A stretch of DNA of 64,000 nucleotides, taken from assembly GCA_045627045.1 (NCBI GenBank), contig JAZQMY010000056.1, positions 47,995 through 111,994 of the forward strand. The letters are read 5' to 3'. The notes beneath the pieces are model-generated. The model searched no databases. It was not told where the DNA came from and saw nothing but the letters and a program-made list of their open reading frames with translations. Positions 1 to 64,000 of this stretch are shown one piece after another. Both the position numbers and the translations under genes were made by a program. Position 1 is the stretch's first letter. Every line of letters begins with the position of its first letter. Origin of the DNA: Clostridia bacterium (GTDB lineage: Bacteria; Bacillota; Clostridia; HGM11327).

Positions 1-1
1 T

Positions 2-2485
2 ACATATAAGGCGCAGTGGGTTGAAACTGTCGAACTGGCAGACTATACAATCGTTTTCTGGGGACAGAATGCTAATGATGATGAATACTCATATCTCTAC
101 TCAAGAGGTGCTTTCGGCAGTGTTGGTGATTCTGTAACATGGAATGAAAATCTACCTATTTGTAAATACAATCACGTACACGATGATAGTTGTTATCAGT
201 TGACTTGCGGCTATACGGAAGAGCATACACATTCGGATCAGTGCGGATTGGATTGTAAGCATACTCATACCGCGGAATGCTATGGTGGCATAACAAAAGC
301 AACCTTAAAGAGTGGCGCAATAACTGCTTTTTCAAACTTAGAAATAGACGGAATAAAAGGATTAAAGTCTGGATATATTTATCAATTTAAATGTCAAGGA
401 ACTAAACATGGTGAGGAGGAAGGATATTTTCTCTATTGGGATGGAAGTTGGTATAATGCTTCACAAAATGATATTGACGGAAACTCCAAAGACCATTCAG
501 AAGGAAACTATGGAGAAGGGAACCATATAATTTTTTGGAATCATGATGAAGTAGATGTTTACAAGGCAAAGTTAAACTGTACTCACACTTCTCACGATGA
601 AGTTTGCTACAACTGTGGTAAACAGCAACATACTCATACAGCAATTGGTGGTAGCTGCTACAGTTTGATTTGCGGCGCGGATACTCATACTCATTCAAGC
701 AATTGCTATATGGGTTCTCTTGCACCTGATTCATCGCTCTGGGTATTTGATCACAGCGATACAGAAGTAGTCAAGCCGGATAAGAGCACGGTAATAAATG
801 TTTACTTCAACAGAAAAGAGTTTACGTTGACATTCAAATCGTCAGGGGGCTCTACTTATGGCACGATAACTGACCGTTGGGGCGCAGATATCAGCGAAGA
901 ATATGAAGGTATACGTCAGAGAAGCGGAGTGATTTCTTGGCATGCTGGTAGATCACCGAGTAGGCAGTACACCAACTACGTTGGCATAATGCCTAAATAT
1001 AATGAGACCTACACTGCTCACAGTCAATCGTCAGGAAATAATACGATGTCTTATTATGCAAAGGATCTAAATGGAAATGATCAGCTGATGTTTACGGTTA
1101 AAGCTGATTTCAGCGGATACAGTGTAACAAAAGAAGACAGATATGAATTTGAAGGCTTTACATGTAATGAGAGCCGAGGAACGCAAAACGGTGAAAGCTG
1201 TGTCGGCGCAAAATTCTATTATGACCGTAACTCCTACGATCTTATCTTTTATTCAGCAAGTCATCAGACACCTGACCGAACAGAGAGTGTATTGTTTGAA
1301 GACAACCTTGGCAAATATGAATATAATAATCCGCAGATGCCTGAAGACATTGAAGAAGGTTCAGTGTTTGTAGGTTGGTATCTTAACCCGGAGTGCACGG
1401 GCGAGCAGTATGACTTTGCCGCACACACTATGCCGGCAAACAATATAGCAGTATATGCAAAGTGGGTTCCCGGTCTCTACAAGGTTGAGACATTCACGGA
1501 TTCAACACTTTCTACTCCTTATACTTACTCCGGATATAACGGTGTACAGAAGGATATCGAGAAATATACGCTTGCAAATGCGGTTACTAATCCGAAGGTC
1601 GCAGGTCAGGTGTTCGTAGGTTGGTTCTATGAGGAAGACGGAGCAGAGAAGCCGTTCTCATTCACAATGCCTATCACGAAGGACTACAAGCTTTACCCGA
1701 AGTATTCCACAAATGCACTTGTAAACTATACTGTTCATTATTATAAGGCCGGCACAACCGAGAAGGTTGCAGACGATGTCACAAGAGCGGAGCAGATAGG
1801 CAAGACGGTAACAGAGAAGGCGAAGGTCGGAAATGAGCTTAATCTTGTTGGCAATAATTATAACGGATATTTCCCGGACAAGACAAGCACAAGCATCGTT
1901 CTTTCGGAAGAAAATATGGAAATCATATTCTACTACACAGAGGGAACGAATGTGCCTTACACTGTAAAGTATCAGGATGCCAATGGTAATGACCTGATCG
2001 CTCCTGTGAATAAGACAACAAACTATTCTGTAGTTGTTGAGACATACGAGACGATTGAAGGCTATACGCCGAGAAATTATTCGATTCAGTCGGATATTTT
2101 AAGTAACGGCACAACGGTTATCACGTTCATTTATGACAGGAAGCAGACAAATCTGACAATCACGAAGTCGGGCATTGCTGCCGAAGATCAGGATATGATA
2201 TGTATTTTCAATATCAAAGGCGTTGAGTCTGATGCAGATACCTGCGATATTGATATTACTGTTACAATAACAGGCAATTCAAGCATTACGATCAAGGATA
2301 TTCCTGTAGGACAGTATGTTATTACAGAAAATTCTGCTTGGTCGTGGCGTTATCAGCCGGACGAAGCTTCAAAGTCCATAATCGCAACATCTAATGGAAC
2401 AAACACTGTAGCTTTTGTCAATACAAAGACAAATAACAATTGGCTTGACGATAATACGAGTGTAAAGAATGTTTTTAATGGCTGA
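2..2485 (+). CDS. Large cell-surface adhesin-like protein, 5' partial (open frame continues to the window start; ORF track Met at 200 is internal). N-terminal Cys/His-rich repeats, two Listeria-Bacteroides (Flg_new-like) repeats, two MucBP/Ig-like modules, Cna-B-like C-terminus; no LPXTG.
   Basis: Frame 2 is open from nt 2 to the stop at 2485. Repeated motif C-x-x-C-G...HTHT/HTHS...C-Y at least 4 times. 'VFVGWYLNPE...VYAKWVP' and 'QVFVGWFYEEDG...YKLYPKY' match the Listeria-Bacteroides repeat signature. 'IKDIPVGQYVITENSA' resembles Cna-B/prealbumin-like pilin domains. Ends 32 nt before the first TasA-like gene. Confidence 0.6.
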   Translation, partial: TYKAQWVETVELADYTIVFWGQNANDDEYSYLYSRGAFGSVGDSVTWNENLPICKYNHVHDDSCYQLTCGYTEEHTHSDQCGLDCKHTHTAECYGGITKATLKSGAITAFSNLEIDGIKGLKSGYIYQFKCQGTKHGEEEGYFLYWDGSWYNASQNDIDGNSKDHSEGNYGEGNHIIFWNHDEVDVYKAKLNCTHTSHDEVCYNCGKQQHTHTAIGGSCYSLICGADTHTHSSNCYMGSLAPDSSLWVFDHSDTEVVKPDKSTVINVYFNRKEFTLTFKSSGGSTYGTITDRWGADISEEYEGIRQRSGVISWHAGRSPSRQYTNYVGIMPKYNETYTAHSQSSGNNTMSYYAKDLNGNDQLMFTVKADFSGYSVTKEDRYEFEGFTCNESRGTQNGESCVGAKFYYDRNSYDLIFYSASHQTPDRTESVLFEDNLGKYEYNNPQMPEDIEEGSVFVGWYLNPECTGEQYDFAAHTMPANNIAVYAKWVPGLYKVETFTDSTLSTPYTYSGYNGVQKDIEKYTLANAVTNPKVAGQVFVGWFYEEDGAEKPFSFTMPITKDYKLYPKYSTNALVNYTVHYYKAGTTEKVADDVTRAEQIGKTVTEKAKVGNELNLVGNNYNGYFPDKTSTSIVLSEENMEIIFYYTEGTNVPYTVKYQDANGNDLIAPVNKTTNYSVVVETYETIEGYTPRNYSIQSDILSNGTTVITFIYDRKQTNLTITKSGIAAEDQDMICIFNIKGVESDADTCDIDITVTITGNSSITIKDIPVGQYVITENSAWSWRYQPDEASKSIIATSNGTNTVAFVNTKTNNNWLDDNTSVKNVFNG

Positions 2486-2517
2486 TTAACCGAAATTGAA
2501 AGGGAGGAATTGAAACC

Positions 2518-3054
2518 TTGGAGAAAATGAAACAAAAAAACACGAAGAGACTTATTCTGCTTACAGTGTTGCTTTGCTTTTCTGCGGTAACGGTTCTCGG
2601 TACGTTTGCATACATAATTACTTCAACTGGGGCATTGACGAACATCTTCGTCCCCGGCAAAGTTGATGATGAAATCGTGGAAACGTTCGAGAATAATATA
2701 AAATCCGATATTCAGGTAAAGAACACGGGCAATGTTGATGCCTTCGTCCGTGTGAACCTCGTTGCTTATTGGCAGGATGCAGAGGGAAACGTTACCGGTA
2801 TTTCAGCAGCAGTGCCGGAATTCACGCTCGGAAGCGGCTGGGCAAAGGGAAGCGACGGCTTCTATTACTATAAGTCAGCCGTAAAGCCGAATGAGCTGAC
2901 AACAGACCTTCTTGCAGATGGCCAGACGATCGTTCTTACTGGGGACGAAAACGGCAACAAAATGGTCGTTGAGGTGCTTGCACAGGCTATTCAGGCTGAA
3001 CCTATTTCGGCTGTGGCTGATGCATGGGGAGTAAACCCTGCATCATTACAGTAA
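2518..3054 (+). CDS. TasA/camelysin-family-like secreted protein with SipW-cognate-type signal peptide (paralog 1, 178 aa; TTG start at 2518 or ATG at 2527)
   Basis: N-terminus: K-rich stretch, hydrophobic core, 'GTFAYIITSTGALTNIF', resembling the TasA 'AAFNDIKS' SipW-cognate signal region. RBS AGGGAGG at 2502-2508. C-terminal 'VLAQAIQAEP..ADAW' motif shared with paralogs 2-5. Confidence 0.55.
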   Translation: MEKMKQKNTKRLILLTVLLCFSAVTVLGTFAYIITSTGALTNIFVPGKVDDEIVETFENNIKSDIQVKNTGNVDAFVRVNLVAYWQDAEGNVTGISAAVPEFTLGSGWAKGSDGFYYYKSAVKPNELTTDLLADGQTIVLTGDENGNKMVVEVLAQAIQAEPISAVADAWGVNPASLQ

Positions 3055-3056
3055 AA

Positions 3057-3611
3057 ATGAGCAAAACGAAAACTGCTTTAGCAAAAATCTGGTCGGCCGT
3101 AACGTGGGTTATAGTAGTGTTGGCAATATTGCTTGCACTCCTTCTCATTGGCACAAGGCTTATCGGCATCACGCCTTATGCGGTGCTTTCCGGATCAATG
3201 GAGCCGACGTACATGACCGGCTCGCTGATTTATGTCAAGAAGGTTGATTGCTCCACTCTCACGGTGGGCGATCCGATAACGTTCATGCTGAACGAAAAAA
3301 CGGTTGCTACTCACAGAATAATTGAGATCATCCCTGATGAAAACGACCCGACGGTGTTCCGCTTCTTCACGAAGGGCGACGCCAATGAGAATCCCGACGG
3401 AAGCTCGGTTCACAGCAACAACGTAATCGGCAAACCGATCTTCACAATTCCGTATCTCGGATACGTTTCGAATTTTATTTCGAATCCTCCGGGAATGTAC
3501 CTCGCAATAGGCGCAGGTGCAATATTGATAATACTGGTTTTCCTTCCCGATCTTTTCAAAGAAGAAGAGGATAAAGACGATGTCAGGGGAAAACATGAAA
3601 AAGTCGATTAA
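3057..3611 (+). CDS. sipW: Signal peptidase I, SipW-type (archaeal/ER-type), 184 aa; alternative overlapping ATG at 3024
   Basis: N-terminal TM segment, then the catalytic-Ser box 'LSGSMEPTYMTGSLIYVKK' and the 'TKGDANENPD' box typical of SipW-like type I signal peptidases. Embedded in a cluster of SipW-cognate signal-peptide proteins. Confidence 0.8.
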   Translation: MSKTKTALAKIWSAVTWVIVVLAILLALLLIGTRLIGITPYAVLSGSMEPTYMTGSLIYVKKVDCSTLTVGDPITFMLNEKTVATHRIIEIIPDENDPTVFRFFTKGDANENPDGSSVHSNNVIGKPIFTIPYLGYVSNFISNPPGMYLAIGAGAILIILVFLPDLFKEEEDKDDVRGKHEKVD

Positions 3612-3649
3612 ATCGAATGATTTCAGAATAAATTAAGGAGGTTTTTGTT

Positions 3650-4309
3650 ATGAAGACAAGAACAAAGACATTGCTTCTGCTTGTTTGCGCTGTACTGCTT
3701 GTTGCCACATCTGTAATGGGCACACTTGCTTACCTCACATCAAAGACAGAAGAAGTAAAGAACACATTCACAATTGGTAAAGTTGCAATCACTCTCGACG
3801 AAACAAAAGTCGGAGAAGACGGCAGAATCCCGAAAGATGACAATAACACACAGATAATCGAAAAGGTTACTGCTAACGAATACCACATCATTCCGGGCAA
3901 GACTTTCGACAAGGATCCTACAATCCATGTTGATGAGAAGAGCGAAGACTGCTGGGTATTTGCAAAGATTATTGTAAACAACAAGGCTGATCTTGATGCT
4001 ATTTTTGCAAAGTACTCTCTCAAAATTGGTGATGTTGTAGGCGGTATCAATTCAAATCTTGACGTTATTACTGACGGCAAGGCAAACAGCGATACAAGGG
4101 AATACCTCGTTGCTGTAAAGAGTATCTGCAAAGCTAAGGACGAAATCAAGATTTTTGAGACGATCACTATCCCCGGAGACCTCACAAACGAAGAAATCGA
4201 GTCTCTTTCTGATCTTGAGATTGACATATCTGCTTATGCTATCCAGGCTGAGGGATTTGATGATTACACTGCTGCATGGACAGCTCTTGAAGCACAGATG
4301 ACAAAGTAA
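3650..4309 (+). CDS. TasA/camelysin-family-like secreted protein, SipW-cognate signal peptide (paralog 2, 219 aa)
   Basis: 'MGTLAYLTSKTEEVKNTFTIGKV' signal/cleavage region. C-terminal 'ISAYAIQAEGFDDYTAAWTALEA'. RBS AAGGAGG upstream. Confidence 0.6.
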   Translation: MKTRTKTLLLLVCAVLLVATSVMGTLAYLTSKTEEVKNTFTIGKVAITLDETKVGEDGRIPKDDNNTQIIEKVTANEYHIIPGKTFDKDPTIHVDEKSEDCWVFAKIIVNNKADLDAIFAKYSLKIGDVVGGINSNLDVITDGKANSDTREYLVAVKSICKAKDEIKIFETITIPGDLTNEEIESLSDLEIDISAYAIQAEGFDDYTAAWTALEAQMTK

Positions 4310-4358
4310 TAAAGTCACATTCGTGATTTTATATAAATTAGAAACGGAGAATTAAAAA

Positions 4359-4889
4359 ATGAAGAAAAAGATTTTGGCAGTTGTAATTGCCGCTGTTCTT
4401 GTTCTAGGCTGCTGCATCGGCGGAACGATTGCTTGGTTGATCGACAAAACAGAAAACGTTGTGAACACATTCACACCGAGTGATATCAACATCGAGCTTA
4501 CTGAGTCAAATAACCTTGATCTTAAGATGGTTCCGGGCAAGGAACTCGTCAAGGATCCTAAGGTTACAGTAAAGGCTAACTCAGAAAAATGCTGGGTATT
4601 CGTTAAGGTAGAGAAGGGCAATAATCCCGACTACTTCCTTACATACGCTATTGCTGAAGGATGGACAGAGCTTGAAACGGGCGTTTACTATCGCGAAGTT
4701 TCTTCCTCAACTTCTGATCAGGTATTCAGCGTACTCGAGGATGATAAGGTTACAGTTAAGTCAGAAGTAACAAAGGCTGATCTTACAGCACAGAACTTTG
4801 AAAAACCTACACTTACATTCAAGGCTTATGCCATCCAGAAGGAAGGCTTCGAAACAGCAGCTGCTGCTTGGGCAGAAGCTAAAAAGTAA
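4359..4889 (+). CDS. TasA/camelysin-family-like secreted protein, SipW-cognate signal peptide (paralog 3, 176 aa)
   Basis: 'GGTIAWLIDKTENVVNTFTPSDI'. C-terminal 'FKAYAIQKEGFETAAAAWAEAKK'. Confidence 0.6.
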   Translation: MKKKILAVVIAAVLVLGCCIGGTIAWLIDKTENVVNTFTPSDINIELTESNNLDLKMVPGKELVKDPKVTVKANSEKCWVFVKVEKGNNPDYFLTYAIAEGWTELETGVYYREVSSSTSDQVFSVLEDDKVTVKSEVTKADLTAQNFEKPTLTFKAYAIQKEGFETAAAAWAEAKK

Positions 4890-4937
4890 TTCAATACAAT
4901 TGAATAATTAATATTATTAAAAAGGAGATAATCTCAA

Positions 4938-5741
4938 ATGAAAAAGAAAATTATCACACTCGCTCTCGTAGCAGTTATTGCTCTTGCAGCAATTACCGGT
5001 GCATCTCTCGCTTACTTCACAGATAAAGACGAGATGACAAACACATTCACAATGGGCAACGTTGACATCACTCTCAAAGAGTATGGTAAGAACACAGACG
5101 GCGAAATCGCTCCGTTCAGTGATTCTGTAAATGAGCTTATCCCGGGCATTTCTGTTCAGAAGATTGCCACAATCACAAACACAGGCAAGAACGATGCTTA
5201 TGTATGGGCAGAAATCCTTGTTCCTAAGGCTCTCGTTTCAGCTCTTGCTCCGGCAAATGAAACAGACAGCGCTCTCCATTACAATACATACGGCGCTTTC
5301 GCAACAGAATACTTTGGCAGATATCAGCAGACTCCTGTTAACGACGGTATCCTCGTTAACGGTGCTATCAGCATTGACACAAACTGCGAATACGTTGACG
5401 TAGCAGAAGAGAACACATGGTCAAACCCTGTTGTTGCAGGTGAAGTAACAGTTGAAGACGTTGAATATGTTGTATTCCTCACAAAGATGCAGAGCATCCT
5501 TCCTGTAGGCAAGACAACACTTCCTTTCCTCCGCGGCGTTTACATGGACAACGATGTTGATGCAGCAAGAGATGAGAGCGGCGCAATCATCGAAGGCACA
5601 TATGTAATTCCTCAGCAGACAGCTAACGGCGTTGAGTTCGTTAACTACGACGGTTCTTGGGATGTAATCGTAAGAGCATATGCTATCCAGTCAGCCGGCT
5701 TTGATACGGTTGATGATGCTTACGCTGCATACAACAAATAA
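4938..5741 (+). CDS. TasA/camelysin-family-like secreted protein, SipW-cognate signal peptide (paralog 4, 267 aa)
   Basis: 'GASLAYFTDKDEMTNTFTMGNV'. 'NTGKNDAYVWAEILVP' resembles the TasA/M73 core. C-terminal 'VRAYAIQSAGFDTVDDAYAAY'. Strong RBS AAAGGAG. Confidence 0.65.
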   Translation: MKKKIITLALVAVIALAAITGASLAYFTDKDEMTNTFTMGNVDITLKEYGKNTDGEIAPFSDSVNELIPGISVQKIATITNTGKNDAYVWAEILVPKALVSALAPANETDSALHYNTYGAFATEYFGRYQQTPVNDGILVNGAISIDTNCEYVDVAEENTWSNPVVAGEVTVEDVEYVVFLTKMQSILPVGKTTLPFLRGVYMDNDVDAARDESGAIIEGTYVIPQQTANGVEFVNYDGSWDVIVRAYAIQSAGFDTVDDAYAAYNK

Positions 5742-5754
5742 GACTGATAAACAA

Positions 5755-5806
5755 TCTCCCTGCTTTTGCAGGGAGGTAAACAAAAGCGCTATTGGCTTAA
5801 TAACGC
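5755..5806 (+). terminator. Two consecutive stem-loops between TasA-like paralogs 4 and 5 (intrinsic terminator or attenuator)
   Basis: CTCCCTGC-tttt-GCAGGGAG is a perfect 8-bp stem at 5755-5774. A second AAAAGCG...CGCTTTT stem with T-tract follows at about 5780-5806. Confidence 0.5.
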
Positions 5807-5850
5807 TTTTGTTTACAAAAATAAGTATTTTATTGAATGGAGAAAATTCT

Positions 5851-6417
5851 ATGAAAAAGAAAATATTGATCGCAGCACTGATTGTTTGCCTTCTTGCTGT
5901 TGCAGCATACGGTACTCTTGCGTACTTCACGTCAGAGGACACAACAGAGAATATCATCAAGTCAGGCAACCTCAAGGTAAAGCTCATCGAAACCGAAATC
6001 GACGATAATGGCGAGGAAATCCCGTACGTAAATGAGAAAATCGGTATTATGCCCGGAACGACGATATCAAAGATAGTCAAGGCAGAGAACGTAGGTAGAC
6101 ATGACGCTTATGTTCGTATCAGACTTACAAACGTTATTACTCTTGCAGACGGCACAGAGGATAATGACGAGAACGGCTACGTTAAGTATTCAATCGACGA
6201 GGAAAACTGGACATATGCTGACGGCTGGTACTATTATAATACTGCTCTTGAGGCAGGCAAGACTTCCGAAGCTCTCCTTTCCGAAGTAATTTTCTCAATT
6301 GAAACAGATAACTTATATCAGGACAGCGTTCTCTCGATCAATGTTGAGCTTCAGGCAGTTCAGGTTCAGAACAACGGAGCTGACGTATTTGAAGCCGCAG
6401 GCTGGCCGGCAGTCTGA
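5851..6417 (+). CDS. TasA/camelysin-family-like secreted protein, SipW-cognate signal peptide (paralog 5, 188 aa; start chosen inside ORF-track ORF 5680..6417)
   Basis: ATG at 5851 is preceded by TGGAGA and begins 'MKKKILIAALIVCLLAVAAYGTLAYFTSEDTTENIIKSGNL'. 'NVGRHDAYVRIRLTN' parallels paralog 4. C-terminal 'LQAVQVQNNGADVFEAAGW'. Confidence 0.6.
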   Translation: MKKKILIAALIVCLLAVAAYGTLAYFTSEDTTENIIKSGNLKVKLIETEIDDNGEEIPYVNEKIGIMPGTTISKIVKAENVGRHDAYVRIRLTNVITLADGTEDNDENGYVKYSIDEENWTYADGWYYYNTALEAGKTSEALLSEVIFSIETDNLYQDSVLSINVELQAVQVQNNGADVFEAAGWPAV

Positions 6418-6445
6418 TTTATTCAAAACAGGAGGTTAATGCTTA

Positions 6446-7081
6446 ATGAACAGGACTAAAAAGTCAGTTCTCAGCATTGTACTTGTATTCGTATTCATGT
6501 TTATGATGTCTGCGATTGCATTTGCTGAGACAAACGTTACATATGACGGAGATGCACAGCATTTCGTTTTTGCTCCGGAAAATCTTTTTGAGAACTTTGA
6601 TGACGTAATGCCGGGTGATGTGATTTCACAGGAAATCAAAATCAACAACAAAGCTTCCAATAAGGTTGATGTTAAGGTTTACCTTAAATGCGAGCCGATC
6701 GACAGTGAATATGCGGATTTCCTTTCAAATCTTCATCTTACCGTAACTCAGGTAGGAAAGTCAAAGCATTTTGATGCTCCTGCAGACCAGACGGACGGAC
6801 TTACTGATTTTGCATATCTCGGCACGATCACATCCGGCGGAAAAGAAACGCTGATGGTAACTCTTGAGGTACCTATCGATCTTCCGAACGAGTTTCAGGA
6901 TTCGTTTGGCAAGGTAAGCTGGACATTCAAGGTCGAAGAGCTTGAAAACGAAGCGCCTATAACAGGTGAAAACAATTTGATTTATATCCTTTGCGGAGTA
7001 TGTGTTCTTGCGGCTGCATTGCTTGTAGTATTCATCATTCTTCGCAAAAAGGACAAAGAAAATGACAAAAAGACTGATTGA
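6446..7081 (+). CDS. Secreted, C-terminally anchored protein in the TasA locus: Sec-type signal peptide (AFA-ET), beta-rich domain, then 'APITGENN', a hydrophobic segment and an RKKDK tail (cell-wall sorting-signal-like)
   Basis: N-terminal 'MNRTKKSVLSIVLVFVFMFMMSAIAFA'. C-terminal 'PITGENNLIYILCGVCVLAAALLVVFIILRKKDKENDKKTD' has the tripartite architecture of sortase substrates, with a PxTG-like motif. Confidence 0.5.
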   Translation: MNRTKKSVLSIVLVFVFMFMMSAIAFAETNVTYDGDAQHFVFAPENLFENFDDVMPGDVISQEIKINNKASNKVDVKVYLKCEPIDSEYADFLSNLHLTVTQVGKSKHFDAPADQTDGLTDFAYLGTITSGGKETLMVTLEVPIDLPNEFQDSFGKVSWTFKVEELENEAPITGENNLIYILCGVCVLAAALLVVFIILRKKDKENDKKTD

Positions 7082-7089
7082 TACAATGA

Positions 7090-7120
7090 AGCTCTGATTA
7101 TTCAGGGCTTTTTGTTTTTT
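7090..7120 (+). terminator. Intrinsic terminator after the TasA-like locus
   Basis: AGCTCTGA-ttat-TCAGGGCT hairpin (one G-U wobble) followed by TTTTGTTTTTT. Confidence 0.5.
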
Positions 7121-7208
7121 GTGTTTAATTTTATTATAATTTTGTGCTTGAAAAATAAACTGTTATATGGTAAAATTAACATGTTATTTTTTGAAATCCG
7201 GAGGGAAT

Positions 7209-9206
7209 ATGGGTATCAGAGTTAATAATAACGGTTTTGAATATGCCGAAAAAGAACTATTGAAGTTTATATCATGCTATGAAGTACCTGAGCATTTTGA
7301 TAATAAGACGGTCACTCTTTCAGTTGAAGATACAACAGAGGATTTTTGCTTCGGTGTTAGACCGGGCGATAACGGAATCATAATTTACGGCGGAAGCAGG
7401 TCAGCAGTGCTTTGCGGCGTGTACAAAGCGCTCGAAGCAGGCGGAATCAGATTCGGTCTCGGGGAACAGGTGAGACCGGAGACGTTTGACTTCGAAGCAT
7501 TCTTCGGACTGAATGTTTTTGTGCATCCGAAGGTAAGAAACAGAGGAATCAGACAGCATATCAATTTTACTATGGACATCTCTTCCTATGCGCTTGCCGA
7601 AGCTGAAGAATACATAAGGGATCTTGCGAGACTCAAGTTCAATGCGATAACCTTTCACAGTTATAACACGATGTGGACAAATTGCGAAGAGAACGGATAT
7701 ATAGGCAGATTTTTCTATAATATAGAGAACACTGTTCCGAAGGTCGACCTTGCAAATCCTGTAAACAATAAAAAATACTATTGCATTCCCGAAATTGAGG
7801 ATGTTTTTGAAGACGATGCAAAGAGAAGCGAAGCGGCACATAATTGGCTTTCAGAGGTAATGAAAACCGCAAAGGAATGCATGATGAAGGTAACGCTTTC
7901 GGTTGAAATTCCTTTTACTTCGGATGGTTCGGATAAGGAAAAGTACGTTTCATTTCTCAGAAGAACGTGCAGTGATTATCCTATGATAGATGTACTTGAG
8001 CTAATCAGCCATGAAACCGGCGGTAGCTGCGGGGATCGCTTCGATGAAAAAGAGGGTACAAAATGGGCTGTTGATCTTCTTTCGGATAAGATCCTTTCCG
8101 ACAACGGAAAGCCTGAATATATAGGCGAGAAGTATTCGAATGACCTTTGCGATGAGCTTGATCACCTGAAGAGACATCTTATTGCATACTCTCTTAAAGA
8201 TGAGTGGGCAAAGGGCCTTGAAAAGGTGCCTGAAATCAGAATGGGCTTTTATTCAGTGATAGGCGACACGAACAAAATCCTGAGACCTATTCACAATAAG
8301 GTAGTTCCGGAGGGCGTAAAGAAATGCTGGCTTCCTGCACACTCCTCAATGTATGTTGCCGATGCGCTGAAATCAGCAGGCTTCAATGACAAGGACTTTG
8401 CCGATACAATGATTTATTCGTGGGCAGAGTTTGACGGAAGCATGTATGTGACTCAGGTCGAGACAAAGGGAATAGAAAAGCTTATCAGCCTGTCCAAAAC
8501 GAGGGATATGTACGGAATTTGTCTCAATCATTGGAGAAACGCAGAGAACAGACTCACTATTGAGTATGCATCAGAAGCATTTATCCGTCCTGTGAGCGAG
8601 GTTAAGTATTTCTTTGAATTTGCAGAGAAGTACGGCATCAGAAGGAAGGCTGAATTTGCTTCGGCAATGAACAGACTTTCTATTCTCGATCTTTTCACAA
8701 GGGATGAGCTCTTCAATGTAGGCTTCTGCCATCTCGGATGCTGGACACCGTGGCAGGGAGTATCCTACGCAACAAGATTCGATGAAAAGAAGCTTGTATG
8801 GGCAGGAAATGAGTTCAAGGAGCTTTCGGAAAGCTTCGGAAAGCTTGTAAACGACGATAACCTTAAGTCAGGCAATAATTTCCTTACATTGATGGAGAAC
8901 AGATGCAAGACAAGCTTCATTCATATTCAGTGCTTCCGTTCGCTCTATCCTGTAAAGGATATGAAGCCGACGGATGATCCCGAAGAAAGGGAAATTATTA
9001 AGAATGCTTTTGCAAAAGCAAGACAATATGCCCTTGAATATCTTTATACATATTCAGAACTTATGCCGGACAGAGGAGCAGAGGGACTTGTAACAAGTTA
9101 TAATCAGGTAGTTTTGAATTACCTTGATATAAAAGAAGAATATTATTTAGGAAAAGAGACAGAAAATCAGAAATCAGAAGATGAGGAACCACCGCTTCCG
9201 GTATGA
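7209..9206 (+). CDS. Hypothetical cytoplasmic protein, 665 aa (start at the ATG after GGAGGG; ORF-track start 7167 is likely too early)
   Basis: Long ORF with RBS GGAGGG at 7199-7204. No signal peptide and no motif I can assign. Confidence 0.5.
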   Translation: MGIRVNNNGFEYAEKELLKFISCYEVPEHFDNKTVTLSVEDTTEDFCFGVRPGDNGIIIYGGSRSAVLCGVYKALEAGGIRFGLGEQVRPETFDFEAFFGLNVFVHPKVRNRGIRQHINFTMDISSYALAEAEEYIRDLARLKFNAITFHSYNTMWTNCEENGYIGRFFYNIENTVPKVDLANPVNNKKYYCIPEIEDVFEDDAKRSEAAHNWLSEVMKTAKECMMKVTLSVEIPFTSDGSDKEKYVSFLRRTCSDYPMIDVLELISHETGGSCGDRFDEKEGTKWAVDLLSDKILSDNGKPEYIGEKYSNDLCDELDHLKRHLIAYSLKDEWAKGLEKVPEIRMGFYSVIGDTNKILRPIHNKVVPEGVKKCWLPAHSSMYVADALKSAGFNDKDFADTMIYSWAEFDGSMYVTQVETKGIEKLISLSKTRDMYGICLNHWRNAENRLTIEYASEAFIRPVSEVKYFFEFAEKYGIRRKAEFASAMNRLSILDLFTRDELFNVGFCHLGCWTPWQGVSYATRFDEKKLVWAGNEFKELSESFGKLVNDDNLKSGNNFLTLMENRCKTSFIHIQCFRSLYPVKDMKPTDDPEEREIIKNAFAKARQYALEYLYTYSELMPDRGAEGLVTSYNQVVLNYLDIKEEYYLGKETENQKSEDEEPPLPV

Positions 9207-9228
9207 TTTTCAAAAATGGTGATAGAAA

Positions 9229-10482
9229 ATGAATCAGATGACAAGAAAAAACAAGATTTTGATCTGCCTTGCGGGATGCATTGTATATTTTACGAGTTAT
9301 CTCACACGCTACGGATTTAATGCTCTTTTAAACCAGATTATTACATCAGGGACATTACCGAAAACGATAACGGCAGGCATTTCAACCGGTGCTTTTATCA
9401 CATACGGTCTTGGTCAGATAGTAATGGGAATGATCTCAGACAGATTTGATCCCAAGAAAATGATTGTTCTCGGACTTTCCGGAACAGCAATCTGTAATCT
9501 CGGAATGTTCTTTATCCAAAAGCCGATTGTGCTTGCGGTAATATGGTGTGTCAACGGATGCTTCCAGGCGATGCTTTGGCCTCCGCTTGTAAGAATAATG
9601 GCGGAGCTGTATGATTCTCACGGCTATAAGAAGTCAATTGAATACATATCTTATGCAAGTGCTTTAGGCAAAATGTCCGTTTATGTTCTTGCTGCATTCT
9701 TTATTTTTATTGGTCTTTGGAGATCCACTTTTATCTTCACCGCGGGAGTGGCAATAATAGCAGCCATTATCTGGATAAGGCTTATGAATACTGTGCCTGA
9801 AGCAAGGGCATGTGGAAAATCAGATATTGCATCAGATAATGAGGACAAAAAGGAAAACGATAAACATGAAAGCAAAAAAGCGCAGCCTTTCCCCAAAAAG
9901 CTTCTTATTATGTTTGTGATCCCGGTAGGTGCGGCTATTATAGTGCAGGGAATGCTGAGAGAAGGTATTTCAACGTGGATGCCGAGCTATATGACAGAGG
10001 TTCTCGGACTTGAACCGTCGCAATCTGCGATAGTATCAATAATCCTTCCTGTTTTTTCACTCCTTGGAATAAAACTTTCTGCTATTCTGATAAAAAAGAT
10101 GACGGAGTTGAGAGCGGCATGGATAATGTTCGGAATCACGACTATTCTTTGCGGCACAATGGTTTTTGCAACCGGAAGAAGCACGATAGCTATGGCAGCA
10201 CTTATGGCTTGCTCTGCAGGTTGTGTTGATTGTATCAATACTCTCCTTATTAACTATCTACCGAGCAGATTCGTCAAGCTGGGCAGAGCTGCAGGTACTG
10301 CAGGTCTTTTCAATGCATTCACATATGTCGGAAGTGCAGCATCTATTTACGGGGTTGCAGTTGTTTCGGATGCTTTCGGCTGGACCACGACCCTGATTGT
10401 ATGGAGTGTGGCATCCATTATTGGTATGGCAGTAACATTTGTACTTAATGCAACAAAGACAGATGTAAAATTTTTTGATTAA
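9229..10482 (+). CDS. MFS transporter, probably organophosphate:phosphate antiporter family (GlpT/UhpT-like)
   Basis: About 12 predicted TM segments. MFS signature 'GMISDRFDPKK'. 'NGCFQAMLWPPLVRIMAELY' resembles the GlpT 'GWFQGMGWPPCGRTMVHWW' region. Central cytoplasmic loop is rich in K/E/D. Confidence 0.6.
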   Translation: MNQMTRKNKILICLAGCIVYFTSYLTRYGFNALLNQIITSGTLPKTITAGISTGAFITYGLGQIVMGMISDRFDPKKMIVLGLSGTAICNLGMFFIQKPIVLAVIWCVNGCFQAMLWPPLVRIMAELYDSHGYKKSIEYISYASALGKMSVYVLAAFFIFIGLWRSTFIFTAGVAIIAAIIWIRLMNTVPEARACGKSDIASDNEDKKENDKHESKKAQPFPKKLLIMFVIPVGAAIIVQGMLREGISTWMPSYMTEVLGLEPSQSAIVSIILPVFSLLGIKLSAILIKKMTELRAAWIMFGITTILCGTMVFATGRSTIAMAALMACSAGCVDCINTLLINYLPSRFVKLGRAAGTAGLFNAFTYVGSAASIYGVAVVSDAFGWTTTLIVWSVASIIGMAVTFVLNATKTDVKFFD

Positions 10483-10498
10483 TAAAAAATATCCGCGA

Positions 10499-10527
10499 TT
10501 GACATATAATGTGAATTGGAATATAAT
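10499..10527 (+). promoter_or_regulatory. Sigma-A-type promoter upstream of the phosphatase-like gene pair
   Basis: TTGACA, 17 nt spacer, TATAAT. Confidence 0.5.
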
Positions 10528-10580
10528 TATTAATAGGCAAAGCCTTGAACATTTTTTGAACTTTTGAAAGGTATAATTTT

Positions 10581-11396
10581 ATGGAAAGAAAATATAAGAG
10601 AGTAATATTGCTCGGTGTTGACGGAGCAGGTATTTTTTTCAGACAGGCAAGCACGCCGTTTATAGATAAGATAATGGAGAATGGATCTCAAACGTATGAT
10701 GGACTTACCGCTCTTCCGACAATAAGCGGTGAATGCTGGGGAGCGATGCTTCATGGTGTTGATCCGGAGGTACACAAACTCACAAATTCTATTGTTTCAT
10801 CACAGAAATATGACCAAAACTCACCGTATCCTTCATTCTTCAGAGTAATCAGAGAGAATTATCCTGATGCAGTGCTTGCTTCATTCAGCTGTTGGAGCCC
10901 GATTAATTTCGGAATAATTGAGGACAATCTAGGAGTATATATGGATTCTGCCGAAGATGGAGAACTTACTGAAAAGATTATTGATTACATCAATAAAAAT
11001 GACTTTGATACGATGTTTGTTCAGTTCGACAGCGTTGATGGCGCAGGACATAGATTCGGCTACGGAGACGAGAAGTATCTTGAACAGCTTTCGCTTGTTG
11101 ACAGCTACATAGGAAGGATTGCAGAGACCCTCAAAGCACGCGGTATGTATGAAGATTCACTCATCATAGTTACGGCAGACCATGGCGGTACTGTTTTCCA
11201 TGGCCATGGCGGCGATACTCCGGAGGAAAAGACAATCTATATCGGCGTATGCGGAAAGAACGTAAAGAAGGGCGTTATGGCAAACGGAGAACAGGTTTCG
11301 GTCAAGGCTATTCCGGCAATAGTTCTTTATGCTATGGGCCTTGAAGTTCCAAAGACGTGGACAGGAAAGGTTCCGGAAGGCATTTTTGAGGACTGA
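10581..11396 (+). CDS. Alkaline-phosphatase-superfamily metalloenzyme (nucleotide pyrophosphatase/phosphodiesterase or phosphomutase-like core), 271 aa
   Basis: 'ILLGVDGAG', 'TALPTISGECWGAMLHG', 'FDSVDGAGHRFGY', 'TADHGGT..HGHGGD' are metal-ligand-like blocks of the AlkP superfamily. Paralog of the next gene. Confidence 0.55.
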   Translation: MERKYKRVILLGVDGAGIFFRQASTPFIDKIMENGSQTYDGLTALPTISGECWGAMLHGVDPEVHKLTNSIVSSQKYDQNSPYPSFFRVIRENYPDAVLASFSCWSPINFGIIEDNLGVYMDSAEDGELTEKIIDYINKNDFDTMFVQFDSVDGAGHRFGYGDEKYLEQLSLVDSYIGRIAETLKARGMYEDSLIIVTADHGGTVFHGHGGDTPEEKTIYIGVCGKNVKKGVMANGEQVSVKAIPAIVLYAMGLEVPKTWTGKVPEGIFED

Positions 11397-11399
11397 TGG

Positions 11400-12896
11400 A
11401 TGAACAGACTTTATAAAAGAATAGTATTGTTTGGTGTTGACGGTGCTGGTGCATTTTTCCGTGAGGCAGACACCCCGAATATTGACAGAATATTCAAAAA
11501 CGGTTCCCGTACATATGACGGGATAACTGCCCTTCCTTCGATAAGCGCTGAGTGCTGGGGATCAATGCTCCACGGAGTTGATCCTTCTGCTCACAAAATG
11601 ACAAACGGCTCAATACAAGTGAAACAGGCAATGAGCGATTCGCGCTATCCGTCTTTTTTCAGAGTGATAAGAGAGAATTATCCAGATGCGGTGCTTGCTT
11701 CATTTACCACATGGTCGGCGATAAACAGAGGAATAATCGAAAACGACATCGGCGTTATCAAAGTGAACGGAGACGAAAGAACAGTCACAGATAAAGCTGT
11801 TGAATTTGTCAGCAATAATGAGTTCGATCTTCTTTTCGTCATGTATGAGGAGGTCGATCTGAAGGGACATCATAATGGCTATGGCTCACAGAGACATCTT
11901 GAGGAGATAACTCAAAGCGACAGATATATCGGAGAGATATACGATGCTCTTGAAAAAAGAGGAATGGTTGAGGATACTCTCTTTATTGTATCGCCTGATC
12001 ATGGCGGCACGATTTACGGCAATCATGGCGGAGATACAAAGGAAGAGATGCAGATAATGATAGCAGTTGCCGGAAAAGGAGTAATCAATGGAACAATGGG
12101 CGGGGATGAGCCTGTTTATGTAAAATCCGTTGCGGCTATTATTTTATACGGTATGGGACTGGGTATTCCGGAGACGTGGACGGCGAATGTTCCGTTGAAT
12201 TTGTTTGAAAACTATAATGAACAGGAGCGAATAAGAGTGGAGGACAGACAGGAAGTCACACGGGATATACTCAATGACGGGCTTATCAGAACGCCTATCT
12301 GGTTTGAAGGCTCAATGCTCGAATATATGAATCATGATATAGTTCAGACAGTGGGTGAAATCACTTTTCATCCGGGAATACACAGAGAGTCTGCTGACTT
12401 ATCAAAAGGATATGTTCTTTTGAAAAGATACAAGGTTGGTATTGACAGCTTTGCGGTTGGAATAAGGATAAAGTACACTGAATTCAATCACGACGAAGTC
12501 CTTTTTTCAAATTCAAGAGCAAAAGATCCGAATTTTAATGGATTTAATGCTATTCTGACAAAAGGCGGAGTAACGTTCAGGATAGGAAACGGCAGATACG
12601 GTCAGAAATTTGACTTTGATTTTGAACACAAACCAAATGAATGGTTCAGTTTTATTGTTTCAATTGACAGAGATAATCAGAAGATCTCAGCTTTTTTTAA
12701 TTATGAGCTTATCACAGAGTATGCCATAAATGAAGAATTCCGTACTTCTACGCTTGATTCGCTTGATTTCGGAATAGGAATGGACGGTATGGAGGAGTAT
12801 CCTTACCATCTAGAAGCACTTCTTTCTGAACTTTATATATTCAGAATAGCGGTAAACGAAGCTGATATGATAAAAATCAAGGAACAGTACGATTGA
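11400..12896 (+). CDS. Alkaline-phosphatase-superfamily metalloenzyme paralog fused to a C-terminal LamG/concanavalin-like jelly-roll domain, 498 aa
   Basis: The first 270 aa are collinear with the preceding gene ('VLFGVDGAG', 'SPDHGGT', 'HGGDTKEE'). The C-terminal 220 aa ('WFSFIVSIDRDNQKISAFFNYELI') look LamG-like. Starts 3 nt after the upstream stop. Confidence 0.55.
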   Translation: MNRLYKRIVLFGVDGAGAFFREADTPNIDRIFKNGSRTYDGITALPSISAECWGSMLHGVDPSAHKMTNGSIQVKQAMSDSRYPSFFRVIRENYPDAVLASFTTWSAINRGIIENDIGVIKVNGDERTVTDKAVEFVSNNEFDLLFVMYEEVDLKGHHNGYGSQRHLEEITQSDRYIGEIYDALEKRGMVEDTLFIVSPDHGGTIYGNHGGDTKEEMQIMIAVAGKGVINGTMGGDEPVYVKSVAAIILYGMGLGIPETWTANVPLNLFENYNEQERIRVEDRQEVTRDILNDGLIRTPIWFEGSMLEYMNHDIVQTVGEITFHPGIHRESADLSKGYVLLKRYKVGIDSFAVGIRIKYTEFNHDEVLFSNSRAKDPNFNGFNAILTKGGVTFRIGNGRYGQKFDFDFEHKPNEWFSFIVSIDRDNQKISAFFNYELITEYAINEEFRTSTLDSLDFGIGMDGMEEYPYHLEALLSELYIFRIAVNEADMIKIKEQYD

Positions 12897-13465
12897 CGAT
12901 GATGAAGCAAATGAAAGATTATTTAAGAAAAAATATCGCGAATATACTCACGGCATCCAGATTTTTCATTGCAATGGCGTTGCTGATACTGTATTTTACA
13001 AATTCGGAGAATTGGTTCTGGAGATGTCTTGCATTATTTTTGCTTGGCTGCCTGACGGATATTTTTGACGGTATTGTTGCAAGAAAAACGGATTCTGTAA
13101 GCAATACCGGAAAGATACTCGATCCGTTCTGCGATAAGGCGATGATGCTGTGTATGCTTTTGGTGCTTGCACTTGGAGGATACGTTTATATGTGGGCATT
13201 TGTCCTTCTGGCGATAAAAGAGCTTCTTATGATAATCGGTTCATTATTCTTCCTCAATAAAAAGATCGTAGTGATGTCGAATTGGTATGGAAAGTCAGCA
13301 ACGATACTTTTGAGTTTTTCTGTTGTGCTTGCGGTAGCTGGATTAAGACCGTTCAGCGATTGGGCACTTGCAGTATCGCTTATGTGGACGTTTGCTACTA
13401 TGGTGCAGTATGCGACTTTGTATTATAAGCAGATAAAAGAAAACAAAAGAACTGAAAACAATTGA
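12893..13465 (+). CDS. CDP-alcohol phosphatidyltransferase family protein (PgsA-like), 190 aa
   Basis: Signature D-G-x2-A-R-x8-G-x3-D-x3-D is seen as 'DIFDGIVARKTDSVSNTGKILDPFCDKA'. Multi-TM protein. The ATGA start overlaps the upstream stop, indicating translational coupling. Confidence 0.75.
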   Translation: MTMMKQMKDYLRKNIANILTASRFFIAMALLILYFTNSENWFWRCLALFLLGCLTDIFDGIVARKTDSVSNTGKILDPFCDKAMMLCMLLVLALGGYVYMWAFVLLAIKELLMIIGSLFFLNKKIVVMSNWYGKSATILLSFSVVLAVAGLRPFSDWALAVSLMWTFATMVQYATLYYKQIKENKRTENN

Positions 13466-13494
13466 TTTTTCAGCAGATAATGACAGGAAAAGAC

Positions 13495-13523
13495 TTGCAA
13501 TTTTTGAACTTTAAGTGTAAAAT
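13495..13523 (+). promoter_or_regulatory. Sigma-A-type promoter for the isomerase/epimerase gene
   Basis: TTGCAA, 17 nt spacer, TAAAAT; then RBS AGGAGG. Confidence 0.45.
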
Positions 13524-13556
13524 ATATATAAGATTTATTCTTAGGAGGAATATAAT

Positions 13557-14525
13557 ATGAAATTAGGTGTAGTAGGTGCTCTGTTCAGCAACAGACCCCT
13601 CAAGGATGCTCTTGATTACCTCAAGACACTCGGTGTTCAGATGATAGAAATCGGTACGGGCGGCTTCCCGGGCGATGCACATTGCAAACCCGCAGAGCTT
13701 CTTGCCGATGAAAAGAAACTTGAAGAATTCAAGAAAACGATAGCTGATTCAGGCATTGAAATAAGCGCATTTGCTTGCCACGGCAACCCTGTTCACCCTG
13801 ACAAGGAAAAGGCTGCAGAATTCTGCACAGCTTTCAACAATACTGTTCTTCTCGCAGAGAAGATGGGAATCGACAGAATCATTACATTCTCAGGCTGCCC
13901 GGGCGGCTCAAAGGATGACAAGACTCCGAACTGGGTAACATGCCCTTGGCCGGATGATTTCCTTTCTATCCTTGATTATCAGTGGAATGAGGTTCTCGTT
14001 CCTTACTGGAAGGAAGCTGTAAAGTTCGCTGAAGCTCACGGCATCAAGAAGATCGCTCTTGAAATGCACCCCGGCTTCTGCGTTTACAACCCGGAGACAC
14101 TTCTCAAGCTCCGTAAGGCTGTAGGAAGCGATATAATCGGCGCAAACTTTGACCCGAGCCATTTGTTCTGGCAGGGAATTGAGCCTGTTGCAGCTATCAG
14201 AGAGCTCGGCGATGCTATCCATTACGTTCATGCAAAGGATACAAGAATTGATGCTATCAACACAGCTAAGTACGGCGTTCTTGATACAAAGCATTATACA
14301 GACGAAATCCATCGTTCATGGATATTCCGTTCAGTAGGCTATGGCCACGATATGCAGGTTTGGAGAGATATCGTAAGCAACCTCAAGCTTGTAGGCTATG
14401 ATGACGTTCTCAGCATTGAGCATGAGGACAGCCTTATGTCGCCGACTGAGGGCTTTGAAAAGGCAGTTAAGTTCCTTAAGGATGCCATCATTTCAGAGTC
14501 AGCAGGCGAGATCTGGTGGGCTTGA
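13557..14525 (+). CDS. Sugar phosphate isomerase/epimerase (xylose-isomerase-like TIM barrel) family protein
   Basis: 322 aa. 'MIEIGTGGFPGDAHC', 'ALEMHPGF', 'HAKD' and 'SIEHED' are typical of the AP-endonuclease-2/xylose-isomerase-like TIM barrel fold. Confidence 0.65.
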   Translation: MKLGVVGALFSNRPLKDALDYLKTLGVQMIEIGTGGFPGDAHCKPAELLADEKKLEEFKKTIADSGIEISAFACHGNPVHPDKEKAAEFCTAFNNTVLLAEKMGIDRIITFSGCPGGSKDDKTPNWVTCPWPDDFLSILDYQWNEVLVPYWKEAVKFAEAHGIKKIALEMHPGFCVYNPETLLKLRKAVGSDIIGANFDPSHLFWQGIEPVAAIRELGDAIHYVHAKDTRIDAINTAKYGVLDTKHYTDEIHRSWIFRSVGYGHDMQVWRDIVSNLKLVGYDDVLSIEHEDSLMSPTEGFEKAVKFLKDAIISESAGEIWWA

Positions 14526-14538
14526 TAAAAAACATTCT

Positions 14539-14570
14539 GACCGTATCGGATTATTCCGGTACGGTTTTTT
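14539..14570 (+). terminator. Intrinsic terminator
   Basis: CCGTATCGG-attatt-CCGGTACGG stem followed by TTTTTT. Confidence 0.6.
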
Positions 14571-14587
14571 ATTATGCAATATTTTAC

Positions 14588-14640
14588 TTGACAAATCGGG
14601 AATTTTGGTGTAAAATGTTTTTAGTTAGGTATCTAACTAA
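14588..14640 (+). promoter_or_regulatory. marR promoter (TTGACA-17-TAAAAT) with an adjacent perfect palindrome TTAGTTAG-GTAT-CTAACTAA, a putative MarR operator
   Basis: -35 at 14588-14593, -10 at 14611-14616. The 20-bp inverted repeat at 14621-14640 lies between the -10 element and the marR RBS. Confidence 0.55.
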
Positions 14641-14670
14641 AAATAAAGGATCAAAAGGATCTTTCTGATT

Positions 14671-15141
14671 ATGGATAAGAACAATAAGCTTCCGGCAGAG
14701 GAAACAAGGCCTTGCCCGGAAGAAATGCCTACAATGATGCTTCTGAATGACGTATCGAAGCTTTTTCACGATAAATTAAGGGGATATAACGAGAGTGTCG
14801 GCGTGCCTGACGGTTTCAGACGTATTCTATTTGAACTTCGCAGAGGCGACGGCAAAACACAGCTTGAAATATCGAGAATGACTCATCTCAAGGCACCGAC
14901 TGTCAGCGTGGCACTTCAGAAAATGGAGCTAGCAGGGTTGGTTGAGAGAAAAACGGATGAAGAGGATATGCGTCAGAGCAGAGTGTTCATAACGGATAAG
15001 GGCAGAGAGATTATGGGCATTGTTCATTCCAATCTGAAAAAGGCGGAGAAAATCACTCTGGAGCCTATTACGCCGGAGGAAGAGGAGCAGCTGAAAACAA
15101 TATTGCTCAAGATGAGAAAGCCGCTGATAGAGGAAGAATAA
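14671..15141 (+). CDS. MarR-family transcriptional regulator
   Basis: Winged-helix region 'TQLEISRMTHLKAPTVSVALQKMELAGLVERKTDEEDMRQSRVFITDKGRE'. Confidence 0.8.
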   Translation: MDKNNKLPAEETRPCPEEMPTMMLLNDVSKLFHDKLRGYNESVGVPDGFRRILFELRRGDGKTQLEISRMTHLKAPTVSVALQKMELAGLVERKTDEEDMRQSRVFITDKGREIMGIVHSNLKKAEKITLEPITPEEEEQLKTILLKMRKPLIEEE

Positions 15142-15346
15142 AAAGCTATTGAGGCATTGCTTTTGCAAATAAAGCAGGTTTGATCAAATAATATACTGAA
15201 TCGGATATAACTTGGGGCGAAAAATAGTTTTTTGCCTCTTTTTTATTAAATAATTATTGAAAAAATACAGGATGTGTGTTATACTATACATTATAGTGAA
15301 AAATAGTGAAAAAGTTCAGATGCCTTTGAGGCAGAAAGGATAAAAG

Positions 15347-16078
15347 ATGTACGAGTACCTCATATATTTTATTCAGAACGGATTTGCGGTGTTCCTCTTT
15401 ACCGTTCCGGCATTCGTATTATCGCTTCTTGCAGGAGAATATGTAAGAGCGATGGTGATCAAAAATTATCTGGGATATGAGATACCGAGAAATCCGAAAG
15501 AATACCTTTCTGTTTCCGGAACGATAGTCGGCTGTATTTTCGGCTACGGCTGGGCAAAGAAAAGAGAGTACAACGATTCATCCCTTTCAAAAGGCAAGAG
15601 GCTGGTAATTGCGTTGTCCGGCTTTATTGGCAATATCTGCTTTACGGTCATTCTTTTACTTATCCAGGCTTTTATCATGACTGTTGCTCTGTGGATGGGA
15701 TTGAAGCTTACAGGTGCTCTTGACTGGACGCTTTTCGCATTCAATATTTTCATCTGGAGCTCAACGGCGCTTGCTTTCACAAGATTGCTCATAATTCCGG
15801 GCTTTGACGGATATGATGTTGTCAAGATACTGTTCTTTGACAGAAAAAACGGCAAAAAGCTCAGGGCATTCGAGAATTCGGGCAAATGGATATTTTTTAT
15901 TCTTGCTCTTTTCTCATTCCTGCTCTATGCCATAGCACTCGCCAACCTCAGCATCCTGTTGTATGTCGTTGAATCACCGACTTCAGCGCTTCTGACGGTT
16001 CTCGGGAAGCTTCAGACGGCATTTGTAAATATACTGACGAATTACGGGCTTAATAATTCCGGCTGGCTTATCGGCTGA
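15347..16078 (+). CDS. Polytopic membrane protein; possibly a degenerate site-2-protease (M50)-like protein lacking the HExxH histidines
   Basis: 6-7 TM segments. 'LLIIPGFDGYDVVKILF' resembles the M50 'NLLPxxPLDGG' motif. The expected HExxH position reads 'GEYVRA'. Confidence 0.3.
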   Translation: MYEYLIYFIQNGFAVFLFTVPAFVLSLLAGEYVRAMVIKNYLGYEIPRNPKEYLSVSGTIVGCIFGYGWAKKREYNDSSLSKGKRLVIALSGFIGNICFTVILLLIQAFIMTVALWMGLKLTGALDWTLFAFNIFIWSSTALAFTRLLIIPGFDGYDVVKILFFDRKNGKKLRAFENSGKWIFFILALFSFLLYAIALANLSILLYVVESPTSALLTVLGKLQTAFVNILTNYGLNNSGWLIG

Positions 16079-16098
16079 AGTAAAGTAATATAAATAGA

Positions 16099-16845
16099 AT
16101 GTACGAAATAAATATTGAAACATTTCAGGGCCCTCTTGATGTACTGCTCTCTCTCATTTCAAAGCAGAAGGTGAGCATAGAGGACGTATCCATTGCCGAG
16201 ATAACGGATCAATATCTTGATTATCTCAAGGAAATGCAGGAGATGGACATTGAGGTCACATCGGAATTTACCGTTATGGCTTCGATACTTCTTTATATCA
16301 AATCAAAGAGCATGCTTCCGAAGACGGAAGAGGATGAGGAGGAAGGCGATCCTGAGGAGGAGCTTCGCCGCAGACTCATAGAATATAAGATGATAAAGGA
16401 AGCATCATTGATCCTTTCGCAGAGAGAAAGCGAATTCGCAGGTGTCTATACAAAGCTTCCGGAGGAAATCGTCGTTGACGAAGCCAATATGGAGCTGAAG
16501 GACATCAAGCCTTCAAGACTTGCGGAAGCCTTCGGAAAGATCCTTTCCAGAAAGCCTTACCTTGCGCCTGAGGAAAAGGTCATGAAGATGAAGCGTGATC
16601 CTATGACGATCACACAGGCGATGGATTACATACAGTTCATGTTGGTGGACAGACCGGCGGTTCTGTTTGAAGAGATTTTTGAACATTACGATTCAAGGCA
16701 GGAAATCGTGACCTTATTCATAGGCATGCTTGAACTGCTGAAAGAAAATATCATTACGGTTAATCAGGAGCATACCTTTGCACCTATCACCGTTTTAAGG
16801 GGCAGACAATGGATGAAAGAGAAAGAAGCGAGCGAACAGGAATAA
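16099..16845 (+). CDS. scpA: Segregation and condensation protein A (kleisin)
   Basis: 'FQGPLDVLLSLISKQKVSIEDVSIAEITDQYLDYL' N-terminus. Acidic linker. Followed by scpB. Confidence 0.85.
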   Translation: MYEINIETFQGPLDVLLSLISKQKVSIEDVSIAEITDQYLDYLKEMQEMDIEVTSEFTVMASILLYIKSKSMLPKTEEDEEEGDPEEELRRRLIEYKMIKEASLILSQRESEFAGVYTKLPEEIVVDEANMELKDIKPSRLAEAFGKILSRKPYLAPEEKVMKMKRDPMTITQAMDYIQFMLVDRPAVLFEEIFEHYDSRQEIVTLFIGMLELLKENIITVNQEHTFAPITVLRGRQWMKEKEASEQE

Positions 16846-17351
16846 TAGAATCCGTTATGTTTATGGCGGGAGAGCCCGTGAAGCTTTGTGACATTGCAAA
16901 ACTCTTTGAAATAAGCGAAGAAGAGGCAAAGGAAGCAATGCTTGATGCGACAGAAACATTCGAAAGAGAGAAAAGAGGACTTCAGATACTAGCTCTCGGA
17001 GACTGCTATCAGCTCACCACAAGAAGCGAGTTTGCTCCGTGGATTGATAAATTTACAGGCGTTGACAGAAAAAAGTCATTGCCGAATTCACTTGTCGAGA
17101 CTGTTGCCGTTATAGCGTACAAACAGCCTATCACAAGGGCAGAGGTTGAATATGTAAGGGGGGTCAAGTGCGATTACTCCGTAAAGAAGCTTCTTGAGCT
17201 CGGGCTCATCGATCAGGCGGGCAGAAAAGAAGTTCCCGGCAAGCCGTTCCTCTACGTTACAACACCCAAATTTTTGAAAACATTCGGTATTTCTTCTCTT
17301 GAGGAGCTTCCTGTTGTGGAGGTTTCGGAAGAAAATGCCGATGAAGAATAA
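16809..17351 (+). CDS. scpB: Segregation and condensation protein B
   Basis: 'GIIESVMFMAGEPVKLCDIAKLF' and 'IAYKQPITRAEVEYVRGVKCDYSVKKLLELGLI' winged-helix repeats. Overlaps the scpA 3' end. Confidence 0.85.
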   Translation: MDERERSERTGIIESVMFMAGEPVKLCDIAKLFEISEEEAKEAMLDATETFEREKRGLQILALGDCYQLTTRSEFAPWIDKFTGVDRKKSLPNSLVETVAVIAYKQPITRAEVEYVRGVKCDYSVKKLLELGLIDQAGRKEVPGKPFLYVTTPKFLKTFGISSLEELPVVEVSEENADEE

Positions 17352-17393
17352 AAAACCAGAAAAATTTTTGTTATTGAAAGGAAATAGCAAACA

Positions 17394-18248
17394 ATGTATA
17401 AGATCTTAAGAAAAAAGGAGCTCAACCCCACTGTAACACTTATGGAAGTTGAAGCACCTCTTATTGCAAGAAAGGCAGAACCGGGACAGTTCATCATTCT
17501 CCGTGTAGATGATTGCGGAGAGAGAATTCCTCTCACTATAGCTGATTTTGACCGTGAAAAGGGCTCAGTTACGATTATCTTCCAGATAGTCGGAGCAACA
17601 ACAGAAAAGCTCAATCATCTAAACGAAGGCGATTATATCTGTGATTTCGTAGGTCCTCTCGGAAAGAAGACAAATACGGAAGGCAAGAAAAAGGTCGCAG
17701 TTGTCGGCGGCGGCGTTGGCTCTGCCATTGCATATCCGGTAGCAAAGAAGTTCTTTGAGCAGGGAACAGAGGTTCACGTTATCGTAGGCTTCAGAACAAA
17801 GGATCTTGTTATCCTTGAGGACGAATTCAGAGCCGCAAGCAACAAGTTCATTCTTATGTCAGATGACGGCAGCTGCGGTGAAAAAGGACTTGTTACGGAT
17901 GCACTCAAGAAGCTTATCGACAGCGGTGAACAGTATGATGAGGTCATTACGATCGGACCGCTCATCATGATGAAGTTTGTATGCAAGCTCACAAAGGAGT
18001 ACGGCATAAAGACTGTTGCTTCAATGAACCCGATAATGATAGACGGAACAGGTATGTGCGGCGGATGCAGACTTTCTCTTATTCAGGACGGAAAGAGAGT
18101 TACGAAGTTTGCGTGCGTTGACGGCCCGGAATTTGACGGCCACGAGATAGACTTTGACGAGGCTATGGCAAGAGGCTCCATGTATAAGCCTTTTGAGATT
18201 GAAGCAAGAGAAAAGGTCTGCAATCTTTTCAAGCAGGAGGTAAAATAA
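17394..18248 (+). CDS. nfnA: Ferredoxin-NADP+ reductase-like FAD/NAD-binding subunit (NfnA/SudB, PyrK-like)
   Basis: 284 aa. 'PGQFIILRV' FAD-binding beta-barrel. C-terminal Cys cluster 'MCGGCRL...CVDGPEF'. Immediately upstream of a GltD-like subunit. Confidence 0.65.
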   Translation: MYKILRKKELNPTVTLMEVEAPLIARKAEPGQFIILRVDDCGERIPLTIADFDREKGSVTIIFQIVGATTEKLNHLNEGDYICDFVGPLGKKTNTEGKKKVAVVGGGVGSAIAYPVAKKFFEQGTEVHVIVGFRTKDLVILEDEFRAASNKFILMSDDGSCGEKGLVTDALKKLIDSGEQYDEVITIGPLIMMKFVCKLTKEYGIKTVASMNPIMIDGTGMCGGCRLSLIQDGKRVTKFACVDGPEFDGHEIDFDEAMARGSMYKPFEIEAREKVCNLFKQEVK

Positions 18249-18250
18249 TT

Positions 18251-19633
18251 ATGCCTAATATGTCATTAAAGAAAAACGAAATGCCTTCACAGGCTCCCGA
18301 TATAAGAAATAAGAATTTCCTTGAAGTTACTCTCGGTTATTCAGAGGAGCAGGCAATAGACGAGGCAAAGCGTTGCCTTAACTGTAAGAATCATCCCTGT
18401 GTCGGCGGTTGTCCGGTTCAGATACATATCCCGGAATTTATTTCACACGTTGCAAACGGTGAATTCGAGGAAGCATATCAGGTCATTTCCCGGTCAAGCT
18501 CACTTCCGGCAGTATGCGGAAGAGTTTGTCCTCAGGAAACACAGTGCGAAAGCAAGTGCGTAAGAGGAATCAAGGGCGAGCCTGTTGCGATCGGCAGACT
18601 TGAGAGATTCGTTGCCGACTGGCATAATGCAAACTCAACGGCAGCTCCTGTTGTTCCTGCTTCAAACGGCCACAAGGTTGCCGTGATCGGTTCAGGCCCG
18701 TCAGGACTTGCTTGCGCAGGCGATCTTGCAAAGAAGGGCTACAAGGTTACGATTTTTGAAGCACTTCACACTGCAGGCGGCGTGCTTGTTTACGGTATCC
18801 CTGAATTCCGTCTTCCGAAGGCTATTGTCAAGAAGGAGATAGAAGGACTCAAGGCTCTCGGCGTAGACATTCAGACGAACGTTGTAATCGGCAAGACTCT
18901 CTCAATCGAGGAACTCAAGACAGAGTTCGGCTTTGAAGCTGTCTTTATCGGCTCCGGAGCAGGTCTTCCTATGTTCATGAATATTCCCGGCGAAAACCTC
19001 AAAGGCGTTTATTCCGCAAACGAATTCCTCACTAGAATCAACCTCATGAAGGCTTATCAGCCTGACAGCGCAACGCCTATCCAGCACCCTGCAAAGGTTG
19101 CGGTAGTCGGCGGCGGAAACGTTGCTATGGACGCGGCAAGAAGCGCAAAGAGACTCGGAGCAGAGGTTTATATCGTTTACAGACGCGGTATGGAAGAGCT
19201 TCCTGCAAGACGTGAAGAGGTTGAGCACGCAATGGAAGAGGGCATCGTATTCAAGCTCCTCACAAATCCGACAGAGATCCTCGGCGACGAAAAAGGCAAT
19301 GTAAATGCCATCAAGTGCGTTGAGATGGAGCTCGGTGAACCTGATGCCTCAGGCAGACGTAAGCCTGTTGTAAAGCCTGACTCTGAATTTACTCTTGATG
19401 TTGATTGCGTGATCATGTCACTCGGTACTTCTCCGAATCCGCTCATCAAGTCAACAACAGAAGGTCTTCAGACAACTCCGAAGGGCTGCATTGTGGCAGA
19501 CGAGAACGGCCTTACATCGGTTGAGAATGTTTATGCAGGCGGTGACGCAGTTACAGGTGCTGCAACTGTAATCCTCGCTATGGGCGCAGGTAAGACGGCA
19601 GCGGCCGCAATAGACGAAAAGCTCAGCAAATAA
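18251..19633 (+). CDS. nfnB: NADPH-dependent glutamate-synthase-small-subunit-like oxidoreductase (NfnB/GltD/SudA-like)
   Basis: 460 aa. N-terminal Cys clusters 'CLNCKNHPCVGGCPV' and 'CGRVCPQETQCESKC'. Two dinucleotide-binding motifs 'VAVIGSGPSGLACA' and 'VAVVGGGNVAMD'. Confidence 0.7.
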   Translation: MPNMSLKKNEMPSQAPDIRNKNFLEVTLGYSEEQAIDEAKRCLNCKNHPCVGGCPVQIHIPEFISHVANGEFEEAYQVISRSSSLPAVCGRVCPQETQCESKCVRGIKGEPVAIGRLERFVADWHNANSTAAPVVPASNGHKVAVIGSGPSGLACAGDLAKKGYKVTIFEALHTAGGVLVYGIPEFRLPKAIVKKEIEGLKALGVDIQTNVVIGKTLSIEELKTEFGFEAVFIGSGAGLPMFMNIPGENLKGVYSANEFLTRINLMKAYQPDSATPIQHPAKVAVVGGGNVAMDAARSAKRLGAEVYIVYRRGMEELPARREEVEHAMEEGIVFKLLTNPTEILGDEKGNVNAIKCVEMELGEPDASGRRKPVVKPDSEFTLDVDCVIMSLGTSPNPLIKSTTEGLQTTPKGCIVADENGLTSVENVYAGGDAVTGAATVILAMGAGKTAAAAIDEKLSK

Positions 19634-19668
19634 TCTGCTTTTGCAAATACAGAAAAAAGATAAAAGAA

Positions 19669-19706
19669 ACCGTCGGTACTTCAAATCGGTACCGACGGTA
19701 TTTTTT
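19669..19706. terminator. Bidirectional intrinsic terminator between nfnB (+) and trpS (-)
   Basis: ACCGTCGGTAC-(9 nt)-GTACCGACGGT, a perfect 11-bp stem flanked by an A-tract and a T-tract. Confidence 0.7.
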
Positions 19707-19723
19707 ACACAGATGAATTGAAA

Positions 19724-20746
19724 TTACTTGTTCATTACAAAGCCGACTTTCTTGTAAACCTTGTTGAGTGTTCTCTGAGCGATGTGATCGGCTCTTTCGG
19801 CACCGTTTCTGAAGAGGTTTTCGAGGTAAGTCTTGTCCTTGATTATCCTGTTGTATTCAGCCTGGATCTTTGAGATGTTGTCTGCGGCACATTCTCCGAC
19901 CTTGAGCTTGAAGTCGCCGTAGCCCTTGCCCTCGAACTCCTTCTCGATTTCTTCATAAGTCTTGTCTGTGAAGCAGGAGTAGATGTTCATGAGGTTTGAA
20001 ATGCCGGGCTTGTTTTCCTGATCGAATTTAACAACGCAATCGGAATCTGTTACGGCACGCTTGACCTTGTTAACGATGACCTTAGGATCATCAAGCATTG
20101 AAATGTATGAGTTTGCATCCTCGCTTGACTTGGACATCTTCTTGTCAGGCTCCTGAAGGCTCATAATTCTTGCGCCTGCACGGGGAATGAAGCCCTCCGG
20201 CATCTTGAATACGTCGCCGTAGATGTTGTTGAATCTCTCTGCGATGTCTCTTGTAATTTCAATGTGCTGACGCTGATCCTCACCGACAGGAACAAGATCA
20301 GCCTGATAAAGAAGGATATCTGCTGCCATAAGAACAGGATATGTAAAGAGACCTGCATTGATGTTGTCAGCGTGCTTGAGACTCTTTTCCTTGAACTGAG
20401 TCATTCTGTTGAGCTCACCCATATAGGTGAATGTGTTGAGGACCCATGAAAGCTGTGCGTGAGCGGGAACGTGTGACTGGATGTAAATAATATTCTTCTC
20501 GGGATCAAGGCCGCAGGCGATGTAAAGTGCTGCAAGAGTCATTGAGTTCTGACGAAGCTTCTGGGGATCCTGTCTTACTGTAAGTGCGTGCATATCAACG
20601 ATGCAGTAGAGACAATCATAATCGTTCTGGAGGTTGACCCAGTTCTTTACGGCTCCGAGGTAGTTGCCGAGAGTGATGATTCCTGACGGCTGAATGCCGC
20701 TGAAAATTCTTTTCTTTGGTTCTTGTGTCTGTATTACTTCTTCCAT
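19724..20746 (-). CDS. trpS: Tryptophan--tRNA ligase
   Basis: 'IFSGIQPSGIITLGNYLGA' (class I HIGH-region variant typical of TrpS) and 'KMSKS'. Confidence 0.9.
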   Translation of the reverse strand: MEEVIQTQEPKKRIFSGIQPSGIITLGNYLGAVKNWVNLQNDYDCLYCIVDMHALTVRQDPQKLRQNSMTLAALYIACGLDPEKNIIYIQSHVPAHAQLSWVLNTFTYMGELNRMTQFKEKSLKHADNINAGLFTYPVLMAADILLYQADLVPVGEDQRQHIEITRDIAERFNNIYGDVFKMPEGFIPRAGARIMSLQEPDKKMSKSSEDANSYISMLDDPKVIVNKVKRAVTDSDCVVKFDQENKPGISNLMNIYSCFTDKTYEEIEKEFEGKGYGDFKLKVGECAADNISKIQAEYNRIIKDKTYLENLFRNGAERADHIAQRTLNKVYKKVGFVMNK

Positions 20747-20759
20747 TTTTAGACCTTCT

Positions 20760-21212
20760 TTATCTGAAATTGTTTATAGCGGACGTTGCAAGCTCATCGC
20801 AACGGTTATTGTTGACGTTGTCTGCGTGTCCTTTTACGTTAATGAATTCAACTTTATGTTCACGGGAAGCTTCAAGATAAGCTTTCCATAAATCAACGTT
20901 TTTTACAGGCTCTTTTGACGAATTTACCCAGCCTTTTTTCATCCAGCCCCATATCCAACCCTTATTGAATGCATTACAAACATATTGGCTGTCGGAATAG
21001 ACGGTAATATTACATGGAGACTTCAGCTTTTTCAGTGCTTCGATCACTGCGGTGAGCTCCATTCTGTTATTGGTGGTTTCGTGCTCGCCTCCTGAAATTT
21101 CAAGCTTGTGCTGAGCACCGCTCTGATCCGTGTAGAAGAGGATAGCACCCCATCCGCCGGGGCCTGGATTGCCGGAGCAGGCTCCGTCAGTATAAATTAT
21201 GACTTCCTTCAT
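20760..21212 (-). CDS. rnhA: Ribonuclease HI
   Basis: 'VIIYTDGACSGNPGPGGWGAIL' and 'ITVYSDSQYV' motifs. Confidence 0.85.
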   Translation of the reverse strand: MKEVIIYTDGACSGNPGPGGWGAILFYTDQSGAQHKLEISGGEHETTNNRMELTAVIEALKKLKSPCNITVYSDSQYVCNAFNKGWIWGWMKKGWVNSSKEPVKNVDLWKAYLEASREHKVEFINVKGHADNVNNNRCDELATSAINNFR

Positions 21213-22105
21213 GCTTTTGCGGCGGTTATCTTCTTTTCGGGAAGAAACATCCTGAGCTTGTTGTGCATTATGGAAACATTGAACTCAAGATTCTCGTATA
21301 TTTCTCCGTCGATTTCGATCGGATATTTTGTTTTTGAGATGATCTGCGCCTTGGTTGTCCTTCTGAAGAATGCTTTTTTGCTTTTGAGGATTTTTCCGGA
21401 AACGAGGTTCAGGAGAGTGATGGGCTTCTTGTACCATTTCATGCTGTTGATAAGAACAAAGTCTATAAGCCCGTCTTCTGTGTCGGCTTCGGGAGCAATC
21501 GGAATTCCACCGCCAAAATCCTTGCCGTTTCCTGCGCAGGCAATAAAGCATTCATGATCCGTGCAAGTGCTGTCTGTTTTTACGAGGATCTTTTTGCATT
21601 TGTACTTGATTAGGCTGATCACTGTTGAAATAAGATATTTTGCCTTGCCCTTGAGGATTTTGCTTGAATAGCAGCGCTTGAGAATATCCACATCAATACC
21701 CGTTCCGATTACGTTGATTCCTCTCACGCCGGAGCATTCCAGATAGTCAACATATCTTGTACTGCCGGAGAGAATGATTTCAAGTGCCTTGATCGCATCA
21801 ATCGGAATGCAGGCAGTCGAAGCAAAATCGTTTCCGCTGCCGCAGGGGATGAGACCGAGATTGACATTGGCGGGGTCTTCTATTCCGTTCAGAACCTCGT
21901 GAAGAGTTCCGTCACCGCCCAGAACAATAATGTCCCTGCATCCTGCAGTTGTGAGCTGCTTTGCAATTTCGGTAGCATGATGCTTGAAAAATGTCTTGTG
22001 GAATACGTGAGGGATATTCCTCTTTGTCAGCTCGGCAGAAATGACATCCTTGAATTTGAGGCATTTTCCGTTTCCGGCTGTCGGGTTATAAATGAAATTC
22101 AGCAT
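21209..22105 (-). CDS. Diacylglycerol kinase catalytic-domain family lipid kinase (YegS/BmrU-like)
   Basis: 'DIIVLGGDGTLHEVLNGI' and 'LGLIPCGSGNDFA' motifs. Confidence 0.8.
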   Translation of the reverse strand: MLNFIYNPTAGNGKCLKFKDVISAELTKRNIPHVFHKTFFKHHATEIAKQLTTAGCRDIIVLGGDGTLHEVLNGIEDPANVNLGLIPCGSGNDFASTACIPIDAIKALEIILSGSTRYVDYLECSGVRGINVIGTGIDVDILKRCYSSKILKGKAKYLISTVISLIKYKCKKILVKTDSTCTDHECFIACAGNGKDFGGGIPIAPEADTEDGLIDFVLINSMKWYKKPITLLNLVSGKILKSKKAFFRRTTKAQIISKTKYPIEIDGEIYENLEFNVSIMHNKLRMFLPEKKITAAKA

Positions 22106-22264
22106 GAATGATACTTTTCCTCTTAATACAATTATAAATTATATTATATATTAAAAGTAATTTTTTGTCAACAATGATAATTTGATTTTTAATAATATAT
22201 ACTTGAAATAATAAGCTTTATATGATAAAATAAACACAAAAATCAATATCGGAGAATTTTATTT

Positions 22265-22942
22265 ATGCGAATGAGAAGAATGAAAAATCTTGATGAATGC
22301 ATTGATTCATTCGGAGATTATTTTATCAGAGTTGACTACGGCAACCAGAATTCAAGTATTGTGGAGGAGAAGGATATTCACTATTTCGACTACGAAAAGT
22401 TATTCGGAAATTCAAATCCTGTTGAGCTTGAAATCGGCTGCGGAAAGGGTCAGTTCATAACAGAGCTTGCAAAGAGAACACCTGACATAAACTATTTTGC
22501 CGTGGAGAAGAATCCTTCTGTCCTTGCAATGGCGGCAAGAAAGGCTCTTGACGAGGGCGTGAAGAACGTCCGCTTTATGTGCTGCAGTGCGGAATATCTT
22601 GAGAGATATTTTCAACCGAAATCAATAGGACGTCTTTACCTCAATTTCTCATGTCCGTTCCCGAAGGGCACATACAGGAACAGAAGATTGACTTATCCGA
22701 AGTTCCTTGAAATATACAAAAAAATACTTACTGATGACGCCGAAATCCATCAGAAGACAGACAATATGCACTTCTTTGAATTTTCAATAGAGCAGTTCTC
22801 GCAGAACGGCTTCGGCTTGAAGAATGTCACTCTTGATCTGCACCATTCGGGCTTTGAGGGTAATATCGTAACGGAGTATGAACAGAGATTCCTTGATCTC
22901 GGTCAGCCGATTTACAGGCTCGAAGCTTATATGATTAAATAA
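22265..22942 (+). CDS. trmB: tRNA (guanine46-N7)-methyltransferase
   Basis: 'VELEIGCGKGQFITELAKRTPDINYFAVEK' SAM-binding motif. 225 aa. Confidence 0.85.
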   Translation: MRMRRMKNLDECIDSFGDYFIRVDYGNQNSSIVEEKDIHYFDYEKLFGNSNPVELEIGCGKGQFITELAKRTPDINYFAVEKNPSVLAMAARKALDEGVKNVRFMCCSAEYLERYFQPKSIGRLYLNFSCPFPKGTYRNRRLTYPKFLEIYKKILTDDAEIHQKTDNMHFFEFSIEQFSQNGFGLKNVTLDLHHSGFEGNIVTEYEQRFLDLGQPIYRLEAYMIK

Positions 22943-23000
22943 AATCAATAGAAAAATAAAGAATTATCAAAAATATTTATTGAAAAACGATAAAAACCTA

Positions 23001-23029
23001 TTGACAATATGAGAAATCTGCGGTATAAT
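23001..23029 (+). promoter_or_regulatory. Consensus sigma-A promoter (TTGACA-17-TATAAT) for the membrane-protein gene
   Basis: Exact -35 and -10 hexamers with a 17-nt spacer, 34 nt upstream of ATG 23063. Confidence 0.6.
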
Positions 23030-23062
23030 AAAGACACTTAATCAAGTAAGGAGTATTAATTT

Positions 23063-24694
23063 ATGAGTGAAGTTCAGACTGAAACCCAGAAAACATTTTC
23101 AACTGCAGATACGATTTTTGCGTGGCTGTGCTTTGTTGCATGCTATTTGTATTGCAGAGTATTTCCGGCAACGATAAATCCGCTTGGCGGAGCGCTCGTT
23201 CTCGGAGGCCTTTTTATTGTGGCATTCATCGTATTTGCCGCAAACGGAGCAAAGCCGTCGAAGAAAGGAGTTCTTTCGGCAATATCGTCGCTTCTGCTTC
23301 TTTTGTCGCTTGTAGTCACATCGGATGAATTCCTGCACTTTTTTGCATTCGGCTATTCGATGCTCTCCTTCATATATTTTATTTATTCCGCATGGAAAAA
23401 CAATATTGAAGAAGATCTTTCGGATTTCGTGCTTGCGGACTATTTCAAGGCTCTCGTGATAATGCCTTTTGCATCATTCGGTGCTCCGTTCGTGAAGAAC
23501 CTTATGCCCGGCGGCTCAAAGGGAAAGAAGACGGCTGTCAGCGTGATAGCAGGCATACTTCTTGCCATTATTCCTACTGCGTTAGTTCTATCGCTTCTTT
23601 CGTATGACAGGGATTTTTTACACATAATATCAACATTTCTGAAATTGTCATGGGATGGCTTTTTTTCACAGTTCTTCAGTGTGACATTCGGCTTCCTGAT
23701 GGCAATGTATGTTTTCGGTGCTTACCATTCATCAAAAAATAAAAAATGTAAAGAGATTATAACAAGAGACAGTTGCAAGAAAGCATCGGGAAAGATAAAG
23801 TTTATTTCGCCGGTTACGGCAATAATTGCGGTGGTTCCTGTAATAGCGGTTTATGTTATTTTCTTTGTTTCACAGTGGAAATACTATGTTGCTGGATTCA
23901 CGGGCGTGCTTCCCGAGAACTTCATTTATTCTGAATATGCGAGGGAAGGCTTCTTCCAGCTTTGCACTGTTGCGGCAATCAATCTTGTGATAATTGCGGT
24001 CATGCTTCTTTTCACAAAGCTCAGAAATGAGAAAACGCATCCGATTGTCAGGATCCTCTCCGTGATTATTTCCGTATGCACGTTTGTGCTCATGAGCACG
24101 GCATTCTCAAAGCTTGTGATGTATATAAAGCACTTCGGACTTACACAGCTGAGAGTATATTCGGCTTGGTTTATGATACTGCTCGTTTTCGTGTTCGCAC
24201 TTGTGATAGTCAAGCAGATCAAAACCGATTTCAAGCTTATTCCTGTTGCATTCATCCTTTGCGTTGTTTTCTATACGGTTCTGTCATTTTCAGGTGTGAA
24301 CGGATTTATTGCAAAGTATAATACGGACAGATATTTTGACGGCTCAATTCCTGAAGTTGACCTTCAGACTATATATGACCTGGGAGATGAGGCGGTTCCT
24401 CAGCTTGAGAGAATAGCAAATGACCTCGACAAAAAGTACGGTACGAATATTGCAGAGTTTGCGGCATATTCATACAGTGATAAGCCTACGGAAAATATAG
24501 ATAAGACATTGTATGAGAAAATGGATCGGAAGGACCGCAAAATATATGACAGTCTTGCGCTTGAACTCTGGAATTCAGCTAACTATTTTGAAAAGGAGTT
24601 CAAGTCGATGACTATTCCACACTACAAAGCAGGAAAGACGCTTGAAAGACTTGGCTTCACACTTGATGATGAGCGGAAAACAAGAGAAGGATAA
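23063..24694 (+). CDS. Polytopic membrane protein of unknown function with a C-terminal soluble domain
   Basis: 543 aa; about 11-12 hydrophobic segments in the first 400 aa, then a charged soluble tail. Confidence 0.5.
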   Translation: MSEVQTETQKTFSTADTIFAWLCFVACYLYCRVFPATINPLGGALVLGGLFIVAFIVFAANGAKPSKKGVLSAISSLLLLLSLVVTSDEFLHFFAFGYSMLSFIYFIYSAWKNNIEEDLSDFVLADYFKALVIMPFASFGAPFVKNLMPGGSKGKKTAVSVIAGILLAIIPTALVLSLLSYDRDFLHIISTFLKLSWDGFFSQFFSVTFGFLMAMYVFGAYHSSKNKKCKEIITRDSCKKASGKIKFISPVTAIIAVVPVIAVYVIFFVSQWKYYVAGFTGVLPENFIYSEYAREGFFQLCTVAAINLVIIAVMLLFTKLRNEKTHPIVRILSVIISVCTFVLMSTAFSKLVMYIKHFGLTQLRVYSAWFMILLVFVFALVIVKQIKTDFKLIPVAFILCVVFYTVLSFSGVNGFIAKYNTDRYFDGSIPEVDLQTIYDLGDEAVPQLERIANDLDKKYGTNIAEFAAYSYSDKPTENIDKTLYEKMDRKDRKIYDSLALELWNSANYFEKEFKSMTIPHYKAGKTLERLGFTLDDERKTREG

Positions 24695-24737
24695 GTCCGA
24701 AGGAAAAGAAAAACGATAAAACCGGTATAAACGAATT

Positions 24738-24775
24738 GCTCCTCCGCACTTGAAAAGATACGGAGGAGCTTTTTT
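24738..24775. terminator. Bidirectional terminator between convergent genes
   Basis: GCTCCTCCG-(14 nt)-CGGAGGAGC, a 9-bp stem, followed by TTTTTT. Confidence 0.6.
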
Positions 24776-25350
24776 CAGTTCATATAATTGACCTTGAGCT
24801 TGATTTTTTCAGAGACATCATTCTTGATTTTTGATATCAGCTCTGTTGCCATTTCGTAATAGCAGCTGGAATCTTCGAATTTACGTCTTGAATGCAGATA
24901 TCTGTATGCTGCCCAGAGCGAGAAGACATTGTGATATTCTTTCGGAATGACGGGCATATTTGTTGCGGTTGAAACGGTGAGGCTTACGATAGGATTCTGA
25001 TTTACAAGAAGCGCAGGCATATAGTTATAGGTAATGACCACGTTCTGTGCGGATGTTCTTACGGAAATAATGTTTCCGACATTTCTTTCCCAGAGAAGTC
25101 TTTCTCCGGAGAGGCTTGTGATCTTTCTGATTCCGAGAAGCTCGTTGTTCAGGGAATCCGTATTGAATTCGTGATCACTGTCAAGTCGGACAGTTTCCTT
25201 TGCGAAAAGCCTGTATGCATCCGTCATTATCCTTCTGTAAACCTCGTTATAAGCGGTGAGAAAGAATGCGGAAAGCTCGGTTCTTGCTTCGTTATCGACG
25301 GGCCTTCTGATGTACTGAAGAGAAAGCGTATCAAGTTCGTATACGTTCAT
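24775..25350 (-). CDS. Phage-derived protein (head-morphogenesis/minor head protein candidate), 191 aa; start at the RBS-supported ATG 25350
   Basis: Last gene of the terminase-portal module. GGAGG lies 8 nt upstream of the ATG at 25350. No assignable motif. Confidence 0.35.
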   Translation of the reverse strand: MNVYELDTLSLQYIRRPVDNEARTELSAFFLTAYNEVYRRIMTDAYRLFAKETVRLDSDHEFNTDSLNNELLGIRKITSLSGERLLWERNVGNIISVRTSAQNVVITYNYMPALLVNQNPIVSLTVSTATNMPVIPKEYHNVFSLWAAYRYLHSRRKFEDSSCYYEMATELISKIKNDVSEKIKLKVNYMN

Positions 25351-25366
25351 TGTGAATTCCTCCGGA

Positions 25367-25624
25367 TTAAATGCCGAGTCTTCCTGCCTGGAGAAGAAGG
25401 AGATATACTGATTCCGGGACTTCCACGGAAACGCCGCACTGGATTCTGAATACGTATCCGTTGCAGCAAAGCTCAACTGTTGAAGGTCTGCCTTCTATTA
25501 CTGGGAGAATTACGGTGTATCTGATGTCGTCGGCAAGCTCTTTGGCGATTTCCTGAATGCCTTTGTCGATTTCGCTGTCGGTGAGTCTTTTTGAAATGCT
25601 GTCTGTTGTGTTGATGTTTTTCAT
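25367..25624 (-). CDS. Small phage-derived protein (85 aa)
   Basis: Tightly packed between the portal gene and the following gene. Confidence 0.3.
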   Translation of the reverse strand: MKNINTTDSISKRLTDSEIDKGIQEIAKELADDIRYTVILPVIEGRPSTVELCCNGYVFRIQCGVSVEVPESVYLLLLQAGRLGI

Positions 25625-25649
25625 AGTTGATTATCCTTTCTTGTTTTGT

Positions 25650-27227
25650 TTATTCCTGTGTGTCTGAAACGGCGTCAAGCTCGTCCTTTCCTTCAAAGCT
25701 CATAAGGCTGAGCATCTGCTTTGATGTTATAACGCCTTCTTTGTGGAGCTCCATAGCGATTTCATTGTTGTATGTGACCTCGTACGGATTTTTCTTCTGT
25801 GCGTGAACCTTGATATCAAAATCGTATTTTGAATGATCGGAAAATTCCGCAGGATCAAAATAATATGACTGCTTTGCTCCCTTGCCTGTGATTCTTACAA
25901 CACGGGTGTTGTCATAAAACTGTGCAACACGGGAGAGCATCATTTTTACGATTTCGGTGTAGTGATCGTATATTCTGCCGACGATGTTTCTTGTTCGCTT
26001 GCTTGCGGCATTCTGAAGAGCGAGAATGGCACTTGCGGCGGTGATTGATGATGTGGCTTCGCCTCTTGCAAGCTCTGTCTGACCTGAATCCTTCTTGAGC
26101 ATATCAATCATGAACGAGAGATGTTCCTGAACCATGGGCGATATTGAAGCCGGCTGGAACCAGCGGATGCTTCTGTCGGAGATATCGGAGCCTTCGAGAA
26201 CGTCCTCATCCCAATCGGCAAGCTTTTCCTTGGGAATATTGCAGCGTGAGTCCTTGAGAAGACGCATCTTGCCTGACATAAACGAGTTCTTGAGTATGAT
26301 TCTGTCGAGCATATCAATGTATTCCTGCTCGGGCTTGAATACGTCGATCATTCCCATGCCGATAGGTGAATCCTCAAGTTCATAAAGCGGGATCACCACG
26401 AACGGATAAAGACCGTCGGAATAAATGCCTGTCTGAGCAGTCTCTTCGTTTTCCTCGCTCCATTCAAGAAGAACGCCTCCTGCAATTTTGGCCATATGAA
26501 CCACCGTGCTCATTGAGGAGGGATTATACTTCTTGTACCAGCGCTCAATAAGAAGAATCCCGTTTTCACTGTCTGAAATCATTCCGGAGCTCTGAAGCCA
26601 CGGCTTGTCCGAGAATTTATCTGCTTTTTCGGGATAGCGCTCACGGAACCACTCCTTATCGTGAAAGCTGAATCTGAAAACATTTCTTCCGTTCTGGATG
26701 TCGTCATAAGCGGTATCCCAAAGAAAATATCTCATATCGCACGGAGAGACATCAATATCTCCGTAGCCTCCGTAAAGAGAGCTGTTCCAGAAGACGGAGA
26801 AGCAGCAGGCACCGTTCTTCAGGAGACGAAGAGTCTCGCTTCTGTACTTTCCTGCAAAGGAGCATCTCTCAAGAGCTGAATTGACTATTGAGGAGAGCGT
26901 ACCTGCAAGCTCTTCATCCTCCTTGCCGTAGGGGAGAAGCACTGCTTCGGGGTAGTTGTCCATAAGCTCTGAATGAACGTTTTCAATGGAACTGAAGAGA
27001 ACGGGAATGCTCGGATAAGGCTCGTTCGGGAGCTTTTCTTTTGAATGCCAGTGATCGGAACGCCAGAAATTCTCGTTTTCCTTGCATCTGGCACGAAAGC
27101 CGGATGTTTTTTCGTAGTACTGTCTGAACAGTCTTTCGCTTTCGTCGATAAAAGCTTCCCGGACTGCTGTTGTCGGATAAATCATTTTGTATCCTTTCCT
27201 TTCTTTGTTTATAATATCAAACCGCAT
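25650..27227 (-). CDS. Phage portal protein (SPP1 gp6-like)
   Basis: 525 aa, matching portal size, directly downstream of the large terminase with a 1-nt gap. Acidic C-terminus. Confidence 0.6.
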   Translation of the reverse strand: MRFDIINKERKGYKMIYPTTAVREAFIDESERLFRQYYEKTSGFRARCKENENFWRSDHWHSKEKLPNEPYPSIPVLFSSIENVHSELMDNYPEAVLLPYGKEDEELAGTLSSIVNSALERCSFAGKYRSETLRLLKNGACCFSVFWNSSLYGGYGDIDVSPCDMRYFLWDTAYDDIQNGRNVFRFSFHDKEWFRERYPEKADKFSDKPWLQSSGMISDSENGILLIERWYKKYNPSSMSTVVHMAKIAGGVLLEWSEENEETAQTGIYSDGLYPFVVIPLYELEDSPIGMGMIDVFKPEQEYIDMLDRIILKNSFMSGKMRLLKDSRCNIPKEKLADWDEDVLEGSDISDRSIRWFQPASISPMVQEHLSFMIDMLKKDSGQTELARGEATSSITAASAILALQNAASKRTRNIVGRIYDHYTEIVKMMLSRVAQFYDNTRVVRITGKGAKQSYYFDPAEFSDHSKYDFDIKVHAQKKNPYEVTYNNEIAMELHKEGVITSKQMLSLMSFEGKDELDAVSDTQE

Positions 27228-27228
27228 A

Positions 27229-28617
27229 TTATGAAAGCGGATCGAATTCTTTTCGGATGACGGGAGATGGCACGGACTTCGGCTGAGGCCTTATGGGGTG
27301 CGCCATGAACATATATCTCGTTTCATCATAGATGTGGTCTTCACCGTCCGTGTCGATATCCTCGCTGTTGATCCTGCTGTAAACAAGATCCGGAAAAGTA
27401 CGGATGAAATCTTGGCAGGTATTGAAAACGTAGAACATGGGCATACCTGAATTGTCAAATTTAAGTCTGTAATGGACCTGCATTTTGCCGGCAAGTCGTG
27501 CGTTATCGCCTCTTCGGAAATAGACACCGTGGTTTTCCATCTGCCTTGCGATGCTTTCGCCGCGGCTCCCTTCAAATATAGAAGGGTCGGCTATGCCTGT
27601 GACCTCATTTTCACCGTTTTCCCTTTCGATACGGGCTATTTCCTTTGCGATTTCCTCGGGCGGAATGCGGATGCCTTCGTTTGGTGTTCCGCTGCAGCCG
27701 TAGTATTCACGGTAGCGGTAAAGCCTGCCGTCATTATCCTCAGCCCACCATCCGACGGAAAACGGCCTTGAAAAACCGAAATCGAAGCTCCTGTATCTCG
27801 GCCAGCTTGCAGGAATGTCAAATGGCTCGATGACATGAGTGTGCTTCATTGTCAGATAGTTGGCAGGATCGTTTGTCCATTCGGTGAAAACCTGACCTTC
27901 AAATGCATCCCACAGACCGAGAAGGAGCGCCTTGCGGAGCTTTTCGGGCTTTTGCTCAAGCTCAAAGATATAGTCCTTTGTGATATGCGGATTATCTGTC
28001 GCAAGCGCAGGGATATACTGAACTGTACGGACCTCGCTTGTGCCTAGGACGGAGCTTCTGACTTCTTTCCTGTAAACCTTGTACGGCTCACGGCCTTCGA
28101 TGAACATGGCTTTGACCCAACCGTGACCTATGCCGCCCGGATTTGTGGTGCATCTCACAACAGGCTTGATGCAAAGACCTCCCGGAGCACGAAGTCTCGT
28201 TTTCAGATAATCGTAGACATCCTTTTCAAAATGAGTAAGCTCATCAATGAAGAGCCAATGTATTTCAACTCCCTGATATCTTGTGACGTCATTTATTCCG
28301 GAACAGTAGCGAAAATGAAGCGCACTGCCGTTTTTCAGGAGAAAGTCATGCGTTGCGGCCTTGTATTTGCCGAGAACGTCGGGAATTGATGAGAGCGCCT
28401 CACGGATAAGCGTATCACGGAGCTCAGGGTAGCTTCTTCTGAAAAGAAAAGCGTGTGTTTTCGGATGCTCAAGGCATCTTAAAAGAGCTTCCATCACGCA
28501 GGCCTTTGACTTGCCTCCTCCTGCCGCACCGCCGTAAAGAACCTCATCGGCTGTGCTTTTGTGGAAAAGCATCTGCTTTTCTGTGGGAGTATAATTCAGG
28601 TAAACTGTTGTAGACAT
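27229..28617 (-). CDS. terL: Phage terminase large subunit (PBSX/SPP1-like)
   Basis: N-terminal Walker A 'LYGGAAGGGKSKA', Walker-B-like 'LFIDELTHF', and a C-terminal nuclease-like region with acidic residues. Confidence 0.8.
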   Translation of the reverse strand: MSTTVYLNYTPTEKQMLFHKSTADEVLYGGAAGGGKSKACVMEALLRCLEHPKTHAFLFRRSYPELRDTLIREALSSIPDVLGKYKAATHDFLLKNGSALHFRYCSGINDVTRYQGVEIHWLFIDELTHFEKDVYDYLKTRLRAPGGLCIKPVVRCTTNPGGIGHGWVKAMFIEGREPYKVYRKEVRSSVLGTSEVRTVQYIPALATDNPHITKDYIFELEQKPEKLRKALLLGLWDAFEGQVFTEWTNDPANYLTMKHTHVIEPFDIPASWPRYRSFDFGFSRPFSVGWWAEDNDGRLYRYREYYGCSGTPNEGIRIPPEEIAKEIARIERENGENEVTGIADPSIFEGSRGESIARQMENHGVYFRRGDNARLAGKMQVHYRLKFDNSGMPMFYVFNTCQDFIRTFPDLVYSRINSEDIDTDGEDHIYDETRYMFMAHPIRPQPKSVPSPVIRKEFDPLS

Positions 28618-28760
28618 TGTTTGTATTCATCCTTTCTGTATATAATTTAACATTGCGCAAAACTTTTTTGTCCCGAAAAATTATATATAATAAAATATCG
28701 TCCTATTTCTGATGCAAATGGAATATTATTTAGCAAAACAGAGTTGAAAGGATAAAAAAC

Positions 28761-29648
28761 ATGAGAAATTTCAGAATGAAAAAGAGAACAAAGCCAATAT
28801 TTGTGACCAAAGCTGCATTTGTAAACGTTTTACTTTTCACGGGAGTGGCAGTATTCCTTGCGGTGGCAGTGCTTGCGGGAAAAGCCGTCAGCACAGGAAT
28901 GCTTGAAAAGGAAAATGAGAATAAGAACAGTTCGGTGACAGTGAATAAAAGCAAGGACGATGATGTGAACCCTGCGCCGGACAGTACGCCTGAGGCTTCG
29001 GCTGATACAACAGAGAATACTGTCAGACTGATGTTTGATGCACAGAATTATTATGTTATCCAGCTGGGAGCATTTTCAGGCGAAGCAAACGCGAATAAAT
29101 GTGCTTCCTCTATCCGTGCTTCGGGCGGAGCAGGCTTTGTGCGTGAGCAGGAAGGAAAATATTATGTTTATGCGATGTGCTACGCAGATTCCGAGGATGC
29201 AAGGACGGTTTCGGCAAACCTGAAGGCGGAAGGCAGATCTGCGCTCGTGAAGTGCTTCAAAACGGCATCACTTGCGCTTGATATCTCCGGAAGCGAAAAG
29301 TGCGTGGCTGATATAGAATCGGCAATGAGAGGGATCGAGGAGGTTCCTGCGGAGCTTGAGAAACTCATATTCAGCTTTGACAGAGGAGAGTGCGAGAGAA
29401 CTGCTCTCAAGACATCTCTCATGAAGGTGCTTGAAGATGTTGAGACGTACAGAGATGTTTTCGGACTTTACAGGGAGCAGTCAGCATTCTTTGCACAGTC
29501 TGAAAATTATTGCAAGGGAGTCTATGATGATATTGCTTCGGTGCTGAAAGCGGATGATGACACCGCTTTATCGGCTGAACTGAAACATATTTATATAAAT
29601 ACGGTTTTTAATTTTATAGAATATCTTGACAATGCTGACGTTGGGTGA
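28761..29648 (+). CDS. Membrane-anchored SPOR-domain (peptidoglycan-binding) protein
   Basis: N-terminal TM segment, low-complexity linker, then 'YYVIQLGAFSGEANANKCASSIRASGGAGFVREQEGKYYVYAMCYADSEDARTVSANLKAEG', typical of a SPOR fold. Confidence 0.6.
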   Translation: MRNFRMKKRTKPIFVTKAAFVNVLLFTGVAVFLAVAVLAGKAVSTGMLEKENENKNSSVTVNKSKDDDVNPAPDSTPEASADTTENTVRLMFDAQNYYVIQLGAFSGEANANKCASSIRASGGAGFVREQEGKYYVYAMCYADSEDARTVSANLKAEGRSALVKCFKTASLALDISGSEKCVADIESAMRGIEEVPAELEKLIFSFDRGECERTALKTSLMKVLEDVETYRDVFGLYREQSAFFAQSENYCKGVYDDIASVLKADDDTALSAELKHIYINTVFNFIEYLDNADVG

Positions 29649-29708
29649 TAAAATATACAATAGAATAATTTTAAACTAATAAACACAAGATAAGGCAGAT
29701 AAATATAG

Positions 29709-33993
<4,285 letters not shown>

Positions 33994-34023
33994 TTATTTT
34001 TTACTTATGAAAAGGATCCAAAA

Positions 34024-35730
34024 ATGAAAAAGATTATTTCTTTTGTTTTGATTTTAATACTTCTGGTTTTTGCGGCGGGCTGTAAGGGTCCGGAGGAGAC
34101 TCCTTCAGGCAGCGCTGATCCCACGGCAGAGAGCACACCTACTCCTGCACCGACATCAATGATAAATCCGCAAAGAACGCTTTCTCCGCTTCTTACGCCT
34201 ACACCTGTTCCTGAGGAGACTCCTGCACCGACACCTACGCCGGGCTTTTCAGAGTTTTCAATATTCACTCTTGACCAGGGAACGGGAACTTATGCATACG
34301 CCTGGACAAAGGAATGTCCTGTAACATCAGATTCGATTCCTTCGGGCACGAGAAGTGCTGAAGTCAGCGCAATACAGAACAGATTGAACAACTTCGGATT
34401 CTATTTCGGTACTGCTTCGGGCGTACTCAACAATGCGACGATGACGGCGGTGAACGAATTCAGAAAGATGAATGGACTTGAAGCCGAAACAAGCATTTCA
34501 AGAGAAACGATAGATCTTCTTTTTTCTTCCGAAGGCATCAAGGCAATGACGATAGAAGAGCTTGCCATCGAGCCGGGCTCACTTGACGGTTTGACGGTAT
34601 TCGTTGATGCAGGACACGGCGCAAGTGCAACAGGTACTGCGAAGAACTCTCTTGTGGAGAAGGATTGCGTTATCGAGATCGCATACAGACTTAAATCGAT
34701 CCTTGAGGCTGCAGGCGCAAGAGTTATAATGACAAGAAAGGACGACTCTGATATCTCTCTTACTTACAGATCTGCGCTCACAAATGTCACAATGCTCAAT
34801 GACCTCATTGCACAAGACAGAAACAATATTCTCACCATCCGTGAAAAGACACAGACTATAAAAGCGTATGCAGACTACACACTTGAAGAGCTCAGCGCTG
34901 AAATAAAGGAGCTTAACGAACGTACGAACAGACTCTATTCCGAATACATTCAGGCAAAGGCAAACCTCGACGAGGCACTTGCCGGATACGGAAGCAATTC
35001 GGATGAGTACAGAGCGGCAGAGAGAAAAGTCAGTGAGCTCAAAGAAGAGGGCTCCCGCATAAACGAGAAAAAGACTAGCATTTCGCAGATTTATTATTAT
35101 CTGGAAATGGGCGTTGAACTGGACACGTTCATTTCGGAATATGAAAATCAGGTAATTGAGACAGAAAAGGACATAGAGCTTCTTGAATACTATGTTTCCC
35201 TCTTTGAACCGTGCCTTGAATCACCTTCAACCGAAAATGCAGGTATATATCACAGAATCCTTGACGATAACGGCATCAAGATAATCGATCAGGAGCTTTC
35301 GGCTGTACTTGATCTGACAAATGAAAGATGCACCGGAAAGTACGTTTTCATATCCGTTCACGTTAACGGCGTTGACAATGCGGATTATGTAAACGGTACC
35401 GAAATATACACACGTTCTGTAAATAAGTATAATACGGCATACGGAATCAACCGCAGCTATTATTACAATTATTGTGCAACAGAGAGAAATGCCCTTGCAG
35501 AGGCTTTGCAGGAGGCATCAATGTCTGTTGACCCGCTTTCCACGGGAAAAGCGGCAAAGGTAAAGGACTCTGACCTTTTTGTACTCAGAGAAATAAACAT
35601 TCCTTGCATTCTGCTTGAAACAGGCTATGTAACGAATGAATATGACAGAGTTACTCTTATGAATCCTGCAACGAAATATAAGTTTGCATATATGATATAT
35701 GAGGGTCTGAACTCATTTTATAACAAATGA
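34024..35730 (+). CDS. Lipoprotein N-acetylmuramoyl-L-alanine amidase (Amidase_3) with a PG-binding domain and a long coiled-coil insertion splitting the catalytic domain
   Basis: Lipobox 'FAAGC', P/T-rich linker, PG_binding_1-like 'AEVSAIQNRLNNFGFYFGTASGVLNNATMTAVNEFRK', and Amidase_3 blocks 'VFVDAGHGA' and 'FISVHVNG' separated by about 200 aa of heptad-like sequence. Confidence 0.65.
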   Translation: MKKIISFVLILILLVFAAGCKGPEETPSGSADPTAESTPTPAPTSMINPQRTLSPLLTPTPVPEETPAPTPTPGFSEFSIFTLDQGTGTYAYAWTKECPVTSDSIPSGTRSAEVSAIQNRLNNFGFYFGTASGVLNNATMTAVNEFRKMNGLEAETSISRETIDLLFSSEGIKAMTIEELAIEPGSLDGLTVFVDAGHGASATGTAKNSLVEKDCVIEIAYRLKSILEAAGARVIMTRKDDSDISLTYRSALTNVTMLNDLIAQDRNNILTIREKTQTIKAYADYTLEELSAEIKELNERTNRLYSEYIQAKANLDEALAGYGSNSDEYRAAERKVSELKEEGSRINEKKTSISQIYYYLEMGVELDTFISEYENQVIETEKDIELLEYYVSLFEPCLESPSTENAGIYHRILDDNGIKIIDQELSAVLDLTNERCTGKYVFISVHVNGVDNADYVNGTEIYTRSVNKYNTAYGINRSYYYNYCATERNALAEALQEASMSVDPLSTGKAAKVKDSDLFVLREINIPCILLETGYVTNEYDRVTLMNPATKYKFAYMIYEGLNSFYNK

Positions 35731-35752
35731 AAACAGAAAGAATCGGTAAAAA

Positions 35753-37615
35753 ATGTTACTTGAAAAGATAACTTCCCCGGCAGACGTCAAGCTTCTGACC
35801 GTTAAAGAAATGGAACAGCTCGCATCTGAAATCCGTGCTGAGCTCATGAGGACAGTCCCCGTCACGGGAGGACACCTTGCGGCAAATCTCGGAGTTGTGG
35901 AGCTGACCATTGCGATGGTTTATGTTTTTGATGTTCCGGAGGATAAGATCGTCTGGGATGTCGGACATCAGTCATATGTATACAAGATGCTCACCGGCAG
36001 AAAGGACAGAATGCAGACCATGCGCCAGCTGAATGGTCTGAGCGGATTCCCGAAGCCGTGTGAGAGTGAATATGATTCATTCGGAACGGGACACAGCTCC
36101 ACGGCTATTTCTGCAGCACTCGGCATGGCTGTTGCAAGGGACCTCGACCATAAGAATTACAAGGTTGCGGCGGTGGTGGGCGACGGCTCCATGACGGGAG
36201 GTCTCTCGTTTGAGGGCCTCAACAACTGCGGTCAGATACATACGCCTATGATGATAGTGCTAAATGACAACGGAATGTCAATATCGAGAAACGTCGGTGC
36301 ATTGAGCAACTATCTCTCAAAGATAAGATCCTCCAGAAGATATGCGGCGACAAAGGATACTGTCAAAAGCGGCCTTTCAAAGATACCTGTCATAGGCAGA
36401 GTAATAGCAGTAATACTTGAAAAGACCAAGAAGTTCATAAAGGCACTCCTTGTTCCGAACGTTCTCTTCGAACAGCTGAATATCACATATGTCGGAACTG
36501 TCGACGGGCACAACATTAAAAAGCTCATCAGATTATTTGAAGATGCAAAGAACTATGATTCACCTGTCCTTGTTCACGTCAAGACGGTTAAGGGCAAGGG
36601 AATAGATTACATAGAAAAGCACCCTGAGAAATTCCATTCCGTTTCCGAGAACTGCGTTATGAAGGATATTGCGAATCAGACATTTGACGAGCAGTATATC
36701 CCGACATCATACTCGCTTATGCTCGGCAAAAAGCTTTCGGAGCTTGCGGAAAACAACGATAAGATAGTCGCACTTACGGCGGCTATGGCAGAGGGAACTG
36801 GTCTGCTTGAATTTTCTCAGAAGCACGGCGACCGCTTTTTCGATGTCGGAATTGCGGAGCAGCATGAGGTGACATTTGCGGCAGGACTTGCCATCAGCGG
36901 AAAAAAGCCGTTTGTGGCAGTGTATTCTTCATTCCTCCAGAGAGGCTATGACCAACTCATTCACGATGTGGCGATTCAGGATCTTCCTGTTGTATTCTGC
37001 ATTGACAGAGCAGGAATCACTGGCAGAGACGGAGAAACGCATAACGGACAGTTTGATCTTGCGATGCTTCTTGCGGTTCCCGGAATGACTGTATTTGCAC
37101 CGTCCTCACTGAATGAATTCTCATTGGTGATTGATTACGCTTCCACTGCAAAGGGTCCTGTTGCAATCAGATACGGAAAAGGCAAGCCACATGAGCATGA
37201 GCTTGTTGTTTCGGATGATCCGCTTTTGTGGAATTGCTCATTGCAGGACGGCACGGAGACTGTTGCCATATTCGCAACAGGAACAATGGTGGAAAAGGCA
37301 CTTTCTGCAAAGGCGATGCTGAAGGCAAAGGGCATTCAGGCAGTTGTAATAAATATGCTTTCCGTAAAGCCGCTTGACTATGCTATGCTCGACAGAATGA
37401 GCGGAATAAAGAAGTGGATCACGGCAGAGGATGGCTCAATAAACGGCGGTGTCGGCTCATACATAGCATCTTATGCATCCGGAAAGGGCTTTGACGTGAC
37501 CGTAAGGCACATAGGAATACCTGACGAATTCCCGAGACATGGCAGCATTGATGAGATACTTGAGCTTTGCAGGATGCGTGCAGAGGATATAGTTTCATTG
37601 GCAGAGGAAATGTGA
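35753..37615 (+). CDS. dxs: 1-deoxy-D-xylulose-5-phosphate synthase
   Basis: 'GGHLAANLGVVELTIAMVYVFDVPEDKIVWDVGHQSYVYKMLTGR' and TPP-binding 'GDGSMTGG'. Confidence 0.9.
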   Translation: MLLEKITSPADVKLLTVKEMEQLASEIRAELMRTVPVTGGHLAANLGVVELTIAMVYVFDVPEDKIVWDVGHQSYVYKMLTGRKDRMQTMRQLNGLSGFPKPCESEYDSFGTGHSSTAISAALGMAVARDLDHKNYKVAAVVGDGSMTGGLSFEGLNNCGQIHTPMMIVLNDNGMSISRNVGALSNYLSKIRSSRRYAATKDTVKSGLSKIPVIGRVIAVILEKTKKFIKALLVPNVLFEQLNITYVGTVDGHNIKKLIRLFEDAKNYDSPVLVHVKTVKGKGIDYIEKHPEKFHSVSENCVMKDIANQTFDEQYIPTSYSLMLGKKLSELAENNDKIVALTAAMAEGTGLLEFSQKHGDRFFDVGIAEQHEVTFAAGLAISGKKPFVAVYSSFLQRGYDQLIHDVAIQDLPVVFCIDRAGITGRDGETHNGQFDLAMLLAVPGMTVFAPSSLNEFSLVIDYASTAKGPVAIRYGKGKPHEHELVVSDDPLLWNCSLQDGTETVAIFATGTMVEKALSAKAMLKAKGIQAVVINMLSVKPLDYAMLDRMSGIKKWITAEDGSINGGVGSYIASYASGKGFDVTVRHIGIPDEFPRHGSIDEILELCRMRAEDIVSLAEEM

Positions 37616-37616
37616 T

Positions 37617-38441
37617 ATGACTTCAAGACTTGATATACTGCTTTCCTCAAAAGGCCTCGCAAAGTCAAGAGAGAATGCAAAAAGATTGATTGAATCGGGA
37701 AAGGTCAGGGTAAATTCGGAAATCGTGACCAAGGCTTCAAGATCGGTCGATGAAAATGCCGTTATTGAGGTCGAAAAAGAAAAATACGTCAGCAGAGGCG
37801 GCTTCAAGCTTGAAAAGGCGCTGGACACATTCGGAATTGACGTATCGGGAAAGACAATGCTCGACTGCGGTGCCTCGACAGGTGGATTTACGGATTGCCT
37901 GCTCCAGAACGGTGCAGAGAAGGTTTATGCCGTTGATGTAGGCACATCACAGCTTGATGAAAGCCTCAGAAATGATTCGAGAGTCGTTTCAATAGAAAAT
38001 ACAAATATCAGATACCTTGAAAAAACAGACTGGCTCGGTAACATTGAGGGCGTTGTGGCGGATGTCTCTTTCATTTCGCTCAGGCTGATACTTGAAAGAC
38101 TGTTTGTAACTGTTCCGGAAAGTGCGTTTTATGTCTGCCTTGTGAAGCCGCAATTTGAAGCAGGAAAGGAAAACCTGAATAAGAACGGCATCGTGAAGGA
38201 TAAGAAGGTCCATCTGGCGGTTCTGAAGAATATGGTCAGCTTTGTGGAGGAGAATGGCTATAATGTCAAGGGAATAACTTCCTCTCCGATAAAGGGCGGC
38301 GACGGAAACGCAGAATATCTTATTTATTTTGACAAATCTGAAAAAATCGTGTATAATATACATAATGCGCAAATTTTTACGTCTATCAATGCGGCGGTGG
38401 AAAGCCAGTTCGCAGAAAGGGAAAACCATGGTAAGAAATAA
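37617..38441 (+). CDS. tlyA: TlyA-family rRNA 2'-O-methyltransferase (hemolysin A-like)
   Basis: S4 domain 'RLDILLSSKGLAKSRENAKRLIESGKVRVN' and FtsJ-like MTase 'LDCGASTGGFTDCLLQNGA'. Confidence 0.85.
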   Translation: MTSRLDILLSSKGLAKSRENAKRLIESGKVRVNSEIVTKASRSVDENAVIEVEKEKYVSRGGFKLEKALDTFGIDVSGKTMLDCGASTGGFTDCLLQNGAEKVYAVDVGTSQLDESLRNDSRVVSIENTNIRYLEKTDWLGNIEGVVADVSFISLRLILERLFVTVPESAFYVCLVKPQFEAGKENLNKNGIVKDKKVHLAVLKNMVSFVEENGYNVKGITSSPIKGGDGNAEYLIYFDKSEKIVYNIHNAQIFTSINAAVESQFAERENHGKK

Positions 38442-39240
38442 CGGCGTAATTGGCGTTTTTGCCAACAGAAAAAAGGATCCTGACGGTAAATATACCGGAT
38501 ACATTACGGAGCTTCTCGAGAAGAACTCAATGGCTTACAGAGTCATCGGGAATGTGGCAGAGGATTTATCCGATATTGACTTCCTGATTGTTCTCGGAGG
38601 CGACGGAACGATCCTTTCCGTGGTAAGGCATATTTCCGATATCGGCATTCCGCTTTTCAGCGTGAATATCGGTACGCTCGGATTTCTTTCCGAGGTGGAG
38701 ATAAGCGAATTCGAGGGCGCTCTTCCGAAGCTTGCAAAGAATAAGGGCAGGATAGAGGAAAGGCTCATGATAGAGGCTGATTGCGGCGGTGAAAAGCACA
38801 CGGCAGTGAATGAATTCTCCGTCATGAAGGAGAACAGGCAGAAAATGGTGCATGTTTCGGTTTATATTAACGGAGACATGGCAGGAAAATTTGATGCCGA
38901 CGGACTCCTCGTTTCAACGCCGACGGGCGCATCGGCATATTCGCTTTCCGCAGGCGGCCCGATAGTTTATCCGAATACGAATTGTCTGCTCATCACGCCT
39001 GTTTGTCCGCACTCTATCGCCACAAGACCGATAGTTGTGAATGCGGATGACGTTATAACGATCCGTTCAAACAGCGGAGATGTTATTCTGGCAACGGATT
39101 GGCAGGATCAGGCTTCATATGGCGCAGACACTGAAATAGTGATAAAGAAATCCGCAAAGACGGCAAAATTCTATAAACTGAATGAGCACGGATTCTTTGA
39201 TAAAATGAGAGAAAAATTGATTTATAATATAAATCGCTGA
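38428..39240 (+). CDS. nadK: NAD+ kinase (start at internal ATG 38428; ORF-track start 38329 is likely too early)
   Basis: 'GGDGTILSV' and 'NIGTLGFL' motifs. 270 aa from 38428. Overlaps the tlyA 3' end by 14 nt. Confidence 0.85.
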   Translation: MVRNNGVIGVFANRKKDPDGKYTGYITELLEKNSMAYRVIGNVAEDLSDIDFLIVLGGDGTILSVVRHISDIGIPLFSVNIGTLGFLSEVEISEFEGALPKLAKNKGRIEERLMIEADCGGEKHTAVNEFSVMKENRQKMVHVSVYINGDMAGKFDADGLLVSTPTGASAYSLSAGGPIVYPNTNCLLITPVCPHSIATRPIVVNADDVITIRSNSGDVILATDWQDQASYGADTEIVIKKSAKTAKFYKLNEHGFFDKMREKLIYNINR

Positions 39241-39287
39241 TAATGATGTCGGCAAAAAGGAAAATACAAATCACCAGGAGAAAAAGA

Positions 39288-39737
39288 ATGAAAAACAAAA
39301 GACACACCTACATACTTGACATTATCAACAATAAAGTCATTCAAACGCAGGAAGAATTGGTTGCCGGTCTGAAGGAGGCAGGCTTTGATTGCACACAGGG
39401 AACGATTTCCCGTGACATCAGAGAGCTTCGCCTTGTAAAGGTTCTCGATGAATCAGGCGTTTACAAGTATGCTCAGCCGAAGGAGAGCGGCTCATATATT
39501 GAGCGTCTCAAGGAAGTATTTGCACAGTCTGTTCTTTCCATCGTTCCCGCAGGAAACCTTGTAATAATCAAAACTATTCCTGCCGGTGCGGTTGGTGCTG
39601 CAAGTGCTGTAGATACTTTGGATCTGCCTGATGTCCTCGGATGCATCGCAGGAGATGATACGATCTTCATTGCGGTTGTGGATGATGAGAAGGCACAGTC
39701 AGTATCAAAGAAGCTTTCGGAAATGGCAAGACTCTGA
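39288..39737 (+). CDS. argR: Arginine repressor
   Basis: N-terminal wHTH 'QEELVAGLKEAGFDCTQGTISRDIRELRLVKV'. C-terminal 'GDDTIFI' arginine-binding region. 149 aa from ATG 39288. Confidence 0.85.
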   Translation: MKNKRHTYILDIINNKVIQTQEELVAGLKEAGFDCTQGTISRDIRELRLVKVLDESGVYKYAQPKESGSYIERLKEVFAQSVLSIVPAGNLVIIKTIPAGAVGAASAVDTLDLPDVLGCIAGDDTIFIAVVDDEKAQSVSKKLSEMARL

Positions 39738-39763
39738 TTCTGGAATAACGGAGAATAAATAAT

Positions 39764-41437
39764 ATGTTGTGGCAGCTTTCAATTAAAAACTTGGCTATCA
39801 TTGATGATATAAGCATTGAATTCGGGGAAGGGTTCAACATCCTCACGGGTGAAACCGGCGCCGGAAAATCAATCATTATTGACGCGATCAATCTTGTGCT
39901 CGGCTCGAGAGCGGACAGGGATCTTATCCGCTCGGGTGCGGCAATGGCTTCGGTGGATGCTGTCTTCACAACAGACTCAAATAAGGCTCTTCTTGATAAG
40001 CTTGAAGAGCTCGGCCTTTCGAATCCCGATTCAGATGAGCTCATTATTTCAAGGCAGGTTTATTCCAACGGCAGAAATACGAGCAGAATAAACGGCAATC
40101 CCGTTGTAACGGCAACGCTCAAGGAGATTTCGGATCTTCTGATTGATATTCACGGTCAGCATCAGCACCAGTCCCTTCTGAACAAAAGTTTTCACAGGGG
40201 ATTTCTGGATGCATTTGACGGAGAAATAGAGGGTCTGCTCACGAAAGTGGCCGCTCTTTATGAGAAGTGGAGTGCAGTAAGCAAGAAAATAGCGGGACTT
40301 GAAAATTCAGCGCTTGATTTTGAGAGAAACAAGGAGCTGATAGAGTATCAGATAAACGAAATAGATGAGGCAAGGCTTAAAGTCGGAGAAGATGACGAGC
40401 TTGCCGAAAAGAAGCAGATACTGAAGAATGCGGAAAGCATAATTGAGGCGCTTGAAGCAAGCCTCAGACTCCTGACCTCAGGAAAAAGAGATGAGGGCGC
40501 AATAGACTTCATGCGTCTGGCGAAGGATAAGCTCAGATCCGTTTCCGATATCTCGGAGGAGTACTCGGAGCTTTATGATTCAGCTGAAACGCTTTACTAT
40601 GAATTGTCTGATTTTTCCGATGCGATAAGCAAATCACTCAGGAGAATCTCATATTCACCTGATAAGCTTGAGGAAATTGACGACAGGCTTTACCTGATTG
40701 CCTCGCTCAAGAGAAAGTACGGCAAGACGATAGAGAACATCCTTGAATTCAGGGATTCGCTTAAAAACCAGCTTGAAACGCTTGAATGTGATATAGGCAA
40801 TCTAGACAGCCTCAGAGCCGACGAGAGAAGATTTTATTCTGAATTGATGTCTGAATCGGATAAACTGCATGAAAGACGTGAAAAGGCTGCTGAACGCCTC
40901 AGAGATAGGATCGTTGACGAGCTTTCATACCTCGGAATGAAGAAGGTAAGCTTCAGGGCAGATATTGTTTCGGACAAGGACGCTTTATCACCGAACGGTT
41001 ATGACAGCGTGGAATTCCTTATTTCCGCAAACGCAGGAGAGCCACTGAGACCTCTTGCAAAGATAGCCTCCGGCGGTGAAATATCACGTATCATGCTTTC
41101 GATAAAGAGCGCTCTTGCAGACATTGACGGCATTCCGACGATGATATTCGATGAAATCGATACGGGTATCAGCGGTGCGGTGGCAAGATCGGCAGGCGAG
41201 AAGATGTATGCACTCTCTGGAAACCATCAGATTATCTGTATTACTCACCAGGCACAGATTGCGGCTCTTGCCGACAGACATTATTACGTCAGGAAGATTC
41301 AGAAGAACGATAAGACGGTGACAGAGGTCAGGGTTCTCACCGAGGAGGAGAGGATTGAGCATATTGCCGGAATGATTTCAGGTGCAAGTGTGACCGAGGC
41401 GGCAAGAGAGCACGCAAGAGAGCTGATGAAGAAATAA
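39764..41437 (+). CDS. recN: DNA repair protein RecN
   Basis: 'FNILTGETGAGKSIIIDAINLVLG' Walker A, long coiled-coil, C-terminal 'IFDEIDTGISG' signature. Confidence 0.9.
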   Translation: MLWQLSIKNLAIIDDISIEFGEGFNILTGETGAGKSIIIDAINLVLGSRADRDLIRSGAAMASVDAVFTTDSNKALLDKLEELGLSNPDSDELIISRQVYSNGRNTSRINGNPVVTATLKEISDLLIDIHGQHQHQSLLNKSFHRGFLDAFDGEIEGLLTKVAALYEKWSAVSKKIAGLENSALDFERNKELIEYQINEIDEARLKVGEDDELAEKKQILKNAESIIEALEASLRLLTSGKRDEGAIDFMRLAKDKLRSVSDISEEYSELYDSAETLYYELSDFSDAISKSLRRISYSPDKLEEIDDRLYLIASLKRKYGKTIENILEFRDSLKNQLETLECDIGNLDSLRADERRFYSELMSESDKLHERREKAAERLRDRIVDELSYLGMKKVSFRADIVSDKDALSPNGYDSVEFLISANAGEPLRPLAKIASGGEISRIMLSIKSALADIDGIPTMIFDEIDTGISGAVARSAGEKMYALSGNHQIICITHQAQIAALADRHYYVRKIQKNDKTVTEVRVLTEEERIEHIAGMISGASVTEAAREHARELMKK

Positions 41438-41560
41438 CGGCTTTCGGCAGTTTTTGATAAAGTAACTACAATTAAAGGCATTTAATTTCGCTTTTTTATT
41501 GAATTTGTAAGACTTTTGCAAGAAAAAGTCAAAAAAAGTATATCCAAAAAACAAAAAGTG

Positions 41561-41569
41561 TGATATAAT
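41561..41569 (+). promoter_or_regulatory. Extended -10 (TGaTATAAT) candidate promoter for the following hypothetical gene, about 110 nt upstream of the ATG
   Basis: TG-n-TATAAT element. Followed by a GCCGACGAAA...TTTTCATCGGC leader hairpin at about 41597-41625. Confidence 0.3.
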
Positions 41570-41681
41570 ATTAAAAACTTATTGCTAATCACACCAGCCG
41601 ACGAAATTTATTTTCATCGGCAGTTATCTGTCTCACAAAAAATGGGAGAACGGCTGATTTTTATCGGAAGGAGGAACAAAT

Positions 41682-42404
41682 ATGTCATATAATGTTTTCA
41701 GCATCAAGAAATTCATGCACGACTATTCAGAGCTCCTCCGTAACGATTACAAAGGCTTTACCGCACGCCCATGGAACAGATTCAGACCCGAAGAAACAAA
41801 GTGGTGGGTCGTTCCGACAACTGCATGGCCTTCCTTCGGCATGGAGAAGCTCTGCTTCTGGTGTAGCGGAAAGTACCTCTACGGCGGCTTCAATATAGAG
41901 AAGGGCATAGAGATATCTCCCGAGGATATCCAGTATGATGCCAAGAACATCATTATGACGGATGAATGGAAGTGGAAGAGGTTCATCAAGGACTGTGATG
42001 ACGGTGTTATCGATTCGATGGTTGACAGCTTCAATGATCACGTTTCGTTCCCTGTACATATGACGATAAGCGCAAATATTGTTAGCTCGATACCCGGATA
42101 TGATCCGTACGGCAACAAGAAATCGGATAATATTGAGTTTGCCATTACGAAGGATACTCTCAATATCTGCGAAAAGTCATTTGACATTGCCGCACTTGCT
42201 CCGTTTGAAAACGTGGAGGGCATAAGAGAAATACCTGAATCACTTGCAGTGGTCAAGGGCTTGAACTGGCTTTGGATCGACGTGATGATTTTTGCGCCTG
42301 TTTATTATATCAGGTCGGGATCGTCCTGCAATGTTGAGAAAATAAGAAAAAAAATGTCGATGTTTGAGGAAAGAATATTTGAAGACCTCAGAATAAACAA
42401 ATGA
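41682..42404 (+). CDS. Hypothetical protein (240 aa, Trp/Cys-rich, no signal peptide)
   Basis: Clean ORF with RBS GGAAGGAGG. No recognisable family. Confidence 0.45.
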   Translation: MSYNVFSIKKFMHDYSELLRNDYKGFTARPWNRFRPEETKWWVVPTTAWPSFGMEKLCFWCSGKYLYGGFNIEKGIEISPEDIQYDAKNIIMTDEWKWKRFIKDCDDGVIDSMVDSFNDHVSFPVHMTISANIVSSIPGYDPYGNKKSDNIEFAITKDTLNICEKSFDIAALAPFENVEGIREIPESLAVVKGLNWLWIDVMIFAPVYYIRSGSSCNVEKIRKKMSMFEERIFEDLRINK

Positions 42405-42587
42405 GATCATAATTATCGGGGCAATTTTTGATGTGTTGAATAAACTGCATTGAGTCGGAAGACAATACCGAGAATTGCCGGACACAATGGTAATGGTATT
42501 ATGAAATTATACTTTTATGCAGAAGGTATTCTCACTAACAGGCGATAAAGATTAAGACTGATAACGTGGCTTATGCTGCGTAAAAAG

Positions 42588-42625
42588 AGAGCAGAATTTC
42601 AACGATGAAGTTCTGCTCTTTTTTG
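42588..42625 (+). terminator. Intrinsic terminator
   Basis: AGAGCAGAA-(14 nt)-TTCTGCTCT, a 9-bp stem, followed by TTTTTT. Confidence 0.6.
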
Positions 42626-42718
42626 CTGAAGAGCCTTTTGAATGCATAAATTGTTTTATTTTTATAACACATATGATATAAAAATAAAAATTGTTTTGAT
42701 ACTGACGGTGGAAATATA

Positions 42719-43243
42719 ATGAAAAGAAAACTATTGGCGTTTGCTTTGTGCCTGGCGATGATTTTGGGCTGTTTGCCGGTAACGATTACCCGGGCTTCTG
42801 CGGCTGAACCAAATGTGAAGATATCGGTCGGCGCATCAGATACGGGAGCGACTGTAATCAGTGAAACTATATGTAATACTGTCCAAGAGGTCAATGATGC
42901 CATTGTCGGAATCAGAAAGAAATACCCGGATAAAAAGTGTTTGATAATTATCAATAATTCCTGTGTTGTTGATGCTAAAATCGTTTTGCCGGAGGGCGGC
43001 AATTATCTGATAGAGGGCAAAGGCTATTTGATTTCAACGACGAGAGCCATTAGGTCTATCTTTTTGAAAACCACGGAACGGCTGAAGCAAATGAGTGCAT
43101 TCTTGAAAACAAAAACGGCTTTTGCTGCATTGAAAACTACGGGACGCTCCAGTCTGAGAGTTGGATACTGTTCAAACAATATGTGACTGCACTTTCTGAG
43201 GTCGGTGCGACAGCAAAGAGCATACTTACGAAAAAGCAATCTT
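42719..43243 (+). pseudogene. Small secreted protein gene interrupted by a +/-1 frameshift at a T5 homopolymer (43061-43065). The ORF track shows only the 5' 155-codon part (42719-43186); the in-frame continuation ends at TAA 43241-43243
   Basis: Signal peptide 'MKRKLLAFALCLAMILGCLPVTITRASA'. After 'RAIRSIF' the tracked frame becomes low-complexity (LKTTERLKQMSAFLKTKTAF...). Reading one extra T gives protein-like 'FENHGTAEANECILENKNGFCCIENYGTLQSESWILFKQYVTALSEVGATAKSILTKKQS*', whose stop lies 12 nt before the GC-rich terminator at 43255. Confidence 0.55.
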
Positions 43244-43254
43244 AATAAAAACAG

Positions 43255-43283
43255 AAAGGGCGACCCGAGCGGTCGCCCTTTCT
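43255..43283. terminator. GC-rich intrinsic terminator hairpin
   Basis: AAA-GGGCGACC-cgagc-GGTCGCCC-TTTCT. Confidence 0.6.
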
Positions 43284-43647
43284 GATGAATGTATTTAGAA
43301 TTATCTGAGCAGAGTATTTATTATTCCGGTTAATTGTTTGCAATCTGTCTTTTGACAAGCAAACTGCCACAGAAAGCCTTTATCTTCTGCATGACGGAGC
43401 TCAACCCGTTGAGCTGTTCGAATTCAATGTCTGTTTTCGAGCGTGAATCTCTTTATTGACTTTACGGATCAGATTACTGCATTTGTATTTTGCAGTTGTT
43501 TTTTTTGCCGTGTATATGCTGAAATTTTGATTGAGATATATCACTGAGCACAAGAGATTCTGTTACTTATTTTGCTTTGTATTTTAATGAATATTTCTAT
43601 TATTTTGCGGGAAGAATATGCTTACACGAAACGAAAGGATTATTGTT

Positions 43648-43839
43648 ATGAGTAAAGAAAGACAAAAAGAAGATATGAAAGCTGTTGCGGAAAGCTGCTC
43701 GCAGTTTTCTCCTATAGCTGCTATGACATCGTCTACGGGCGAAAATGTCTGCACCTGTGAAATATGCAAAAAATGGGATGGCAGAAGATGCTCCATAGGG
43801 CTTTATGACGTAATTGCCGACCAGAAGAATTTAAGATAA
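43648..43839 (+). CDS. Small Cys-rich protein (63 aa from ATG 43648; C-x-C-x2-C...C cluster), function unknown
   Basis: RBS AAAGGAT 8 nt before ATG 43648. 'ENVCTCEICKKWDGRRCSIG' four-Cys cluster. Own terminator at 43847-43883. Confidence 0.4.
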   Translation: MSKERQKEDMKAVAESCSQFSPIAAMTSSTGENVCTCEICKKWDGRRCSIGLYDVIADQKNLR

Positions 43840-43846
43840 AAAAATA

Positions 43847-43883
43847 CCGCCTTCCTGAAAACGGAAGACGGTTTTTTGTTATT
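43847..43883. terminator. Bidirectional intrinsic terminator
   Basis: CCGCCTTCC-tgaaaac-GGAAGACGG followed by TTTTTTG. Confidence 0.55.
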
Positions 43884-44532
43884 CTGTGAAGTATATCATC
43901 TGATAAACCTTGTTATTGTAATCTGAAAGAAGTCCGTACTCATCGGAGAGAGGATCCATTATGATGAATTCCCCGTCCTTGATGCCGATTATTACCACCC
44001 AGAAGCGCGAAACGGACGGATTTGATGTTCTTACCAGCACAGGAGAACCTTTCTTCAGAAGACTGATTATGTCCTTTGATTTGAATACTGACATTGAGTT
44101 GATGGCAGGGGACTCGTAGGTCAGAGCGTACTTGTATTGCATATATTCAGGTCTGAAGTCACAGAAAACATCCGAACCGTCATCTGAATAGAGACTGTTT
44201 GCATGGAACATTGAGTAGAGCTCGTCCGGAGTTTTGTAGATATTGAAAAGCCTGAATACAGATGCGGTGCAGCAGAGCTGACTCCCGTATTCACAGATTC
44301 GGACATTCAGGTCATCGCACATTATTGTCATGCCCCAACGGCTGTCATCCTGCCTGATAGAATCAACAGCGATAGGCCCGATGTCTTCGCAACCGTCGGC
44401 ACTTATTATGATGCCTTCGTTTTTCAGATAGCTTGCACGGGTAATGCTTTGCGCCGATACAAGCATATATGCAATCACTGCGACTGCAACGACCGACAAC
44501 CAAAAGATAGTAACGGAATGATTTTGTTTCAT
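43879..44532 (-). CDS. Membrane-anchored papain-like cysteine peptidase, C39-like (Peptidase_C39_2-like), putative
   Basis: N-terminal TM/signal anchor. 'YGSQLCCTASVF' resembles the Q-x5-C...AS catalytic box of C39-like domains. Later His/Asp candidates are present. Confidence 0.35.
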   Translation of the reverse strand: MKQNHSVTIFWLSVVAVAVIAYMLVSAQSITRASYLKNEGIIISADGCEDIGPIAVDSIRQDDSRWGMTIMCDDLNVRICEYGSQLCCTASVFRLFNIYKTPDELYSMFHANSLYSDDGSDVFCDFRPEYMQYKYALTYESPAINSMSVFKSKDIISLLKKGSPVLVRTSNPSVSRFWVVIIGIKDGEFIIMDPLSDEYGLLSDYNNKVYQMIYFTE

Positions 44533-44602
44533 ATGTGTACCTCTGTGTAAAAAAGAAGCAGAACCAAAAAATATTACAGCTCTGCTTCAGGGAAAACTTA
44601 TT

Positions 44603-45787
44603 TTATGCCAGCTTTATTACCTGACCCATCTCATCTGTATAGTAGATACAGCCGTTGACAACGCTCGGAGCATATCTGACGGTGTACATAGCCTGAGAAG
44701 ACCATCTGTATTCACCGGTGTCAAAATCGAGGCAGAAGAGATAATATTTAGAGTCATCAGTTCTTCCTCCAATGAGTACCGAGTTTCCGATAATCGTTAC
44801 GCCGCTTGTCATCCAGTAAACACCCGGCCAACGCCACTTGAGCTCACCGGTCTGTGCGTCACAGCAATATACGTTTCCGTCATATGAGCCGTATACTATG
44901 CAGTCATCCTTGATTGCAGGAGTACCCGAAACCCACATTGTACCTGAACAGTCATTCACCCAGACAGGCTGGATAATATCGGGGTTTTCGTTATAAACAT
45001 TGAAGCAGTAGAGCTTGCCCATACCTGTTCCGAAGTAAACCTTGTCATCATAAACCGTTGCGCCGTAGAGATCGCTTGAGTTTGTGGTATCGAAAGCCCA
45101 GAGGAGCTTTCCTGTGGTTGCATTCAGAGCATAGTAATATGCATTTTCAGCTCCGAAGAATACCATACCGCCTTCATAACCGCCACCGTAGTATGTTATG
45201 TCAGATACGATATGTGATACTGTTGAGTAAGTCCAGATCGTTTTCTTGGTGCTGAGATTGATTGCTACAATACCTTCGTCACGTTTATCGGATTGTTCAA
45301 CTCCGCAGACAAAAATTCCGTTATCCGTTATTACAGGGTTGTAGATAACGGAGCCGTTGATTTCGGCATAGTCGATAAACTCGCCTGTTACAGGATCAAG
45401 CTCGTAGAGATAACCGTCATTTGAAGCAACGTAAAGTCGATCGTTATAATAGATAGGTGAGTTTGTAATCGCACCTTCTGTCTTATATGACCACTTGAGC
45501 TTACCCTTGCTGTCGGAGAGACAGTAAACATATCCGTCTGTTGAACCGAAATAAACGTAACCGTTTACTACGATAGGAGTTGACTGGGAATGTGAGCCCG
45601 TAGGTATTCTGTATACCCAGCCGAGACCGGGCATATCAAAATCAGCTGTATCAAGTGTTCCTATGTGGGAAGAAGTTGCTCCCACCTGAGTCCACCATGG
45701 TCCGTCATAGTCGGACTTCGGCTCGCAGCCGCAAAGTGTAAAGATCATAGCAATGACAAATATCAATGCTGCTATTCTTTTTTTCAT
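44603..45787 (-). CDS. Lipoprotein with PQQ-like/BamB-like beta-propeller repeats
   Basis: Lipobox 'FTLCGC'. Multiple 'DG.VYC.D...G...W' repeats (for example 'GSTDGYVYCLSDSKGKLKWSY', 'ASNDGYLYELDPVTGEF', 'GSYDGNVYCCDAQTGELKWRW'). Confidence 0.65.
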   Translation of the reverse strand: MKKRIAALIFVIAMIFTLCGCEPKSDYDGPWWTQVGATSSHIGTLDTADFDMPGLGWVYRIPTGSHSQSTPIVVNGYVYFGSTDGYVYCLSDSKGKLKWSYKTEGAITNSPIYYNDRLYVASNDGYLYELDPVTGEFIDYAEINGSVIYNPVITDNGIFVCGVEQSDKRDEGIVAINLSTKKTIWTYSTVSHIVSDITYYGGGYEGGMVFFGAENAYYYALNATTGKLLWAFDTTNSSDLYGATVYDDKVYFGTGMGKLYCFNVYNENPDIIQPVWVNDCSGTMWVSGTPAIKDDCIVYGSYDGNVYCCDAQTGELKWRWPGVYWMTSGVTIIGNSVLIGGRTDDSKYYLFCLDFDTGEYRWSSQAMYTVRYAPSVVNGCIYYTDEMGQVIKLA

Positions 45788-45811
45788 TTTTTATTCCTTT
45801 CTCCGGGAGAA

Positions 45812-46042
45812 TCAGAATTTCATCCCGTTAAGGATTTCACGAAGAGCAATAACCTCATCCTTAGTAAGAGAAATGCCCTTGCTCATCTTCTGATGATCTT
45901 CAGACCAGTCACGGATATCGATTTTCGGCTCTCTTCCGTTCCAGCTTACGTAATTTACTTCTCTGTTCCAACCCTTGCCGTTTGAAGAAACGATACCGAT
46001 GTGTTCTGCAATTTCAAATTTAAATTCGTCCATAATGTTCAC
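45812..46042 (-). CDS. PC4/YdbC-like small ssDNA-binding family protein (putative)
   Basis: 76 aa. 'IVSSNGKGWNREVNYVSWNGREPKIDIRDW' resembles the YdbC/PC4-like fold. Confidence 0.35.
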   Translation of the reverse strand: MNIMDEFKFEIAEHIGIVSSNGKGWNREVNYVSWNGREPKIDIRDWSEDHQKMSKGISLTKDEVIALREILNGMKF

Positions 46043-46058
46043 CCTTTATTTATTTTAA

Positions 46059-47543
46059 TCAACCGTGGAATAATTTCTTGTTCTGATATTTTGGTTCGTA
46101 TGTGATATTCAATCCGAGCTTGCGGAAAGTGCCCTCATCAACCTGAGAGAGAATTACAGTTGAGTGAGCTTCACAGCCTGCGAGCTTGTGGAGCTGATTC
46201 ATTGCGAGCTCTGCGTTCGGGTCTGAAACGGCGCAAACGGAAAGTGCAACGAGAACTTCGTCTGTATGGAGTCTCGGATTGTGGTTTCCGAGGAATTTTG
46301 TCTTCAGGTTCTGGACAGGCTCAATTACCTTCGGCGAGATGAGCGTTACATCGTCGGGAATTCCGGCAAGCGCCTTGAGAGCGTTGAGAAGAACTGCTGA
46401 TGATGCTCCGAGAAGAGGAGATGTTTTGCCTGTGATGATTCTTCCGTCATCGAGCTGGATCGATACGGCAGGAAGACCTGTTTCTTCTTCCTTCTTGAGT
46501 GCTTCCGTGATGCAGGGACGGTCAGCTGTTGTGATGCCTGCCTTCTTCATGAGAAGCTCGATCTTGTATATTTCGTCATTTGTACCCTGTCCCTGAACCT
46601 TTGCGCAGAGAGCCTGATAGTAACGTCTGATGATCTCCTGCTTTGATGCGGCCTCAACGGCATCGTTGTCAAATATGCAGTAGCCTGCCATATTAACGCC
46701 CATATCCGTTGGTGACTTATACGGAGAAGAACCGTATATCTTGTTGAACATTGCATCGAGAACAGGGAAGATTTCAACGTCTCTGTTGTAGTTTACAACT
46801 GTTTTGTTATAAGCCTCGAGATGGAACGGGTCGATCATGTTGACATCGTTGAGGTCTGCGGTTGCGGCTTCATAAGCGAGGTTTGTAGGATGGTTGAGCG
46901 GAATATTCCAGATAGGGAATGTTTCGAATTTAGCATAGCCTGCCTTGATGCCTCTCTTGTGTTCGTGATAGAGCTGTGAAAGACAAGTAGCCATTTTGCC
47001 GCTGCCCGGTCCCGGAGCAGTAACAACGATGAGGGAACGTGTTGTTTCGATGTAATCGTTCTTGCCGTAGCCTTCATCACTTATTATGTGCGATACGTTT
47101 GACGGATAACCGCTGATTATGTAGTGCTTGTAAACCTTGAGTCCGAGTGCATTGAGCTTTGCTTCAAATGCGATCGCTGCGGGCTGACCGCTGTAATGTG
47201 TGATAACAACACTGCCGACAAAAAGACCGATTCCTCTGAAAGCATCGATGAGGCGGAGTATATCAAGGTCGTATGTGATGCCGAGGTCTGCACGGAGTTT
47301 GTTCTTTTCAATGTCGTTTGCACTGATGACGATAATAATTTCGGCCTGATCCTTGAGGTTAAGGAGCATCTTGACCTTACTGTCCGGTTTGAAGCCGGGG
47401 AGTACACGGGATGCGTGGTGGTCATCAAATAATTTACCGCCGAATTCCAGATAAAGCTTACCGCCGAATCTTGAAATGCGCTCTTTGATTTTTTCTGACT
47501 GGATTTCAATATATTTTTGATTGTCAAATCCGATTTTGCTCAT
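46059..47543 (-). CDS. UPF0371/DUF1846 family protein (start at ATG 47543, 'MSKIGFDNQKYIE')
   Basis: 'YIEIQSEKIKERISRFGGKLYLEFGGKLFDDHHASRVLPGFKPDSKVKML' is the characteristic DUF1846 N-terminus. About 494 aa. Confidence 0.7.
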   Translation of the reverse strand: MSKIGFDNQKYIEIQSEKIKERISRFGGKLYLEFGGKLFDDHHASRVLPGFKPDSKVKMLLNLKDQAEIIIVISANDIEKNKLRADLGITYDLDILRLIDAFRGIGLFVGSVVITHYSGQPAAIAFEAKLNALGLKVYKHYIISGYPSNVSHIISDEGYGKNDYIETTRSLIVVTAPGPGSGKMATCLSQLYHEHKRGIKAGYAKFETFPIWNIPLNHPTNLAYEAATADLNDVNMIDPFHLEAYNKTVVNYNRDVEIFPVLDAMFNKIYGSSPYKSPTDMGVNMAGYCIFDNDAVEAASKQEIIRRYYQALCAKVQGQGTNDEIYKIELLMKKAGITTADRPCITEALKKEEETGLPAVSIQLDDGRIITGKTSPLLGASSAVLLNALKALAGIPDDVTLISPKVIEPVQNLKTKFLGNHNPRLHTDEVLVALSVCAVSDPNAELAMNQLHKLAGCEAHSTVILSQVDEGTFRKLGLNITYEPKYQNKKLFHG

Positions 47544-47770
47544 TTTTAAAAAATTGACCTTTCCATGACATATAAATCTATTTTGTAAATTATACCACAA
47601 AAATTCAAAAAAGGCAATTATTTAAATAAAAAAGTTCTGATATTTGTGTGAATTGTACTTCAAGGAAAATAAAACTATTTTTGAAATAATTAAATAATAT
47701 ACGCTCTTCCACAGAAAAAACAGTGCAGATCCGTATTATCATTTAAGTGAAGAAAGGAGGCATAAAGCCT

Positions 47771-48373
47771 ATGTATGAAACGGACGAAAAGTTCGAGCAG
47801 GAGCTTGTGATGCTCAGAGAAAAGATAGCACAGGAAGCTCTTGCACAGGAAGCCGCTCCGTCTGAAGAAGACACGGAGCAGGCAAAAGAAAAGAGCGATG
47901 ACGAGCTCATTGCCGAAGCTGTAAGGGGAATGTTCCCCGAGGGCACGTCGAAGGAAGATATCATTTCCGGAATCACTGATGCGATGGACACATCCTGCAA
48001 GAGATTCAGGGCAGATACCGATATCGACAGACTCCTCGGCGAGGAAAAGAAAATCAGGGAGGTTTTCCCGGAATTTGACATTGCCGAAGAGCTGAAGAAT
48101 GATGCTTTGTTCAGGCGAATGATCGCAAACGGCGCTGATGTCCACTCGGCATTGCTTGCATCAAACGGAGAATATCAGAACAGAATCACGCAGGTAATAA
48201 AGCGTGATGCCAAAAGGGAAATGGCAGATATGCTCAGAAGGGGCAGGGAGCGTATAATGCCGGAAACAGGACATGAGTCAAAAGAACCCGAATACGATCT
48301 CTCCAAGCTGACGGATGAAGAATTCGAAGAGCTTGAAAAGAAAGTAAAACAGAGCAAGAGATTATTTTTATAA
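47771..48373 (+). CDS. Phage scaffold-like protein (acidic, helical/coiled-coil), 200 aa from ATG 47771
   Basis: RBS AAAGGAGG 10 nt upstream. Highly charged E/K/D-rich sequence. Immediately precedes the capsid-like gene. Confidence 0.4.
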   Translation: MYETDEKFEQELVMLREKIAQEALAQEAAPSEEDTEQAKEKSDDELIAEAVRGMFPEGTSKEDIISGITDAMDTSCKRFRADTDIDRLLGEEKKIREVFPEFDIAEELKNDALFRRMIANGADVHSALLASNGEYQNRITQVIKRDAKREMADMLRRGRERIMPETGHESKEPEYDLSKLTDEEFEELEKKVKQSKRLFL

Positions 48374-48391
48374 GCAAAAGGAGTAAAAATT

Positions 48392-49627
48392 ATGCAGTTG
48401 AACACAAATCTTACAACATCGGAATCTCAGGGAAACAACCTCAGCAGCACTGTCGTTACATACTATGACAGAAAGCTCATTAAGAATGCAAAGCCCCGTC
48501 TTGTTCACCAGAGATTCGGTCAGAAGAGACAGATCCCCAAGAACGGCGGAAAGAGCGTCAATTTCAGAAAGTTTGAAATTTTCCCTGCCGCTACAACACC
48601 TATTTCAGAAGGTGTAACTCCGGACGGAAGAGCGCTTGACATGACAAGCATCACTGCCGATCTCAAGCAGTACGGCGATTACGTTGCAGGCTCAGATTTA
48701 CTTGACCTTACGGCAGTTGATCAGGTGCTTGATGAGACGTTTGAGCTTCTCGGCGATCAGGCAGGTCTTACACTTGACCATGTCACAAGAGATATCATTC
48801 ATCAGGGCACATCCGTTCAGTATGCAAATTCAAAGAGCAAGAGATATCTTCTCACTTCATCTGACGTTCTTACAAGCGAAGAGATCAGAAAAGCTGTCAG
48901 AACGCTCAAGCGCAACAAGGCAAAGCCCTTCATCCGTAACGGCAAGCCCTATTATGTTGCAATAATTGACCAGGATTCAGCTTACGATCTTATGTGCGAT
49001 GAGCAGTGGCAGAAGGTTGCCGAATATCAGAATGCGGAAAAGATCGAAGAAGGAGAAATCGGTAAGCTTTACGGCGTAGTATTCATCGAAAGCCCCGAAG
49101 CAAAGAAGTTTGATGTCACACCTCTTTCTGCACAGTATGATTCTCTGACTATTACCTCTTATACTTCAAGCACAAGAATGGTTGACATTGCAGAAGCGAT
49201 TACCGTAGAGGATGCTAATAACCTTAAAGGCAGAACTATTGTTATCAAGGACGTTTCTGCATCACCTGCTGAATATACTACTGCAGTTATCAAGAATGCT
49301 GTTGCAGGACAGGCAGGTGCGGCATATCTTCAGTTTGTAACGGCACCTTCATTCACTCCTGCATCAGGCGACAAGCTTTTTGATGCTGGCTGCGGACTTG
49401 AAAATACGGGAATCAATTCAACTATCATTTTCGGTAAGGATGCATTCGGCGTAGTTGACATTGAAGGCGAAGGAGCATTCAAGACGATCTTCAAGCCGAA
49501 GGGCAGTGCCGGCACAGGCGACCCGCTCGACCAGAGATGGACAGCAGGCTGGAAGGCTTCAGGCTTTACTGCGGCTATTCTTCAGGAGCTCTGGATGGTT
49601 CGTATTGAACACGGTTACACACGCTGA
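48392..49627 (+). CDS. Phage major capsid protein-like (411 aa)
   Basis: Position after the scaffold-like gene. Size and composition (mixed beta-rich, Gly/Thr-rich loops) fit major coat proteins. No enzyme motifs. Confidence 0.45.
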   Translation: MQLNTNLTTSESQGNNLSSTVVTYYDRKLIKNAKPRLVHQRFGQKRQIPKNGGKSVNFRKFEIFPAATTPISEGVTPDGRALDMTSITADLKQYGDYVAGSDLLDLTAVDQVLDETFELLGDQAGLTLDHVTRDIIHQGTSVQYANSKSKRYLLTSSDVLTSEEIRKAVRTLKRNKAKPFIRNGKPYYVAIIDQDSAYDLMCDEQWQKVAEYQNAEKIEEGEIGKLYGVVFIESPEAKKFDVTPLSAQYDSLTITSYTSSTRMVDIAEAITVEDANNLKGRTIVIKDVSASPAEYTTAVIKNAVAGQAGAAYLQFVTAPSFTPASGDKLFDAGCGLENTGINSTIIFGKDAFGVVDIEGEGAFKTIFKPKGSAGTGDPLDQRWTAGWKASGFTAAILQELWMVRIEHGYTR

Positions 49628-49699
49628 GAAGCACTGAAAACGGAGGCGGCTTTTTCAAAAGAGCCGTCTCCGGATGATGTATGAAAGGAATAATAAAAA

Positions 49700-51106
49700 A
49701 TGAAGTTGATCAGGTACACAACGGACGATTTTTCAGGGGGCTTTTCGGCGGCATCATCTGAAATCACAATGAAGAACGGCTTCTCTGCGCAGGCATACAA
49801 CGTGGAGGCTCTTGACGGAAAATTGCGGACAATGAAGGGCTGCAGCCTGAAGGTTGAAACGCATATAAATTACAGGGGACAGGTCTTTACTCCCAAAAAG
49901 CTTATGGTATACCGTTCAGAGAGCGTCGATAACGAAGAGCTGCTTGTATGGGCAGAGGGCAGAGGGTCGCTGAGCATTTTCAGATATACAGGAAGCGGAT
50001 GGGAAAATGTTGACAATAACTATTCAAATGCAGATGTAGGCTATATGAATCAGTTCTTTAACGGTCAGAACAACCTTATTCTTGCGTCATCAGAGGACGG
50101 AATGTTTATTTATGACGGAAATGAGACGGAAGAAATTGATATCTGTCCGATGGCGGGAAGCCTGACACTTCATTTTGAGAGACTCTGGGCAGTGGGTGAC
50201 CCGGGCAACCCGAATACGGTTTATTATTCGGCAGAAGGAAATCCTACGCAATGGGACAAGGATAATTCTGATGCCGGCGAGATAATGATCACAACGTTTG
50301 ACGGTGACCGATTTATCGGAATCGAAAATGTGTTTGACGATGTGGTGCTTTACAGACACAATTCGCTTTTTCGAATATCGGGATCAAATCCTTCATCGTA
50401 CAGACTTCAGCAGATCCAGGCATCGACCGGTGCAGTCGGAACGAAAGGCATTGCAAATGACGGAAAGTATTCATTCTACATCGGAAATAACGGAATTTAC
50501 AGATTTGACGGAATGAAGGCTTATCTTCTGGAGAATGACAGATTAAGGGAATTCTTTGCAAAGGATGTTAACAAAACCGCTCTTTCGGAGGCCTCTGCAA
50601 TCATTAACGGGAACACACTTTACGTTGCCTTGCCAACGGGCATGAGTGCCTTCAACGATACGGTGATCGAGTATGACATTATAAGAGGCGTTTTCAATAT
50701 CCGCAAAAACGTTGATATAACTGAATTCGCCGTTTACAGGAATGAGCTTATTTTTATTGATACATTGGGAAATATCTGTATTTATAATTCAGGAGATGCT
50801 TACAAGGGCGAATGCATAGATGCAAGATACGAAACGCCTGTATGTGAATTCGACGGAAAGAATGTTAACAGAACGCTTGACAGCGTTTACTTTTGCGGAA
50901 CCGGAAACGGCAAGATTGTTATCAGCTGCATTACCGAGAACGGTACGCGTTCGGTTGAGGTAAGGCTTTCAAGGGATGAGAAAATGTACAGGGTCCCATT
51001 GTGGAATTCAGGCAGGCGATTCAAGTTTGTTCTGGAGAATTGCAACGGTTCATGGTTTGAAATAACGAATCCTGAATTTTTCCTGGAAGAGGATGATGCG
51101 GATTGA
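49700..51106 (+). CDS. Phage structural protein with beta-propeller-like repeats (468 aa)
   Basis: Repeated 'G..Y..DG' and Y/W/N/G-rich segments. Located in the capsid module. Confidence 0.35.
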   Translation: MKLIRYTTDDFSGGFSAASSEITMKNGFSAQAYNVEALDGKLRTMKGCSLKVETHINYRGQVFTPKKLMVYRSESVDNEELLVWAEGRGSLSIFRYTGSGWENVDNNYSNADVGYMNQFFNGQNNLILASSEDGMFIYDGNETEEIDICPMAGSLTLHFERLWAVGDPGNPNTVYYSAEGNPTQWDKDNSDAGEIMITTFDGDRFIGIENVFDDVVLYRHNSLFRISGSNPSSYRLQQIQASTGAVGTKGIANDGKYSFYIGNNGIYRFDGMKAYLLENDRLREFFAKDVNKTALSEASAIINGNTLYVALPTGMSAFNDTVIEYDIIRGVFNIRKNVDITEFAVYRNELIFIDTLGNICIYNSGDAYKGECIDARYETPVCEFDGKNVNRTLDSVYFCGTGNGKIVISCITENGTRSVEVRLSRDEKMYRVPLWNSGRRFKFVLENCNGSWFEITNPEFFLEEDDAD

Positions 51107-51120
51107 AAAAGAGGTAAGAA

Positions 51121-51486
51121 ATGAACAAAGGACAGGAAGTGCGTATAACAGATGTTACGTCGCCGATAGGACTCAAGACGTTGAATGACACGCTGAATTT
51201 TATACTGAATACGATAAGACAGAGAATTGATCTGACGGAAAGATACAAGACGGTTTTCTTTTCTCAATCTGTATCTGTTCCGGCAGGAGGCGTAAATACG
51301 TTGAATTTCGGGCAGACGTTTGTTGAGGAGCCGCAGATAGTGGCATCGGCGCAGAACGGAGCGAGCGTAAGGCTGGAAATCCCGACAGGTGAAACGGATA
51401 TGAGGAAGAAGGTCAATATTTCTTTCTCCGATCCGGCAATAAGCGGAATAGTCAGTGTGATAGCAATAGGAAAGGCGGATATTTGA
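51121..51486 (+). CDS. Small phage-associated structural protein (121 aa)
   Basis: Compact ORF. 4-nt overlap (ATGA) with the next ORF. Confidence 0.3.
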   Translation: MNKGQEVRITDVTSPIGLKTLNDTLNFILNTIRQRIDLTERYKTVFFSQSVSVPAGGVNTLNFGQTFVEEPQIVASAQNGASVRLEIPTGETDMRKKVNISFSDPAISGIVSVIAIGKADI

Positions 51487-51692
51487 ATATGAGCACAAAC
51501 GAGGACAGAACCGATAATATTATCAGGACTATGAATGAATATCAGAGCAGGGAATGGGCAGAGGCTTATGGTCGTGTCAGGGAGCTTGTGGAGAACGAAG
51601 CCGTCTTTGATGACGAAAAAGAAACAGAAAAGCTCATTTCCGATATCAAAAGAACAAGATGCGATACAAAAAAGGAAAGAGGCTATTTCTGA
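51483..51692 (+). CDS. Small phage-associated protein (69 aa)
   Basis: Translationally coupled between the structural gene and the holin. Confidence 0.25.
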   Translation: MNMSTNEDRTDNIIRTMNEYQSREWAEAYGRVRELVENEAVFDDEKETEKLISDIKRTRCDTKKERGYF

Positions 51693-52096
51693 TGAAGAAT
51701 GATCTTGATATAAAGATAATAATGACAGCCTGCTCATCGGCACTGATGTGGCTCATAGGCGGTTGGAACGTAATACTCGGAATACTTGCAACGGTTATAG
51801 TATGCGATTACGTCAGTGGAGTGCTTGCAGCAATAAACGAGAAAAAACTCTCAAGCTCTGTGGGCTGGGCAGGACTTCTCAAAAAGGCAGCTACACTTCT
51901 TATAGTAGTGGTTGCGCATCTTGTTGATGTTGCGCTGGGCAATACCGATGACATCGTGAGAAATATCACGGCTCTTTTTTACATTTCGAATGAGCTGCTT
52001 TCAATATTTGAGAATGTGGGAAGACTTGGCGTGCCGCTCCCGGACGTTCTCAAAGAGGTATGCGAAAAGCTGAAGACGGGGAAGAAAGAGAATTAA
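51692..52096 (+). CDS. Phage holin, TcdE/holin_4_1 family (134 aa from ATG 51692)
   Basis: Three TM segments. 'LIVVVAHLVDVALGN' and 'FYISNELLSIFENVGRLGVPLPDVLKEVCEKL' closely resemble the C. difficile TcdE 'FFLSVVDIL...LYESVSILKNMCLCGLPVPKRLKEKI'. Confidence 0.7.
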   Translation: MKNDLDIKIIMTACSSALMWLIGGWNVILGILATVIVCDYVSGVLAAINEKKLSSSVGWAGLLKKAATLLIVVVAHLVDVALGNTDDIVRNITALFYISNELLSIFENVGRLGVPLPDVLKEVCEKLKTGKKEN

Positions 52097-52108
52097 ATAG
52101 CAAAAGAA

Positions 52109-52165
52109 GGAATGCCATTCGTTTTCGGAAAAACTGATTCCGGAGATGAATGGCATTCTTTTTAT
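52109..52165. terminator. Terminator between holin (+) and DUF951 gene (-)
   Basis: GGAATGCCATTC-(27 nt)-GAATGGCATTC, a 10-bp stem, followed by TTTTT. Confidence 0.5.
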
Positions 52166-52166
52166 A

Positions 52167-52370
52167 TTATTTGTTTTCATCGGAAGCCTTTTTCAGGATT
52201 GATCTGGTTCTTTTTTCGGCTTCCTCTCTTGTGAGCATCACGATTCTGCCGCAGGTACAGCATTTCATTTTGACATCTGCACCTGTACGCAGAATTTCCC
52301 ATGATTTGCCTCCGCAGGGATGATTTTTCTTGGTTTCGATAATGTCGCCTACACCGTAATCAATAAACAT
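52167..52370 (-). CDS. DUF951-family small protein (67 aa; Cys4)
   Basis: 'GDIIETKKNHPCGGKSWEILRTGADVKMKCCTCGRIVMLTREEA'. Confidence 0.5.
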   Translation of the reverse strand: MFIDYGVGDIIETKKNHPCGGKSWEILRTGADVKMKCCTCGRIVMLTREEAEKRTRSILKKASDENK

Positions 52371-52443
52371 AGTGATCCTCGCTTTCTGAATAATAAAAAA
52401 TCTGCACGGCTTTGGACCGTGCAGATGGATGATACAATATATA

Positions 52444-53562
52444 TTATCTGTTGAGGATAGTTTCTTCTGTATCGTAGTCGAAGAAGTGGAGTCTGTTTAC
52501 ATCGAATGCAACTGTGATTGTATCGTCGCATCTTACCTGAGTACGTGAATTACTCATAGCTGTAACTGACATACCCTCAATATTCATATAGAAGTATGTA
52601 TAAGCACCGAGGTTTTCTACAACGTCAACGTAAGCCTTAACTGTGTTCTCATTTGCCTTAGCGAGGTGCTCAGGATCGTCGTGAATGTCTTCAGGACGGA
52701 TACCCATAATAACCTGTCTGCCGATGTACTTTGTGAGATCCTTGAACTTGCCCTTCTTGTAGTCATTGAGGAGGATTCTGCCCTTTGTAAAGTCAGCATA
52801 AATCTTACCGTCAACGTCTGTAATCATGCAGGGGATGAAGTTCATCTGAGGGCTTCCCATGAAGCCTGCTACGAACTGGTTATCCGGATAGTCGTAGAGG
52901 TTCTGAGGAGTATCTACCTGCTGCATAACGCCGTCCTTCATAACTACGATTCTGGAACCCATTGTCATAGCTTCTGTCTGGTCGTGTGTAACGTATACGA
53001 ATGTTGTCTGAAGTCTTGTGTGGAGCTTGATGATTTCTGTTCTCATCTGTACACGGAGCTTAGCATCGAGGTTTGAAAGAGGTTCGTCCATAAGGAATAC
53101 CTTAGGTTCACGAACGATTGCACGACCAAGTGCTACACGCTGAGACTGACCGCCGGAGAGAGCCTTCGGCTTTCTTGCGAGAAGGTGCTCGATATCGAGG
53201 ATCTTTGATGCTTCCTTAACACGTCTGTCGATTTCTGTCTTAGGAATTTTTCTGAGCTTAAGACCGAAAGCCATGTTTTCATAAACTGTCATGTGAGGAT
53301 ACAAAGCGTAGTTCTGGAAAACCATGGCGATATCTCTGTCCTTAGGAGCAACGTCGTTTACAAGACGGTCACCAATGTAGAGCTCACCCTGTGTGATTTC
53401 TTCAAGACCTGCGATCATTCTGAGAGTTGTTGACTTACCACAACCTGAAGGACCAACCAATACTACGAACTCCTTATCTCTGATGTAGAGATTAAGGTCA
53501 TTTACGGCTTTTACTTCTCCGTGATATACTTTGTATATACCTTTAAGTGTTAAACTTGCCAT
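52444..53562 (-). CDS. Sugar ABC transporter ATP-binding protein (MsmX/MalK/UgpC-like), orphan ATPase
   Basis: Walker A 'GPSGCGKST', signature '[15 protein letters not shown]', Walker B '[11 protein letters not shown]', C-terminal TOBE-like domain. No permease adjacent. Confidence 0.85.
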
Positions 53563-53755
53563 GCTTAACTAATACCTCCTGTATGTTGTAATACCAATCT
53601 GTCATAGATATTATCTATGGGATATTATAAACTATTCACTTGAAATTGTCTATTGACGATTTAACCAAACATTGAACATCTTTTTTGAACTATTGCACAA
53701 AAAACGCTCTTTTCTCATAAAAAACGCTGTTTTTCGCACAATCTTCACATAAAAA

Positions 53756-54445
53756 TCAGAAAATGGCGCCGTTCAGCTGGGCAAAAACATACCCATTTTC
53801 TCCGACAAAATACAATGTCATCGACGGCAACGGAATAAATGGCGAAATGCAGAAGACGTCTGCCGGAACGCCGTTTTCACGAGTAGTATAGGTGATACCG
53901 TCAACTCCCGCGTAGTTGTTTATTCCGTCGAGAGAATACTCATATTCAATGCCCAGAGACGTTCTTGTCCACGTTTCTCCTATGGGGATGTCCTCGTAGG
54001 TACCGATCAACTGATTGAATGTGTTTGAACCCTCATACACCACGAAAACAGAGGTGAAGAAGGTGTTCAAAATGTAGTCTTTTTTACAAAAATCGGAAAG
54101 CTTTTTATAAAACTTTTCCGATGTTCCGAAGCAGGAGCCCGAGAGGGTCTCACTGCCTATTTCAAATTTCCAGCTGAATCTCAGTCCGGAAGGCGCTTTT
54201 CCCCTGACGGAGAGAAGAAACTTTCCCGCTGATGTGTATTCACCTGTATTAATTATAAAATCATAGCTGAAGCTCTGACCTTCGGTGAAAACCAAAGGTG
54301 TCCATTCTTCAAAAAGCGTCATTACGCCGAAGCTTGTATCTATTGCCTTTTCTGTTCTGTTGTCTTCCGTTATCTGTATCGGAGCACAGGCAGACAGAAC
54401 GAATGTCAGGCAAAGAACGAGCACTGCTGCGATTGCTTTTTTCAT
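53756..54445 (-). CDS. Lipoprotein of unknown function (229 aa)
   Basis: Lipobox 'VLSAC'. No motif. Confidence 0.45.
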   Translation of the reverse strand: MKKAIAAVLVLCLTFVLSACAPIQITEDNRTEKAIDTSFGVMTLFEEWTPLVFTEGQSFSYDFIINTGEYTSAGKFLLSVRGKAPSGLRFSWKFEIGSETLSGSCFGTSEKFYKKLSDFCKKDYILNTFFTSVFVVYEGSNTFNQLIGTYEDIPIGETWTRTSLGIEYEYSLDGINNYAGVDGITYTTRENGVPADVFCISPFIPLPSMTLYFVGENGYVFAQLNGAIF

Positions 54446-54446
54446 A

Positions 54447-55454
54447 TCAGAGGATAACTATGCCGGCTTCTTTTGCAGCCTTGAGAGTAGCATCATCCCA
54501 TACTGATGCCTGAACCTCGCCGATGTGTGCCTTCTGAAGGAGAAGCATACAAAGACGTGACTGACCGATGCCGCCGCCGATAGTGAGCGGAAGCTCGTTG
54601 TTCAGGAGCATTTTGTGGAATGTGAATTCTCTTCTGTCATTGCAGTTTGCTTTGTTGAGCTGATAATCAAGAGAAGCAGGATCAACTCTGATGCCCATTG
54701 AAGATACTTCGAAAGCGCACTTGAGAGTATCGTGCCAGAACATGATATCGCCGTTGAGCTTCCAGTCATCGTAGTCAGGTGCTCTTCCGTCATGCTTTAC
54801 GCCAGACTTGAGATAATCACCTATCTGCATGATGAATACCGTGCGGTATTTTTTGACGATGGCGTTTTCTCTCTCCTTGCAGGTCATATCGGGATAGAGA
54901 TCCTCAAGTTCCTGCGTTGTGATGAACTTTATGTCACGTGAAAGATCTGTTGAAATGGCAGGGTAGAGGTCCTTCATTTTATCAAGAGTGTTGCAGATTG
55001 CATTGACGATGCCTGTTACTGTTTCCTTGAGGTATTCAATGTTTCTGTCTTCCTTTGAGATGATTTTCTCCCAGTCCCACTGGTCAACGTAAACGGAGTG
55101 GAGGTTATCAAGCTCTTCGTCACGTCTGATGGCGTTCATGTCTGTGTAGAGACCTTCGCCGACGTTGAAATTGTATTTATAAAGAGCCATTCTTTTCCAC
55201 TTTGCAAGAGAATGGACAACTTCTGCAGTAGCACCGTTTTCACGGATGTCAAAAGAAACAGGTCTTTCCACACCATTCAGGTCATCGTTGAGGCCTGAGC
55301 TGTGCTCAACGAAAAGAGGGGCTGAAACACGCTTAAGGTTAAGTGCGGCACAAAGCTCTTTTTCGAAATTGTGCTTGAGATATCCTATTGCCGTCTGCGT
55401 TTCGTACATTGAAAGCACAGACTTATATTTTTCAGGTTTTATGAACTTACTCAT
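54447..55454 (-). CDS. asnA: Aspartate--ammonia ligase
   Basis: 'VVHSLAKWKR', 'HSVYVDQWDWEKI', 'APDYDDW', 'SSMGIRVD', 'TIGGGIGQSRLCMLLLQKAHIGEVQASVW' are near-identical blocks to E. coli AsnA. Confidence 0.9.
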   Translation of the reverse strand: MSKFIKPEKYKSVLSMYETQTAIGYLKHNFEKELCAALNLKRVSAPLFVEHSSGLNDDLNGVERPVSFDIRENGATAEVVHSLAKWKRMALYKYNFNVGEGLYTDMNAIRRDEELDNLHSVYVDQWDWEKIISKEDRNIEYLKETVTGIVNAICNTLDKMKDLYPAISTDLSRDIKFITTQELEDLYPDMTCKERENAIVKKYRTVFIMQIGDYLKSGVKHDGRAPDYDDWKLNGDIMFWHDTLKCAFEVSSMGIRVDPASLDYQLNKANCNDRREFTFHKMLLNNELPLTIGGGIGQSRLCMLLLQKAHIGEVQASVWDDATLKAAKEAGIVIL

Positions 55455-56617
55455 AAGCTTTTGATTGTCTCCATTATGTAGTTTGCAAATTCAGATGAAG
55501 TACAGCCTGTATCTCTTCCTGTGATAACGAGCTTCTTTTCTGTCTGCGTGCAGATTTCAAGAGCCTTGAAGAGGTGCTCTGCCTTTTCAACGTAGCCGAT
55601 GTGCTCAAGGAGCATACCTGCGGCACGGATGATGCTGGAAGGATCGGCATACTGAATTCTGCCCTCCTGAACCATACGAAGACCTGAGCCGTGAATAGCT
55701 TCAAACATACTGTACTTTTTGCCGAGGTTTGAGCTGCCTGCCGTGCCTACGCCGCCCTGGAATTCAGCAGCCTCATCTGTAATGATATCACCGTAAAGGT
55801 TAGGAAGTACAACGACCTTGAAGTCCTGACGGCGCTTGGGGTCGATGAGCTTTGCTGTCATGATATCAATGAACCATTCGTCACATGTGATTTCAGGGTA
55901 GTCCTTTGCGATGTCACGGGCGATATCGAGGAACATGCCGTCTGTTGTCTTGATGATGTTTGCCTTTGTAACGACGGTAACACGGTTTCTGCCTGTCTTT
56001 CTTGCATAATCAAACGCTGCCTTGATGATTCTGTATGAGCCCTCGTATGTTGTGACTGTGAAGTCGATACCGAGATCGTCATTTACCTTCAGACCCTGAC
56101 TTCCCATTGCATAAGCACCTTCTGTGTTCTCGCGGAAGAATACCCAGTCGATTCCTTCAGCGGGAATGCTTACGGGACGAACGTTTGCGAAGAGGTCAAG
56201 CTCTTTTCTCATTGCAACGTTTGCACTCTCGATGTTGGGCCACGGATCGCCTGCCTGAGGTGTTGTTGTAGGTCCCTTGAGGATTACGTCGCATTTCTTG
56301 AGCTCTTCGAGTACGTCATCCGGGATTGCCTTATTATGGGCAACTCTGTTCTCAATCGTGAGACCCTCAATGTCGATAAGCTGAACTTTGCCTGAAGCAA
56401 TTTCATCAGAGAGGAGATATTCAAGAACTCTCTTTGCTTCATGTGTAATCTGGGGACCGATTCCGTCGCCGCCGACGATACCGATCTTTATTGTTTCGAG
56501 CTTGGAATAGTCAACGAAGTCTGACTGAGCTTTCATTTTTTCAATTCTGTCAAACTGCTTATTGAGCACCATTTCTATATGTTTCTGAGCATTTTTTATG
56601 TATTCGTTTCTGTCCAA
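55451..56617 (-). CDS. Isocitrate/isopropylmalate dehydrogenase family protein
   Basis: 'IGIVGGDGIGPQI', 'NLYGDIITDEAA', 'GSAPDIAG-like GTAGSSNLG'. 388 aa. Confidence 0.75.
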   Translation of the reverse strand: MDRNEYIKNAQKHIEMVLNKQFDRIEKMKAQSDFVDYSKLETIKIGIVGGDGIGPQITHEAKRVLEYLLSDEIASGKVQLIDIEGLTIENRVAHNKAIPDDVLEELKKCDVILKGPTTTPQAGDPWPNIESANVAMRKELDLFANVRPVSIPAEGIDWVFFRENTEGAYAMGSQGLKVNDDLGIDFTVTTYEGSYRIIKAAFDYARKTGRNRVTVVTKANIIKTTDGMFLDIARDIAKDYPEITCDEWFIDIMTAKLIDPKRRQDFKVVVLPNLYGDIITDEAAEFQGGVGTAGSSNLGKKYSMFEAIHGSGLRMVQEGRIQYADPSSIIRAAGMLLEHIGYVEKAEHLFKALEICTQTEKKLVITGRDTGCTSSEFANYIMETIKSL

Positions 56618-56859
56618 GATAAGTGCCTCCTTTTATAATCAAAAATAATTATTTATTATTATACCATATTTTTTACAAAATTTCAACAGTCAAATAAGCC
56701 GGTCAAGCGTACAAAGTGAAATAATAAAGGATTTTTTGCAAAAAAGTATTGAATTCTTTTGCGTTTTGGTGTATAATATACGGTGTTATTTTATCAACAA
56801 ATTCTATTTCACTCGGATAAAGGAGTTTGTCTTTGCTTTGCAGGGACAGTGATGGCATT

Positions 56860-57138
56860 ATGATCGAAAGAACAATAGTTGTGAATTGCAGAGGCGGACT
56901 TCATGCAAGGCCGGCAAAAATGCTTGCGGATACGGCTTCACGTTTTTCATCAGAGATTACACTTGTGAACGGAGATGTTGAGGGCAATGCAAAGAGCCTT
57001 CTTTCAATACTTATGCTCGGCGTTCCGGAGAAGACTGAGGTAATGCTGAGAATTTTCGGTGCCGATGAAGCAAAGGCACTCATTGCCATTTTAAGACTTA
57101 TTGACAGTAATTTTGAAGAGGATGCTATCATTTACTGA
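56860..57138 (+). CDS. ptsH: Phosphocarrier protein HPr
   Basis: 'MIERTIVVNCRGGLHARPA' places the active His at residue 15 when started at ATG 56860. Possible TTG starts upstream at 56827/56833. Confidence 0.8.
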   Translation: MIERTIVVNCRGGLHARPAKMLADTASRFSSEITLVNGDVEGNAKSLLSILMLGVPEKTEVMLRIFGADEAKALIAILRLIDSNFEEDAIIY

Positions 57139-57172
57139 TTAGTTCAGATGATGGATTAAATAATGATGACTG

Positions 57173-57217
57173 AAGCGGTTCTATGTATATAATACTCGGA
57201 ACCGCTTTGATTTTCTT
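57173..57217 (+). terminator. Putative terminator after ptsH
   Basis: AAGCGGTTC-(17 nt)-GAACCGCTT stem followed by a T-rich tail. Confidence 0.4.
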
Positions 57218-57271
57218 GAATAGTATGATTTATTAAGATCAAAATGTACTTTTGTAAAAGGAGAGCAAGTT

Positions 57272-58243
57272 ATGAAAAAGACCGTGACAATTCCGACTCT
57301 GTTGCTGATTACGGCAGTGCTTCTGTGCATAATTGCGGGATGCGATGCCGGGCCTCAGACTCCGGCTCCGACAGAGGATATTCGGGAATCAACGCCGTCA
57401 CCTTCAATGAAGCCGACGCCTGTGCCGACACCTTTGCCGTACGATAAGGAAAAACACGATGAGGTCACATACGCCATAGGAAAGTATAAGGCAGGAGACC
57501 ACCCCGAAGAAAAGCAGGGTTATGAAAAGGTCAAAGTGAATGCGACCGAACTTTTTACGAACTGGATACGCAATCCTTTGTTCTACAATATACAGGGCGG
57601 TTATTTTGACGGAGAATATTATTACGTTGGTTTTGCAAGATCGTTTGAGGGACGGGAGAGCGCAGTTATAGGCGTGTTTGACAAAAACGGAGAATACGTG
57701 AAGGAAAGTGATGAGCTTGATATTCATCATGCAAATTCAATATCCGATATGGGAGACGGTACACTGATCGTAACAGATAATGATTCGGATATTTATACTA
57801 TGATAGATAAGACGACACTTACATTGCTCTTGAAGGGCAGAACGAATTTTGATATGCTGTCTTTGGATTATTGCATAGATACGGGAACGTATGCCTCTTG
57901 CGGAACGGGATACGGTGATCTTTGCCGCATTCTTGATTATGATATGAATCTGCTTCTTGTAAGGAAGATGGATTTTGAACCGGGCAGTGCTCCGCAGAAT
58001 TTCTTCTGCACCGCTGATGCTCTTTATGCGCCCCGATATATCTATGATGCTCAAAGCAATTCCTATACGAATTACATTTACGAATATTCGTGGACACTCG
58101 GACTTCGTGAGATATATTCTTTTGAAGCAGGACCGGGTGTTGAGGTGCAGTCGGTCTCTATCGTGGATCATAAGGCTTATGCAATTTGCGGCGATCACAT
58201 AAGGGGAACGATGGTGGTCTACCAACTTGATATGGATTGCTGA
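57272..58243 (+). CDS. Lipoprotein of unknown function (323 aa)
   Basis: Lipobox 'IIAGC', P/T-rich linker; no motif. Confidence 0.45.
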   Translation: MKKTVTIPTLLLITAVLLCIIAGCDAGPQTPAPTEDIRESTPSPSMKPTPVPTPLPYDKEKHDEVTYAIGKYKAGDHPEEKQGYEKVKVNATELFTNWIRNPLFYNIQGGYFDGEYYYVGFARSFEGRESAVIGVFDKNGEYVKESDELDIHHANSISDMGDGTLIVTDNDSDIYTMIDKTTLTLLLKGRTNFDMLSLDYCIDTGTYASCGTGYGDLCRILDYDMNLLLVRKMDFEPGSAPQNFFCTADALYAPRYIYDAQSNSYTNYIYEYSWTLGLREIYSFEAGPGVEVQSVSIVDHKAYAICGDHIRGTMVVYQLDMDC

Positions 58244-58268
58244 ATCTGATAATAAGATAAAGAAAAAG

Positions 58269-58302
58269 GCTCCGGAATTGATTTCCGGAGCTTTCGTTTT
58301 TT
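58269..58302. terminator. Bidirectional terminator
   Basis: GCTCCGGAA-ttgat-TTCCGGAGC followed by TTTCGTTTTTT. Confidence 0.6.
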
Positions 58303-58304
58303 CA

Positions 58305-59345
58305 TCAGCCTGCAAAGAATGCGGCGATTCTCGCGACGTGTCCCTCTGAATCAGGCTCACGTTCCGGTCTGATCACGAGCTTGACCTCGTGCTTGCCGTA
58401 AGGAAGTTCGTCTTCAATAAGCTCGATAGCGTTTCTGTCGAAATAGATGGAGGCTCCGTCCCAGAAGCGGAAATATCTGTCATACTTGCCGTCAATATAG
58501 ATATCCATATTGCCGCCGTCCTTTTCCATTCTCGTGTAGACAGCACATACAGTGCCTTCAAATTCGAATGTGATAGTCGTTCCCGGCTCGTCAGCATAAA
58601 CGTAATGGAGATCGCTCTGCCAGAGAGTTCTTGCCTTGGAAGCAGCCCAGCCCTCCTGAAGAGGTTCTTCTGCGCAGATGATCATCTTGGGATCGTTGAA
58701 GTCGATTCCGTGAACAGGCTTTTCTGCGAGAACAGGAGCAAAGTCAAAGTTATAGATATTGTTGTTTATGCTTTCTGCATAAGACTCAATTCCGCGGATG
58801 TTCGGGTGAACGGTATCGGATGTAAACTTGAGAGCGTCGCCGCCTTCGGCTTCGATCTTGTCTTTAAGATCGTATCCCATATAAATGCAGGGAATATTGT
58901 ATGCATCGGCGATTTCCTTGTGCTGCTGATATATCTTTGCGGGGGTTTCTCTTGAGTTACCTTCGCAGAGTGACTTTGTGTATGCGAAAAGGTAAACAAT
59001 AGGAAGACTAGGCTTATATTTGAGTGCAGTACGTGTGATGTTCTCAAAGAACTTGAGGTATCTGTCGCCGCCGCCGCTGTCGTTTACTGAATATTCTACG
59101 AAAATAATGTCGGGATCCTTTGAAAGAAGGTCACGGCTCATCTTGAAAAGACCGAGAACGGAGCGTGTGCCGCCGTCTGCGATATTGATTTCGTTGAACG
59201 TTTTATTCGGATACTGATTCCTGAGAATGTTGAGGAATGACTTCGGGTATCTCGGGTCCTCAGGCATACCGACTGCCGTGATGGAACCGCCCATGAAGCC
59301 TATATTGATAGTATCCTTGCTGTTGATGATGTCAATGAATTTCAT
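58305..59345 (-). CDS. SGNH/GDSL-hydrolase family protein (esterase domain plus C-terminal beta-sandwich-like domain), paralog 1
   Basis: Block I 'GFMGGSIT' (Ser), II 'ADGGT', III 'YSVNDSG', V 'DTVHPN'. C-terminus 'SEGHVARIAAFFAG' shared with the three genes upstream. No signal peptide. Confidence 0.7.
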   Translation of the reverse strand: MKFIDIINSKDTINIGFMGGSITAVGMPEDPRYPKSFLNILRNQYPNKTFNEINIADGGTRSVLGLFKMSRDLLSKDPDIIFVEYSVNDSGGGDRYLKFFENITRTALKYKPSLPIVYLFAYTKSLCEGNSRETPAKIYQQHKEIADAYNIPCIYMGYDLKDKIEAEGGDALKFTSDTVHPNIRGIESYAESINNNIYNFDFAPVLAEKPVHGIDFNDPKMIICAEEPLQEGWAASKARTLWQSDLHYVYADEPGTTITFEFEGTVCAVYTRMEKDGGNMDIYIDGKYDRYFRFWDGASIYFDRNAIELIEDELPYGKHEVKLVIRPEREPDSEGHVARIAAFFAG

Positions 59346-59369
59346 GCTTTTTTCCTTTGCTTTTTTTAT

Positions 59370-60422
59370 TTATCCCACGAGGAATGCCGCAATTCTTGCA
59401 ACGTGTCCCTCTGAACGTTTGTCTCTGTTTTCACGGATGACTATTTTTACGTGGTGTTTTCCTTTTTCAAGACTGTCAGTGAAAAGCTCAAATGCGTTTC
59501 TCTCGAAAGTCAGGCAGTAAATGTCCCAGAATGAAATATCCTTGACGTATTTGCCGTCAATATAGACTTCAGCAAAGCCTCCGTCCTTTTCCATTCTTGT
59601 ATAAAGTCCGCATGTGGTGCCTTCAAAGTCGAACTCAACGCTTGCGCCTGCCTTGTCGGAGTAGATGTAGTGGAGAGGGCTGAGCCAGAGTGTTCTTGTT
59701 GTTGAAACGTCCCAATCCTCGGGAAGCTCCATATTTTCGCAGGCAATGAGGTGTGCATCCGGGTAGTCAGTGCCGGAGTATGTTTCTTCTTCAAAGTGAA
59801 TTGTTGAGAAATCGAACTTGAAGATATTTTCCATGATAACGTCAGTATAGAAAGAGTGACCTGCATCATTTGGGTGAACTCCGTCAAATGTGTATTTTAT
59901 ATTGCTGCCGGTTTCTTCTGCTTCTTTTATCTTGTCGTCAAGAGCATATGCAAGGTCAATGCATGGAATACCGTATTTTTCGGCAATTGCTTTATGCGTG
60001 CGATAGATGAGGGCGGGTTCTTCTCTTGTTGTTCCGTCAACGATTCCCTTCGCATAAGCAAAGAGGTAAACAATAGGAAGATCAGGGTACGCACGGAGAG
60101 CATTTCTGGTGATGCTCTCGAAGTACTTGACCATTTTTTCGCCTGGACCGTTGTCATTTACGGAATACTCTATGAAAAGCATATCGGGCTTTTTGCTGAG
60201 TACGTCAAAACTGAGCTTGAAAAGTCCCAGAGCAGAGGGCGTGCCGCCTGTTGCGGCGTTAAGCTCCGTGAAGTGAACCTCCGGAACTTTCTCGTTCATT
60301 CTTCTGACAAATTCTTTTGGGTAGCGTATATCCTTCTCGTAGTAACTTTTTTCTGTGATTGAGCCTCCGACATAGGCTATTGTAAATTCTTTCTTTCCTT
60401 TGTATAATTCTTCAAATGTCAT
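59370..60422 (-). CDS. SGNH/GDSL-hydrolase family protein, paralog 2
   Basis: 'AYVGGSIT', 'NAATGGT', 'YSVNDNG', 'DGVHPN'; C-terminus 'SEGHVARIAAFLVG'. Confidence 0.7.
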   Translation of the reverse strand: MTFEELYKGKKEFTIAYVGGSITEKSYYEKDIRYPKEFVRRMNEKVPEVHFTELNAATGGTPSALGLFKLSFDVLSKKPDMLFIEYSVNDNGPGEKMVKYFESITRNALRAYPDLPIVYLFAYAKGIVDGTTREEPALIYRTHKAIAEKYGIPCIDLAYALDDKIKEAEETGSNIKYTFDGVHPNDAGHSFYTDVIMENIFKFDFSTIHFEEETYSGTDYPDAHLIACENMELPEDWDVSTTRTLWLSPLHYIYSDKAGASVEFDFEGTTCGLYTRMEKDGGFAEVYIDGKYVKDISFWDIYCLTFERNAFELFTDSLEKGKHHVKIVIRENRDKRSEGHVARIAAFLVG

Positions 60423-60436
60423 AGTATTTCTCCGTT

Positions 60437-61471
60437 TCAGCCTACAAGGAATGATGCAACTCTGATTACGTGACCTTCGGAATCAGGCTGATTCTTGTCT
60501 GATACGACGATCTTTACAGTGTGCTTTCCGAAGGGAAGATTTTCTGCAAGCTGAACATGAGCATTTCTGTCGAAGTCGTTGCAGTATTTATCCCATGTTG
60601 TCTGATTGCGGACAAACTGGCCGTCAATATAGAGATCAAATGTGCCTGAATCCTTCTCAAATCTTGTGTAAAGACCTACCGTTGTGCCTTCAAACTCTGT
60701 TTCAACGTATGAGCCGGGAATATCGCCGCAGGCATAGTGAAGGTCGGAATTCCAGAGAGTCTTCTTTGACATCTTGAAGCCGTGTGTGAGCTCAAGCTCT
60801 TCGGCCTTGATCATTCCCGGATTGTTGAATTCAACACCGAAAACAGGCTCTTCGGGGAATGTGAATGAGAATTCTTTGCTGAAAACGTCTCTCATCATGC
60901 TGTCAACGTATGACTTGTAGCCGTAATCGTTCGGATGAACGCCGTCCTGTGTGAATGAGCTTACATCGCCGCCGTAATCCTTGATTTTCTGATGAACCTC
61001 ATATCCCATTTCAACGCAGGGAGCGCCGTATGCTTCTGCAATTTTCTTTTCGTTGCGAACCATGTTCGAATCAGGGCCGTTATCATATTCGCCGCGTGCG
61101 TATGTGAAAAGAGATACGATGGGGAGATTGGGATTGTAACGTCTTGCGGCACGGAAAATGCCTTCATAGAACTTGAAACTCTTGTCACCGTAGCCTGCAT
61201 CGTTTACGGCAAACTCAACAAAGAGCATATCGATTTTCTTGTCGAGAAGCTCAGGTCTGAGTCTGAAAAGACCGAGGTTTGAGCCTGTGCCGCCTACACC
61301 GGCGTTTATTTCAATGAACTTTGTTTCGGGAATGCGCTTGTTGAGCATTGTTGTAAAAAGAGTTGTATATCTGAAATCGGGCTTTGAAGCGCCGCAGCCT
61401 TCAGTGATCGAGCCGCCGAGGTAACCAATTCGGAATTCTTCTTTTCCATTTACTATTTCTTCAAATTTCAT
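60437..61471 (-). CDS. SGNH/GDSL-hydrolase family protein, paralog 3
   Basis: 'GYLGGSITEG', 'NAGVGGTGS', 'FAVNDAG', 'DGVHPN'; C-terminus 'SEGHVIRVASFLVG'. Confidence 0.7.
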   Translation of the reverse strand: MKFEEIVNGKEEFRIGYLGGSITEGCGASKPDFRYTTLFTTMLNKRIPETKFIEINAGVGGTGSNLGLFRLRPELLDKKIDMLFVEFAVNDAGYGDKSFKFYEGIFRAARRYNPNLPIVSLFTYARGEYDNGPDSNMVRNEKKIAEAYGAPCVEMGYEVHQKIKDYGGDVSSFTQDGVHPNDYGYKSYVDSMMRDVFSKEFSFTFPEEPVFGVEFNNPGMIKAEELELTHGFKMSKKTLWNSDLHYACGDIPGSYVETEFEGTTVGLYTRFEKDSGTFDLYIDGQFVRNQTTWDKYCNDFDRNAHVQLAENLPFGKHTVKIVVSDKNQPDSEGHVIRVASFLVG

Positions 61472-61524
61472 GATTATTTCCTTTCGTGAGAAAAACTAAT
61501 ATTCAATGCGGAAAACCGCCAATA

Positions 61525-62553
61525 TTATGCATAGAGTATTGCTGCGATCTTAACGGCGTGCCCTTCCGAGGTGGGCTCTGCCTTGTCGGAAACGACAATT
61601 CTGACAGTGTGCTTTTTGTATTCGATCGAATCAAAGAGACACACATGAGCATTTCTGTCAAAATCAACACAGAACCTGTCATGGAATGACTGCGTATGCA
61701 GGAACTTCCCGTCAAGATAGATATCAGCTCTGCCTGTACCGACTTCGAAGCGGCAGTAAAGTCCGCAGGTCGTGCCGGTGAATTCAAATTCAATGGCAGC
61801 TCCGGGCTTGTCCGATGTGATGTAGTTCAGATCGGAGCCTGAAAGCGTTCTTTTTGAGAGCAACCAATCATCCGTATGGGGAATATCCTTTGCAATAAGC
61901 ATAACGGGATTTGCCAGATCCGTTCCCGATATTGCCTTTTCGGGGAAAGTATAGCCGAAGTCTGCTTCGGAAATTGCTTTCATCATACAGTCAACGTAAA
62001 CCTTGTAGCCGTAATCTGATGGGTGTCCGTCATCTATGGTGAAAAACGTTCTGTCACCGCCGTAATCAAGCATTTTTTCCTTCAGAACAAGACCAATATC
62101 AACGCACGGAATGCCGTATTCTGCGGCAATCTTTTCCTGAACTGCAGCAATGTGCGGCTTTTGCTCGGTGTGCGAATACAAGTCTGCCATAAGGCACATG
62201 ATGGGCATATCGGGAGCAAAACGTCTTGCTGTTCTGATGATTCCCTCAAAATATTTGAACGAGGCGTCTCCGAAACTCTTGTCATTCACGGCATATTCGA
62301 TGAAAAGCATATCGATTCCCTTGTCGAGAAGCTCTCTTTTCAGCCTGAAAAGTCCGAGAGCGGATGTTGTTCCGCCGATGCCGGCATTGATTTCGGTGAA
62401 GGTTGTGTCGGGAAAGCGCCTGTTCATCATTGAGGTGAAAAGTGATGTGTATCGGTACTTTGTTTCCGAAGCACCGAAGCCTTCGGTCAGTGAACCTCCG
62501 ATAAAGCCGAGGGTGTAATTGCTTTTTTCTTTGATTATGTCAGAAAATTTCAT
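61525..62553 (-). CDS. SGNH/GDSL-hydrolase family protein, paralog 4
   Basis: 'GFIGGSLTEG', 'NAGIGGTTS', 'YAVND', 'DDGHPSD'; C-terminus 'SEGHAVKIAAILYA'. 4-nt overlap with the upstream gene. Confidence 0.7.
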   Translation of the reverse strand: MKFSDIIKEKSNYTLGFIGGSLTEGFGASETKYRYTSLFTSMMNRRFPDTTFTEINAGIGGTTSALGLFRLKRELLDKGIDMLFIEYAVNDKSFGDASFKYFEGIIRTARRFAPDMPIMCLMADLYSHTEQKPHIAAVQEKIAAEYGIPCVDIGLVLKEKMLDYGGDRTFFTIDDGHPSDYGYKVYVDCMMKAISEADFGYTFPEKAISGTDLANPVMLIAKDIPHTDDWLLSKRTLSGSDLNYITSDKPGAAIEFEFTGTTCGLYCRFEVGTGRADIYLDGKFLHTQSFHDRFCVDFDRNAHVCLFDSIEYKKHTVRIVVSDKAEPTSEGHAVKIAAILYA

Positions 62554-64000
62554 TGCTGCTTCCTTTTGATGTGTGTTATTTTAAGCGGATGTCTGAATGT
62601 TGCGACGGGTGATATTGTTGCATCTTCCGTGCAGCGCCAGCGTGCATCGTAACCTGAAAGGTTTGAATGTATTGACGGTCCTCTCATATCGCCCTTGCCC
62701 GTGATGGTTTCGATGAAATGATAATTTTCATCAAGGTGAGTAAGAGTATTCTTTCCGTCAAACAGAAGATAATGTCCGCCGGGAATATTGATTCCTTCAA
62801 ATGATACGATAGGACTGTAACCGCCCCAACCGCCGTGAATGGCGAACTTTGTCATTGCGCCCTTTTCTGCAAGAGAGCCTACTCTTATCTTGAGCGTGAA
62901 CGGCGTTTTTATCGTTACTCTGTCGATACACATTGTGCTTGAGAATTCTCCGTCAGAACCTCTGTTGTTGTATCTCAGATGGAAGTCCTGATTGTGCATT
63001 CGGAAAACGTCCCAACCGTTATCAGTTTCTTCAACGTGCCATTCTGCATATTCGTCCTTCATTTCATCACGAAGCGACTGCGGTATGTCTCCGTTGAATC
63101 TCAAATCACTCCAGATTCTGACGGCATCAAGAAGCTCGTCCGTCAGACCGTGTTTGAGAAGCACGCTTTCTGCGGTATCGAGTCCGAAGCCTGCATCCCA
63201 TGCAACGGTGGAGGAGAGTGTATGCTCGAAATTCTCAAGGCTTGTTGCTTCGAATCTGTCATATGCAAGCATGATCTTGTACTGACCTAGCATTCTTGGC
63301 ATGAAGTTTCTCTCGAAGAATTCCTGATTTCCTGCTCTGTAAGCAGGCATTCCGCCTCTGTCGGGATAATCGTAATAGGGTTCGCCCCAGTTGAAGTAGC
63401 TGTGTATATGCCAACGGTAATGAGATGGCATGCTTGCATCGCACAGAACGCTGTCACCGAATATTTTATAGCAATCATCGGTGTATTTTGAGCAGGCGTA
63501 TTCGCCTCTGCCGGTGTAAAGACAGCCTTCGAGTCCGTCAAAAGACATACGGCTGATTCCTGCGTACTTCATCAGACTTGCCACTCTCTGTCCCATTTCG
63601 TGCTGAAGCTCGAGATTCGGGAAAAGCGTCTTGTAGCCGTGGTCGAAAAGACGGAGAAGCTCGTCACCCTTTTTGTGAGCGGCAGGAGTTGTTTTGTAGG
63701 CGCCTCTTGTAACGTTTACGAGAGTGAGCTTGTCATCGCTTTCATCAAGCTTTTCAAATGTTGCAAGCTCATCGCCCATTCTTATGCAGTTGAGGTTGCT
63801 TCTTTTTCCGAAATTCTTTTTGTCACGGATCACGATTGAGGTGGCGCTTTCGTCAATATCCTCAAGAATTACCGTTCTGTCCATGACAAGAAGTCTGTCA
63901 TCCGGCTTGCCCTCAACGTAGGGATCGTTTGTGTTTATAAAGTTGCTCAGGGTATGGAAACCTGATTCAATGCCTTTGCTCTTTGCATATTCGACAGATT
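62550..64000 (-). CDS. Large uncharacterised protein, 5' partial (frame open to the window end), possibly a glycan-processing enzyme co-operonic with the SGNH array
   Basis: The minus-strand frame stays open past the ORF-track Met at 63884 to nt 64000. Trp/Tyr/His-rich sequence ('HIHSYFNWGEPYYDYPDRGG'). No family recognised. Confidence 0.45.
   Translation of the reverse strand, partial: SVEYAKSKGIESGFHTLSNFINTNDPYVEGKPDDRLLVMDRTVILEDIDESATSIVIRDKKNFGKRSNLNCIRMGDELATFEKLDESDDKLTLVNVTRGAYKTTPAAHKKGDELLRLFDHGYKTLFPNLELQHEMGQRVASLMKYAGISRMSFDGLEGCLYTGRGEYACSKYTDDCYKIFGDSVLCDASMPSHYRWHIHSYFNWGEPYYDYPDRGGMPAYRAGNQEFFERNFMPRMLGQYKIMLAYDRFEATSLENFEHTLSSTVAWDAGFGLDTAESVLLKHGLTDELLDAVRIWSDLRFNGDIPQSLRDEMKDEYAEWHVEETDNGWDVFRMHNQDFHLRYNNRGSDGEFSSTMCIDRVTIKTPFTLKIRVGSLAEKGAMTKFAIHGGWGGYSPIVSFEGINIPGGHYLLFDGKNTLTHLDENYHFIETITGKGDMRGPSIHSNLSGYDARWRCTEDATISPVATFRHPLKITHIKRKQQ

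What the first reader, a model, noticed from the sequence alone, without database searches (positions are those of the whole stretch)
2..2485. Giant non-LPXTG adhesin with a repeated Cys/His 'C..C-G...HTHT...C-Y' motif directly upstream of the TasA-like operon
The N-terminal region carries at least four copies of a Cys- and His-Thr-His-Thr-rich unit (for example 'CYQLTCGYTEEHTHSDQCGLDCKHTHTAECYG' and 'CTHTSHDEVCYNCGKQQHTHTAIGGSCYSLICGADTHTHSSNCY'). That looks like a metal-binding or disulfide-knotted module. It is followed by Listeria-Bacteroides repeats, MucBP/Ig-like modules and a Cna-B-like domain, but no sortase signal. Its position makes it a candidate tip or anchor adhesin (TapA analogue) of the fibre encoded downstream.
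Basis: seen in the sequence. Interest (0 to 1): 0.6.

Follow-up and report, generated by a model that had tools for sequence, protein, structure and literature searches.

The report
Adhesin subunit of TasA-like fibre
This is the C-terminal three quarters of a roughly 1,100-residue secreted adhesin that gut Oscillospiraceae always encode inside a TasA-like fibre operon, and it carries an undescribed cysteine/histidine repeat that probably binds metal.

Summary
Bases 2-2485 (+) are an open frame of 827 codons cut by the window edge. It carries six C-x(1-5)-H-x(1,2)-H-x3-6-C units in two clusters. Flg_new repeats, two MucBP-like domains and a CnaB/pilin-like domain follow, and there is no sorting signal.

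The protein is not giant: homologues are 1,060-1,250 aa, so about 270 N-terminal residues are missing. It is not merely upstream of the operon. In about 30 related loci from uncultured Oscillospiraceae/Ruminococcaceae it lies inside a conserved cluster: SipW, four or five TasA/BsaA-like subunits, this protein, a small TasA-like subunit, then a protein with a (P)PxTG sorting signal, sometimes followed by a sortase gene. The wall anchor is therefore that last protein, not this one.

My best reading is a distal or decorating adhesin of a heteropolymeric TasA-like fibre. It may be docked through its conserved, disordered C-terminal tail (…SVKNVFNG), which resembles the subunits' donor strand. That docking step is inference only.

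The Cys/His ligands are invariant, total 20 or 24 per protein, and match no Pfam, NCBIfam or PDB entry. I read them as Cys2His2 metal knuckles, untested. The protein is not homologous to TapA.

The parts
2..2485 (+). 3' part (827 codons + stop) of the large adhesin-like gene; about 270 N-terminal codons lie off the window
   Evidence: homologue lengths 1,060-1,250 aa, 100% query coverage
161..280 (+). Cys/His cluster 1 (aa 54-93): three C-x(1-5)-HxH-x3-C units
   Evidence: H58 H60 C64 C69 H77 C81 C85 H87 H89 C93 invariant in 61 sequences
284..571 (+). small all-beta domain (aa 95-190, GYIY...YFLYWDGSWY) between the two Cys/His clusters; probable apical head
   Evidence: AF2 model 1: strands 125-134, 137-146, 149-153, 158-168, 181-189; pLDDT blocks mostly 86-94 with dips to 71 and 60. 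No PDB match
578..706 (+). Cys/His cluster 2 (aa 193-235): three units; the third (H229, H231, C235) occurs only in the subgroup that also has C54
1349..1462 (+). best-scoring Flg_new (Listeria-Bacteroides) repeat, aa 450-487; a second repeat follows
   Evidence: Pfam PF09479 E 1.4e-10, 2 stretches; TIGR02543
1718..2143 (+). two MucBP/MUB-like beta-grasp domains (aa 573-714)
   Evidence: AF2 model 2 pLDDT >90; Foldseek hits to YwfG, MUB type-2 repeat, Mub-RV, R. gnavus IbpA; no Pfam MucBP hit
2144..2431 (+). CnaB/SpaA (DUF5979/DUF7601)-like pilin-type domain (aa 715-810) with candidate intramolecular isopeptide triad K722 (2165-2167), E776 (2327-2329), N807 (2420-2422)
   Evidence: Foldseek hits to TIE, PitA, Spy0128, BcpA, GBS52, Cpa; triad invariant 58/58 and >=90% in a divergent set; precomputed Pfam of relatives
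2432..2482 (+). conserved C-terminal tail (aa 811-827, ...NNNWLDDNTSVKNVFNG); candidate donor strand
   Evidence: aa 814-827 have pLDDT <50 in the monomer model; W814 55/58, L815 56/58, N823 57/58; best match to the subunits' donor-strand matrix in the whole protein
2502..2508 (+). ribosome-binding site AGGGAGG for the next gene; no terminator in the 32-nt gap
2518..3054 (+). small TasA/BsaA-like subunit with SipW-type signal peptide; its orthologue directly follows the large gene in every locus examined
   Evidence: TIGR04090 E 7e-12; synteny
3024..3611 (+). SipW-type signal peptidase (likely start ATG 3058)
   Evidence: TIGR02228 109 bits against cut-off 51.9; NF046067 110 bits
3650..6417 (+). 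four TasA/camelysin-like subunit genes (3650-4309, 4359-4889, 4938-5741, 5818-6417) with SipW-type signal peptides and a V-x-N-T-F donor motif
   Evidence: Peptidase_M73 and TIGR04088/TIGR04090 hits; family alignments
6446..7081 (+). probable wall-anchored base subunit: ordinary signal peptide, weak TasA-like core, C-terminal sorting signal APITGEN + hydrophobic stretch + RKKDK (nt 6953-7078)
   Evidence: sorting signal conserved across the 6446-like proteins listed
7088..7111 (+). intrinsic terminator (10-bp stem + T-run) ending the operon

Best explanation
The fragment is the adhesin-type large subunit of a heteropolymeric, SipW-dependent TasA/BsaA-like surface fibre of a gut Oscillospiraceae bacterium.

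Shown: it is a secreted (in homologues), multi-domain beta-rich protein that is co-encoded, and in the window probably co-transcribed, with a SipW peptidase, five TasA-like subunits and one subunit carrying a sortase-type sorting signal.

Inferred: the TasA-like subunits polymerise by N-terminal donor-strand exchange, possibly locked by an Asn-Lys isopeptide bond as in C. perfringens BsaA. The sorting-signal protein (6446-7081) fixes the fibre to the wall. The large protein is carried on the fibre, most likely at its distal end. It would be held by its conserved, intrinsically disordered C-terminal tail (W-L-x-x-x-x-S-V-K-N-V-F), which mimics the subunits' donor strand and would plug into a free acceptor groove. 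The most likely acceptor is the small subunit that is always encoded next to it.

Its MucBP-like, Flg_new and CnaB-like domains would form a stalk stabilised by an isopeptide bond. The binding head would be the insertion made of a small beta-domain clamped between two Cys/His clusters. Each C-x4-H-x-H-x3-C unit is read as a Cys2His2 metal (probably zinc) knuckle.
For: Synteny. In about 30 loci from Oscillospiraceae/Ruminococcaceae MAGs the order is SipW, 3650-like, 4359-like, 4938-like (x1-4), 5680-like, large protein, 2518-like, 6446-like. Every locus with enough upstream flank has SipW, and every locus with downstream flank has the 2518-like gene next.

Operon. There is an RBS and no terminator between genes; the terminator comes only at 7088-7111.

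Anchor elsewhere. The 6446-like proteins carry a conserved sorting signal, and sortase genes lie beside five distinct clusters.

Architecture. Signal peptides are present in full-length homologues. Flg_new is confirmed. MucBP-like and pilin-like folds appear in the model. K722/E776/N807 are invariant.

Tail. It has low pLDDT yet W, L and N are conserved at >=90% even at 25-43% identity. A weight matrix built from 110 donor strands scores the window's tail as the top window of 821 (12.9 bits). The tail is the top window of more than 1,000 in 6 of 19 divergent superfamily representatives, with a median rank of 9. Among close homologues only the matrix from the adjacent 2518-like family ranks the tail high, at median 3.5 against 22-119 for the other four.

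Subunits. They keep N, E and K at fixed positions. This parallels the BsaA N35/E56/K74 exchange-and-lock mechanism (PMC11580942).

Cys/His. 18 ligand residues are invariant. C54 and unit 6 co-occur in 10/10 against 0/92 sequences, so ligand totals are 20 or 24, both multiples of four. The same unit forms arrays of 15-26 copies in other surface proteins.
Against: No physical link between this protein and the fibre is shown; co-encoding is all there is. With close homologues the all-family donor-strand matrix ranks the tail poorly (median 14-31). The core N-x-F motif is short, so part of the resemblance could be chance or a generic beta-strand pattern. The tail could simply pack back on its own domain. 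The last domain is a complete sortase-pilin-type fold, not a TasA fold. No precedent is known for a C-terminal strand entering a TasA-type groove. I could not align the subunits to BsaA or TasA, so the N-E-K equivalence is unverified. Metal binding is untested. An even number of cysteines also fits disulfides, and the ten co-varying sequences may be a single clade. The window's gene order is rotated relative to all other loci and the 5' end is missing, so the promoter and the signal peptide of this copy are unknown.
Confidence: 0.5

Rival explanations
1. Co-regulated but free matrix or wall-associated adhesin. The protein is secreted together with the fibre and binds host or bacterial ligands, or the matrix itself, without being a fibre subunit. 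The conserved tail would then serve folding, secretion or non-covalent wall or matrix binding.
For: In C. perfringens the large accessory protein of the sipW-bsaABC operon (BsaC, vWA domain) is secreted as a monomer and its link to BsaA oligomers is unknown (PMC11580942). No TasA-like domain occurs in the large protein. The donor-strand resemblance is weak in close homologues.
Against: The 2518-like gene directly follows the large gene in every locus. The tail Asn is >=90% conserved across 25-43% identity. The tail is the top donor-strand match in 6 of 19 divergent proteins.
Confidence: 0.27
2. TapA-like nucleator or anchor. The protein starts or anchors fibre assembly at the cell surface rather than displaying a binding head at the tip.
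For: In the window it lies before sipW, as tapA does in B. subtilis. TapA acts by strand complementation (PMC10151520, title and abstract). A donor-like tail could equally prime the first subunit.
Against: There is no sequence or fold similarity to TapA or TasA. In all other loci the gene lies late in the cluster, after the shaft subunits. The protein has no membrane or wall anchor of its own, while the 6446-like protein has one. A size of 1,100 aa with MucBP, Flg_new and CnaB modules is typical of adhesins.
Confidence: 0.1
3. The Cys/His units are not structural metal knuckles. They could be disulfide-closed loops, or a metal-capture device analogous to streptococcal histidine-triad (Pht) proteins that feeds zinc or nickel uptake.
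For: The Cys count is even (10 or 12), so all cysteines could pair. The arrays of 15-26 acidic units at the distal end of other surface proteins look more like a binding or sequestering surface than a staple.
Against: The histidines are as invariant as the cysteines, which a pure disulfide model does not explain. The hosts are strict gut anaerobes, where extracellular disulfides are not expected to be stable (general knowledge). No metal transporter gene is seen in the clusters examined.
Confidence: 0.2

Closest known systems
C. perfringens sipW-bsaABC biofilm-fibre operon (BsaA/BsaB TasA-like subunits; BsaC large accessory protein; LPXTG-bearing BsaB variants plus srtB)
   Same: It has a SipW peptidase, several TasA-like paralogues, one large non-TasA secreted protein, an adjacent sortase and (in some strains) a subunit with a sorting signal. 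The donor strand carries V-x-N-x-F, and conserved Glu and Lys lie in the acceptor (PMC7395162, PMC11580942).
   Different: The large protein here has no vWA domain. It is built from MucBP-like, Flg_new, Cys/His and CnaB-like modules. There are five or more subunit paralogues instead of two. The sorting-signal subunit is constant rather than strain-specific. The taxon differs (Oscillospiraceae).
B. subtilis tapA-sipW-tasA; TapA accessory protein
   Same: The accessory gene lies next to sipW in a TasA-fibre operon. TapA works through strand complementation with TasA (PMC10151520), which is the kind of contact proposed here for the tail.
   Different: There is no homology. TapA is about 250 aa and uses an N-terminal strand. 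This protein is about 1,100 aa, the candidate strand is C-terminal, and the wall anchor is a separate sortase substrate.
Tip adhesins of sortase-assembled Gram-positive pili (PitA, SpaC, Cpa/Spy0125, RrgA)
   Same: It shows multi-domain adhesin architecture ending in CnaB-type isopeptide domains. These proteins are among the best fold matches of the C-terminal region.
   Different: Those proteins end in an LPXTG sorting signal and are joined by a pilus sortase. This one has neither a sorting signal nor a pilin motif, and its partners are TasA-like, not sortase pilins.
Internalin B-repeat / Flg_new (PF09479, TIGR02543) and MucBP/MUB repeat surface proteins
   Same: It contains Flg_new repeats above threshold and MUB-like folds. 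Public annotation is 'uncharacterized repeat protein (TIGR02543 family)'.
   Different: These names cover only the stalk repeats. They say nothing about the Cys/His module, the tail or the fibre context.
Streptococcal histidine-triad (Pht) proteins and Zn-dependent G5-E rods (Aap/SasG)
   Same: They are repeated His-containing metal-binding motifs in Gram-positive surface proteins (general knowledge; a functional analogy only).
   Different: The motifs differ (HxxHxH; G5), there are no cysteines, and there is no sequence relationship.

Membership tests
Flg_new / Listeria-Bacteroides repeat proteins (PF09479, TIGR02543) | match to the repeat model above the curated threshold | tested here: met
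   PF09479 41.6 bits (cut-off 27), 2 stretches; TIGR02543 24.3 bits (cut-off 20.95)
MucBP domain proteins (PF06458) | sequence match to the MucBP model | tested here: not met
   no MucBP hit at E <= 0.1
MucBP domain proteins (PF06458) | MUB/MucBP-type beta-grasp fold | tested here: met
   model 2 (pLDDT 88) hits YwfG, MUB type-2 repeat 3i57 and Mub-RV 4mt5 at E 3e-8 to 2e-4, but with low TM because the query has several domains
CnaB / SpaA-like isopeptide domains (PF05738, PF17802, DUF5979, DUF7601) | sequence match above threshold | tested here: not met
   SpaA 14.1 bits against 23.1 for the window protein. Relatives of the same module carry precomputed PF19407, PF24547 and PF17802
CnaB / SpaA-like isopeptide domains (PF05738, PF17802, DUF5979, DUF7601) | pilin-type Ig fold with Lys (first strand), catalytic Glu and Asn (last strand) | tested here: met
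   fold hits to TIE, PitA, Spy0128, BcpA, GBS52; K722/E776/N807 invariant 58/58. Bond formation itself is not testable here
Sortase (LPXTG) substrates | C-terminal LPXTG-like motif + hydrophobic segment + basic tail | tested here: not met
   the C-terminus ...WLDDNTSVKNVFNG has none of the three. The neighbouring 6446-7081 protein has all three
TasA / BsaA / camelysin family (PF12389, TIGR04090) and SipW-type signal peptides (TIGR04088) | match to the family models or a TasA-like fold | tested here: not met
   no hit in the fragment or in four full-length homologues; no TasA or camelysin structure among the top 50 fold matches listed
TapA (B. subtilis fibre accessory protein) | sequence homology to TapA | tested here: not met
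   no TapA-type family among NCBIfam or Pfam hits
TapA (B. subtilis fibre accessory protein) | strand complementation with the fibre subunit | not testable with these tools
   only an indirect signal: the tail resembles the donor strands; no multimer modelling was available
Conserved member of the Oscillospiraceae SipW/TasA-like cluster (operational definition) | orthologue flanked by SipW and TasA-like genes and followed by the 2518-like and 6446-like genes | tested here: met
   the window has all of these genes, though in rotated order; about 30 loci show the canonical order
Cys2His2 metal-binding repeat (proposed here) | stoichiometric metal bound by C, H, H, C of each unit | not testable with these tools

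The most novel reading that the evidence does not exclude
A non-TasA adhesin is grafted onto a TasA-like fibre by a C-terminal peptide that imitates the subunits' N-terminal donor strand, possibly locked by an intermolecular Asn-Lys isopeptide bond. This would be a third way, besides sortase and chaperone-usher, of putting a tip adhesin on a bacterial fibre. Its head would be held together by a previously undescribed extracellular Cys2His2 'C-x4-H-x-H-x3-C' metal knuckle, which also occurs as arrays of 15-26 units in other clostridial surface proteins.
Probability: 0.25. Interest if true: 0.8.

Novelty: new variant of a known kind. Interest (0 to 1): 0.55.

Why it matters
TasA-type fibres are the main protein scaffold of Bacillus and Clostridium biofilms, yet it is not known how they carry cargo or binding specificity. 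Oscillospiraceae are abundant, largely uncultured gut commensals whose surface structures are essentially unstudied.

A conserved operon that combines SipW/TasA-like polymerisation, a sortase-anchored base and a dedicated 1,100-aa adhesin gives a concrete system for asking how such fibres are anchored and tipped. The Cys/His unit is a compact, invariant repeat with no annotation. It was found in only 56 of 1.84 billion cluster representatives. If it binds metal, it would be a new extracellular zinc-knuckle module usable as a search handle for related adhesins.

Tried and rejected
1. Recovering the missing 5' end. A metagenome scan with peptides specific to this protein found no relative. Exact look-ups of two complete neighbouring proteins found nothing on record. 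The best homologue is only 51-54% identical.

3. Model coordinates are not exposed to the sandbox, so Cys/His geometry could not be measured.

4. Sequence and profile searches of PDB with the TasA-like subunits do not reach TasA, so the N-E-K triad could not be mapped onto a structure.

5. A single-sequence search with the C-terminal module found no seeds. The alignment-based search returned mainly short fragments.

6. Apparent 'split' versions of the gene in L035-L037 are frameshifts inside a collinear gene, not a two-gene design.

7. The all-family donor-strand matrix on the 120 close homologues ranks the tail poorly. I therefore keep the tail hypothesis as inference.

8. Weak cold-shock-domain similarities of the apical domain (E 0.011-0.5) are below any threshold and were not pursued.

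9. Literature searches for the Cys/His repeat or for this operon in Oscillospiraceae returned nothing relevant.

10. DNA-level tandem repeats do not underlie the Cys/His units.
Full report
**What is in the sequence.** Bases 2-2485 of the + strand are one open frame of 827 codons. It runs off the 5' edge of the window and stops at TGA 2483-2485. The fragment has 18 Cys and 22 His. Of these, 12 Cys and 12 His fall in two short stretches, aa 54-93 and aa 193-235.

These stretches form six units of the type C-x(1-5)-H-x(1,2)-H-x(3-6)-C:
- Cluster 1: CKYNHVHDDSC, CGYTEEHTHSDQC, CKHTHTAEC.
- Cluster 2: CTHTSHDEVC, CGKQQHTHTAIGGSC, CGADTHTHSSNC.

A regex for the unit finds 4 non-overlapping matches; none of 5,000 composition-preserving shuffles reaches that count. 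No DNA-level tandem repeat underlies the units.

**Domain content.** Pfam and NCBIfam confirm Flg_new / Listeria-Bacteroides repeats (41.6 bits against a cut-off of 27). MucBP gives no sequence hit, and SpaA is sub-threshold (14.1 against 23.1 bits).

An AlphaFold2 model of aa 560-827 (mean pLDDT 88) matches three groups of solved structures at Foldseek E 3e-8 to 1e-4:
- MUB/MucBP-type repeats (YwfG, 3i57, 4mt5).
- The R. gnavus Ig-binding protein.
- CnaB-type domains of sortase pilins and tip adhesins (TIE, PitA, Spy0128, BcpA, GBS52, Cpa).

The last domain has Lys722, Glu776 and Asn807 invariant in 58/58 homologues. They remain at least 90% conserved in a set only 25-43% identical. This is the classical triad of an intramolecular isopeptide bond. 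Relatives of this module carry precomputed DUF5979, DUF7601 and SpaA assignments. The C-terminus has no LPXTG-like motif, no hydrophobic segment and no basic tail.

**Size and the missing part.** A search of 5.8 billion proteins returns 1,965 relatives. The best is only 51% identical, and all cover the whole fragment at lengths of 1,060-1,250 aa. The protein is therefore not giant.

About 270 residues are missing. In homologues they comprise a signal peptide, two MucBP-like modules and a Flg_new repeat. The Cys/His region lies at about residues 300-520 of the full protein.

I could not recover the real 5' end. A metagenome scan and exact look-ups of neighbouring proteins found nothing. The only name a public source gives is 'uncharacterized repeat protein (TIGR02543 family)'.

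**Genomic context.** Downstream in the window lie:
- A small BsaA-like protein (2518-3054).
- A SipW-type signal peptidase (3024/3058-3611; TIGR02228 109 bits).
- Four TasA/camelysin-like proteins with SipW-type signal peptides (3650-6417).
- A 211-aa protein (6446-7081).
- A strong terminator (7088-7111).

There is no terminator before that point, and an AGGGAGG ribosome-binding site sits in the 32-nt gap after the large gene.

Related loci were fetched from reference genomes and assemblies. All are uncultured Oscillospiraceae, Ruminococcaceae or 'Clostridia' MAGs. Searching their ORFs with the window's proteins shows one conserved cluster in about 30 loci. The order is SipW, 3650-like, 4359-like, 4938-like (x1-4), 5680-like, large protein, 2518-like, 6446-like.

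Every locus with enough upstream sequence has SipW. Every locus with downstream sequence has the 2518-like gene directly after the large gene. The large protein is thus an integral, conserved member of the cluster, not a neighbour.

The window has the same gene set, but the block 'large gene + 2518' stands in front of sipW instead of between the 5680-like and 6446-like genes. Two Faecousia-type loci (L025, L027) show another permutation.

**Who is the anchor.** The 6446-like proteins have an ordinary signal peptide and a weak TasA-like core. Their C-terminal sorting signal is conserved across the set listed: (P)PxTG[D/E] or LIQTGQ, then about 20 hydrophobic residues, then K/R-rich residues. 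In the window the signal is APITGEN…RKKDK.

A sortase gene lies directly beside the cluster in L034, L022, L035/36 and L037/38, and within the 10-kb flank in L013. None is present in the 64-kb window. The wall anchor of the system is therefore this protein. The large protein is unlikely to be the anchor.

**Comparison with what is published.** In C. perfringens the sipW-bsaABC operon encodes SipW, the TasA-like BsaA and BsaB, and a large accessory protein, BsaC (vWA domain). A sortase gene lies next to it, and in other strains a BsaB variant bears LPXTG (PMC7395162; PMC11580942).

BsaA polymerises by insertion of its N-terminal strand (V33, N35, F37) into the next subunit. N35 is then locked to K74 by an isopeptide bond catalysed by E56.

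The same preprint notes two points. TasA-family genes often neighbour genes with LPxTG, SpaA, signal-peptidase and sortase domains. Several paralogues in one operon suggest heteropolymers. The general kind of system is therefore already recognised. This particular cluster and its large protein are not described.

**The subunits here.** All five SipW-type families carry V/A-x-N-T-F directly after the signal peptide. About 13 residues later they have an invariant Glu (I-x-L-x-E), and after the P-G turn a Lys. In alignment A3, N36 and E49 are invariant and K65 is present in 16/17 sequences.

This pattern is compatible with the BsaA N-E-K triad. I could not align these proteins to BsaA or TasA by sequence or profile, so the equivalence remains inference.

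**How the large protein might join the fibre.** The last 14 residues (aa 814-827) have pLDDT below 50 in the monomer model, yet the C-terminal tail they belong to is strongly conserved. W814 is present in 55/58 sequences, L815 in 56/58 and N823 in 57/58. All three persist across the divergent superfamily.

In the window the tail reads …NNNWLDDNTSVKNVFNG, that is V-K-N-V-F. This is the same pattern as the subunits' donor strand (V-K-N-T-F in the 3650 product) and as BsaA's V33-x-N35-x-F37.

I built a weight matrix from 110 distinct donor strands and scanned the proteins with it:
- In the window protein the tail is the best of 821 windows (12.9 bits).
- In 19 divergent superfamily representatives the tail is the best of more than 1,000 windows in 6 cases and within the top 5 in 8. 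The median rank is 9. Examples are P0143 …SVTNTFAPN, P0129 …KKNTFTF and P0140 …SVDNIFDG.
- In the 120 closest homologues the tail reads Y-x-V-N-x-F and the all-family matrix ranks it poorly (median 14-31).
- Only the matrix from the 2518-like family, the gene always adjacent, ranks it high. Its median rank is 3.5, against 22-119 for the other four families.

I read this as moderate support for the tail being a donor-strand mimic that occupies a free acceptor groove. This would place the large protein at the end of the fibre opposite the wall-anchored base. No multimer modelling was available, so this step is inference.

**The Cys/His module.** In 61 homologues about 48% identical overall, 18 residues are invariant: H58, H60, C64, C69, H77, C81, C85, H87, H89, C93, H195, H198, C202, C205, H210, H212, C219 and C224. 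H75 and C193 are present in 60/61.

Most family members lack the first Cys of unit 1 (C54) and also lack unit 6 (H229, H231, C235), yet they keep C224. The window protein and nine others have both extras. The co-occurrence is 10/10 against 0/92, although the ten sequences may be one clade.

The number of potential ligands is therefore always 20 or 24, both multiples of four. In the common form the orphan C224 of cluster 2 can complete the three-ligand unit 1 of cluster 1. This implies that the two clusters are adjacent in space and clamp the base of the intervening beta-domain (aa 95-190).

The AF2 model of aa 1-443 (pLDDT 79) places short strands in the clusters and a five-strand domain between them. 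Foldseek finds only beta-grasp and MucBP-type pieces and nothing for the module.

No Pfam, NCBIfam or PDB entry covers the repeat. An exhaustive HMMER search of 1.84 billion cluster representatives finds the module in only 56, all of them large clostridial surface proteins.

In some of these proteins the unit forms long arrays, with consensus C-G-[KL]-[ET]-E-H-T-H-x-[ED]-x-C-Y. P0139 has 24 units, P0176 has 26 and P0166 has 15. The arrays lie at the distal end of LPXTG-anchored or fibro-slime/PA14-containing proteins.

Equal conservation of His and Cys, the four-ligand arithmetic and the strictly anaerobic habitat make Cys2His2 metal knuckles, probably zinc, the most economical reading. Disulfide loops or a metal-capture role are not excluded.

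- It is a fibre-operon adhesin, but it is neither giant, nor a TapA homologue, nor the likely anchor.
- The most likely mechanism is a distal or decorating adhesin of a SipW-processed, donor-strand-assembled, sortase-anchored TasA-like heteropolymer.
- The stalk would be stabilised by an isopeptide bond, and the head clamped by metal sites.
- Attachment through the C-terminal tail is a specific, testable hypothesis with moderate comparative support.
- Novelty: a new variant of a known kind of system, containing an apparently undescribed repeat module.

Noticed in passing
window 2-7111 compared with L001-L038: The window's gene order is a rotation of the canonical cluster. The block 'large gene + 2518-like gene' stands before sipW instead of between the 5680-like and 6446-like genes. 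L025 and L027 (Faecousia-type) show yet another permutation, with the 5680-like and 6446-like genes ahead of sipW and a 1,550-aa large protein.
   Followed up: partly
L035 6396-10543; L036 same; L037 3780-8320: In two different lineages the large gene is interrupted by a frameshift, so the C-terminal CnaB-like domain plus tail is called as a separate 180-212-aa ORF. This could be pseudogenisation, phase variation or assembly error.
   Followed up: partly
P0139, P0176, P0166: Other clostridial surface proteins carry 15-26 tandem C-G-x-E-E-H-T-H-x3-C-Y units at their N-terminal (distal) end. These are followed by an ice-binding-like adhesive domain (pAdhesive_15), Cna_B and LPXTG, or by a fibro-slime/PA14 domain. 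No curated family covers the repeat.
   Followed up: partly
P0142: One relative with the same overall architecture ends in VPLTG + hydrophobic stretch + KKKR, a sortase sorting signal, instead of the W-L…N-x-F tail. This suggests the two C-terminal endings are alternative ways of attachment.
   Followed up: no
window 284-571 (aa 95-190): The beta-domain between the Cys/His clusters gives repeated but sub-threshold similarities to cold-shock (OB-fold) proteins: NCBIfam cspD E 0.011, PDB 1g6p E 0.076-0.5.
   Followed up: no
window 25650-28617 (-): A phage P22/SU10-type portal gene and a large terminase gene lie side by side in otherwise chromosomal context (ScpA, a class I W/Y tRNA synthetase, a UvrD/PcrA-type helicase, LigA, Dxs, a RecN-like protein). 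This may be a prophage remnant or a small mobile element.
   Followed up: no
window 7167-14525 (+): After the operon terminator comes a 679-aa protein with no family assignment. It is followed by an MFS transporter, two alkaline-phosphatase-superfamily phosphodiesterase-like proteins, a CDP-alcohol phosphatidyltransferase and a xylose-isomerase-like TIM-barrel protein. This may be a cell-envelope phospho-modification cluster.
   Followed up: no
window 49700-51106 (+): A 468-aa ORF has no Pfam match at E <= 0.001.
   Followed up: no
window 1-64000: No sortase gene (phmmer with three cluster-associated sortases), no tRNA and no Rfam family at gathering threshold were found anywhere in the window.
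   Followed up: yes

What the first reader, a model, noticed from the sequence alone, without database searches (positions are those of the whole stretch)
9229..14525. Putative organophosphate uptake and processing cluster: GlpT/UhpT-like MFS, two AlkP-superfamily enzymes, coupled CDP-alcohol phosphatidyltransferase and a sugar-phosphate isomerase/epimerase
This gene combination is not a textbook operon. An organophosphate:Pi antiporter-like MFS sits upstream of two tandem AlkP-superfamily metalloenzymes. The second is translationally coupled (ATGA overlap) to a 190-aa CDP-alcohol phosphatidyltransferase. A xylose-isomerase-like TIM barrel enzyme follows, and a MarR regulator lies downstream. 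This could encode import and remodelling of a phosphoester (glycerophosphodiester or sugar phosphate) into a lipid or wall-polymer head group, or a novel phospholipid-modification pathway.
Basis: partly seen in the sequence, partly recalled or inferred. Interest (0 to 1): 0.6.

Follow-up and report, generated by a model that had tools for sequence, protein, structure and literature searches.

The report
Mixed organophosphate-uptake and lipid-synthesis gene neighbourhood
The genes are real and mostly named correctly, but comparison with other genomes shows several separately conserved units sitting side by side rather than one pathway: a sugar-enzyme-like gene with a phosphate-ester importer, two phosphatase-like enzymes, a lipid head-group enzyme and a widespread sugar-type enzyme.

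Summary
All six genes exist at the stated coordinates, and every domain call is confirmed. The MFS is most like organophosphate:phosphate antiporters (OPA family) and keeps both GlpT phosphate-binding arginines. It is not a drug-efflux type.

- A 665-aa glycosidase-like gene (7209-9206) lies 22 bp upstream of the MFS.
- A perfect sigma-70 promoter consensus (10499-10527) separates the MFS from the phosphatase genes.
- The junction is not an ATGA overlap. It reads TGA-cg-ATG.

Conservation is layered:
- The TIM-barrel enzyme is found across Clostridia at about 70% identity, with unrelated neighbours.
- Transferase followed by TIM barrel is fixed in a small clade (9 loci, about 7 lineages).
- The AlkP-LamG gene sits upstream of the transferase in only 4 of those lineages.
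- Only 2 of 78 other AlkP-LamG loci have the transferase.
- MarR and the glycosidase-MFS pair are not shared with the relatives.

Elsewhere the AlkP-LamG family is mostly a secreted lipoprotein of herbivore-gut bacteria, found next to DeoR regulators, sugar-binding proteins and glycosidases.

The transferase is PgsA-like. It lacks two of the conserved glycerol-3-phosphate-binding residues and scores below the pgsA cutoff.

My best reading is a catabolic organophosphate module next to a PgsA-like/TIM pair. An integrated lipid-remodelling pathway is possible but weakly supported.

The parts
7088..7111 (+). Terminator-like hairpin that closes the upstream surface-protein genes. It marks the left boundary of the stretch.
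   Evidence: 10-pair stem followed by a T-run.
7148..7176 (+). Promoter-like site upstream of the glycosidase-like gene.
   Evidence: TTGAAA-17-TAAAAT, 10/12 matches, with an extended-10 TG.
7209..9206 (+). 665-aa glycoside-hydrolase-like protein of an undescribed family (N-terminal alpha/beta domain, TIM barrel, helical bundle). It has no signal peptide.
   Evidence: No Pfam or PDB match by sequence. The start at M15 agrees with the database copy P0265. The AlphaFold2 model has pLDDT 91.9. Foldseek finds GH138, GH20, GH84 and GH115 at E 1e-13 to 1e-9 and 9-12% identity.
9229..10482 (+). OPA-like MFS transporter (417 aa), 22 bp downstream of the glycosidase-like gene.
   Evidence: PF07690, 1.9e-39. 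TIGR00881/GlpT/UhpC/PgtP are the best models, all below their cutoffs. GlpT (1pw4) matches at E 8.6e-17 with R27 and R244 aligned to the two essential arginines. GlpT K80 aligns to Q63.
10499..10527 (+). Consensus sigma-70-type promoter in the MFS-AlkP1 gap.
   Evidence: TTGACA-17-TATAAT, 12/12, the best match in the 9.3-kb scan.
10581..11396 (+). AlkP1: 271-aa NPP-type alkaline-phosphatase-superfamily enzyme. It is a catalytic domain only and has no signal peptide.
   Evidence: PF01663 6.6e-21 and PF01676 1.5e-11. It is 55% identical to the AlkP2 catalytic domain and 62% identical to the first AlkP-LamG copy in L003. D14, S49, N69, D153, H157, D200, H201 and H209 are all conserved.
11400..12896 (+). 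AlkP2: 498-aa NPP-type catalytic domain (about residues 1-275) plus a C-terminal LamG-like beta-sandwich (about residues 296-498). It has no signal peptide.
   Evidence: PF01663 2.7e-18. Homologues carry PF13385. The AlphaFold2 model has pLDDT 88. Foldseek finds Xac NPP, ENPP7, ENPP5 and sulfatases. Fused AlkP-AlkP-LamG proteins exist elsewhere.
12899..13465 (+). PgsA-like CDP-alcohol phosphatidyltransferase (188 aa from the ATG; 190 aa from the TTG at 12893).
   Evidence: PF01066 1.2e-29. The motif DIFDGIVARKTDSVSNTGKILDPFCD is present, and it is the only such motif in the 64-kb window. TIGR00560 scores 80.4 bits against a cutoff of 109.1. The best solved relative is S. aureus PgsA.
13495..13523 (+). 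Weak promoter-like site upstream of the TIM-barrel gene.
   Evidence: TTGCAA-17-TAAAAT, 9/12.
13557..14525 (+). 322-aa xylose-isomerase-like TIM-barrel enzyme, highly conserved across Clostridia.
   Evidence: PF01261 1.6e-33. It is 84-90% identical to close relatives and 68-72% identical to thousands of Clostridial proteins. Neighbours vary in other genomes.
14539..14566 (+). Intrinsic-terminator-like hairpin after the TIM gene. It marks the right boundary.
   Evidence: 12-pair stem followed by TTTTATT.
14588..15141 (+). MarR-family regulator (14671-15141) with its own promoter-like site (14588-14616). It is not conserved with the cluster.
   Evidence: PF12802 and PF01047. Promoter match 11/12. 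No homologue in any related locus.

Best explanation
The stretch 7.1-14.6 kb is a juxtaposition of units whose conservation depth differs. It is not one dedicated pathway.

Unit A (7209-12896) is a cytoplasmic salvage or catabolic module for an organophosphate, probably a phosphorylated sugar or glycoside.
- An OPA-type MFS imports a phosphate ester, most likely in exchange for Pi.
- Two leaderless NPP-type metalloenzymes remove the phosphate through a Ser-49 phospho-enzyme intermediate. These are AlkP1, and AlkP2 with a LamG-like substrate-binding domain. The released Pi would feed the antiport.
- The glycosidase-like protein would then cleave the de-phosphorylated glycoside.

Unit B (12899-13465) is a PgsA-like CDP-alcohol phosphatidyltransferase. 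It makes a phospholipid head group from CDP-diacylglycerol. Its acceptor pocket differs from orthodox PgsA.

Unit C (13557-14525) is a ubiquitous Clostridial TIM-barrel enzyme with its own weak promoter. MarR is an unrelated neighbour.

Shown: the domain identities, the catalytic and ligand residues, the predicted folds, the layered synteny and the promoter and terminator layout. Inferred: the substrates, the direction of transport, the order of reactions and any cross-talk between units A and B.
For: Unit A:
- The MFS is OPA-like with both phosphate-binding arginines.
- AlkP1 and AlkP2 keep all metal ligands and the Ser nucleophile. Their fold matches NPP/ENPP enzymes and sulfatases.
- The pair mirrors single-chain AlkP-AlkP-LamG fusions of 803-862 aa found elsewhere.
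- A distant Clostridiales MAG (L048) has DeoR, a short AlkP, an MFS 30-32% identical to this one, a 753-aa GH42-like protein and an AlkP-LamG gene, in a different order.
- L061 has the C-terminus of a protein of the glycosidase-like family 26 bp upstream of an AlkP-LamG gene.
- In other loci the AlkP-LamG genes neighbour DeoR regulators (8 loci), sugar-binding proteins (8), GH28 (10), PfkB kinases (8), a GH78-like rhamnosidase and a GFO/IDH oxidoreductase.

Separateness of the units:
- A 12/12 promoter consensus lies between the MFS and AlkP1.
- The transferase followed by the TIM barrel is present in all 9 loci of the clade. AlkP lies upstream in W, L083, L002 and L003 only. The gaps are 2 nt, an overlap, 92 bp and 78 bp.
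- TIM orthologues at 69-76% identity lie next to cmk-plsC-ispH, recD2 or secG-rnr.
- Of 78 AlkP-LamG loci, 76 lack the transferase. Of 80 loci of the glycosidase-like family, none has an MFS, AlkP, transferase or TIM neighbour.
Against: - AlkP2 and the transferase are only 2 nt apart here and overlap in L083. There is no terminator between 7111 and 14539, so co-transcription and functional coupling of units A and B cannot be excluded.
- AlkP-LamG upstream of the transferase recurs in four lineages whose transferases are only 57-70% identical. That is more than a one-off accident.
- The links between the MFS and AlkP, and between the glycosidase-like gene and AlkP, each rest on one other locus.
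- The MFS lacks the GlpT K80 equivalent (Q63) and scores far below every OPA-family cutoff.
- No substrate was identified for any protein.
- About 70% of AlkP-LamG homologues are secreted lipoproteins. The cytoplasmic role proposed here may not match the family's main role.
Confidence: 0.5

Rival explanations
1. The MFS imports a phosphoester and AlkP1/AlkP2 convert it to a free alcohol. The translationally coupled transferase then joins that alcohol to CDP-diacylglycerol, making an unusual phospholipid or anchor head group. The TIM barrel tailors the polyol or sugar.
For: - There is a 2-nt spacer between AlkP2 and the transferase, and the same abutting arrangement occurs in L083.
- The order AlkP-LamG, transferase, TIM occurs in four lineages.
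- The transferase lacks the equivalents of S. aureus PgsA R118 (Ser) and K137 (Ala). Both residues bind the 3'-phosphate of the product, and mutating them lowers activity. This is consistent with a non-phosphorylated acceptor.
- It scores below the pgsA equivalog cutoff.
- No terminator lies inside the stretch.
Against: - The transferase-TIM pair persists without AlkP in the P0124, P0126 and probably P0122 lineages.
- The gaps are 78-92 bp in L002 and L003.
- Elsewhere the AlkP-LamG family is a mostly secreted enzyme in carbohydrate-utilisation contexts, with no transferase.
- The TIM barrel is ubiquitous, with unrelated neighbours.
- The missing R118 and K137 are shared by many other 180-aa Firmicute relatives in unrelated contexts. 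The loss is therefore not specific to this cluster.
Confidence: 0.2
2. The transferase is simply the lineage's housekeeping PgsA, and the AlkP, MFS and glycosidase-like genes are unrelated neighbours. This is the condition the first reader said would refute the proposal. A variant of this reading has the soluble AlkP enzymes acting as the missing PGP phosphatase.
For: - pgsA is the best NCBIfam model for every clade member (80-99 bits, full-length alignment), clearly above ClsA at 47-58 bits.
- S. aureus PgsA is by far the closest solved structure (E 7.9e-11, against 7e-5 for the next best).
- The gene is the only CDP-alcohol transferase in the 64-kb window.
- It is a single conserved gene in every relative and sits among housekeeping genes: scpA/scpB here, hrcA/dnaK in L003 and L080.
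- K83 and T138 are identical, and R110 is replaced conservatively by Lys.
Against: - It scores below the curated cutoff of 109.1. Two of the residues the S. aureus PgsA paper calls evolutionarily conserved for binding the glycerol-3-phosphate phosphate are missing.
- The one related sequence that keeps them (P0139) is also the only one that passes the cutoff.
- Whether a second, canonical pgsA exists elsewhere in the genome could not be checked.
- For the phosphatase variant, AlkP-LamG genes are absent next to the transferase in three lineages, and the family is mostly extracellular.
Confidence: 0.2
3. The AlkP-LamG enzymes are phospho-head-group transferases rather than hydrolases, in the manner of LtaS, OpgB, EptA or BcsG. 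They would take a head group from the lipid made by the adjacent transferase and attach it to a glycan bound by the LamG domain.
For: - They belong to the alkaline-phosphatase superfamily, have a Ser nucleophile and carry a glycan-binding-type LamG domain.
- They lie next to a phospholipid head-group synthase in four lineages.
- From general knowledge: LtaS, OpgB, EptA and BcsG are AlkP-superfamily enzymes that use PG or PE as donors.
Against: - The window's proteins have no transmembrane anchor or signal peptide. The known transferases of this type are membrane-anchored with extracytoplasmic catalytic domains.
- No sequence match to those families passed any threshold. YejM scored only 17 bits.
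- The surrounding contexts elsewhere are catabolic.
Confidence: 0.05

Closest known systems
Organophosphate:Pi antiporter systems of E. coli (GlpT with GlpQ; UhpT; PgtP). TC 2.A.1.4.
   Same: The MFS fold is shared. The best profile matches are to PgtP/GlpT/UhpC/UhpT models, and GlpT is the best solved relative. Both substrate-binding arginines (GlpT R45 and R269) are conserved. A phosphoesterase gene lies next to the transporter, as glpQ does next to glpT (general knowledge).
   Different: - Scores are far below every family cutoff (164.7 against 407.75 for TIGR00881).
- The GlpT K80 equivalent is Gln.
- The partner esterases are cytoplasmic NPP-type AlkP-superfamily enzymes, not a periplasmic GlpQ-type glycerophosphodiesterase.
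- There is no GlpR or UhpABC regulator.
- The transporter is co-operonic with a glycosidase-like protein.
Nucleotide pyrophosphatase/phosphodiesterases (Xanthomonas NPP, ENPP4, ENPP5, ENPP7) within the alkaline-phosphatase superfamily.
   Same: PF01663 matches, and there is a bimetal ligand set (D14, D153, H157, D200, H201, H209) with a nucleophile after beta-strand 2. The Foldseek target-normalised TM-score is 0.53-0.58 at rmsd about 4-5 A.
   Different: - The nucleophile is Ser, not Thr.
- The core is only about 270 aa and lacks the NPP insertions.
- Identity is 12-14%.
- A LamG-like C-terminal domain is present.
- A tandem or fused AlkP-AlkP-LamG architecture occurs.
- The substrate is unknown.
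Phosphatidylglycerophosphate synthase PgsA (S. aureus, PDB 7DRJ/7DRK; TIGR00560).
   Same: The D-x2-D-G-x2-A-R-x8-G-x3-D-x3-D motif is present. The length (about 185 aa) and six-TM layout agree. The alignment to the pgsA model is full length. The equivalents of K83 and T138 are kept, and R110 is replaced by Lys.
   Different: - It scores 80.4 bits against a cutoff of 109.1.
- The R118 equivalent is Ser and the K137 equivalent is Ala. Both residues contact the 3'-phosphate of PGP and are reported as conserved.
- It is conserved upstream of a TIM-barrel gene rather than in a phospholipid operon.
GH138, GH20, GH84 and GH115 glycoside hydrolases (for the 665-aa upstream protein).
   Same: The predicted three-domain architecture matches: an N-terminal alpha/beta domain, a (beta/alpha)8 barrel and a C-terminal helical bundle. 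Foldseek probability is 1.00 and E values reach 2.5e-13.
   Different: Identity is 9-12%. There is no Pfam, PDB or NCBIfam match by sequence or profile. Catalytic residues were not identified, and there is no signal peptide.

Membership tests
OPA family MFS (GlpT/UhpT/PgtP, TC 2.A.1.4) | MFS fold, with the best similarity to OPA-family models rather than drug-efflux models. | tested here: met
   PF07690 at 1.9e-39. TIGR00881 scores 164.7 bits, GlpT 93.6 and UhpC 87.5, against 42.8 for the multidrug model TIGR00880. GlpT (1pw4) is the best solved relative at E 8.6e-17.
OPA family MFS (GlpT/UhpT/PgtP, TC 2.A.1.4) | Score at or above the curated family or equivalog cutoff. | tested here: not met
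   All OPA models score far below their cutoffs: 164.7 against 407.75, 93.6 against 632.55, and 53 against 497.
OPA family MFS (GlpT/UhpT/PgtP, TC 2.A.1.4) | The two substrate-binding arginines in TM1 and TM7 (GlpT R45 and R269). | tested here: met
   The alignment to 1pw4 pairs YLTRYGF with YLVRKNF (R27) and MLREGISTW with LLRYGILDW (R244). The role of these residues comes from general knowledge of GlpT.
OPA family MFS (GlpT/UhpT/PgtP, TC 2.A.1.4) | The GlpT K80 equivalent, and demonstrated organophosphate/Pi exchange. | tested here: not met
   K80 aligns to Q63. Transport activity cannot be tested with these tools.
Alkaline-phosphatase superfamily, NPP-type (PF01663) | Pfam domain score above the gathering threshold, together with the AlkP-core fold. 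| tested here: met
   PF01663 scores 75.7 and 67.1 bits against a cutoff of 23. The AlphaFold2 model has pLDDT 88. Foldseek finds NPP/ENPP enzymes and sulfatases with probability 1.00.
Alkaline-phosphatase superfamily, NPP-type (PF01663) | A complete bimetal ligand set plus a Ser or Thr nucleophile. | tested here: met
   D14, S49, N69, D153, H157, D200, H201 and H209 are invariant in 25 family members. All are present in both AlkP1 and AlkP2.
Alkaline-phosphatase superfamily, NPP-type (PF01663) | Phosphodiesterase or pyrophosphatase activity on a defined substrate. | not testable with these tools
No NCBIfam equivalog scored above 36 bits.
PgsA (CDP-diacylglycerol--glycerol-3-phosphate 3-phosphatidyltransferase, TIGR00560) | The CDP-alcohol phosphotransferase motif D-x2-D-G-x2-A-R-x8-G-x3-D-x3-D. 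| tested here: met
   DIFDGIVARKTDSVSNTGKILDPFCD starts at 13058. PF01066 scores 104 bits.
PgsA (CDP-diacylglycerol--glycerol-3-phosphate 3-phosphatidyltransferase, TIGR00560) | Score at or above the equivalog cutoff of 109.1 bits. | tested here: not met
   The window protein scores 80.4 bits. Clade members score 92-99 bits. Only the distant relative P0139 passes, at 114.8 bits.
PgsA (CDP-diacylglycerol--glycerol-3-phosphate 3-phosphatidyltransferase, TIGR00560) | The conserved residues that bind the 3'-phosphate of PGP or glycerol-3-phosphate (S. aureus PgsA K83, R110, R118, K137; PMC8640168). | tested here: not met
   The equivalents are K80 (kept), K107 (Arg to Lys), S115 (R118 lost) and A134 (K137 lost). 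Whether the change reflects a different acceptor is an inference.
PgsA (CDP-diacylglycerol--glycerol-3-phosphate 3-phosphatidyltransferase, TIGR00560) | Being the only PgsA-type gene of the genome. | not testable with these tools
   Only 64 kb of the genome is available, and it holds one CDP-alcohol motif.
Xylose-isomerase-like TIM barrel (PF01261); IolE equivalog TIGR04379 | Pfam domain above its cutoff; equivalog score for inosose dehydratase. | tested here: inconclusive
   PF01261 scores 116.9 bits against a cutoff of 31.1, which is met. TIGR04379 scores 38.6 against 290, which is not met. The best solved relative is the uncharacterised SCO6571 structure, 2zds.
Single functional gene cluster or operon covering 9229-14525 | Co-location of the same gene set conserved across divergent genomes. 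| tested here: not met
   Only the transferase-TIM pair is constant, in 9 of 9 clade loci. AlkP is present in 4 of about 7 lineages. The MFS, the glycosidase-like gene and MarR are absent from all close relatives. TIM orthologues elsewhere have other neighbours.
Single functional gene cluster or operon covering 9229-14525 | One transcription unit. | tested here: inconclusive
   Consensus-like internal promoters lie at 10499 and 13495. No terminator-like hairpin lies between 7111 and 14539 outside coding sequence. Pattern matches are not proof of function.

The most novel reading that the evidence does not exclude
In this small uncultured Clostridia clade, a PgsA-like transferase has lost two glycerol-3-phosphate-binding residues. 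In this reading it uses a non-phosphorylated polyol or sugar alcohol that the coupled AlkP-LamG phosphoesterases release from an imported organophosphate. That organophosphate might be a plant- or microbe-derived glycosyl-polyol phosphate, trimmed by the uronidase/hexosaminidase-like 665-aa protein. The cell would thereby salvage a dietary head group directly into a new membrane phospholipid.
Probability: 0.1. Interest if true: 0.7.

Novelty: new variant of a known kind. Interest (0 to 1): 0.35.

Why it matters
The locus as a pathway is not well supported, so its main value lies in its parts. All of these leads need biochemistry.

- **The AlkP-LamG family.** It is large and uncharacterised. 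At least 414 clusters were found by the word-limited search, and 448 genomic matches in species-representative genomes. It spans Clostridia, Bacteroidales, Planctomycetota and Verrucomicrobiota, mostly from ruminant and other herbivore guts. Most members are lipoproteins, often paired with a DeoR regulator or flanked by glycosidases. Knowing the substrate would fill a gap in how gut bacteria handle phosphorylated, or otherwise esterified, dietary polymers.
- **The 665-aa protein.** It is a confident structural candidate for a new glycoside-hydrolase family.
- **The PgsA-like transferase.** It belongs to a set of Firmicute sequences that lack two residues reported as conserved in PgsA. Automated 'pgsA' annotations in Clostridia may therefore hide enzymes with other acceptors.

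Tried and rejected
- **Source genome.** The exact-sequence look-up of AlkP2 found no contig on record. Cluster look-up gave no names or accessions. The organism stays 'uncultured Clostridia-like'; its nearest relatives are MAGs CAJLXE01 and CAMEIT01.
- **Glycosidase-like gene as an anchor.** I scanned metagenome contigs with the glycosidase-like family to test linkage to the MFS and AlkP genes. None of the 80 loci had them. The general linkage is rejected, and only L061 supports it.
- **L048 GH42-like protein.** I tested whether this 753-aa protein is homologous to the window's 665-aa protein. It is not (E 1.4).
- **Sequence and profile searches of the 665-aa family.** Searches against PDB and Pfam found nothing. 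Only the structure prediction was informative.
- **Second CDP-alcohol transferase.** I looked in the window and in all 173 fetched loci. None was found apart from the clade's own genes and the two deliberately fetched relatives. The 'sole pgsA' question therefore stays open.
- **Regulatory RNAs.** Rfam and tRNA scans of the whole window found nothing, so no riboswitch or leader explains the regulation.
- **Literature.** Searches for a CDP-alcohol transferase with an alkaline-phosphatase cluster in Clostridia returned nothing relevant.
- **Horizontal transfer.** I considered recent transfer of the block and rejected it. GC content (0.40-0.42) and skew match the flanks.
- **Pfam on the AlkP2 C-terminus alone.** This found no LamG domain. 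The assignment rests on full-length homology to PF13385-bearing homologues and on the predicted beta-sandwich.

Full report
**Observation**

- MFS, 9229-10482.
- AlkP1, 10581-11396.
- AlkP2, 11400-12896.
- A CDP-alcohol transferase, 12893/12899-13465.
- A TIM-barrel protein, 13557-14525.
- MarR, 14671-15141.

Pfam confirms each domain call: PF07690; PF01663 plus PF01676 (twice); PF01066; PF01261; MarR.

Three details need correcting:
1. The AlkP2/transferase junction reads ...GAT TGA cg ATG ATG.... The spacer is 2 nt, or there is a TTGA overlap if the TTG at 12893 is used. It is not an ATGA overlap. The database copy of the protein starts at the ATG (188 aa).
2. A long gene lies only 22 bp upstream of the MFS. 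Its real start is M15 at 7209, giving 665 aa.
3. The 98-bp MFS-AlkP1 gap holds a perfect TTGACA-17-TATAAT (10499-10527). Weaker promoter-like sites precede the TIM gene and MarR. The only intergenic terminator-like hairpins flank the whole stretch, at 7088-7111 and 14539-14566.

**The MFS**

The best NCBIfam matches are all organophosphate:Pi antiporter models: TIGR00881 at 164.7 bits, then GlpT, UhpC, PgtP and UhpT. All are far below their cutoffs. The multidrug model scores 42.8 bits.

GlpT (1pw4) is the best solved relative, at E 8.6e-17. The alignment pairs R27 and R244 with the two GlpT arginines known to bind substrate phosphate. GlpT K80 aligns to Gln.

Membership of the OPA family is only partial.

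**The AlkP genes**

AlkP1 and AlkP2 are 55% identical over all 271 residues. Both keep D14, S49, N69, D153, H157, D200, H201 and H209, which are invariant across the family.

AlkP2 carries a C-terminal beta-sandwich. Its homologues are annotated PF13385 (LamG-like) over full-length alignments. The AlphaFold2 model (pLDDT 88) matches Xanthomonas NPP, ENPP7, ENPP5, ENPP4 and sulfatases at 12-16% identity.

Neither protein has a signal peptide. About 70% of 120 homologues do have lipoprotein leaders followed by low-complexity linkers.

Forms of 803-862 aa occur. The one whose domain order is on record (P0002, 835 aa) is a single-chain AlkP-AlkP-LamG fusion. This supports the two window genes working together.

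AlkP1 is 62% identical to the catalytic domain of the first of two tandem AlkP-LamG genes in L003. The tandem arrangement is therefore older than this genome, and AlkP1 has lost its LamG domain.

The family is large. There were 448 confirmed genomic matches, and the 78 distinct loci kept come from Clostridia, Bacteroidales, Planctomycetota and Verrucomicrobiota, mostly ruminant-gut MAGs.

**Synteny**

I searched the 78 AlkP-LamG loci with the window's proteins. Only L002 and L003, the two closest relatives, also carry the transferase (57-59% identity) and the TIM barrel (89-90%). Only L048 carries the MFS. None carries MarR.

No neighbour family is shared by more than 11 of the 78 loci. The recurrent neighbours are:
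- DeoR regulators, often divergent from very long AlkP-LamG proteins.
- Sugar-binding proteins.
- GH28.
- PfkB kinases.
- A GH78-like rhamnosidase.
- A GFO/IDH oxidoreductase.

This is a carbohydrate-utilisation flavour.

Two loci echo the left half of the window:
- L048 has DeoR, a short AlkP, an MFS (30-32% identical), a 753-aa GH42-like protein and an AlkP-LamG gene. The short AlkP is a distant, Thr-nucleophile member, only 24% identical.
- L061 has the C-terminus of a member of the 665-aa family 26 bp upstream of an AlkP-LamG gene.

The reverse test was negative. Of 80 metagenome loci of the 665-aa family, none has an MFS, AlkP, transferase or TIM neighbour. Their neighbours are GH127-like, GH95-like, sulfatase and AraC-type genes.

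**The 665-aa protein**

It has no Pfam, NCBIfam or PDB match by sequence or profile. It has about 258 representatives among 1.84 billion proteins.

The model is confident (pLDDT 91.9, pTM 0.93). Its N-terminal alpha/beta domain, TIM barrel and helical bundle match GH138, GH20, GH84 and GH115 (E down to 2.5e-13, 9-12% identity). It is a candidate new glycoside-hydrolase family.

**The transferase and the TIM barrel**

The transferase belongs to a small clade of seven other clusters at 55-80% identity. Similarity then drops to 43% or less.

In every locus of that clade, the gene is followed by the 322-aa TIM-barrel gene. These loci are W, L002, L003, L080-L083, L174 and L175.

The upstream neighbour varies:

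| Lineage | Upstream of the transferase |
|---|---|
| W | AlkP-LamG, 2 nt away |
| L083 | AlkP-LamG, overlapping; the C-terminus is recognisably homologous |
| L003 | AlkP-LamG, 78 bp away |
| L002 | AlkP-LamG, 92 bp away |
| P0124 lineage (L080-L082) | A divergent 295-aa gene |
| P0126 lineage (L174) | At least 300 bp of non-coding DNA |
| P0122 lineage (L175) | Apparently no AlkP |

The TIM barrel has 8000 or more relatives at E below 1e-10. Many are 68-72% identical and come from across Clostridia, including Caldanaerobius and Caldicellulosiruptoraceae.

Orthologues at 69-76% identity sit next to cmk-plsC-ispH/rpsA and an Fe-ADH, or next to recD2, or between M42 peptidases and secG-rnr. The enzyme is therefore widespread and context-independent. 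Its best solved relative is an uncharacterised Streptomyces protein.

**Is the transferase PgsA?**

pgsA is its best model, but at 80.4 bits against a cutoff of 109.1. ClsA is second at 56 bits. S. aureus PgsA is by far the closest solved structure.

The S. aureus PgsA paper names K83, R110, R118, K137 and Y181 as evolutionarily conserved residues around the 3'-phosphate of PGP. The K83A, R110A, R118A and K137A mutants show reduced activity (PMC8640168).

In the window protein these positions align to K80, K107, S115 and A134. Two of the four basic residues are therefore missing.

The same loss is seen in a wider set of 180-190-aa Firmicute relatives (P0129-P0138, P0140). These score 87-108 bits. 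The two whose contexts I looked up (P0132, P0133) sit in unrelated places: next to a pst-phoU operon, and between clpP and dus.

The one relative that keeps R118 and K137 (P0139) is the only one to pass the cutoff.

The transferase is thus PgsA-like but fails two tested membership criteria. I could not check whether the genome has another pgsA.

**Interpretation**

The evidence fits a layered neighbourhood:
- A probable cytoplasmic organophosphate or phosphoglycoside salvage module: glycosidase-like protein, OPA-like importer and two NPP-type esterases.
- This module is placed upstream of a clade-specific pair made of the PgsA-like transferase and the TIM barrel.
- MarR is a bystander.

Set against it are the absence of AlkP in three lineages, the absence of the transferase from 76 of 78 AlkP-LamG loci, the ubiquity of the TIM barrel and the internal consensus promoter.

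I give about 0.5 to the composite reading. I give 0.2 to the integrated pathway, 0.2 to 'housekeeping PgsA with unrelated neighbours' and 0.05 to a head-group-transferase role for the AlkP enzymes.

**Novelty and interest**

No known operon matches this gene set, and literature searches found none. The parts are uncharacterised members or variants of known superfamilies.

The most interesting by-products are the herbivore-gut AlkP-LamG family, the candidate new glycosidase family and the PgsA-like sequences that lack the phosphate-binding residues. Interest in the locus itself is moderate to low.

Noticed in passing
window 7209-9206 (+): A 665-aa protein with no Pfam, NCBIfam or PDB sequence match. 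Its confident AlphaFold2 model (pLDDT 92) has the three-domain architecture of GH138, GH20, GH84 and GH115, so it is a candidate for an undescribed glycoside-hydrolase family. It has about 258 representatives in 1.84 billion proteins. In environmental loci it sits among GH127-like, GH95-like, sulfatase and AraC-type genes, and in L149 it is fused to an N-terminal six-hairpin glycosidase-like domain (1270 aa).
   Followed up: partly
window 200-7081 (+): A run of surface or biofilm-matrix genes. It includes a 761-aa protein with Listeria-Bacteroides repeats, two camelysin/TasA-like proteins (PF12389) with SipW-dependent signal peptides (TIGR04088, TIGR04090) and a 211-aa protein with a weak (below-cutoff) match to a sortase-dependent (LPXTG-type) surface-protein family. 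A terminator at 7088-7111 closes the run.
   Followed up: partly
loci L016, L036, L039, L063 and L070 (for example L016:1326-4805, L063:6233-11143): Very long AlkP-LamG proteins (1159-1636 aa), in one case with four LamG domains. Each is paired with a divergently transcribed DeoR regulator. This looks like a conserved two-gene unit in ruminant-gut Clostridia MAGs.
   Followed up: partly
proteins P0129-P0138 and P0140; loci L172:5001-5555 and L173:5001-5558: A broad set of 180-190-aa Firmicute PgsA-like proteins lacks the equivalents of S. aureus PgsA R118 and K137 and scores below the TIGR00560 cutoff. One of them lies directly upstream of a pstS-pstCAB-phoU operon. Some are named PgsA or cardiolipin synthase by their source databases.
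   Followed up: partly
window 15347-16078 (+): A 243-aa multi-pass membrane protein with no Pfam or NCBIfam match. It lies between MarR and scpA/scpB and has its own promoter-like site (15257-15285).
   Followed up: no
window 1-64000: The whole 64-kb window contains no Rfam family at gathering threshold and no tRNA or tmRNA gene. No T-box was called upstream of the class-I (Trp/Tyr-type, PF00579) tRNA synthetase gene on the minus strand at 19724-20746.
   Followed up: no
loci L084 and L085, 6512-7480 and 7001-7969: In a relative with a 76%-identical TIM barrel, that gene lies 38 bp downstream of the cmk-plsC-ispH/rpsA operon and upstream of an Fe-alcohol dehydrogenase. This is a second case of the TIM barrel sitting next to a phospholipid-synthesis gene. 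It may be coincidence.
   Followed up: no

Follow-up and report, generated by a model that had tools for sequence, protein, structure and literature searches.

A likely bipartite, podovirus-derived gene set resembling a gene transfer agent in the chromosome of a Clostridia bacterium

In this study, we describe two groups of phage-derived genes in a 64-kb stretch of a Clostridia chromosome (the whole stretch is hereafter called the window), which most likely represent not a decaying prophage but a bipartite particle system akin to a gene transfer agent (GTA). The six genes of module B, at 47771-52096 on the plus strand, are probably one of two operons that make up a podovirus-derived, GTA-like "viriform" fixed in the chromosome and inherited vertically, which is known from its genes alone. 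The second operon, module A, is located at 24775-28617 on the minus strand of the same window and codes for the large terminase (TerL), the portal protein, an 85-aa ORF and a probable head-to-tail adaptor. Both loci together span about 27 kb, of which 19 kb between the modules are host genes such as those for a SPOR-domain protein, PcrA, LigA, DXS, NAD kinase, ArgR and RecN. The findings that TerL and portal genes 19 kb from module B are conserved together with it on one contig elsewhere, and that a similar element precedes both operons, indicate that the modules are halves of one system. Head-tail and packaging genes lie in the chromosome between housekeeping genes, with no genes for replication, integration or lysogeny.

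The capsid, nozzle and holin operon

Module B consists of six co-directional, tightly packed ORFs, and all six that had been proposed in a reading of the sequence alone (the sequence-only reading) were found on the plus strand with the same limits. The gaps between g1 and g2, g2 and g3, and g3 and g4 are 18, 72 and 14 nt, respectively, and at the g4/g5 and g5/holin borders the ORFs overlap or directly adjoin, as would fit the translational coupling that had been suggested for part of the operon. The core genes reported on its flanks are present as well, DUF1846 upstream and DUF951 followed by an ABC ATPase downstream. The upstream region (47601..47770, plus strand) is a 170-nt, AT-rich sequence common to the divergent DUF1846 gene, and the operon is closed by a strong intrinsic terminator (52111..52157, plus strand) with a 20-bp stem and a T-run directly 3' of the holin gene. 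The GC content of the modules is that of their surroundings. The origin of module B from a phage, as first proposed, is borne out by capsid, holin and structural family matches far above chance.

The first gene, g1 (47771..48373, plus strand), encodes an acidic, lysine-rich protein of 200 aa directly upstream of the capsid gene. Its ATG start is preceded by a ribosome-binding site, GAAAGGAGG (47753-47761), and a GTG at 47747 is an unlikely start. The protein matches PHROG 13908 (E 1.6e-6), as does a protein encoded between the portal and capsid genes of the related locus L017 (E 1.9e-15), and its orthologues share 44-54% identity in seven loci. Position and composition together suggest that g1 is the scaffold protein. 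The product of g2 (48392..49627, plus strand; 411 aa) is a major capsid protein of the N4-gp56 family with the HK97 fold, scoring 241.6 bits against NCBIfam TIGR04387 (N4-gp56 capsid; cut-off 60) and matching PHROG 1357 "major head protein" (E 6.6e-71). It is about 40% identical to the capsid protein of the Bacillus podophage Page, and 76-82% identical to its orthologues, and it carries an insertion at approximately residues 241-331. The coat-protein fold that had been predicted for it was checked with Foldseek on an AF2 model (pLDDT 85.9): all top matches were phage capsid proteins (N4 gp56, Shigella phage B2/Moo19 and P22 coat; E about 1e-13). An encapsulin or other nanocompartment was also considered and was ruled out because the capsid gene is accompanied by scaffold, portal, terminase and nozzle genes.

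The 468-aa product of g3 (49700..51106, plus strand) had been expected to form a beta-propeller, and the AF2 model (pLDDT 96, pTM 0.94) and Foldseek confirm this and identify it as a podovirus tail nozzle. The best PDB match is the Pa223 tail chain 9nwi_Y (E 8.5e-25, TM 0.83), followed by 8zkk_O from the VP1 portal-tail complex, a chain named "nozzle gp16", and by tail-complex entries of GP4, P22, SU10 and T7. A g3 profile compared with PDB sequences points to the same proteins (9nwi_Y, 1.6e-14; VP1 nozzle, 5e-8), g3 matches PHROG 3287 "virion structural protein" (E 1.5e-15), and the family numbers 1823 representatives at E<=1e-3. Since g3 is a nozzle, a tail part is present in module B, and the statement that 47771-52096 contains no tail has to be corrected for this one component.

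Directly after the nozzle gene, g4 (51121..51486, plus strand) encodes a protein of 121 aa with a conserved N-terminus of ~32 residues, followed by a variable C-terminal part; in L003, the orthologue reaches 219 aa and ends in a different C-terminus. Of all genes in the set, g4 evolves fastest (pN 0.447), and searches of Pfam, PHROG and NCBIfam for a family match returned none. Judging from its position and conservation pattern, g4 is a candidate short tail fibre, needle or receptor-binding protein. The small acidic protein g5 (about 67-69 aa; 51483/51489-51692, plus strand), coupled translationally to g4 and the holin, had no family match in the same three collections. An ORF of 64-97 aa occupies its position in all seven loci, with MNE[YF]..EW and a C-terminal GYF in common.

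The last gene, g6, encodes a TcdE-type holin (plus strand, to 52096) of 145 aa from the first ATG at 51659, or of 134 aa from M12 at 51692, the residue from which the orthologues align. Its assignment to the TcdE family, already made from the sequence, is upheld by matches that pass the thresholds of Pfam PF05105 Phage_holin_4_1 (E 1.4e-38) and TIGR01593 "toxin secretion/phage lysis holin" (99.1 bits, cut-off 40.2), and by PHROG 199 holin (6.7e-28). Orthologues are 60-76% identical and are always encoded last in the module. A dual-start holin/antiholin pair (M1/M12) was set aside, as the N-terminal extension is not conserved among orthologues. While g6 shares both families with TcdE and other Phage_holin_4_1 holins, it differs from TcdE in that it ends a capsid and nozzle operon instead of belonging to a toxin locus, and neither an endolysin nor an endolysin remnant adjoins it.

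The packaging operon and its relation to the capsid operon

In agreement with the sequence-only reading, there is no terminase, portal or endolysin gene inside 47771-52096. However, module B is not the stand-alone second module that it was taken to be, given that TerL, the portal, the 85-aa ORF and the probable adaptor lie 19 kb upstream. TerL (462 aa; 27229..28617, minus strand) is the first gene of module A and has the Pfam domains Terminase_6N and Terminase_3 and matches to PHROG 2 and 979 (E about 1e-44). It has conserved Walker A (GGAAGGGKS), Walker B (LFIDELTHF) and nuclease motifs, and orthologues of 73-75% identity occupy the same chromosomal position. The portal protein (525 aa; 25650..27227, minus strand) is of the P22/SU10 type (Pfam P22_portal 8e-24, SU10_portal 3e-9; PHROG 156, 5.8e-54), is similar to the Page portal as well, and has orthologues of 61-69% identity.

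The next gene, orf85 (25367..25624, minus strand), codes for a small conserved protein that travels with the adaptor. Its orthologues in L012-L015 are 55-56% identical, its homologues directly follow the capsid gene in L009, L011, L020, L022 and L023, and those of L009, L011 and L018 match PHROG 15239. The 191-aa protein encoded last (24775..25350, minus strand, with ATG at 25350) is probably the head-to-tail adaptor. It has a weak match to Pfam SU10_adaptor (E 0.005, below the cut-off), which is faint in its orthologues too, and it aligns in hhalign with an SU10_adaptor-positive protein of L018 (E 1.2e-4, probability 55%); in relatives with a contiguous set, its counterpart is flanked by orf85 and the nozzle gene.

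A similar element ahead of both operons hints at co-regulation. The upstream region of module A (28618..28760, minus strand) contains, from 28677, TTCGGGACAAAAAAG, about 10 nt and ATGTTA, and module B is preceded by a degenerate copy with TTCCACAGAAAAAA at 47707-47720 and CGTATTA at 47732-47738. When the regions upstream of g1 and TerL from nine loci are aligned, they share TTC[CG]1-3GAAA, about 20 nt and RTGWTA. The corresponding regular expression, a pattern derived post hoc from these same sequences, matches eight of the nine aligned sites, the g1 copy of the window failing its strict form; one stray match was seen, in L004, and about 0.4 chance matches are expected per 64 kb. A scan for sigma-70 promoters gave counts no higher than in shuffled sequence, and Rfam found zero regulatory RNAs in the whole 64-kb window.

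Conservation, inheritance and missing phage functions

Both modules keep their chromosomal positions in related genomes. At the four loci that include the upstream flank (L003, L005, L006 and L016), the five BLAST-detectable genes of module B and a g5-like ORF follow DUF1846. L010 contains DUF1846, g1 and the 5' part of the capsid gene; the remainder of module B is on L008, a contig of the same MAG. In L012-L015, TerL, the portal, an ORF of 81-85 aa and the adaptor adjoin the SPOR, PcrA and LigA genes, and one 81-kb contig of GCA_965337945.1 has both modules with the same intervening genes. Judged by the identities of g1, capsid, nozzle and holin, L003 belongs with L008/L010, and L005, L006 and L016 form a second group; the identities of DUF1846 and PC4 divide the species in the same way. 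Synonymous sites are saturated (pS 0.73-0.83), and pN values are 0.146 (capsid protein) and 0.167 (TerL), compared with 0.183 (PcrA), 0.205 (LigA) and 0.112 (DUF1846). The conserved position, the low pN at saturated pS and the host-like grouping speak for vertical inheritance under purifying selection.

These data bear directly on the view that rearrangements have split a decaying prophage and left the modules as non-functional remnants. It is true that the gene set in the window is incomplete, with no TerS, endolysin or large tail proteins, that the phage-like relative L009 keeps TerS and large tail proteins, and that the ancestral gene order is broken. However, all ten module ORFs are intact in every species and locus examined, despite the saturated synonymous sites; capsid and TerL proteins are constrained like PcrA and LigA; the modules have the same position in several species and diverge as host genes do; and catalytic motifs and upstream elements are conserved. 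Divergence is so large that a pseudogenising remnant would not have survived it, and we regard decay as largely refuted and very improbable.

Nor do the modules belong to an intact or recently decayed prophage. The sequence within and around both modules contains no gene for an integrase, a repressor or replication, no tRNA and no flanking direct or att-like repeat, and structural and lysis genes do not form one contiguous cassette. A tblastn search with homologues from L009, L011, L017, L018 and L004 found no small terminase, large tail proteins or DUF7934 in the window, and neither an endolysin nor a long fibre or receptor-binding protein was found in its 64 kb. The small terminase, endolysin and long fibre may be encoded outside the window or may be missing. 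An exported Amidase_3 lipoprotein (34024-35730) was considered as the missing endolysin, but this role is not supported, as the protein has a lipoprotein signal and a conserved, host-gene-like synteny.

Head, portal, terminase and a minimal tail without fibres or endolysin could also be expected of a helper-dependent satellite of the capsid-forming PICI type, which would make its own heads and depend on a phage in the same cell for the tail or lysis functions that it lacks. A 610-aa tail protein gene adjoining the module in L004 shows that tail modules are exchangeable, which would suit such an element. We nevertheless hold this origin to be highly unlikely, as integrase, excision, replication and TerS-redirecting genes, att site and tRNA are all absent, no replication module or mobility between sites was seen, and the fixed position and a divergence that tracks host genes argue against mobility. 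Moreover, if the capsid is small, it would have no room for both loci together, which lie 19 kb apart.

Other relatives carry the gene set in different arrangements. In L018 it forms a minimal, uninterrupted operon flanked by genes for ribosomal proteins and ABC transporters, in the order TerS-like, TerL, portal, scaffold, capsid, 72-aa ORF, adaptor, nozzle, and in the phage-like L009 the order is TerS, TerL, portal, scaffold, capsid, small ORF, adaptor, nozzle. L020, L022 and L023 display other, apparently independent splits. L021, in which a Peptidase_Prp gene stands between the portal and capsid genes, shares 50% (TerL), 33% (portal) and 47% (capsid) identity with the proteins of the window, and is probably a relative of the first operon of the GTA discussed below.

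Comparison with known particle systems and possible function

To our knowledge, very few gene transfer agents are known. By its published description and through L021, the closest known system to our two modules appears to be FpGTA of Faecalibacterium prausnitzii, which comprises two operons with an N4-gp56-family capsid protein, portal, TerL, tail nozzle and holin (Borodovich et al., Nat Commun 2026; PMC12946183). It is the first podovirus-like GTA and also the first to come from a commensal of the human gut, described in Faecalibacterium only, and its particles of roughly 40 nm contain DNA of about 9 kb (PMC12946183). The same study reported that further gut Clostridia package host DNA in a GTA-like manner, naming no loci for those taxa, and searched candidate MAGs of Gemmiger and Onthomonas (PMC12946183). 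Both systems are chromosomal podovirus-like sets over two operons in gut Clostridia, have no replication or integration genes, and share the N4-gp56 capsid (RCH50849.1 is so named, and g2 passes TIGR04387), portal, TerL, scaffold, nozzle and holin.

They differ in several respects. FpGTA operon I is a contiguous 10.5-kb unit from a TerS-like gene to the nozzle, whereas the window has TerL-portal-85aa-adaptor and scaffold-capsid-nozzle-g4-g5-holin at loci 19 kb apart. FpGTA operon II unites fibre, receptor-binding protein, holin and endolysin, whereas only the holin was found here, and it belongs to the capsid operon. The TerS-like, Prp-like, TolA-like, BppU-like fibre, sialidase-like receptor-binding and endolysin genes of FpGTA were not found in the window, and the capsid protein of the window has the ~90-aa insertion. 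FpGTA is backed by EM, proteomic and packaged-DNA evidence, in contrast to a system known from genes alone. No Faecalibacterium-named protein was among the best 120 capsid or portal matches.

With the classical GTAs (RcGTA and other alphaproteobacterial GTAs, BaGTA, VSH-1, Dd1 and VTA) and with PBSX, the system of the window has in common a domesticated head-tail set without replication genes, dispersed over more than one locus and passed on vertically under purifying selection. Those elements are also under host control and are released through holin-mediated lysis. However, they are siphovirus- or myovirus-like and show no sequence kinship, whereas the system described here is podovirus-like (P22/SU10-type portal, adaptor and nozzle), occurs in a Gram-positive anaerobe and is known from genes. 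Among the podophages with N4-gp56-type capsid proteins, such as Bacillus phage Page (Pagevirus), Paenibacillus phage API480 and Streptomyces podophages, Page has a capsid protein of the identity given above and a homologous portal. In contrast to the window, these phages have ~40-kb genomes that also encode TerS, large tail proteins, tailspikes, an endolysin and replication proteins, and their portals are of 635-714 aa instead of 525 aa.

Purifying selection tells that there is a function but not which one, and together with synteny it is equally compatible with a different domesticated use: killing or defective particles like PBSX, release of DNA or protein in biofilms, or a decoy against related phages, with the holin serving as in release of the TcdE type. 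The minimal tail, the long fibre or receptor-binding protein not seen in the window, and a holin of the toxin-secretion/phage-lysis family that is present alone would all fit such a role, and a PBSX-like role was left open by the FpGTA authors themselves (PMC12946183). However, TerL with ATPase and nuclease motifs and the portal are intact and conserved as strongly as the capsid gene, which argues that DNA packaging belongs to the selected function. In addition, the conserved N-terminus, variable C-terminus and fastest rate of g4 are the pattern of a receptor-binding protein, which implies interaction with target cells. We consider these other uses rather unlikely, though clearly less so than decay or a satellite.

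If the system is GTA-like, as we favor, the common upstream element would turn on both operons jointly in a subpopulation of cells. Scaffold and capsid protein would then build a small procapsid on the portal, and TerL would load it with DNA, probably not in a sequence-specific manner since no small terminase was seen. Adaptor, nozzle and g4 would seal the portal as a minimal short tail, and the holin would permeabilise the membrane for release of the particles, with an autolysin or endolysin encoded elsewhere. All these steps are drawn from homology, in a lineage known only from MAGs.

The bipartite system of the window and the related contiguous and split versions in Clostridia are concrete candidate loci for GTA-like packaging. 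Prophage predictors label such split systems as merely scattered "phage remnants", and the split architecture itself, TerL-portal-adaptor plus scaffold-capsid-nozzle-holin, provides markers with which to search for them. It is possible, though we put it forward only tentatively, that this system, FpGTA, L017, L018 and L020-L023 trace back to one or a few ancient events in which an N4-gp56-type podophage was domesticated, and form a Clostridia-wide GTA family, comparable to the RcGTA-like family of alphaproteobacteria. If this were true, it would explain GTA-like packaging in Oscillospiraceae, Ruminococcaceae and Christensenellaceae, where the loci have so far not been identified. Should these systems be active, a broad group of gut anaerobes would possess, as an inbuilt trait under host control, the ability to exchange chromosomal DNA by means of capsids.

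Two gene clusters for one proposed particle

In this analysis, we show that the six phage-derived genes at 47771-52096 (+), here module B, are real, yet are only half of the object. Together with a second cluster at 24775-28617 (-), module A, they would constitute a bipartite, vertically inherited, podovirus-derived particle system resembling a gene transfer agent (GTA). The six co-directional, tightly packed ORFs described in the sequence-only reading are borne out by the ORF coordinates: g1 (47771-48373, 200 aa), g2 (48392-49627, 411 aa), g3 (49700-51106, 468 aa), g4 (51121-51486, 121 aa), g5 (51483/51489-51692, about 67-69 aa) and g6 (51659 or 51692-52096, 145 or 134 aa), all on the forward strand. 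The intergenic gaps are 18, 72, and 14 nt, and g4/g5 and g5/g6 abut or overlap. The g1 ATG at 47771 has the ribosome-binding site GAAAGGAGG 5' of it, and a terminator, with a T-run after a 20-bp stem, lies immediately 3' of g6 (52111-52157). The core-gene flanks also stand: DUF1846 (46059-47600, -) precedes the module, DUF951 and an ABC ATPase come after it, and GC content does not differ between module B and its surroundings.

The HK97-fold coat proposed for the 411-aa g2 protein was confirmed, since its best PDB matches (N4 gp56, Shigella phages B2 and Moo19, and P22) all have this fold. Its AlphaFold model, with 59 homologues as input, reached a pLDDT of 85.9, and the protein shares about 40% identity with the coat protein of the Bacillus podophage Page. 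Relative to the Page protein, g2 is longer by about 90 residues at roughly 241-331, an insertion that is beta-rich and modelled at pLDDT >90. Page and the homologous loci L009 and L021 encode capsid proteins without it (about 320-334 aa), and it is present in those of L011, L018, L020, L022, and L023 (394-415 aa). The beta-propeller expected for g3 was likewise found (model pLDDT 96), but the statement that the module has no tail gene does not hold, as Foldseek and profile comparison identify g3 as the tail nozzle. Structural matches in the PDB were the Pa223 tail chain 9nwi_Y (E 8.5e-25, TM 0.83), the VP1 portal-tail chain 8zkk_O, and tail-complex chains of GP4, P22, SU10, and T7; the sequence profile also recovered 9nwi_Y (1.6e-14) and VP1 chains named 'nozzle gp16' (about 5e-8). 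The assignment of g6 as a TcdE-type holin is secure (PF05105, E 1.4e-38; TIGR01593, 99 bits against a cut-off of 40). By its position, its composition, and PHROG 13908, common to the equivalent gene of a relative, g1 is scaffold-like. The g4 gene is the quickest-evolving of the set; its N-terminal 32 or so residues are kept while the C-terminal part varies, and one orthologue of 219 aa has another C-terminus. This pattern of conservation and rate is that of a receptor-binding fibre or needle, and g4 looks like a candidate for a short one. The small acidic ORF g5 keeps its position across all loci.

The absence of terminase and portal genes, as previously claimed, is true inside 47771-52096, but treating module B as stand-alone is not supported, since both genes sit elsewhere in the window. 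With Page proteins as queries, tblastn found the portal at about 25.9-26.6 kb. Module A, on the reverse strand, consists of TerL (27229-28617, 462 aa; PHROG 2 and 979, about 1e-44), with intact Walker A, Walker B, and nuclease motifs, the portal (25650-27227, 525 aa; P22_portal 8e-24, PHROG 156 5.8e-54), the conserved orf85 (25367-25624, 85 aa), and a probable adaptor (24775-25350, 191 aa), which has a weak SU10_adaptor match and aligns with a SU10_adaptor-positive relative (hhalign E 1.2e-4). Portals of chromosomal GTA-like copies measure about 500-530 aa and lack a C-terminal part present in the phage-like relatives (590-714 aa; 635 in Page, 714 in L009). DUF4153 and TrmB border the module at one end, a SPOR-domain gene, PcrA, and LigA at its other end, and the 19 kb from module A to module B hold ordinary housekeeping genes.

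Some of the genes near and between the modules deserve mention. The SPOR-domain gene (28761-29648, +) is divergent from TerL across a common 144-nt intergenic region, and this adjacency is kept in loci L012-L015 though the SPOR protein is only about 40% identical. Between LigA and DXS, and hence between both modules, 34024-35730 (+) encodes a lipoprotein-like protein of 568 aa, which has Amidase_3 and PG_binding_1 domains and matches PHROG endolysin families (E 2e-18); its position is also kept in L012-L015, and it could be a cell-wall hydrolase partner of the holin or merely a host autolysin. Two ORFs have no family match (240 aa at 41682-42404; 143-155 aa at 42571-43186), and 43879-46042 includes genes for a C39-like peptidase whose N-terminus has a transmembrane segment, for a beta-propeller lipoprotein of PQQ type, and for a PC4-like protein. 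This group, kept upstream of DUF1846 in L005, L010, and L016, probably consists of host genes.

Conserved position and inheritance

When one genome per species was scanned, close g2 relatives (76-82% identical) turned up at seven loci in six species, L008 and L010 being contigs of one MAG. In L003, L005, L006, and L016, the five module B genes detectable by BLAST come after DUF1846, and a g5-like ORF sits at the g5 position; L010 has DUF1846 and g1 together with the first part of the capsid gene, and the remaining module B genes are on L008. The holin is the last module gene in every locus, and the genes downstream of it vary by species. Relatives of the portal (61-69% identical) lie in clusters of TerL, portal, an 81/83-aa ORF, and adaptor adjoining the same SPOR-PcrA-LigA-amidase-DXS genes, and GCA_965337945.1 carries both modules on a single 81-kb contig with the same intervening genes. 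Two groups, L003 plus L008/L010 and L005 plus L006 and L016, emerge from the identity matrices of g1, capsid, nozzle, and holin, and the DUF1846 and PC4 identities give matching groups.

No tRNA, att-like repeat, integrase, repressor, or replication gene was found within or around both modules, which in our reading rules out a recent prophage and a decaying remnant; tRNA genes and Rfam families at gathering threshold were absent across window positions 1-64000. Between species, synonymous sites are saturated (pS 0.73-0.83) and the proteins are still constrained, with pN of 0.112 for DUF1846, 0.146 for g2, 0.167 for TerL, 0.183 for PcrA, and 0.205 for LigA. This constraint, and the lack of a disrupted ORF in any locus compared, stand against a dead remnant, which we regard as very improbable. 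We consider it likely that the two modules form a selected particle-forming system; true gene transfer by it is less certain than particle formation. A domesticated particle serving another role is a minor but real alternative, and a helper-dependent satellite is as improbable as the dead remnant.

In nine loci, the sequence upstream of g1 can be aligned with that upstream of TerL, and they have a common pattern, TTC[CG]1-3GAAA, about 20 nt, RTGWTA, and then the ribosome-binding site. The corresponding regular expression matches 8 of the 9 aligned sites, the window's degenerate g1 copy being the exception, and it has one stray match, in L004, with about 0.4 chance matches expected per 64 kb. 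The element hints at co-regulation of both operons, and we treat it only as a lead because the pattern was derived from the same sequences on which it was scored and because the g1 copy is degenerate.

Gene order in related loci

The phage-like locus L009 (Christensenellales) reads TerS, TerL, portal, scaffold, capsid, a small ORF, an ORF of 123 aa, and nozzle, after which large tail proteins are encoded. A minimal contiguous operon in L018 (TerS-like, TerL, portal, scaffold, capsid, 72-aa ORF, adaptor, nozzle, DUF7934) sits between ribosomal-protein and ABC-transporter genes, its TerL being 62% identical to that of the window. L020 (GCA_051162045.1, 9001-15413) matches L018 in operon and downstream flank, with portal, scaffold, capsid, 84-aa ORF, 120-aa ORF, nozzle, and 262-aa ORF; it lies directly after a PPDK gene, without TerL upstream of the portal, and an operon of this kind seems to have been split here independently. 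In L023 (465-11561), scaffold and capsid are on the opposite strand from orf85, adaptor, nozzle, a 679-aa ORF, and DUF7934, and the host genes between these halves are a SpoIIE-domain phosphatase, cdaA (DAC), and cdaR (YbbR). L022 has a further, different order. From these loci the ancestral gene order can be read, as can its repeated splitting. In the lineage of the window, the old series came to be divided into TerL-portal-orf85-adaptor and scaffold-capsid-nozzle-g4-g5-holin, a change that takes more than one breakpoint.

In L004, from the human-gut MAG HGM11327, 185-2315 (+) encodes a protein of 103 aa (PHROG 15594) and a tail protein of 610 aa (PHROG 5302, E 9e-28) immediately 5' of the scaffold gene, the site of DUF1846 in other loci; no homologue was found in the window. 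Capsid proteins with 36-48% identity to g2 are encoded on four 'Bacteriophage sp.' scaffolds that carry no annotation and come from human faecal material collected in Mexico (MT836150, which is L002, MT836218, MT837590, and MT835662); MT836150 has homologues of the portal and scaffold proteins as well. These sequences may represent phages or GTA-like loci that had been packaged.

Relation to the Faecalibacterium GTA

The GTA of Faecalibacterium prausnitzii (FpGTA), termed the first podovirus-like GTA by its authors, is encoded by a 10.5-kb operon I (TerS-like, TerL, portal, scaffold, N4-gp56-family capsid, and nozzle) and a 5.5-kb operon II (fibre, receptor-binding, holin, and endolysin genes), and its particles of about 40 nm contain about 9 kb of DNA (Borodovich et al., Nat Commun 2026; PMC12946183). 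Gemmiger and Onthomonas MAGs were searched in that study, and GTA-like packaging was also reported, with no loci named, in other Ruminococcaceae, Oscillospiraceae, and Christensenellaceae (PMC12946183). The proposed system described here is like FpGTA in kind, capsid family, and part list. The split falls differently, the holin is placed elsewhere, the host lineage is another, and no TerS, Prp, fibre, or endolysin gene was found within the window. In L021, whose TerL, portal, and capsid are 50%, 33%, and 47% identical to those of the window, a Prp-like gene lies between portal and capsid, a position that matches FpGTA operon I. Since no Faecalibacterium-named protein was among the best 120 capsid or portal matches, the two systems, compared by the description of FpGTA, are probably distinct subfamilies.

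The split architecture of the window's system is unusual. The L020 genome, 'Bacillota bacterium Meth-B3', carries no MAG flag and, if it is a true cultured isolate, may offer an experimental model.
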